Shown: positions 1 through 23,159 of the stretch, one piece after another
How the letters are laid out: every line of letters begins with the position of its first letter
Position numbering within the stretch: the stretch's first letter is position 1
NCBI GenBank assembly: GCA_026936335.1
Contig: JAPMXV010000066.1
Location: 1-23,159 of the forward strand
Length of the DNA stretch: 23,159 nucleotides
Source of the DNA: Mantamonas sphyraenae STR306
Lineage: Eukaryota > Protista > CRuMs
Reading direction: 5' to 3'
The notes under the pieces: generated by a model
Database searches by the model: none
What the model was told of the DNA's origin: nothing
Seen by the model: only the letters and a program-made list of their open reading frames with translations
Program-made: the position numbers and the translations under genes

Positions 1-3000
1 TGTTCGCGTCGAGCACGTGACGGGCGTTTGGAAATCAGCTGCTGAGGACTGCAGGTCGCATGACGTTTTGTGGCTGAAACATTTGGGGAACGGTCGGTTG
101 GATTCGGATACCTTGGAGCAAGCATGGCTTTCCGCGTCGATTCTACTTCATCACGGACGGGAATTGCTGAGATTCTGGGCTCGCACGACGTGAGCAAGAT
201 CCAGGAGCACTTGATCAAGCTGTTGAAAACGTGAAGCGGCTGACGTTTGGCACGGGCCGCAACGCCAGAGATGATCATGGGCGTCGAGAGCCAGCGAGCA
301 GAGGTGCTTCCGTTCCGACACCAGGTGCAGGTGGAGGGGCATGGTGGAGTACTGGATGAACAACGTGGAGGACGAAATGCGCAAGACGCTTCACCAGGTG
401 ACGAAAGAGGCAATCTTCTACTACCAAAAGAGCGAGCGCGTGGAGTGGTTCCTGAACGAGGCGTACCCTGCGATGAGCACGCTTGTGGGATCGCAGATCT
501 GGTGGACGTGGGAGGTGGAGGATGCGTTCCGGCAGGTGCGCCAGGCAACAAGCTGATGATGAAGCAGCTGAATGCACGTCTGCACGGCCAAATCGACGAT
601 CTGGTGGACCTTGTGCGCACGGACATCACAAGCAAGCAGTCGCAGAAGGTGAACCGCAAATCATCATCGACGTGCACGCCCGGGACGTGATCGAAGGCTT
701 TGTGCGAGACAGCATCCTGGACGAGCGGATTTGAGTGGGAGTCGCAGCTGCGTTTTCTACTGGAACCGAGGACTGGACGATATCCAGATCCGACAGTGCA
801 CGGGCCTCGTTCGGGTTCGGGTACGAGTACACGGGCCTGAGCGGGCGACTTGTGATTACGCCGTTGACGGACAGGTGCATCATGACGCTGACGCAAGCGT
901 TGTCCATGTTCAAGGGCGGATCGCCAGCGGGGCCGGCAGGCACGGGCAAGACGGAACGGTGAAGGACCTGGCCAAAACGATGGGTCTACGCTGCGTCGTG
1001 TTCAACTGCGGTGAGGGCCTGGACGTGGAGGCGATGGGGAGCATGTTCAGCGGTCTGGCGCAGACGGGCTCGTGGGGCTGCTTCGACGAGTTCAACCGCA
1101 TCGAGCCGCAGGTGCTGTCTGTGATTTCGACGCAAATCGCGAAATCCAGCAGGCGCTGATGCACAGGTACACGCAGTTTCCGTTCCAGGACCGAGAGATC
1201 CGACTGAATCACAGCGTGGGCATTTTCGTGACCATGAACCCTGGATACGAGGGCGCACGGAGCTGCCGGACAACCTGAAGGCGCTGTTCCGGCCCGTGGT
1301 GATGGTGGTGCCGGACATGGAACAGATTTGCGAGATCATGCTGTTTTCGCAGGGATTCAGCAGCGCCAAGGTGTTGTCAAAGAAGATGACGGTGCTGTAC
1401 AAGCTTGCGCGCGAGCAACTGAGCAAGCAGAACCACTACGACTTTGGTTTGCGTGCGCTGCGAAGCTGCTCGTGATGGCGGGTGCGCTGAAGGCGGTCGT
1501 CGCCCGAGTACAGCGAGGAAGCTGGTGTGATGCGCGCGCTGCGCGATATGAACCTGCCCAAGTTTGTGTTTGAGACGTGCCTCTGTTCCTGGGTCTGATT
1601 GCAGACCTGTTCCCGAAGCTGGATTGTCGCGTGTGCGCTACCCCGGTCTGCACGACGCCGTGGAAGGCGCGCTTGCAGAGCGCGGCCTGCAGGTGCTGTC
1701 CGAACAGGCGTTGACAAGACGATCCAGGTGTACGAGACGATGCTGACGCGCCACACAACCATGGTGGTGGGGTCCGACGGGAGGGGGCAAGACTGTCGTG
1801 CTGGAAACGCTTCAGCGCGCGCAGACGGCTCTGGGCTTGCATACGAAGCTGATTGTGCTCAACCCAAAGGCGGTGACGCTGCAGGAGCTGTACGGACGGC
1901 TGGACAAGAACACGCGCGACTGGACGCCCGGATTGCCTGTCGTATCTGTTCAAGGAGATGAACAAGCCGCTGATTGGAGACAAGAAGGAGGCGCGGTACA
2001 TGGTATTCGACGGCGACGTGGACCCCGTGTGGGTGGAGAACATGAACAGTGTGATGGACGACAACAAGCTTGCTCACGCTGCCGAACAGCGATAGGATTC
2101 TGCTTCAGGACCACTGCAAGCTTCTGTTTGAGGTGGCGCACCTGAAGTTTGCGTCGCCTGCAACGGTGTCGCGATGTGGCATGGTGTTTGTGGATCGCGG
2201 AACATGGGGTGAAGCCGTACTTCAAGACGTGGCTGGGCAGGCGCAACAACAAGAGCGAGGCCGAGGTGCTCGGGGCGTTTTTCGACAAGTACGTGAGCGC
2301 GTGCGTCGACTACGTGACGGAGGGCATCTTGGAAGGAATTGTGACGAAGAAGCTGCGCACAATCATCCCGTACACGCGGATGAACATGATGCGACAGCTG
2401 TGCACGCTGTTGGAGTCTGTGCTGGACCATCAGGAGCGCGCGGTGACGGATCCGAGCAGCCTGGAGGCGGTGTTTATCTTTTGCGTGATCTGGTCACTGG
2501 GTGGAGCGCTGGTGGAGGAGTCGCAGGTGAAGTTTGATGCGTTTGTGAAGAAACTGTCGGATCTGGTGATTGTGGACAACCCGGACCTGACGGTGGGCAC
2601 GGGTCAGCTGCCTGCGGCCCTGCCGACGCTGTACCAGTACTACTTTGACGTGAAAGTGAACAAGTGGATCCCGTGGGGCGACATGGTGCAGCCGTTCATG
2701 GCGCCCGAGGACGGCAAGTTTTCGTCGATCCTGGTGCCGACGGTGGACACGGTGCGCTACACGATGCTGATGGACATGGTGATGCGCACGCAGCAGCCGA
2801 TGCTGTTTGTGGGTGAGACCGGAACGGCCAAGTCGTCGATTACGCAGAAGTACATGAGGGGCCTGGACAGCGACCGATTCCTGACGCTGACGATGAACTT
2901 TAGTTCGCGCACGACGGCGCAGGACGTGCGCAACACCATCCAGGAGCCTCTGGAGAAGAAAACGCGCGACACACTGGGCCCGCCTGTGGGACGCATGCTT

Positions 3001-6000
3001 GTGACGTACGTGGACGACCTGAACATGCCGAGTGTGGACAAGTACGAGACGCAGCAGCCGATTGCGTTGCTGCGTCTGCTGATTTCGCGAGGCGGGTTCT
3101 ACGAGCGTGGCGAGCAGATCTTTTGGAAGAAGCTGCAGGACCTGCTCTTCCTGGGCTCCATGGGCCCTGCAGGCGGAGGGCGCAACGCAGTGGACCCCCG
3201 GTTCATCTCGCTGTTCAACGTGTTTAGCATCACGTTCCCGAGCGACCAGTCGCTGACCAAGATCTACACGAGCGTGCTGAACCACCACCTGCTGTCGTTC
3301 CCGGACGGGCTGCGTGACCTGTCGCGTGAGCTGACGTCGATGACGCTGAAGCTGTACCGAGCTGTTGTGCAGCACCTGCCACCGACGCCGAGCAAGTTCC
3401 ACTACATCTTCAACCTGCGCGACTTGTCGCGCGTGTACGAAGGTCTTTGCCTGAGCCGGCCGGATTCGTTCGACGGCGTGGAGCAGTTTGTGCGCCTGTG
3501 GCGCAACGAATGCCTGCGCGTGTTCCATGACAGGCTGATTTCTGTGGAGGACCGGCAGTGGCTGAACGACAAGATCGGACAGCTGATCAAGCACTACTTT
3601 CCGCGAGAGGCGGTTGGGGCACTGGAGGATCCGATCCTGTTTGGTGACTTTGACCAGGCGCTGGAGAGCGAGGATGCGCGTGTGTACAAGGACCTTGTGG
3701 ATCACGAGAGCGTGCGCAACCTGTTTATGGAGGTGCTGGAGGACTACAACGACCACCACCGCAAGATGGACCTTGTCCTGTTTGACCAGGCGCTGGAACA
3801 CCTTGTGCGCATCCACCGGATCATCCGCATGCCACGCGGCAATGCGCTCCTTGTGGGCATTGGTGGGAGCGGCAAGAGGAGCCTGACGCGCCTGGCGACG
3901 CATGCAGCTGGGTACGAGCTGTTCCAGATCACGCTGACACGCAACTACACGGAGGAGTCATTCCGTGAGGAGCTGAAGACGCTGTACAAGAAGCTCGGCG
4001 AGGAGGACAAGCAGGTGACGTTCTTGTTTACGGACAACGACGTGGTGCACGAGGAGTTTCTGGAGCTGGTGAACAACATGCTGACGAGCGGCATGGTGCC
4101 TGCGCTGTTTGCGGACGACGAGCGTGAAGCGTTGATCAGTGGGATCCGGTCGGAGGTGATCAAGCGCAACATCTTTGACACGCGCGAAAACTGCTGGAAC
4201 TACTTTGTGAACAAGTGCCGAGACAACCTGCACATTGTGCTGTGCATGTCGCCAGCAGGAGAGATGCTGCGGCAGAGGTGCCGCAACTTCCCCGGACTGG
4301 TGTCGAACACGGTGATCGACTGGTTCTTCCGCTGGCCCGAGACAGCGCTGCGTGCGGTGGCTGAGCACATGTTGGCGGAGGAGGACCTTCCGGAGCGCTT
4401 CCGAGAGGACATTGTGTCGCACATGGTGCTGACACACGAACGTGTGACGGAGCACTGCGCCGAGTTTGAGGCGGAGCTGCGACGCAGCAACCACGTGACG
4501 CCAAAGAACTACCTTGACTACCTGCACGGATACATGGGCCTGTTGAAGAAGCACCGAAAGAAGCTGGGAGAAGAAGCCAAGTTCCTGGACGACGGCCTGC
4601 GCGCGCTGATTCTGGCTGCACAGGAGGTGGAGGTGATGAACACGGAACTTGTGAAGAGCAAGGCGATTGTGCACCAAAAGAAGCTGGCGTGCGACGAGTT
4701 GCTGGCCAAAATCACGGAGCGAAACGCAAAGACCAAGGAGAAGCAGCTGGCGGCGAGCGAGAAGGAAGCGGAGCTTGAGGAGACGCAGCGCAGGGTGTCT
4801 GAGGAGAAGGCAGAGGCGGAAGGCCAGCTGGCAGACGCGATGCCAGAGCTGCTGGAGGCACAGGAGCTGCTGCAGAACTTGCCGCGCGAAAAGATCGTGG
4901 AGATTCGGTCGTACTACAACCCGATGCAGCAGATCCGGGACGTGTGCATCTGTGTTGTGATTCTGCGCGGGTTCAAGGACCACACGTGGAAGGGAGCCAA
5001 GGCGATGATGACGAGTCCGTCCTTCCTGCAGGACCTGCTGAACTTTGACGCGGAGACGCTGACGTCAAACAAGATGAACAAGGTGAAGGAGATCTTTTCG
5101 CAAATCGGGTCGCGCAGCGAGGTGGAGAGCATTTCGAGCGCAGGTGTTGCGCTGTATGATTGGGTCAAGTCGATGATCAACTTTTACTCGGTGATGCGAA
5201 ACGTGGCGCCGAAGCGTGAACGTGTGCAGGCGAAGGAGAAGGATCTGAAGCGCGCGAACAAGGAGCTGGAAAAGATCAAGATGGACGTGGCTGCACTGAG
5301 CGACGAGCTGATGAAACTGGGTGAGCTGTTTGCGGGCCAGACGGCAGAGCAAATGGAGCTGAAGGCGCGTGCGGAAGAGATGGAGGCGCACTTGACGGCA
5401 GCAAAGAAGCTGATCAGTGGGCTGGGCACGGAGCGGTCGCGCTGGACGGACGACCTGGCAGAGACGAAGCAGCGACGCGAGCGACTTGTGGGAGACAGCC
5501 TTGTGGCGGCGGCGTTCCTGAGCTACGCGGGCCCGTTCTCACACGAGTTTAGGAAGCGCATGCTTGAAGGGGAGTGGGTGCCGGACGTGATTGGGCGAGA
5601 GATCCCGATTACGGCGGACTACACTGTGGAGGCGCTGCTGACGGACGACGTGGAAGTGTCGCGTTGGTCGTCGCAAGGACTGCCGCCGGACGAGCAGAGT
5701 GTGCAGAACGGCATCCTGGTGACGCAGTCGACGCGTTGGCCGCTTTGCATCGACCCGCAGATGCAGGTGGTAGAGTGGATCAAGAAGATGGAGGGAAGTG
5801 CGCTGCATGTGACCACGTTTGACGACGGGGACTTTTTGCGCGCGCTGGAGTATGCGATCCAGTATGGGCGGCCGTTCCTGATTGAGGGTGTGGACGACGC
5901 GGTGGATCCCGTGATTGAGCCTGTGCTGGAGAAGGACATCAACGTGATTGGCAACAAGCGGTTCATCAACCTGAACGACAAGGACATCGACTGGGATCCT

Positions 6001-8961
6001 GCGTTCCGGCTGTACATGACGACCAAGGTGGCGAACCCTGCGTACAACCCGGAGCTGTTTGGAAAGACGGCTGTGGTGAACTGCTGCGTGACGCCGGATG
6101 GACTTGCAGAGCAGCTGCTGAGCGTGGTGGTCGGGTACGAGCGCAGCGACCTTGAAAAGTCGCGCACGAAACTGATCCAGGAAACGAGTGAGAACAAGGG
6201 CAACCTGAAGCGTCTGGAGGACACACTGTTGCGAGAGCTGGCACACTACGACGACGGGCGCAAGATGTTGGACAACACGGAGCTGATCGAGACGCTGGAG
6301 GACGCCAAGAGCAAGGTGGTGGAGATCAGCGAGAAGCTGGAGCAGGGACGACGCACAGCGAAGGACATTGAGGCGGTACGCAACGGGTACAAACCCGTGG
6401 CGAAGCGAGGCAGCATCTTGTTTTTCGCAATGAGCTCGCTGAGCGCGATGAATCCGATGTACGAGTATTCGCTGAACGCGTTTGTGGGCGTGTTTGAGGC
6501 GTCGCTGCGCGGGTCGAAGAAGGACACGATCCTGCAGACGCGGTTGATGTACATCATGGACACGCTGACGCGCAACGTGTACAAATACGTGTGCACGAGC
6601 CTGTTTGAGGAGCACAAGCTGACGTTTTCGTTCCAGATGGCGGTGATGATTCTGGAAGGCCGCGGCGGGATGGTGCGTTCGGAGCTGGAGTTTTTCCTGA
6701 AGGGCAATGTCAAGGTGGGCGGCAGCAGTTCGAGCTCGGGAAGCACAGGGCAGGTGGAAGGAGGCAGCAGCAGCAGCAGCAGCAGCAGCAGCGGCGAAGG
6801 GTCGCTGTCGGAGCTGGAGCGCGTGTCGTGGGTGGAAAAGAAGAGCTGGGAGGATCTGATGGCGTTGGGAGAGCTGGGCGGGGTGTTTGAAGAGGTTGTT
6901 CGGGGCGTGGCGGACCGTGGGAACGAGGCAGTGTGGATGGAGTGGTACCAGGACGCGACGCCCGAGGTGAAGAACCTGCCGCTTGGCCTGCACAGCAAGC
7001 TGAACCGGTTCCAGCAGCTGTGTGTGTTGCGTTGCTTCAGGCACGACCGCGTGGTGGTTGCGGTGAAGAATTTCATCACGACGACGCTGGGTGAGCAGTA
7101 CATCAACCCGATCCAGTCGTCGATTGACGACATCTTCCAGCAGAGTACGGCGACATCGCCGGTGGTGTTCATCCTGAGCCCCGGAGCTGATCCTGCAGCG
7201 GACATCTTCAAGCTTGGAGAGCAGCGTGGAATGGTGGGCAACACAAAGATTCGTCACCGTGCTCTGGGAGAAGGGCAGGAGAAGGCGGCGAAGCAGCTGA
7301 TTGAGATGGGGATCTCGCGTGGACAATGGGTGATCCTGATGAATTGCCATCTGCTGACGAGCTGGCTGAAGCCGCTGGAGAAGCTGCTGACGGAGAAGCT
7401 TGCGGAGAAGCCGAACCCAGACTTCCGGCTGTGGTTGACGACGGAGCCGACGGAAAAGTTCCCCGTGGGCATCCTGCAGCGGTCGCTGAAGGTGGTGACG
7501 GAGCCGCCGAATGGGCTGCGGCAGAACATGGAGCAGAGCTACTCGAGGATCACGGACGAGGATCTGGAAGAGTGCCCGCACTGGGCGTTCAAGCCACTGG
7601 TGTATGTGCTTAGCTTCTTCCACGCTGTGGTGCAGGACAGGCGCAAGTACGGAAAGATTGGGTGGAACATCGCGTACGACTTTAACGAGAGCGACTTTTC
7701 GACGTCGCTGACGCTGCTGAACACGTACCTGAGCAAGGCGCACGGGAACAAGGAGTCAGCGATTCCGTGGAACTCGCTGCGGTACTTGATTGGCGAGGCG
7801 ATGTACGGAGGTCGTGTGACGGACGACTTTGACCGACGTGTCCTGATGACGTACCTGAACGAGTACATGGGCGACTTTTTGTTTGACACATTCCAGCCAT
7901 TCCGGTTCTTTGAGAACGAGGAGGAAGGTCTGGTGTTCAAGGTGCCGGAGGACGGGCCGCGGGAAAACTATGTGACGGCGATCGAGGAGCTGCCGCCGAC
8001 GGACACGCCTGAGGTGTTTGGGCTGCACCCGAACGCAGAGATTGGATACCTGACGTCGTCGTCGCGACAACTGTGGCGAGACATGTTGAGCATCCAGCCA
8101 CGCACGACGTTGGGTAGCGGTGGGATGTCGCGGGAGACGTTCATCCTGGGCACGACGCATGAGCTGATGCAAAAGATTCCGGAGGAGTTTGATTTGCAGC
8201 GCATCGGAAAAGCGCTGGGAGACGAGCTGACGCCGAGCCAGGTTGTTTTGCTGCAGGAGCTTGCGCGATGGAACGCTCTGGTGAAGAAGATGAGCGTGAC
8301 GCTGCGTGACCTTGAGCGTGCGCTGAACGGCGAGATTGGGATGAGCATTGAGCTGGACGAACTTGCGACGTCGTTGTACAACGGACAGCTGCCGCGCAGG
8401 TGGCAAGAGCTGGCACCGTACACGGAAAAGTCGCTTGGTGGCTGGATGGCATACTTTGACCAGAGGTATCAGCAGTACCTGAGCTGGATCGAGAAGGGAG
8501 AGCCTGTGGTGATGTGGCTGTCGGGCCTGCACGTGCCGGAGGCGTATCTGACGGCGCTGGTGCAGGCGGGTTGCAGGCGACACGGGTGGCCGCTGGACAA
8601 GAGCACTCTGTTTACGCAGGTGACGGATTATCGGGAGGCGGATGAGATCACGGCGCGACCGGAGGACGGGTGCTACATCCAGGGCCTGTACCTGGAGGGA
8701 GCGAGCTGGGACCGGGAGCGCGGGTGCCTTACGGCGCAGCGAAACAAGGTACTTGTGGAGGAGTTTCCGATTGTGCAGGTGGTGCCCATCGAAGCGAGCC
8801 GACTCAAGTTGCACAACACGATTCGCACGCCTGTGTACGTGACGCAGCAGAGGAGGAATGCGATGGGAGTCGGGTTGGTGTTTGAGGCGGATATCCCGAG
8901 CCAGGAGCACGAGAGTCTGTGGGTGTTGCAGGGAGTGTGTCTGGTGTTGAACACGAATTGA
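1..8961 (+). CDS. DNAH10: Axonemal dynein heavy chain, inner arm I1/f alpha type (DNAH10 / Chlamydomonas DHC1-like); 5'-truncated, with frameshifts in ~1-2200
   Basis: AAA1 P-loop GPAGTGKTE (~930-957), [16 protein letters not shown] and [10 protein letters not shown] are spread over shifted frames. An uninterrupted ORF follows to TGA at 8961, with P-loops GETGTAKS and GIGGSGKRS, a stalk coiled coil, RWPLCIDPQ and [12 protein letters not shown]. The C-terminus [13 protein letters not shown]...[11 protein letters not shown] is typical of DNAH10. No introns seen. Confidence 0.93.
6766..6792 (+). repeat. (AGC)9 microsatellite encoding poly-Ser within a Gly/Ser insert of dynein
   Basis: Direct reading of the sequence; part of [29 protein letters not shown]. 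Confidence 0.95.
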
Positions 8962-9038
8962 GGGTGAGGGAGTGGAAGCAGAGCAATGGAGGATCAAGCA
9001 AGGATTGGACACAAATGGTTGACAAATGGTTGCACGCT

Positions 9039-10442
9039 CTATTGTTGCGGGTTGGGAAAATTGATCTTTGTGTGGTAGCCGTACTCGAGACCAGCAGTGT
9101 CGACGGAGAAGGAGCGGGTAGGCTGGTTTGTGATTTCAATGGTTGCGTTGCAGCGGACACCCAGTGCCTCAAAGTCGGAAAAGATGAATGTGTCGTAGGG
9201 AAAGAGGAGGCGATTGTACTGCAGGTGCGGGTGGCGGGGTGGAAAACGTGTCAGAAGGGGAGGACGGGAAAGGGCACGGGGAGGGCGACAACGATTGCGT
9301 ACCTGGTCGAGACGGCTGTCAAAGGTCAACGTGAGCTTGTGGTTGGTGGTCTCGAGAGTGAGGACCTGAGTGAGCGGGATCTTGGCCGTGCCAAGGTCGT
9401 CGGTGTACTGGACCCAGTTGCTGCGTGCGACGTCAAAGCGGATGAGCTTGCCGTCGTTGGTGGTGTCAACGACAGGGTTGGCGAAACGAGTCTCGTCCCA
9501 AATGACAACCTTGCGCATGCCGACGTGGGTGGCATTGGTGAGGCGGACGTCGCCGAAAGCGCCAAGGACCTGGTAGGCCGGGAAGCCAATGTCAGTGAGA
9601 CCTGTGCCTGCGATGATGCTGATGTCTTGCTCTGGATCAAGTTGGTTGGGCACAACGACGCGGAACCATGCCCAGGGGTCATCGACGGGAGGGTTGGGGC
9701 CAGATGCGGGGAAGCGCTCCCCCCAGTTCATGTCGCCGTAGGCACGGGCGAGTGTGCCTTCTTTGAACGTGTACGTCTGGTCACCCACAGTGATGGTGCC
9801 GCGCACGAGGGCGTCGTGGGAATGGGTGTTCCAGCCGATTTCGCCGCGGCCAGCCGTTTCGGAAATCCATTCGAGGTCCTGCTGGCCATACCAGCCGAAA
9901 ATGCGGGTCAGAGTAAGGTCCCAGGTGATGGGCAGATCCTTTGCACAGTTTTCAGCAAACCAATAGTGCTCGGTGTGGGTCAGAGAGCCGCGGAGGTGCA
10001 GAGTGTCGTTGGAGTCGAGTTGCTGCATGGAAAAGTCGTCGCCCACGGTGACGTCGTAGTAGTTGGAGACGGAGAGAGCATCGAGGGGCCAGCGTTCGTA
10101 CTTGCTGATGCCGGTCATGGTGGAGTTGGGGCCTCGGAAGCGGTTGGCGTAGCTCAGGTAGGCGCCTGTGTTTTGCTGCGACTTGCCACCGCGGAACATG
10201 CCGTAGGAGAAGGCGTGGAAGCGGCCGGAACCGTCCTGGATCTCAAAGAACCACCACTGGAAGAAGGGCTTGTCTTTGGGGAACTCGTCGAGGCGGTAAC
10301 GCTGGTATTTGGGGCCCGGGTTGACGACGCCGTCGTCGGCAAAGAGGCGGGCCGAGACCAGCGTGGCGGTGGTAGCCACGAGGAGTAGGAAGGAGAGGAG
10401 GAGGGCGGACGCCAGGGTGCTGGAGGAGTGTTTGCTGCGCAT
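9039..10442 (-). CDS. Secreted tocopherol cyclase-like (AttH/lipocalin-like beta-barrel) protein; exons 10442-9303 and 9218-9039
   Basis: ATG at 10442 opens a signal-peptide-like segment (MRSKHSSSTLASALLLSFLLLVATTATLVSA). Motifs PFFQWWFFEI, GTITVGDQTYTF and AYGDMNWGERFP...WAWF resemble tocopherol cyclase FFEGWYF and AYxEKNWGxxFP..WFW. Ends at TAG. The family call is from motif memory. Confidence 0.65.
   Translation of the reverse strand: MRSKHSSSTLASALLLSFLLLVATTATLVSARLFADDGVVNPGPKYQRYRLDEFPKDKPFFQWWFFEIQDGSGRFHAFSYGMFRGGKSQQNTGAYLSYANRFRGPNSTMTGISKYERWPLDALSVSNYYDVTVGDDFSMQQLDSNDTLHLRGSLTHTEHYWFAENCAKDLPITWDLTLTRIFGWYGQQDLEWISETAGRGEIGWNTHSHDALVRGTITVGDQTYTFKEGTLARAYGDMNWGERFPASGPNPPVDDPWAWFRVVVPNQLDPEQDISIIAGTGLTDIGFPAYQVLGAFGDVRLTNATHVGMRKVVIWDETRFANPVVDTTNDGKLIRFDVARSNWVQYTDDLGTAKIPLTQVLTLETTNHKLTLTFDSRLDQVRNRCRPPRALSRPPLLTRFPPRHPHLQYNRLLFPYDTFIFSDFEALGVRCNATIEITNQPTRSFSVDTAGLEYGYHTKINFPNPQQ
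9219..9302 (-). other. Spliceosomal intron, 84 nt, in-frame and stop-free
   Basis: CAG|GTACGC donor, branch TCTGACAC, CTGCAG acceptor. Removes the low-complexity peptide VRNRCRPP...PHLQ. Confidence 0.85.
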
Positions 10443-10574
10443 GGTTGGAAGGTTGTGTTGGGAGAGAATGCGTTGTTTTGTTTGGATTCGGGGCGTGATT
10501 GTGTCGTGTGGGTAGTGCGTGTGGCTCAGTACAGCTGTAGAGTTTGTGAATGTGTGCGTGCGTGTGGAGGGCAA

Positions 10575-12698
10575 TCACATCATGCCGCCTGCACCCGGGT
10601 AGCCGCCCTGCTGTTGCTGCTGGGGAGTGAGCTTGATCATGTCGTCGATGCGGAGGATGGTGATGGCGGCCTCGACGGCAAACTCAAAGCTCTTGAGCTT
10701 GCTCATGGTCGGCTCGACGACACCGCGAGCGACGTTGTCGACGACATCGCCCTGGATGAGGTCCAAGCCGTAGCGGAGATACTTCTTGTCGTCGTCGTTG
10801 TCTTTCTGGGCGAGGTGGTGGAGACCGAGAAGGGTGGAGACTAGGTCCATGCTGTCCTGGGCGGCGTTGACAGCGAGGGTCTTGGGGATGACAAGGAGAG
10901 CCTGGGAGAACTCATAGACGGCGAGGGCTTCGCGGGTCTTGAGGATGGAGGCGTAGCTCTCGAGGTGGACGGAAAGGGCCGTCTCGACTGCGCCGCCGCC
11001 AGGGACGATACGCTTGGACTCAAGGGTGCGCTGGACAACGCACATGGCGTCGTGCAGACTGCGGTCCATCTCGTCGAGAACCATGCTGTTGGGACCGCGG
11101 AGGATGATGGAGGAGGCGCGAGTGTTTGCGCAGCCCTTGATGAGGATGAGCTCATCGTCGGAAACGCGCTCCTGGCAGACCTCTTCGGCGGCGCCGAGGT
11201 CCTCGGGGTCAAACTCTTCGTCGCCCTCCATGGTGGCAAGGGAGGTGACAAGGCGGCCGCCGGTGATCTTTGCGATGCGCTTGAGGTCGTCGCGCTTGCA
11301 GCGGCGGACGCCCATGACACCGTTGTCGACCATGTACTTGAGGACGAGGTCGTCGATGCCCTTGGTGGTGAGGATGACGTTTGCGCCTGCGTTGATGATC
11401 ATCATGACGCGGTCCTTGGCCATGTCGAGTTCCTTCTGCTTGATCTTCTCGAGCTGCTCGACGTCCTCGAGCTCGACCTTGATGCCCATGGCGAGGCGGC
11501 CCTTGTTGAGGTTGAAGTCGACGCAGGCGATCTTTGCGTCGGCGATGCGCATGGGCATGAGCTGGGAAGCGACGGTGCAGTTGAGTGCAAAGCCCGGAAC
11601 AACGAAGCTCTCCTTCATGGACTTGCCGTGGGATTTGAGGACGTTGACGCTCTTGACTGGGTAGATGGTGTCGCCCATGTAGTTGATGCGCTTGACGCGT
11701 GTGATTGCGTCGTAGCAGACGTTTGCCCAAAAGTCGCTGCTGGTGTTGCCGAGGACCTTTGAGCTGAGGGAAGTGGTGGCAGCCTGGAGGAGGACGTCCT
11801 TGTCGTCTTCGGTGATGTCCACCGAGAGGTTTTCGGCAATGAATTTCTTCACCTGCTTGAGAGCCATGCGGTAGCCCTTGATGACGCTGGTGGGGTGAAT
11901 CTGCTTCTTGACGAGCTCGTTGGCGCGCTTGAGGAGCTCTGCGGCGAGGATGACGACGGAAGTTGTACCGTCGCCCGACCTCGGTGTCCTGCAGACCGGC
12001 AAGCTCGACGAGGATGCGTGCAGCCGGGTGCTCGACGTCGAGCTGCTGGAGGATGGTGGCACCGTCGTTGGTGATGAGGACATCTCCGATGTCGTCGACA
12101 AGCATTTTGTCGAGGCCGACGGGGCCGAGGGAAGTCTTGACAATGTTTGCAATGGCTAGGCAGGCGGTGACTGGGAGGAGATCAGAGCGGGATCAGGAAT
12201 TCGCATTTGCAGGCGGGGAGTGTGCGAGGGAGCGGGTCAGTGGAGGGCGGAGGACGTGGATGTGGCGGTTGGGTGGGAGTGGGAACAGCGGGTGGGGGAG
12301 AGGGGTGGGAGGTTGGGAAGGTGTGGGGCGTGCGGGAGGCGGAGGAAGGAGGAAGGAGAGGGTGCTCAGAACGGGAGCAAACGGCCAGAAACGGCAGGGC
12401 GGACGGGAGTGCACAGGGCAGAGGGACAGGGCAGCATGTGCAGGAACAGGGGCGAGCGAGACAGGAAGGCGGAGGGATGGGTGGGGAGGGCGTGGGGTGG
12501 CGTGTGGAAGAGGATGGGGCTGTGGACGGAAAAGTGGCGCCAAAATGTGGAGGCGAAGCACGCATGGGATCGCGGGCGGGGCTACGGAGAGGAGGGAGGG
12601 AGGGAAGGAACATGGAGGAGGCACATACCGTTCTGCGTGCGCACGTCCTGGCCATGGGTGCGTTCTCCGTTGACACCGGCGATGGAGGTAGAGGACAT
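10575..12698 (-). CDS. TCP1: T-complex protein 1 subunit alpha (CCT-alpha); exons 12698-12629 and 12170-10575; one apparent 1-nt insertion near 11974
   Basis: Spliced N-terminus [54 protein letters not shown], then [25 protein letters not shown] and [15 protein letters not shown]. The GQDVRTQNV and [15 protein letters not shown] motifs indicate the alpha subunit. Confidence 0.96.
12171..12628 (-). other. Spliceosomal intron of TCP1, 458 nt
   Basis: AACG|GTATGT donor and CTCCCAG|TCACC acceptor. Splicing restores the conserved QN-V-TA. Confidence 0.92.
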
Positions 12699-12762
12699 GG
12701 TGTGTGTCGAGTAGTGGGTTTTTTGGTGGTTGGGGCTCCGGCTTGGCCAAGGAAACGGAGTG
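12699..12762. promoter_or_regulatory. 64-bp ATG-to-ATG spacer; putative bidirectional promoter for TCP1 and NOP58
   Basis: Divergent start codons at 12698 (-) and 12763 (+), both supported by conserved N-termini. Promoter function is inferred. Confidence 0.7.
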
Positions 12763-15036
12763 ATGCTTGTGCTTTTCGAGAACCCCGCGGGCTTTGCCGT
12801 GTTTAAAGGTGTGTGCCGCCGCAAGGAAAGGGGAGAGAGGGTGGTGGAGGAGCGGCTGGTGTTAAGGGGCTTTGCTGGGGTGCGCGGACTGACACCTGTG
12901 TGCGTGTGCTTTTGCGCTGCAGTGGACGACGATGTTGTGAGCGAAGTGAAGGATCTGCACAAGGAGTTTGCAGATGTGGAGTCTGCCAAGTCGATGTGAG
13001 TTTGGCAGGGAATGGGAAGGAATGGAAAGGGGGTTGTGGGCGGCTGAGCACATGCACGGGCCTGGGTAGGTGGGAACGGGGGCCTAACGATGGACTGCGT
13101 ACGCGTGCACACACCACAGGATCAAGCTGCACAAGTTTATGAAGTTTGAGGACACGACAGAGGCTCTGGCGGCGACGACGGCGCTTGTGGAGAGCGAGCT
13201 GAGCAAAGGCTTGAAAAAGTTTCTCAAGTCGGCCCTGAAAGGCGAGGACGGGTCGGTGCTGGCTGTGGCAGACGCCAAGCTGGGCAAGCAGATCAACGTG
13301 AGTTTGGCGGGTGGAGGGAGGGCGGAGGAGAGGCGTTGAGACGGGACCGGGGAGTGGGCAGTGGGCAGTGGGCGAGGGGACGGAGAGCGGGAGACGGTGA
13401 AAAGAGGGGATGGAGGGGAAGGAAGGCGTTGGAGGAAACGGGTGTGGGGAGGGGGCAGGAGGGGAGCGAGGCAGGGAGAGGAGGAGAGAGTTGATGGAGA
13501 CATGGGGAGGGCTGGGGCAAGGGTGCATGGTGAGAGAGGAAGCAGGGGCATGTGGGAGTGCCTTGGGGGCGGGAGTCGTGTGGGACGGAAATCGCATGCA
13601 GGGTCGGCGTGCAAAGACCCGCGGCTGCGTGGATGTGGAGAGGGGTGTTGTGGAGAGAGACGGGGCAAAGAGGGAAAGCTGACACGGCATGTGCGCACGG
13701 ATGATTGCAGAAGAAGCTGGGGATTGAGATTGCACACGGAGACGCGGTGAACGAGCTGATGCGTGGAATCCGTTCGCAGCTGGCTGGGCTGCTGGGAGCC
13801 AAGGGAGCGAGGGCCAGCTGTCTGCTATGTCGCTGGGTCTGTCGCACTCACTGTCGCGTTACAAGCTGAAGTTTTCGCCGGATAAGGTGGACACGATGAT
13901 TGTGCAGGCAAATCAACCTGCTCGACGACCTGGACAAGGAGCTGAACACGTACTGCATGCGTGTGCGCGAGTGGTACGGGTGGCACTTTCCGGAGGCAAG
14001 CAAGATTGTGACGGATAACATCCAGTACGCCAAGATGATCCTGAAGATGGGCAACCGCAGCAACTGCCAGGAGACGGACCTGTCGGACGTGCTTCCGGAG
14101 GACATTGAAACGGAGCTGAAGGCGGCGTCGATCATCTCGATGGGATCGGAGGCGGCGGAAGAGGACATCAGCAACATCCAGGAGCTGAGCGAGCAGATTG
14201 TGAGCATCTCCGAGTACCGCAACCAGCTGTCGGAGTATCTGAAGAACCGCATGAACGCAATTGCGCCGAACCTGACGGTGCTTGTGGGAGAGCTTGTGGG
14301 TGCGCGTCTGATTGCGCACGCGGGATCGCTGATCAACCTGGCAAAGCAGCCTGCGAGTACGGTGCAGATTCTGGGCGCGGAGAAGGCGCTGTTTAGGGCG
14401 TTGAAGACGAAGCACGAGACGCCGAAGTACGGACTGATCTACCATGCGTCGCTGGTGGGCCAGGCGGCGCCAAAGAACAAGGGCAAGATGTCGCGTGTGC
14501 TCGCGGCCAAGGCGGCGCTGTCTGTGCGTGTGGACGCGCTGGGAGACAAAGACGAGCCGACGATTGGGTTGGAGGACCGGGAAAAGGTGGAGCAGAGGCT
14601 GGAGGCGCTGGAAGGACGAAGCCTCAAGTCGATCAACGCCAACGCCATCAAGGTGAAGGGGGCGTTTGACTACGGCACAGGCATGGCCAAGGGGGCCTAC
14701 GACGCTGCTGGAGACAGCACGTTGGAGGGCAAAGCGAAGGGGGGCAAGAAGAGGAAGCGCGAGGAAAGCGAGGACGAGGCAGAAAGCGACGAGGAGGACG
14801 CCGATGAGGATGAGGAGGAGGAGGAGGAGGTGAAGACGCCCAAGAAGAAGAAGGCAAAGAAGGAGAAGAGCTCGAAGAAGAAGAGCGACAAGAAGAAGAA
14901 GAAGAAGAAGGGCAGCGAGGATGATGATGAGGAGGAAGGAGGCAGCAGCAGCAGCAGCAGCGGGAAGAAGGAGAAGAGCTCAAAGAAGAAGAGCGACAAG
15001 AAGAAGAAGAAGAAGAAGAAGAGCAGTGATGAGTGA
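12763..15036 (+). CDS. NOP58: Nucleolar protein 58 (box C/D snoRNP); exons 12763-12808, 12923-12995, 13120-13297, 13711-15036; apparent indels near 13805 and 13910
   Basis: [58 protein letters not shown] (NOP58-type rather than NOP56), [41 protein letters not shown], and a Lys-rich charged tail. Confidence 0.96.
12809..12922 (+). other. NOP58 intron 1, 114 nt
   Basis: G|GTGTGT donor, branch ACTGACAC, CTGCAG acceptor; frame restored (FK-V-DDD). Confidence 0.85.
12996..13119 (+). other. NOP58 intron 2, 124 nt
   Basis: AT|GTGAGT donor, branch CCTAAC, CACAG acceptor; gives KS-M-IKLHKF. Confidence 0.9.
13298..13710 (+). other. NOP58 intron 3, 413 nt, G/A-rich
   Basis: AAC|GTGAGT donor, branch GCTGACAC, TTGCAG acceptor; gives LGKQIN-KKLGI. 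Confidence 0.9.
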
Positions 15037-15086
15037 TGAGTGAAAGGGGGGGGGGGGAGAGAGCAAATGGAGATGGTGGTTTTTGT

Positions 15087-16863
15087 TCAGAAGCGGGGTC
15101 CGCCACGGCTGAAGGAGGACTGGGGAGAGCGGAGCATGGGTGACAGCGGGGAATTCCGGGAGGGACTAGCCCAGGAGGAAGAACCTGCAGATGAGCGGCG
15201 GCCACTCGAGCGAGAGCGGGGACCGGAGCTTGTGCGAGGGGTGATGGCAGCCTTTTTGTAGGAGTTCTTTTCGCCGGCGAGGGCGTTGCGGCGGTGGACA
15301 AACTTGTCGTGTAGAGAACGTTCCTGGACGCTCCACTTTTGCTGCCACTGCTTTTCGGCCTTTTCGTATTGCAGGGTAAAGTTTGTCTTTGTGTCTTCGT
15401 GCTTGGCCTTGAGACGGTCGAGCTCGCGCTGGTGCTTCTTGTCGAGCAACTTGCGGGAGCGGGCAAACTCGTCGCTGATGATGCGTGTCTCCCATTCGCG
15501 GCGCTCCTTCTTGACGGTTGTTTCGAGGTGGGCCTTTTCGTTTTTGGCCTCGCTGAAGCGGTTGGCCTTCATGAGGGCGCGCACGCGCTTTTCGAGGTCG
15601 ATTGCGTTTGCACTGGGGCGGAAGCGTGCGGAGCGGAGCTGCTGGGCAAGCTTCTTTTCGAGCTCGTCCACTTCGTACTGTTGCCGTTGCTTGGTTTCCT
15701 CAAGGGAGAGGACGAGGCGGTCGAGGAGTTCTCGCTCGCGCGTCTCCCAATCGGAGCGGAAATTGATAAAGTCTTCTTCCTCGAGGACCTTGAGCTCGCG
15801 CTGGCAGGCCTGGTACTCCTTGGCGAGGAGCTCCTTCTTTGCTTCGTAGGTCCTGTTGCGGATGTCCTTGATCTCTGCTGTGAGGGCCTCTGCGTTGTCA
15901 AAGTCGAGCTCGTCTTGGGCTACGAGCAGCTGGTCCTGGAGAGCGGAGACGACGGTGTAGTAGGCCTGGAAAGGGTACAGGAGGGTGGAAGCGAGAGTGT
16001 GAGTGGGGTGGAGACGGGCGGAGGCGACGGGAATGGGAGAGAGGCAGGCGTGAGGGAGCGGGTTTGCGGAGGAGGGGTTGGTGGTTTACCTCGTCATCGG
16101 TGGCCAGGCGCTGAATCTCTTTGCGAGACCAGCGCTTGTGGGCGTTGGTTGTGGAGAGGCCGAGGCTGTCATCGTCGTCTGCGTCGTCGCTTGCGTCGTC
16201 GTCGTCGTCGTCGTGTGTGAAAAAGTCTGACTCGGAATCGCGCATGAAGCGGCTAAGGTGACGCTGGGCACGGACCTGCTTTGTGAGAGAGGGAGCAGAC
16301 TCACGCTCCTCGAGGGTGACACGTTTGGACGGAGAGGATGAGGATGATGATGCAGATGTGTTTGCGGTGGTGCGTGCGTTGGTGGAGGCTGAGGTGCGTG
16401 AGGAGCTGTTGTTGCCGTTGGAGAGACGCGCGCCGGATGACACGGCGGGGCCGTCGGCGTGGCTGGGAGTAGTGGAGGGAAGGACGGATGGGGAAGAGGA
16501 GGCAGATGCACGAGAAGAGGTTGTGAGCTGCGAATGGCGGCTCATCTCGATGAGCTGAGAGACACTGGGCTCGGGAGAGGACGGGGAGGCCTCGCGCTCG
16601 GCGGGGGGCGAGGAGGAAGTGCGCATGGAGGAGCGGCCAAGGATCTCGTCAACTTTGGAGAGAGAGCGAAGGGCAGAGGTGGTGGAGGAGGTGGTGGTTG
16701 ATTTTGAGGTGCTGGCAGTGGAGGAGGAGGAGGAGGAGGAAGAGGCGGAGGATGACGCGGACGTGTCTGCGCCAAAGTCCAGGGAGGACGGCGAGGAGCC
16801 GTAGAGGAAGCTGTGCGGCTGTGAGTACGAGGACGTGCTCCGGTGTGTGCCGCCGCCAGACAT
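15087..16863 (-). CDS. Hypothetical protein with a Ser-rich disordered N-terminus and a coiled-coil C-terminus carrying two UVR-like motifs; exons 16863-16090 and 15965-15087
   Basis: ATG at 16863 (MSGGGTHRSTSSY). After splicing the frame is open to TGA. LQDQLLVAQDELDFDNAEALTAEIKDI and LEKRVRALMKANRFSEA resemble UvrB/C (UVR) helical hairpins. C-ending codon bias matches other minus-strand genes. Confidence 0.8.
15966..16089 (-). other. Spliceosomal intron, 124 nt
   Basis: GAG|GTAAAC donor, branch-like ACTCACAC, TTTCCAG acceptor; joins two open frames (TDDE-AYYTV). Confidence 0.82.
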
Positions 16864-16947
16864 GCGTAGTGTGAGTTTTGGGTGGGCCTGCGCAGCGAGA
16901 GGCGAGGCAAGCCAACTCGCAACCGCAAGGTGACTTTTTCCGAGAGC
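16864..16947. promoter_or_regulatory. 84-bp ATG-to-ATG spacer; putative bidirectional promoter
   Basis: Divergent starts at 16863 (-) and 16948 (+). Promoter function is inferred. Confidence 0.6.
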
Positions 16948-19115
16948 ATGTCGGGAAAGAAGGACGAGAAGCAAGGGCAAGGGCAGGGAAAGGGCGTCCA
17001 AGACCTGGGCCTGCTGCCGGACGGCTCGACATTTGTGGTGCCGGTTGTGGAGGACGTGACGGCGACGCTGAAGCATCCGTCGAGGTGGTCGCTGCCTGTG
17101 GTTGTGACGCTGGCGTTGTCTGCAATGCATGTGGCGACTCTGTTTATGGACCTGCCGCGGTGGGTGTACATCGGGCTGTTTTTGATCTGGCGCATCGGGT
17201 ACAACGTGGGGCTGGGCTTCCTGCTGAGCTGGCAGTCGAAAGAGCAGAAGCTGACGCGATACATGGCGTCGTTTGCGGAGAAGGGCAAGCGGGGCTGGGT
17301 GGAGCGGCTGCTTGTGTGGATTGTGGAGGACCACATGCGGCGTGTGAACGACGGCGCAGCGTATTCGTTTGATGTAAGGAATGCCGGGAAAGCGGAAGTC
17401 GGGGGAATGGGCGCTTGGAATTGCGGCTGACACGTCACGGGCGCCGAATTTAGGCCAATCCGGCACAACTGAATGCATGGCTGCTGTTCCGCCACCTGGC
17501 GGACATCTGCTTGGTGAACGACTTTACCGCATTTGTGGTGTTGTCCCTGGCATCCATCCAGGTGCCCGAGCCATTCACGTTCCTTGATGCATGCGGCTAC
17601 GTGGGCGGAGTACTGCTGTGCTACGGCGGCTGGTGGGCCAAGGTGGATGCAGCACGCAGGATCGGGTCGTTTGCGTGGTGTAGGTTTGCGCAGAGAGAGT
17701 GTGGCGCTGGCGGAGCGGGAGTCGGGGAAGGGGTTGGGGGGCCATTTGCGGCTGGGAGAGTGGGGCGCTGACGCGGTTGGGGCACAGACTGGGGCGATTT
17801 TTTCTTTCTCAAGGCAGGAACGTTTGAATTGTGCAACGAGGGCGTGTTTGGTGAGTGTGGGGTGGGGTGGGGCCACGAGGGAGCGGGAGGAGTGAGGCGA
17901 GGGAGGATTATTTGCTGACACTCTGCTGGCAGCTCTGGCACCCCATGCGATGTACGGGCTGGGTAAGTTGTGGAAGGAAGGTGTGTGTTGAAGTGGGGTG
18001 AGGCTAACACATGCGTGTGGGGCATCACAGGGTACATCTGGTGCTACGGGGCGTGCCTAATTGCTCGCTCGACGGGCCTGGCGTTTGTGGCACTGGGGAT
18101 GCATCTGATGCAGGGACTGTTTCTGGTGTTTACCGAGCAGCCGCATATCCAGAGGACGTACGGCACGGACGAGGATGAGGCGGACGCAAAGGAAGCGGCT
18201 GCGGAAATGGACGAGTACTTCAAGCAGGACGTGCTGGTTCGTCATCAGCTTCCGTACCGGTCGACACATATTCTGATGGGCATCCTGGTGATCTACCAGG
18301 TGATGTTGTTTGCGACCAACTCGACGTCGCGCCTGTTCTGGCTGTTGCACGCAGTGGTGTGGCAAATTGTGCACAGCGTGGGGCTGGGATGGGTGCTGCA
18401 TGCACAGAGCACGTCGCAGATCATCTCGAAACGCTTTGAGGCGGCAGGACTGGGCCTGGCGGAGGCGTATCAGGCATGGCAGGCGGTGTACAGTGTGGTG
18501 TCGCTGAGCTGCGCGTCGAGCGCAGTGGCAGTGGCAATCAGCCACTACGAGTTTCCAGAAGCGCTGGACAGCGGGTGGCTGCTGCGACAAATCATAGGAC
18601 TGATTCTGGTTGGCGTGCACTTTCTGGTGAACATGGAGGTGATCGACGTGCTCGGAGAGAGGGGCGTGTTTTACGCGGACATCTGGCTGTCGCACATCCC
18701 GCACCCTCTGGTGTACAAGGGCATCTACCACTGGTTGGATCACCCGGCGGCGTCCCTCGGGTACGCGGGGTACTACGGGCTGGCTGTGGCGTCTGGGAGT
18801 GCACACGCACTGGCGCTGGCGGTAGGGTCGCAGCTGCTGCATTGCTGGCTGATCATTTTGGTGGAGACGCCGCATTTGCAGCGCACACGGCAAGAGGAGC
18901 TGCGTGTGCGGGGCAGCACGGCTGCAGAGGTGAGGAAGCTGGCACAGAAGAGCCCCGTGTTGGCGCAGGTGATTGACAAAACGGACAAGGCGATTGACAA
19001 GGCGATTGACAAGGTGCGTGCTACGGTGTTGGATGGGTTTGAGTTGCAGGAGGATGGGAAGAAGGGGAAGGGGAAGGGGAAGGGGAAGGAGAAGGAGAAA
19101 GGAAAGAAGGATTGA
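16948..19115 (+). CDS. CHO2: Phosphatidylethanolamine N-methyltransferase, CHO2/PEM1-type with two PEMT domains; exons 16948-17373, 17454-17679, 17788-17850, 17933-17962, 18031-19115
   Basis: The spliced product has GLLPDGSTFVVP, WRIGYNVGLGFLLSWQS, NAWLLFRHLADICLVNDF, WWAKVDAARRIGSFAWYWGDFFF, GVFALAPHAMYGLGY and EQPHIQRTYG. A second copy reads GVFYADIW...GIYHWLDHP...VETPHLQR. These match fungal Cho2 motifs. Four GT-AG introns (17374-17453, 17680-17787, 17851-17932, 17963-18030) each have a CTRAC branch site. Confidence 0.88.
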
Positions 19116-19150
19116 AGGTGAGGTGAGGTGAGGTGAGGTGAGGTGAGGTG
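19116..19150 (+). repeat. (AGGTG)7 microsatellite immediately after the CHO2 stop codon
   Basis: Direct reading of the sequence. Confidence 0.95.
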
Positions 19151-19185
19151 GGTGAGTGGGGAGGATGTGTGAATGAAAGGATGGT

Positions 19186-21570
19186 TCATTCGATGCGCTG
19201 GCGTTTGGAGGAGGAGGAGGAGGAGGAGGAGGAGGAGGAAGGGTCTTTGCGCTTGGGCAGGGTGAAGGCGGGGATGGGGTAGGCGTTGACGAGTGCGACG
19301 GTGGTAGGGCGGGTGGTGATGTGGGGTGTGATGCGGTCGATGAGGGTGTGGAGGAGGGTGTGCAGTGTGGTGTCGTTGGGTTTGGGGTTGTCGAGCCAGG
19401 CGATCTTGAGGGAGAGGGAGGTGACGCCGCGGGTGACGGTGTGGCTGATGGCACCTTTTACATGATTGTAGGTGAGTTGAGGCCTGAGGAGGCGGAGAAA
19501 GAAGGCCAGGTCGACAGGCGGCACGGGAACGTTGCCCAGCGCCAGGATGATGTGTCGCACCAGGGACGGCAAGCTGCCGTTGTTGATCAGCTCACGCAGT
19601 GCCTGGTGCTTGTGTGCGTGCTGATGGCGAGGGTGCTTGGCTGCGCGTGCCTTCATGTGTGCCAGGAGCGTCTGGAACTCCCGCGCCGTGCAGCTGCCAC
19701 GCTCGTCGCTGGGCGAGGCTTTGCTCCAGCCACTGCGCACAGACTCAGGGTGCCACTTGTGCACCTCGGCGGTGGTGAGGTGGTGGTCGTAATCGCATTG
19801 TGTCCAGTGTGGGTCGCTTTCGTTGTCAGCAGGGCGTCGTGCTTTCTGGAGCCACAGCTGGGTCTGCTTGTGCTCCTCCCAGGTGCTGGGATGTGTTCTG
19901 TTGCCGAGAGTGTCCATCTCTGTCATGAGCAGGTGGAGGAGGGCGTAGTTGGGGTCGCCGTGGTCATGTGGCTCCTCCAGCCAGCACACCTTCAACTCAG
20001 CCTTTGTCACACCCATGGCCAGACCAGCGTGGATGATGGCATGGCTGCATGCATGTCGATCCATATCACAGCCGAGGAGGGTGAGGCAGAAGGCCATGTC
20101 GCCCTGGGAGAGGGGAATGTTGCCCAGAACGAGCTGAATCTGTCGGACCAGCGTCAGCAGGGTGCCATGGCAGACCACAACACGCGCTTGCAGGGTCGTC
20201 AGGTCGGGGATGTCGTCGAAAGGATGCTCATTGGCCAGAGTGTGCATGTGCTTCAGCAGTGCCGTATGCTCCTTCATGTTGCTGTGGCTGCGCTCGCTCT
20301 TGCGCCACTGCGTCCAGCCACTGCGCACAACGCCATCTGGCAGTCCATCCTCCACAGCCATATTCTCCTCCTCTGTTGGCTCGGCAAGAACAAGCTCGGT
20401 GATGCGGAGGGCGTTGATTGCATCGGTGGTGGTGGGGCGGGTGGTGATGTGGGGTGTGATGCGGTCGATGAGGGTGTGGAGGAGGGTGTGCAGTGTGGCG
20501 TCGCTGGGTTTGGGGTTGTCGAGCCAGGCGATCTTGAGGGAAAGGGAGGTGACGCCGCGGGTGAGGGTGAGGCCGATGGCATTGCGTACCTGCTGGTAGG
20601 TGAGACGTGGCCTGAGGAGGCGGACAAAGAAGGCCATGTCGACAGGCGGCACGGCAACGTTGCCAAGCGCCAGGATGATGTGTCGGAGAAGGGACTTCAG
20701 GCTGCCGTTGTTGATCAGCTCACGCAGTGCCTGGTGTTCGTGTTCGTGCTGATGGCGAGGATGCTTGGCTGCGCGTGCCTTCATGTGTGCCAGCAGCGTC
20801 TGGAACTCCCGCGCCGTGCAGCTACCACGCTCGTCGTTGGGATTGTGCGCTGCCCAGCCACTGCGCACAGACACAGGATGCCACTCTTCCACCTTGATGG
20901 TGGTGAGGTGGTGGTCGTAGTCGCATTGTGTCCAGTGTGGGTCGCTGTCGTTGTCAGCAGGGCGTCGTGCTTTCTGCAGCCACAGCTGGGTCTGCTTGTG
21001 CTGCTTCCAGGTGGTGGGATGAGGTCTGTTGCCGAGAGTGTCCATCTCTGTCATGAGCAGGTGGAGGAGGGCGTAGTTGGGGTCGCCGTGGTTGTGTGGC
21101 TCCTCCAGCCAGCATACCTTCAACCCAGCCTTTGTCACACCCATGGCCAGACCAGCGTTGGGGATGGCAAGTCTGCACGTCTGTTGATCCATATCGCGGC
21201 CGAGAAGGGTGAGGCAGAAGGCCATGTCACCCTGGGAGAGGGGAATGTTGCCCAGAGCGAGCTGAATCTGTCGGACAAGCGCCAACAGGGGGCCATGGCA
21301 GACCACAACACGCGCCTGCAGGGTCATGAGGTCGGGGATGTCGTTGATGGGATGCTCATTGGCCAGAGTGTGCATGTGGTTCAGCAGTGCCGTGTGCTCC
21401 TCCTTGTTGCTGCGGCTGCGCTCGCAATGATTTCCACCAACTGCCCACCCTTTGCGCACAACACCACCTGGCAACTTGTTCGTCTTGTTCATGCCTGCAT
21501 TCTTCCGTGCGCCGGTGTCTCCGTTCTTGGCACTCCTTGCCCGTGTGCTCGACGTTCCTGTCGGTGCCAC
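19186..21570 (-). CDS. Unknown protein with four related ~190-aa helical modules (A-B-A'-B'); first in-frame ATG at 21492, or the 3' part of a gene starting at 22772
   Basis: 794-codon ORF. Shared module signature: VRxGW...ER...E..LLxHM..A..HP...LxRxIxLxLGN...DxAF..LL...AI...GVT..LKxxWL..P. Some differences between copies are synonymous on this strand (e.g. GAT/GAC). C-terminus PKRK-polySer-KRQRIE. Confidence 0.82.
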   Translation of the reverse strand: MAPTGTSSTRARSAKNGDTGARKNAGMNKTNKLPGGVVRKGWAVGGNHCERSRSNKEEHTALLNHMHTLANEHPINDIPDLMTLQARVVVCHGPLLALVRQIQLALGNIPLSQGDMAFCLTLLGRDMDQQTCRLAIPNAGLAMGVTKAGLKVCWLEEPHNHGDPNYALLHLLMTEMDTLGNRPHPTTWKQHKQTQLWLQKARRPADNDSDPHWTQCDYDHHLTTIKVEEWHPVSVRSGWAAHNPNDERGSCTAREFQTLLAHMKARAAKHPRHQHEHEHQALRELINNGSLKSLLRHIILALGNVAVPPVDMAFFVRLLRPRLTYQQVRNAIGLTLTRGVTSLSLKIAWLDNPKPSDATLHTLLHTLIDRITPHITTRPTTTDAINALRITELVLAEPTEEENMAVEDGLPDGVVRSGWTQWRKSERSHSNMKEHTALLKHMHTLANEHPFDDIPDLTTLQARVVVCHGTLLTLVRQIQLVLGNIPLSQGDMAFCLTLLGCDMDRHACSHAIIHAGLAMGVTKAELKVCWLEEPHDHGDPNYALLHLLMTEMDTLGNRTHPSTWEEHKQTQLWLQKARRPADNESDPHWTQCDYDHHLTTAEVHKWHPESVRSGWSKASPSDERGSCTAREFQTLLAHMKARAAKHPRHQHAHKHQALRELINNGSLPSLVRHIILALGNVPVPPVDLAFFLRLLRPQLTYNHVKGAISHTVTRGVTSLSLKIAWLDNPKPNDTTLHTLLHTLIDRITPHITTRPTTVALVNAYPIPAFTLPKRKDPSSSSSSSSSSSKRQRIE
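19300..21475 (-). repeat. Direct tandem duplication with a ~1.13-kb period (copies ~20428-21475 and ~19300-20344)
   Basis: Long near-identical blocks are offset by 1128-1131 nt; for example GTGGTGATGTGGGGTGTGATGCGGTCGATG occurs at 19313 and 20441. Confidence 0.95.
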
Positions 21571-21590
21571 TGCCAGCCGTGACCCTGCGC

Positions 21591-22772
21591 CTACGCTGTC
21601 CGCTGCCTTTCCTCTGTTGGGGGAGCAGTAAGACGACTGTTTTGGCCTCTGCGTCGTCGTCTGTGCCCTCTACTTGTGCGTTTTGGCTGCCATTCGTCCG
21701 TGTCCTCCTGCTCCATGTCGTCTGCGTCGTCGTCGCTGTCATCTTGCGGCATGCACTCCTCATCCATGGCATCACCAGTGTCTGCAAAGCTGAGTGCGCC
21801 CTGAGTGTCCAACTCGTCGTCCACGTGCTGCTGGGTTGCGTCGTTTGCCTCGCCGTCTCTATCGTACGCCTCCATCCCTGAGCTGGTCATCCACTGTGAG
21901 TTGCTGGAGATTGACCGTGGTTCACGGTGGCCAAAGTCCAGGAACATCAGGTCTTCCACGTCGCCAGTGTCATGTGTGTGTGTGTCCTGGTCTGCGTCGT
22001 CGTCGTCGCTGTCTCCAGTCTGCCGTGTGGCCTGGTGGGAGGAGGACGACGATGTGGTGGTGGACGTGGTCCGTGTGATGCCAACAAAGGCAGGGCTGAT
22101 GCGTTTGGGGACGCGGTTGTGGTTTGTGGTGCGTTGAGCAGGCGGAAGGTGCGACGGAGTCTGAGCGAAGTGCATCTGGCCGGTTTGTCGCGGCTGAGGA
22201 GGCGGCGGAGGAGGGTAGGCGTAGTATGGGTGGCCCTGGTGAGCATATGCGTAGTGCTGCTGGGAGTGGGTGTTGACAGGGACCCAGATGATGGGTGGTT
22301 GTGGGTGCTGGTACGGGTTTTGTACGCCAGGAACGGGCAGCATGTTCGGAAACGGCTGGGCAGCCATGGGAGGGACCATGTACGCGTAGCTGTGGGGGAG
22401 ACGGGGAGGGGCAGGGCGGGGTGTGAACGGTAAGCGGAAGGCGGAATGGACGGCGTCAGTGCAGAAGCGGGGAGAAGGGAGGCTGGAACGAGCAGAGAGG
22501 GGAAAACGAAGGAGATTGGCAGACGGGGAAACTGGCAACGGGGAGGGCAGTGACAGGGGAGAGGGGATCGGAGAAGAGCGGAGAAGGCAGCAACGGTGGT
22601 GATGGGGAAGTGGAGAAGCAGGGCAGGAGTGGAAGGAAGCGACAGAGGCATGGAGAAGGCAAGGAAGCGGGAAAAGCGGGCAGTCAGAAAACGGAGTGGA
22701 AGGCAGAACGCACGCTGGGTAGGTGTTGGGTGTGTGTTGTTGCTTCGGAGTGCTTGAGTAGTCTTTGTCCAT
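21591..22772 (-). CDS. Low-complexity Pro/Gln/Tyr-rich then acidic ORF; exons 22772-22714 and 22389-21591; probably the N-terminal part of the repeat-module gene
   Basis: ATG at 22772 (MDKDYSSTPKQQ). Putative intron 22390-22713 (GC|GTGCGT...CCCCACAG, 324 nt, pyrimidine-rich). Then AYAYMVPPMAAQPFP...YYAYPPPPPPQP, Asp-rich tracts and KRTSRGHRRRRR. Its end overlaps the open frame of the downstream ORF. Confidence 0.62.
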   Translation of the reverse strand: MDKDYSSTPKQQHTPNTYPACVLPSTPFSDCPLFPLPCLLHASVASFHSCPASPLPHHHRCCLLRSSPIPSPLSLPSPLPVSPSANLLRFPLSARSSLPSPRFCTDAVHSAFRLPFTPRPAPPRLPHSYAYMVPPMAAQPFPNMLPVPGVQNPYQHPQPPIIWVPVNTHSQQHYAYAHQGHPYYAYPPPPPPQPRQTGQMHFAQTPSHLPPAQRTTNHNRVPKRISPAFVGITRTTSTTTSSSSSHQATRQTGDSDDDDADQDTHTHDTGDVEDLMFLDFGHREPRSISSNSQWMTSSGMEAYDRDGEANDATQQHVDDELDTQGALSFADTGDAMDEECMPQDDSDDDADDMEQEDTDEWQPKRTSRGHRRRRRGQNSRLTAPPTEERQRTA

Positions 22773-23043
22773 GATGGTGGTGGTGGAACTGGAGTGTATG
22801 TGGATTGTGTTGGACAGGTGGAGGGAGTTGTGGGTGTTAGTGATACTTTGGTTGAAGGCGGACGGGCAGTGCTGACTGCGCGGCGTTACAGGACGGCGGC
22901 CACTCACCAGCAACATTTCCACTCCCACCCATTGCCCACTGCCCCAGGTCACCACGCAACTCAGCCACACCGCCAGCAATCACAAGCACAACTCACACAA
23001 ACTAGACCGGACTCACATCACAACCTAGACAGGGAAAAATGAC

Positions 23044-23159
23044 TTAGGGTTAGGGTTAGGGTTAGGGTTAGGGTTAGGGTTAGGGTTAGGGTTAGGGTTA
23101 GGGTTAGGGTTAGGGTTAGGGTTAGGGTTAGGGGTTAGGGTTAGGGTTAGGGTTTAGGG
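23044..23159 (+). repeat. Telomere, (TTAGGG)~19
   Basis: Terminal tandem TTAGGG with the G-strand running 5'->3' toward the end; two 7-mer variants (TTAGGGG, TTTAGGG). Confidence 0.99.

What the first reader, a model, noticed from the sequence alone, without database searches (positions are those of the whole stretch)
2149..19115. Transcription-independent strand skew gives + and - genes opposite synonymous codon usage
Seen, by hand count of fourfold Leu/Val/Ala/Thr/Pro/Ser codons: NOP58 14221-14340 has 17/20 G-ending and none C-ending; dynein 2881-2940 has 9/10 G-ending; TCP1 ~10621-10740 has 13/16 C-ending. TCP1 and NOP58 are both housekeeping genes and start 64 bp apart, so expression level cannot easily explain this. 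Introns are G/A-rich on the + strand whether the host gene is + (NOP58, CHO2) or - (TCP1, 9219, 15966, 22390). Inference: this is a Borrelia-like leading/lagging-strand mutational asymmetry in a eukaryote, implying a fixed fork direction along this arm and an unusual replication or repair regime.
Basis: partly seen in the sequence, partly recalled or inferred. Interest (0 to 1): 0.8.

Follow-up and report, generated by a model that had tools for sequence, protein, structure and literature searches.

The report
Gene-independent G/C strand skew, telomere-oriented
In this chromosome end of the protist Mantamonas sphyraenae, the DNA strand a gene lies on, not the gene or its expression, decides whether silent codon positions and introns are G-rich or C-rich; the G-rich strand points to the telomere at nearly every chromosome end sampled, probably a very strong imprint of DNA-copying direction.

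Summary
Observation confirmed. The window is a whole 23-kb subtelomeric contig of Mantamonas sphyraenae ending in (TTAGGG)n. Its + strand has G 8706 against C 5181. Fourfold sites are G-rich in + genes (942 G, 188 C) and C-rich in CCT-alpha on the - strand (192 C, 28 G). Introns of both gene orientations are 60-76% purine on the + strand, and RNA-derived contigs show them spliced. The three hand counts reproduce exactly.

The same polarity runs through nearly all of the 90-kb sister contig C28. Its one reversal is a recent inverted duplication.

A proxy map (strand of C-free 35-nt runs) shows the G-rich strand pointing 5'->3' to the telomere at 26 of 28 contig ends. Beyond about 30-60 kb the polarity alternates in blocks.

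So this is a terminal domain of one polarity, not an arm-wide fixed fork direction. A replication-direction-linked mutational asymmetry is the best reading (0.7). [quoted passage not shown]

The scan had already noted the same skew on other DNA of this genome. I found no paper describing it. Six MutS-type genes and one UDG gene are present.

The parts
1..23159 (+). Terminal skew domain. The + strand, which runs 5'->3' to the telomere, is G-rich throughout (GC skew +0.25 overall, peak +0.46 at 12-13 kb).
1..8961 (+). Dynein heavy chain, C-terminal two thirds. ORF 2149-8961, with upstream AAA_6 pieces at 731-1159 and 1599-1961. Fourfold sites G 723, C 142.
   Evidence: Pfam AAA_7/8/9, MT, Dynein_C; composition. 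On C28 the same gene is one 4559-codon ORF whose fourfold skew rises from +0.42 to +0.84 toward the telomere.
9039..10574 (-). Unnamed - strand ORF with a weak tocopherol-cyclase-like match and an intron near 9219. Fourfold sites C 170, G 34 on its own strand.
10629..12699 (-). CCT-alpha (TCP1): exon 12630-12699, intron 12171-12628, exon 12170-10629. Fourfold sites C 192, G 28. In the in-frame C28 copy they are C 215, G 10.
   Evidence: Pfam Cpn60_TCP1; 72% ortholog and tblastn; splice joint in RNA-derived contigs; composition
12171..12628 (-). CCT-alpha intron. In + strand letters it is G 0.53, C 0.14, A 0.23, T 0.10, so it is a pyrimidine-rich RNA.
12763..15036 (+). NOP58. Introns 12809-12922, 12996-13119 and 13300-13710 are purine-rich RNA with GC skew +0.40 to +0.63. 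Last-exon fourfold sites G 91, C 27.
   Evidence: Pfam Nop; sequence read
15898..17478 (-). Unnamed - strand ORF with an intron near 15966. C-rich at all three codon positions on its own strand (position 2 skew -0.37; fourfold C 172, G 40).
17970..19115 (+). Phospholipid methyltransferase (PEMT/CHO2-like). Fourfold sites G 128, C 19.
   Evidence: Pfam PEMT
19116..19185 (+). C-free GGA-rich tract (39 G, 16 A, 15 T, 0 C), about 4.04 kb from the contig end. It marks the start of a subtelomeric block shared by other chromosome ends.
   Evidence: the same run lies about 4.04 kb from the end at C1 left and right and at C2 left, and at 4.1 kb on C28
19186..22979 (-). Two telomere-adjacent - strand ORFs, 19186-21570 and 21591-22979, with no Pfam match. 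The first holds a 1.07-kb direct repeat (19270-20342 and 20424-21425, 89% alike). Fourfold skew on the + strand is weaker here, +0.42 and +0.26.
23044..23159 (+). Telomere, (TTAGGG)n, at the 3' end of the G-rich strand.

Best explanation
A strongly strand-asymmetric mutation or repair process has driven weakly constrained sites toward G on one strand and C on the other. The affected sites are fourfold codon positions, introns and spacers. The process follows a chromosome-scale direction rather than gene direction.

The window is the last domain of a chromosome. Here that direction is the same in essentially every cell generation, so the whole 23 kb has one polarity, and so does about 47 kb or more on the sister contig.

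The most likely carrier of direction is the replication fork. If forks run outward to the telomere, as is usual for the last replicon, the G-rich strand is the lagging-strand template, which has the sequence of the nascent leading strand. That is the same G>C sign as in bacteria.

The process mainly removes C that follows a pyrimidine on that strand and replaces it with G, and to a lesser degree with A. This keeps G+C high and makes the strand purine-rich.

Shown: strand dependence, independence from gene orientation, sequence-context dependence, and telomere orientation at ends.
Inferred: the link to replication, the direction of the forks, and the chemistry.
For: 1. Fourfold sites follow the chromosome strand in all four Pfam-verified genes of the window. 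On C28 they do so in 14 of 17 verified genes. The three exceptions lie in a zero-skew zone or in an inverted duplicate.

2. Pooled fourfold composition, read on the G-rich strand, is nearly the same for genes coded on it (G 0.525, C 0.174) and against it (G 0.567, C 0.166).

3. Introns of + and - genes have the same + strand composition, and RNA-derived contigs show them spliced.

4. Within one 13.7-kb dynein ORF the fourfold skew climbs from +0.42 to +0.84 toward the telomere.

5. The G/C ratio at fourfold sites depends on the 5' neighbour on the G-rich strand: T 10-24, C 3-6, A 2.6, G 0.4-1.7. The dependence is alike for genes on either strand, so it acts at the DNA level and not the codon level.

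6. A 3.9-kb inverted duplicate, 99.5% alike, carries the opposite skew to its surroundings. The skew is therefore inherited history, not local selection.

7. The proxy agrees with the sign of the real 5-kb skew at 21 of 24 runs on C28. On C1 the left 18 kb gives 10 of 10 runs on '-' and the right 44 kb gives 20 of 20 on '+'. Within 30 kb of a telomere the polarity is telomere-directed 31:1 in 13 contigs. Counted by contig end it holds at 26 of 28, p 3e-6.

8. Replication passes every base once per generation. That fits a genome-wide equilibrium this extreme.
Against: - There is no direct replication data, so fork direction is assumed and not measured.
- Sharp and gradual switches show no clear asymmetry in my data. 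On C1 the median gap is 6 kb for G-rich-to-C-rich switches and 11 kb for the reverse, p 0.23. The C28 profile has both kinds.
- Unverified earlier notes speak of sharp G-to-C switches. If sharp switches are origins, that would reverse the sign and require an origin near every telomere.
- A G:C ratio of 10-20:1 at silent sites is far beyond any replication skew I know of in a nuclear genome.
- Mismatch repair is not obviously missing: there are six MutS_V genes.
- The most distal 4 kb has weaker fourfold skew.
- The most distal 4 kb is shared among ends, so those hits are not independent. For this reason I also counted only hits 6-30 kb from the end, which gave 25:1.
- One contig end is opposite (C5 left) and one is mixed (C2 right).
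Confidence: 0.7

Rival explanations
1. The cause is still replication, but with the opposite sign. Each conserved subtelomeric block holds an efficient origin, so forks run inward over the last 30 kb or so. The G-rich strand is then the leading-strand template, and the nascent leading strand is C-rich, as reported weakly for yeasts. Sharp G-rich-to-C-rich switches would be origins.
For: - Yeast leading strands are enriched in C and A (PMC3459929).
- On C1 three of the G-rich-to-C-rich switches are very sharp, 0.8 to 3 kb.
- Earlier first-reader notes describe sharp G-to-C switches (unverified).
- Every end carries a conserved block about 4 kb long that could hold an origin.
- Fourfold skew weakens in the last 4 kb.
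- The context data fit loss of G before a purine on the other strand equally well.
Against: - The sharpness difference is not significant (p 0.23).
- C2 and C3 show sharp switches in both directions.
- On C28 the skew falls gradually between 64 and 80 kb, which this model does not predict.
- Efficient telomere-proximal origins at all ends would be unusual among studied eukaryotes (my own knowledge).
Confidence: 0.22
2. The cause is not replication but repeated 5'->3' resection at DNA ends. At telomeres and at recurrent break sites the strand that ends 3' at the end is left single-stranded, and its cytosines are damaged and lost. This gives a G-rich strand pointing at every end and at every hotspot.
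For: - It predicts the telomere-directed polarity at all ends.
- It predicts strength that fades with distance from the end.
- It predicts loss of C specifically.
- Subtelomeric single-strand hypermutation after telomere uncapping is known in yeast (my own knowledge).
Against: - The domains are 5-45 kb and tile the whole chromosome.
- Resection tracts of that length at every locus, often enough to set a 10:1 equilibrium, are implausible.
- The skew is weakest, not strongest, in the last 1-4 kb.
Confidence: 0.06
3. The cause is transcription-coupled mutation or repair, or translational selection on codon choice.
For: - AT skew of bulk DNA does follow gene orientation.
- CCT-alpha shows a stronger fourfold skew (0.91) than its neighbours NOP58 (0.60) and dynein (0.6-0.84). 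This allows a small extra preference for C-ending codons.
Against: - Neighbouring genes that start 64 bp apart, both with heavy cover in RNA-derived contigs, use opposite third letters.
- The sign follows the chromosome strand, whatever the gene strand, in the verified genes that lie in clearly skewed DNA.
- Introns and both gene classes share one composition on the G-rich strand.
- The skew forms a gradient inside a single ORF.
Confidence: 0.02
4. The cause is direct selection for a purine-rich or G-rich strand, for example through quadruplexes, R-loops or chromatin. Alternatively it is an assembly or sequencing artefact.
For: - G-rich runs are abundant: about 7,650 C-free 35-mers genome-wide.
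- The window contig does carry single-letter indel errors.
Against: - The signal is strongest at silent sites, inside intact conserved ORFs.
- Independent DNA and RNA contigs agree with the window apart from isolated differences: two base differences and four single-letter indels over 4.6 kb.
- An inverted duplicate keeps its old skew.
- The 5'-neighbour dependence points to mutation.
Confidence: 0.03

Closest known systems
Bacterial replication strand skew that splits codon usage by strand (Borrelia burgdorferi, Chlamydia muridarum, Lawsonia intracellularis; PMC2089121, PMC2671203)
   Same: Genes on the two strands have separate synonymous codon usage, set by strand-specific mutation rather than by expression. 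One strand has G>C. If forks run outward at the ends, the sign of the G/C skew is the same as in bacteria.
   Different: This is a nuclear, linear, multi-domain genome of about 66 small chromosomes. The G-rich strand is A-rich rather than T-rich at silent sites and introns, so it is a purine-type skew, not a keto-type one. Fourfold G/C skew reaches 0.6-0.9. There are many polarity switches per chromosome instead of two replichores.
Replication-associated skews in yeasts and the human skew 'N-domains' (PMC3459929 and the work it cites)
   Same: These are nuclear genomes in which skew is linked to fork direction, is partly independent of genes, and forms domains between origins.
   Different: Those skews are weak and need averaging over many origins. 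Yeast leading strands are C+A-rich and human ones G+T-rich. Here the skew is visible in single genes by eye, and the terminal domains are uniform at nearly all ends.
Cytosine damage on the lagging-strand template with abasic-site bypass (APOBEC-type mutagenesis in yeast models and tumours; PMC5605239, PMC6130095)
   Same: C is lost on one replication strand, preferentially after a pyrimidine (T>C>A>G here), with outcomes that include C>G.
   Different: There is no evidence here for a deaminase, and I ran no search for one. The resemblance rests on equilibrium composition only, not on observed mutations. Loss of G before a purine on the other strand fits the data equally well.
Kinetoplastid strand asymmetry along polycistronic units (my own knowledge)
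   Same: A protist with long domains of one skew sign that switch at defined points.
   Different: There the genes are co-oriented with the skew. Here the two gene orientations are mixed inside one domain.

Membership tests
Replication-associated compositional strand skew | The skew is independent of the direction of transcription. | tested here: met
   All 4 verified genes in the window and 14 of 17 on C28 follow the chromosome strand. Both gene classes have the same composition on the G-rich strand.
Replication-associated compositional strand skew | The skew is present, and strongest, at weakly constrained sites (fourfold sites, introns). | tested here: met
   Fourfold skew is 0.54-0.91 and intron skew 0.40-0.63, against 0.25 for bulk DNA.
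Replication-associated compositional strand skew | One constant polarity where fork direction is fixed by geometry, that is, at chromosome ends. | tested here: met
   26 of 28 contig ends conform. Within 30 kb of a telomere, hits are telomere-directed 31:1. This rests on a proxy that matched the real skew sign at 21 of 24 runs.
Replication-associated compositional strand skew | Sign switches coincide with mapped origins and termini. | not testable with these tools
   No replication map exists for this organism in the papers I searched. Only one 4.6-kb stretch could be laid with reads.
Replication-associated compositional strand skew | The substitution spectrum depends on orientation relative to the fork. 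| tested here: inconclusive
   The inverted-duplicate arms differ at only 8 sites, none of them G/C. Window-to-C28 differences are unpolarised and cluster in the divergent last 4 kb.
Transcription-coupled strand asymmetry | The skew sign follows the coding strand. | tested here: not met
   On their own strands, + genes are G-rich and - genes C-rich.
Translational selection on codon usage | Expressed genes share one set of preferred codons. | tested here: not met
   CCT-alpha and NOP58 both have heavy cover in RNA-derived contigs and start 64 bp apart, yet they prefer C-ending and G-ending codons respectively.

The most novel reading that the evidence does not exclude
The skew is a quantitative fossil record of fork direction. 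It is strong enough to read initiation and termination zones of all ~66 chromosomes of a deep-branching eukaryote from sequence alone. It would be produced by an unusual pyrimidine-to-purine (mainly C>G) process acting on one template strand. That process also reshapes intron composition and protein composition according to the strand a gene lies on.
Probability: 0.5. Interest if true: 0.9.

Novelty: new variant of a known kind. Interest (0 to 1): 0.8.

Why it matters
Replication-linked strand skews in nuclear genomes are so weak that they need genome-wide averaging. Here a single gene shows a G:C ratio of up to about 20:1 at silent sites.

If the link to fork direction holds, three things follow.
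- Mantamonas would give a sequence-only map of replication for a lineage near the base of Amorphea.
- It would offer a natural system for studying which template strand suffers which damage.
- It would be a case where introns work whether they are purine-rich or pyrimidine-rich RNA.

There is also a practical warning. Codon-usage and composition-based gene finders, expression proxies and phylogenomic models will be misled in this genome unless the strand domain is taken into account.

Tried and rejected
1. Fetching whole telomere-to-telomere contigs. I fetched no more DNA by any route. After that I used only the places and strands of pattern matches.

2. Gene models from public annotation. M. 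sphyraenae proteins are not in the protein collection; the best CCT-alpha hit is 72% identical. The contig look-up would therefore not have found them.

3. A period-3 G pattern as a polarity proxy. It separated the strands only 2-3:1 because of G at codon position 1. I replaced it with C-free runs.

4. Mutation spectrum from the window against C28. The first 19 kb differ at about 30 sites. The other 350 or so differences lie in the divergent last 4 kb. Per-site A/G and C/T difference rates are equal. This was uninformative.

5. Spectrum from the inverted duplicate. There are only 8 differences.

6. Loss of mismatch repair or uracil excision as the cause. Six MutS_V genes and one UDG gene are present, so there is no gross loss.

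7. Sharp against gradual switches, to place origins. No significant asymmetry.

8. Amino-acid effect. Genes coded on the G-rich strand have a higher ratio of G-codon to C-codon amino acids (median 2.05 against 1.44, 7 genes each). The protein families differ, so this is only suggestive.

9. Literature. The genome paper (PMC10492846) has no mention of skew, strand or codon. None of the 12 papers that name the species has a title or abstract pointing to it.

ORF pieces were searched by reference only.
Full report
WHAT THE WINDOW IS

The window is the whole of contig C66 of a 25,061,354-base, 78-contig assembly. Size, contig number, 59% G+C and TTAGGG ends match the FALCON assembly of Mantamonas sphyraenae (PMC10492846).

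The 3' end of the window is (TTAGGG)n, from about 23044. The window aligns over its full length to the reverse complement of C28:865-23990 at 97.8% identity. There are about 30 differences in the first 19 kb and about 350 in the last 4 kb. It is therefore most likely the other allele of the left end of C28.

Against DNA and RNA-derived contigs the window has single-letter indels at 11974, 13802, 13910 and 14079. The one at 11974 breaks the CCT-alpha frame, which is open on C28.

THE GENES

Pfam gives dynein heavy chain (+), CCT-alpha/TCP1 (-), NOP58 (+) and a PEMT/CHO2-type methyltransferase (+). Four further - strand ORFs have no firm family.

CCT-alpha and NOP58 start 64 bp apart, with ATGs at 12699 and 12763. 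RNA-derived contigs of run X3 cover the exons of both genes. They splice out the CCT-alpha intron 12171-12628 and NOP58 introns 12809-12922 and 12996-13119, and they join 13299 to 13711.

CHECK OF THE OBSERVATION

G is 8706 and C is 5181 on the + strand. The skew is positive in every 1-kb window.

Over whole ORFs, fourfold sites read as follows.
- Dynein: G 723, C 142.
- NOP58: G 91, C 27.
- PEMT: G 128, C 19.
- CCT-alpha, on its own strand: C 192, G 28.

Pooled + genes against CCT-alpha give an odds ratio of 34, p 7e-93.

Introns have the same + strand make-up whichever strand hosts the gene. NOP58 intron 3 and the CCT-alpha intron are both 53% G and 76% purine on the + strand. One is therefore a purine-rich RNA and the other a pyrimidine-rich RNA, and both are spliced.

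BEYOND THE WINDOW

C28 is 90,380 bases with a telomere at its start. Its skew has the corresponding sign almost throughout. It peaks at -0.43 at 9-10 kb, fades to about 0 at 33 kb and at 61-65 kb, and returns to -0.27 at 80-88 kb.

I verified seventeen ORFs there by Pfam. Fourteen have fourfold skew of the domain's sign, whatever their own strand.
- Genes on the + strand: CCT-alpha -0.91, Tam41 -0.51, USP7 -0.51, ADK-like -0.54.
- Genes on the - strand: PEMT -0.74, NOP58 -0.60, dynein -0.60, cadherin-like -0.30 to -0.54.

Two of the three exceptions, the metallophosphoesterase and the kinesin, lie where bulk skew is about 0. The third is a PABP gene in a 3.9-kb arm (49016-52911). That arm is an inverted copy, 99.5% alike, of 57866-61753. 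It carries +0.41 where its twin carries -0.41. This explains the only positive stretch of C28.

Inside the single 4559-codon dynein ORF, the fourfold skew rises from +0.42 at 27 kb from the telomere to +0.84 at 14 kb.

NATURE OF THE ASYMMETRY

Read on the G-rich strand, fourfold sites are G 0.53, C 0.17 for genes coded on that strand. They are G 0.57, C 0.17 for genes coded against it. Any transcription or selection component is therefore small.

A exceeds T on the G-rich strand at fourfold sites of most genes (the three cadherin-like ORFs are the exception) and in most introns, though not in bulk DNA. That makes it a purine-type asymmetry, unlike the G+T type of bacteria and the C+A type of yeasts.

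The G/C ratio depends on the 5' neighbour on the G-rich strand: 10-24 after T, 3-6 after C, 2.6 after A, and 0.4-1.7 after G. The dependence is alike in both gene classes. This points to a DNA-level process.

Either of two processes would fit. One is loss of C after a pyrimidine on the G-rich strand. The other is loss of G before a purine on the opposite strand. Composition alone cannot choose between them.

Six MutS_V genes and one UDG gene are present.

POLARITY AT CHROMOSOME ENDS

I used instead the places and strands of a pattern: one C followed by 34 non-C letters, which matches once per C-free run. On C28 its strand agrees with the sign of the surrounding 5-kb skew at 21 of 24 runs. The three misses lie where |skew| is 0.14 or less.

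On the telomere-to-telomere contig C1 (441 kb) the pattern reads as follows.
- The first 18 kb give 10 of 10 runs on '-'.
- The last 44 kb give 20 of 20 runs on '+'.
- The interior alternates about 19 times.
- Two of those alternations come from inverted-repeat pairs.

Rarer versions of the pattern reached C1-C31. Telomere junctions gave the contig lengths.

In 13 contigs of known length the counts are these.

| Distance to nearest telomere | Toward telomere : away |
|---|---|
| 0-30 kb | 31:1 |
| 6-30 kb | 25:1 |
| more than 30 kb | 30:20 |

Counting contig ends instead of hits, and ignoring the shared subtelomeric block, 26 of 28 ends conform. C5 left is opposite and C2 right is mixed. The binomial p is 3e-6.

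INTERPRETATION

The phrase 'a fixed fork direction along this arm' needs narrowing. The fixed polarity is a property of the last 20-50 kb of each chromosome. The interior is a mosaic.

A replication-direction imprint is the best explanation. It acts on every base in every generation. It predicts a constant direction at ends. It also predicts alternating interior domains.

Which template strand is G-rich depends on whether terminal forks run outward, which I favour, or inward from origins in the conserved subtelomeric block. My data on switch sharpness do not decide this.

A resection-based model explains the ends but not the tiling of the interior. Transcription, codon selection and artefact are excluded by the data above.

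KNOWN OR NEW

Earlier follow-ups of this scan reached the same general reading on other pieces of this genome. What this window adds:
- the polarity at chromosome ends
- the neighbour-context dependence
- the within-gene gradient
- the inverted-duplicate control
- RNA support for the introns

The genome paper does not mention skew, strand or codon usage. None of the 12 papers naming the species has a title or abstract pointing to it. My searches for comparable nuclear cases returned only the weak yeast and human skews and organelle or bacterial examples.

Noticed in passing
window 11974, 13802, 13910, 14079: Single-letter indels relative to DNA (X2, X4) and RNA-derived (X3) contigs of public runs. 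The one at 11974 breaks the CCT-alpha reading frame in this contig, while the C28 copy is open. The window contig looks like an incompletely polished haplotig.
   Followed up: partly
C28 49016-52911 and 57866-61753 (L007-L009); C1 22.2/27.0 kb and 234.2-234.9/243.3-244.0 kb: Inverted duplications a few kb long with 4-9 kb spacers. On C28 the arms are 99.5% alike and each holds a PABP gene. In all three pairs the G-rich strands of the arms point toward each other. They could be real palindromic duplications or long-read assembly artefacts.
   Followed up: partly
window 19116-23159; C1, C2, C7, C8, C9, C18, C19, C30 about 4.0-4.3 kb from their ends: A conserved subtelomeric block. A C-free GGA-rich tract lies about 4.04 kb from the contig end (4.1 kb on C28), and a second shared 35-mer lies at about 4.2-4.3 kb. 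Both are always in the same orientation to the telomere. The block holds - strand ORFs without a Pfam match. In the window, ORF 19186-21570 contains a 1.07-kb direct repeat that is 89% alike. Earlier notes of the scan describe a telomere-adjacent gene family.
   Followed up: partly
C28 71307-89999 (L010, L011): Very long - strand ORFs of 1276, 4156 and 614 codons with many bacterial cadherin-like (Cadherin_4, Big_9) repeats. They run off the contig end. Codon position 1 is strongly G-rich (skew +0.41 to +0.56), so the protein is rich in amino acids with G-starting codons (Gly, Val, Asp, Glu).
   Followed up: no
C29 11.5-67.8 kb: Six copies of the subtelomeric 35-mer lie spread over 56 kb of one contig, all on the '-' strand. 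This suggests an expanded array of the chromosome-end family there.
   Followed up: no
fourfold sites after G, C28 genes: After a G on the G-rich strand the usual G excess is absent or reversed (G/C 0.4-1.7), so GGG glycine codons are avoided even in G-rich-strand genes. The cause is unknown; it could be mutation context or avoidance of G runs.
   Followed up: partly

Follow-up and report, generated by a model that had tools for sequence, protein, structure and literature searches.

The window analyzed, a 23,159-nucleotide stretch of DNA from Mantamonas sphyraenae STR306 (contig JAPMXV010000066.1), ended in a telomere tract, (TTAGGG)19, on the plus strand at positions 23044 to 23159. About 1.5 kb from this tract lay a minus-strand open reading frame (ORF) of 794 codons, counted from a GTG at 21570 (19186 to 21570). 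The frame was open upstream of its first ATG, which is codon 27 (21492), and the coding sequence from this ATG to the stop (19186 to 21492, minus strand) specifies 768 amino acids. The ORF was the last clearly coding gene ahead of the TTAGGG telomere. A 462-aa ORF upstream of it was out of frame with it, and the neighboring Nop58 gene had no relative above about 72% identity. Long spurious ORFs were common in the window, examples being those on the opposite strand to PEMT and to the target gene, and nothing was found when the window was scanned for Rfam families and tRNAs.

The encoded protein had an A-B-A-B organization, visible as a direct repeat at a 1128-nucleotide offset. Module alignment, together with a tblastn search of the window with the modules as queries, placed module A1 at 20887 to 21474 (aa 33 to 228) and module B1 at 20347 to 20886 (aa 229 to 408), and these were followed, likewise on the minus strand, by A2 (19759 to 20346; aa 409 to 604; 81% identical to A1) and by B2 with the C-terminal tail (19189 to 19758; aa 605 to 794; about 80% identical to B1). 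The A and B modules were about 32% identical (Smith-Waterman score of 182, versus 32 ± 4.6 for shuffles), 47 columns were invariant across the four modules, and AB1 (aa 34 to 410) and AB2 (aa 411 to 786) were identical at 86.5% of nucleotides and at 81% of protein positions. The history proposed in an earlier sequence-only reading of the locus was supported, with an old duplication giving rise to A and B and a later 1128-bp tandem duplication giving rise to AB-AB; unequal exchange near the ends of chromosomes typically produces duplications of the latter kind. The repeat unit appears to be an unclassified domain of about 150 aa, predicted to be all-alpha and present in four copies; tblastn of the modules detected no further copy of the gene in the 23-kb window.

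Codon log-likelihood and GC3 (0.71 to 0.80) were positive in the target frame alone, with a sharp onset at about position 21540. Outside the variable patches described below, dN/dS was 0.46 (Fisher p=0.002, AB1 versus AB2), and because the rest of the gene is thus under weak purifying selection, the frame is a coding one. Conservation between A and B was at the protein level, with G, W, P, and hydrophobic positions kept at 32% identity. Constraint was weak over the gene as a whole (dN/dS, 0.46 to 0.7). The codon score was 0.07, compared with 0.42 to 0.66 for housekeeping neighbors, a low value that is partly an artifact because GC skew is strand-asymmetric and most of the reference genes lie on the other strand. 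A 753-aa plus-strand ORF was rejected as the coding alternative, its codon score and GC3 being lower than those of the target; it is a codon-aligned shadow, because the sense frame contains no TTA, CTA, or TCA codons. The locus thus reads as a real, intronless, and apparently lineage-restricted protein-coding gene.

The statement in the sequence-only reading that no known family could be recognized was borne out. Scans of Pfam, NCBIfam, and PHROGs with the whole protein and with each module yielded no family; in the hmmscan searches against Pfam (threshold, E≤10), the best matches were unrelated ones with E values of 0.012 to 3, below their cut-offs. No match was obtained when PDB sequences were searched with the full protein or a profile, when 5.8 billion protein clusters were searched with the full-length protein or a core-module alignment (lengths of about 87 to 280 aa), when contigs from viruses, prokaryotic genomes, and metagenomes were scanned at the DNA level, or when the exact protein was looked up in public assemblies. 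A four-module profile run without a length filter against 1.84 billion representatives gave 0 matches at E≤0.001.

Divergence between the two AB copies was concentrated in four patches, two in each module type. In A1, a variable arm following the invariant GW lay at 21424 to 21444 (A2 counterpart, 20296 to 20313) and a variable helix preceding GVT lay at 21157 to 21198 (A2 counterpart, 20029 to 20070); in B1, the arm lay at 20836 to 20853 (B2 counterpart, 19708 to 19725) and the helix at 20563 to 20595 (B2 counterpart, 19435 to 19467), all on the minus strand. The strings originally quoted, AVGGNHC/TQWRKS and AAHNPN/SKASPS for the arms and those of the helices preceding GVT, were present at the positions given for them, and an invariant motif, V-R-x-G-W, stood just before the arm. 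Variability had been described as focal and equivalently placed in the modules, and it proved to be over-dispersed and to fall in the same columns in A and B. The 63 amino acid differences in 350 codons (AB1 versus AB2) had an index of dispersion of 1.77, which was reached by 0 of 5000 permutations, and synonymous changes were unclustered (index, 0.71). Eleven columns varied between A1 and A2 and also between B1 and B2, compared with about 4.5 expected (Fisher p=0.0008); restricted to columns not conserved between A and B, the coincidence had p=0.016.

Hydrophobic positions had been said to be fixed within the variable helices, and in the module alignment positions 1, 5, 8, 9, and 12 were indeed constant. 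These positions form one face of an alpha-helix, and the remaining positions all vary; in the A helix, 7 of 10 core residues were changed and the buried face (C, A, I) was constant. A His-rich stretch and the A tail, which are hydrophilic linkers, showed almost no change between copies, and because of this the patches are not simply the least constrained parts of the protein. Every patch retained its frame and length, one codon excepted.

Within the four patches, which were defined after inspection of the data and compared between the two copies of each module, 48 of 111 nucleotides differed (0.43), against a pS of 0.129 elsewhere (binomial, 3e-15), and the 18 differences in the densest 36-nt window were matched by 0 of 5000 permutations. 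Divergence above the neutral expectation was thereby shown for two small elements in each module, which occupy equivalent positions in A and B. The nonsynonymous excess was found only in the two helix patches, where pN was 0.33 and pS was 0.16 (nd 19.5, sd 2.5; P=3e-5 versus the neutral rate); the B helix had an sd of 0.5 versus an nd of 10.5. In the two GW loops together, 72% of nucleotides differed, and their alignment needed indels (net −3) and therefore a local frame shift. The loop patches look like indel-driven frame shifts, and for this half of the apparent hypervariability, frame-shifting indels are a better explanation than selected substitutions. The dN/dS ratio was 1.46 over all patches and about 2 for the helix patches; tested against the patches' own synonymous sites, it did not exceed 1 significantly (Fisher p=0.48). 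Patch pS was itself raised (0.35 versus 0.13 elsewhere; p=0.011), an effect that is driven by the loops and points beyond selection alone, to complex mutational events or to segments that are older or were imported.

The patch differences were spread over codon positions 1, 2, and 3 (19, 14, and 15, respectively) with no codon-position signature, and by base they comprised 14 A, 13 G, 12 C, and 9 T. Because this spectrum had no adenine bias, mutagenesis by a diversity-generating retroelement was rejected. The targets of such elements resemble the present gene in having two near-identical repeats that differ in a short variable region, but the host here is a eukaryote, indels were present, and the neighboring ORFs contained no RT domain.

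AlphaFold (AF2) models of the modules had pLDDT values of 58 for A and 63 for B, with a pTM of 0.62 in both, and were of low confidence because the alignment had four rows only. Both low-confidence models were all-helical and had no beta hairpin. Consecutive helices were modeled at residues 63 to 73, 81 to 90, and 97 to 111 of A and at residues 61 to 71, 79 to 89, and 95 to 106 of B. The variable helix was modeled as a helix at a pLDDT of about 70 to 76 (that of B being 95 to 106), and the variable arm was disordered. The segment GVT..LK..WL, the candidate for a wing, was below a pLDDT of 50 and was helix in A and coil in B. Foldseek searches with these low-confidence queries, model A against PDB and BFVD and model B against PDB, gave no match at E≤0.001.

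The reading tentatively favored here, at somewhat less than an even chance, is that the gene encodes a lineage-restricted, fast-evolving, modular putative binding protein that is probably nuclear. Each module would be a binding unit whose arm and helix form or border a contact surface; the arm, a flexible segment, would have changed via frame-shifting indels and the helix before GVT by nonsynonymous substitutions on its exposed face, and the rest of the two AB copies may be kept alike by gene conversion between them. Module-by-module retuning of specificity, as suggested in the sequence-only reading, would be consistent with these observations. It is quite doubtful that the modules represent a new helical recognition domain in which the exposed helix face and the post-GW arm set specificity, both being diversified by selection and conversion in a chromosome-end family so as to produce modular recognition of DNA, RNA, or protein. 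TAL effector, PPR, and PUF repeats likewise consist of near-identical tandem units that differ mainly at a few defined positions, and a few such positions could tune the recognition of each unit. Those proteins, however, have 10 to 30 units of 34 to 36 aa with known folds and ligands, unlike the four units of 180 to 196 aa and two old types found here. A TALE-like coded array was rejected on account of the four long modules and of variation that spans 6 to 14 residues and includes indels.

A less likely but serious alternative is that no functional retuning has taken place. The gene would then be a young orphan under weak constraint, and its patches would be either mutational hot spots or segments whose sequence matters little to the structure. 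The differences would have arisen through multinucleotide events and through slippage that created indels and compensating frame shifts, and the A/B coincidence would mean no more than that a shared fold tolerates change in equivalent places. Loops that require indels and resemble shifted reading frames are consistent with this alternative, as are the even spread over codon positions, the raised patch pS, a patch dN/dS not significantly above 1, and the weak constraint overall. It fits less well with the helix patches, in which pS was normal but pN was twice the neutral rate, with the near absence of change in other hydrophilic and probably exposed stretches, or with the retention of frame and length in the patches.

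Concerted evolution of duplicated genes, with islands of divergence kept by selection, is a general population-genetic pattern. The AB copies resemble such duplicates in their low, even divergence interrupted by short, highly divergent islands that include synonymous sites; unlike those cases, two copies without an outgroup cannot demonstrate conversion tracts. The gene could in principle belong to a multicopy chromosome-end family in which the islands are short gene-conversion imports or old, unhomogenized divergence, as in antigen-like subtelomeric families. This seems unlikely: the islands differ at 43% of nucleotides, synonymous sites included, against a background of 8%, the gene adjoins a telomere, and duplication and exchange are especially frequent at subtelomeres (PMC2684829), but a second copy was absent from the 23-kb window and relatives were absent from all protein and DNA collections searched.

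Also unlikely is the assignment made in the sequence-only reading, in which the modules are winged helix-turn-helix (HTH) domains of an H15/HARE-HTH-like type, the variable helix is the recognition helix, and the array binds DNA, perhaps at telomeres, with sequence preferences that differ from module to module. In both modules three consecutive predicted helices had HTH-like spacing, as in H15 and HARE-HTH domains, with variable residues on the exposed face of the third; the segment after GVT alternated hydrophobic and polar residues in the manner of a beta-strand, and the C-terminus carried an NLS-like cluster. The assignment was nevertheless not upheld. No HTH, H15, or HARE-HTH profile matched the protein or its modules at E≤10 in hmmscan searches of Pfam, no PDB sequence matched, and neither of the low-confidence AF2 models contained a beta strand. 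The AlphaFold and Foldseek comparison gave no winged-helix or other fold match (best E, 0.5 to 1; TM≤0.25), GntR and Zur entries being at noise level. In addition, the module of about 150 aa and 6 to 9 helices is twice the size of a winged helix, and the A modules are not basic (pI of 6.7 for A1 and 6.0 for A2, compared with 8.3 for B1 and 11.0 for B2, the last including the basic tail). Judged by common tri-helical HTH motifs, recognition would more probably fall to the conserved GVT..LK..W helix than to the variable one, which also counts against the assignment. With models of such low confidence, a three-helix HTH-like core could still be present.

It is very improbable that the ORF is not a gene but a chance frame in GC-rich DNA or the remnant of a decayed mobile or telomere-associated element: the abundance of spurious ORFs, the low codon score, and the lack of detected homologues would fit, but purifying selection was confined to the target frame, A/B conservation was at the protein level, coding potential began sharply, the codon score was partly a skew artifact, Pfam searches of the gene and flanking ORFs found no transposase, RT, or recombinase domains, the inverted-repeat scan returned a sole pair of 18 nt at chance level rather than terminal inverted repeats, and searches of viral contigs and BFVD were empty.

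Subtelomeres are enriched in orphan and duplicated genes (PMC2684829; PMC6102362). Lineage-specific subtelomeric genes that arise through tandem duplication are exemplified by the orphans of Neurospora crassa (PMC2684829), and subtelomeric genes in general are fast-evolving (PMC6102362). The present gene shares with subtelomeric orphans a telomere-adjacent position, a lack of homologues outside the lineage, head-to-tail duplication, and fast evolution under weak constraint. As it stands, it mainly illustrates this common pattern of an orphan, duplicated, fast-evolving gene next to a telomere. It differs in that duplication occurred within one reading frame, producing a four-module protein, and in that divergence was concentrated at two homologous spots per module; less commonly, two module types that diverged long ago have changed faster than neutral at the same pair of spots. 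Should selection on a binding surface underlie this focal divergence, the gene would represent a new domain with a simple, readable specificity element, located at the end of a chromosome in a eukaryotic lineage that has barely been sampled, and it would show subtelomeres building new modular proteins through in-frame duplication.

The nuclear location proposed for the putative binding protein relates to its basic clusters. NLS-like motifs had been reported on both flanks of the array; the C-terminal one, KRK-x13-KRQR, was present, and the N-terminal stretch may escape translation because it lies mostly upstream of the first ATG. The C-terminal cluster (KRK, poly-Ser, KRQR; 19201 to 19254, minus strand) resembles a bipartite NLS and suggests a nuclear protein. 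Its poly-Ser segment is encoded by a (GGA)11 microsatellite at 19207 to 19239.

The protein encoded by the minus-strand open reading frame (ORF) at 19186-21570 is composed of four modules of two types, A and B, in the order A-B-A-B, and a direct repeat with an offset of 1128 nt (376 codons) relates the first A-B copy (AB1) to the second (AB2). The two copies were 86.5% identical in DNA and 81% identical in protein, and the A and B modules were approximately 32% identical to each other, with a Smith-Waterman score of 182 versus 32 ± 4.6 for shuffled sequences. Judging from these alignments, the protein arose through two successive in-frame duplications; the sequence-only reading had proposed just this history, an A/B duplication followed by a duplication of the AB pair, and the 1128-nt repeat and an A/B score far above the shuffles bear it out. 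The columns invariant in both A and B, 47 in number, are rich in G, W, P, and hydrophobic residues. All four modules begin with an invariant V-R-x-G-W (minus strand; 21445-21459, 20854-20868, 20314-20328, and 19726-19740), which sits in a segment that AlphaFold2 (AF2) modeled as disordered; the GW in this flexible arm may be likened to Argonaute-binding GW motifs.

The 63 amino acid differences between AB1 and AB2 in 350 comparable codons were over-dispersed (index, 1.77, reached in 0 of 5000 permutations), whereas synonymous changes were not. Furthermore, the variable columns of the A pair coincided with those of the B pair (11 observed versus 4.5 expected; Fisher p=0.0008), and this coincidence persisted among columns unshared between A and B (p=0.016), so the earlier claim that changes cluster at equivalent places in each module was upheld. 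Nucleotide differences in four patches combined, namely, the arm after GW and the helix before GVT in each of the two module pairs, occurred at 48 of 111 sites (0.43), compared with 0.078 in the repeat outside the patches, where synonymous divergence was 0.129; with the neutral rate taken from the latter region, the binomial probability was 3e-15, for patches picked after the data had been seen and in two copies per module type. Mere relaxation of constraint cannot account for this divergence. In addition, hydrophilic linkers (among them the His-rich stretch of B and the 45-residue A tail), which would be expected to be the least constrained parts, were nearly unchanged between copies, implying that the patches are special rather than merely loose. 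At the level of sequence comparison, these results demonstrate that two homologous spots per module diverged faster than neutral; the pattern is clean and statistically supported in a true orphan, and it rests on just two copies per module type.

The arms and the helix patches differed in how they had changed. In the arms after GW, 72% of sites differed, the level of unrelated sequence, and nucleotide similarity was recovered only by small indels (net length, -3 for module A and 0 for module B); because indels are required in the alignment, the amino acid strings resemble locally shifted frames arising from few events. The helix patches had an ordinary pS of 0.16 but a pN of 0.33 (nd, 19.5, versus sd, 2.5), which exceeded the neutral rate (P=3e-5). 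Positions 1, 5, 8, 9, and 12 of this helix, which form one helical face, were fixed and all others varied, in agreement with the fixed and variable positions picked out earlier. The modules are putative binding units whose contact surface would comprise the outward-facing side of the variable helix together with the neighboring flexible arm, the arm being altered through indels and the helix through amino acid substitutions, and exchange between AB1 and AB2 may hold the remaining sequence alike.

That the patches are purely mutational hot spots without functional meaning is an unlikely explanation; the few events in the arms and a patch dN/dS not significantly >1 against the patches' own few synonymous sites stand beside the raised pN at ordinary pS in the helix patches and the nearly unchanged linkers. 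Mutagenesis of the type caused by diversity-generating retroelements (DGRs) was excluded by the unbiased substitution spectrum. That the divergent islands were imported from undetected paralogues near other telomeres is improbable. Islands of divergence are a likeness to duplicated genes under concerted evolution, and focal variability is a likeness to the coded repeats of TAL effectors, but the protein differs from both in module size, number, and fold; no paralogue was found elsewhere within the 23-kb window, and no mobile-element domains or terminal repeats were found near the gene.

The proposal that the modules form a winged-helix DNA-binding array is improbable. AF2, run on four-row alignments of A and B separately, predicted helical folds for module A (pLDDT, 58; pTM, 0.62) and module B (pLDDT, 63; pTM, 0.62; 59-63 across all five models). 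In each, a long first helix is followed by three helices (LALGN, DMAF, and the variable helix); the next segment, GVT..LK..WL, was modeled with low confidence, and the last helix is long. The spacing of the three helices in these low-confidence models is compatible with a helix-turn-helix (HTH); however, there was no profile match, no beta strand and no wing were predicted in either module, Foldseek searches of the PDB and BFVD returned only noise, and the pI of the A modules was 6.0 to 6.7. By the general layout of tri-helical HTH motifs, recognition would fall more naturally to the helix of the conserved GVT..LK..W segment, and the variable helix would be the one preceding the turn. The sequence-only reading is supported in part, in its duplication history and focal variability; its winged-helix and DNA-binding interpretations are unsupported.

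No known family was matched in Pfam, NCBIfam, or PHROGs, and nothing was found in a PDB sequence search. No relative was detected among 5.8 billion protein clusters with full-length and module-length queries, among 1.84 billion representatives searched with a four-module profile and no length filter, by exact protein look-up in public assemblies, or in viral, prokaryotic, or metagenomic contigs scanned at the DNA level; these collections hold neither the source genome nor its relatives. The failure of the first inspection to recognize a family was thus confirmed. The Nop58 of the window (13900-15036, plus strand) was just 53-72% identical to its closest database relatives, from scattered eukaryotes, and in a tree it fell on a long branch apart from the strongly supported clades of fungi, animals, and plants, with a weak placement beside a haptophyte and a brown alga. 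On this basis, the source is taken to be a poorly sampled protist lineage, neither human nor fungal, in which an orphan gene is less surprising.

The ORF is a real gene coding on the minus strand, its first ATG at 21492 giving 768 aa. GC3 (0.71-0.80) and codon log-likelihood were positive in this frame only, with an onset at about 21540, and dN/dS between AB1 and AB2 outside the variable patches was 0.46, significantly <1 (Fisher p=0.002), a value that points to weak overall constraint. That it is a non-gene is very improbable. Its codon score was below those of neighboring genes, but part of this deficit is an artefact of a strand-asymmetric G excess, most reference genes being on the opposite strand. 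An antisense ORF of 753 aa (19321-21582, plus strand), in codon register with the gene, was rejected as a shadow ORF left open because the sense frame uses no TTA, CTA, or TCA codons. The C-terminal KRK - poly-Ser - KRQR cluster, its poly-Ser codons corresponding to a (GGA)11 microsatellite (19207-19239), suggests nuclear import; of the signals said to flank the array, this one stood, but most of the N-terminal basic stretch precedes the first ATG. The gene was modeled as one uninterrupted ORF. A low-complexity 462-aa ORF between the gene and the telomere (21591-22979, minus strand) was kept separate; its N-terminal part is Pro/Ser/Thr/His-rich, with an acidic region and then a run of Arg behind it. 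Its frame differs from that of the gene, and it ends 21 nt short of where the gene's ORF opens. Searched alone, it had no Pfam match, and its coding potential was weak; it may represent an independent gene, a 5' leader, or a decayed exon.

The window is a eukaryotic chromosome terminus ending in a (TTAGGG)19 tract (23044-23159). Enrichment of orphan and tandemly duplicated genes at subtelomeres is well documented (PMC2684829; PMC6102362), and the setting of this gene fits that pattern. Besides Nop58, the housekeeping genes upstream were a dynein heavy chain represented by its C-terminal two thirds (2149-8961, plus strand), a CCT chaperonin (10578-12152, minus strand), and a phospholipid methyltransferase (PEMT; 17970-19115, plus strand). 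The stops of PEMT and the orphan gene converge on a 70-nt gap that is occupied by the microsatellites (GAAGGG)6.5 and (AGGTG)8.4 (19061-19156). Uninterrupted for 2270 codons, the dynein ORF spans AAA3 through the C-terminal domain; it lacks the N-terminal part of the motor, which therefore lies farther upstream, past a stop or an intron, or belongs to another gene. The plus strand, whose 5'-to-3' direction points at the telomere, was G-rich across all of 1-23043 (GC skew, +0.25), and third-position skew stayed positive whichever strand carried the gene (dynein, 0.33; CCT, 0.42; Nop58, 0.33; PEMT, 0.42; orphan gene, 0.30); the G excess is a strand-asymmetric mutational bias independent of transcription direction. 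Within the telomere tract, variant units occur at 23128-23159, TTAGGGG near 23128 and TTTAGGG at the extreme end.
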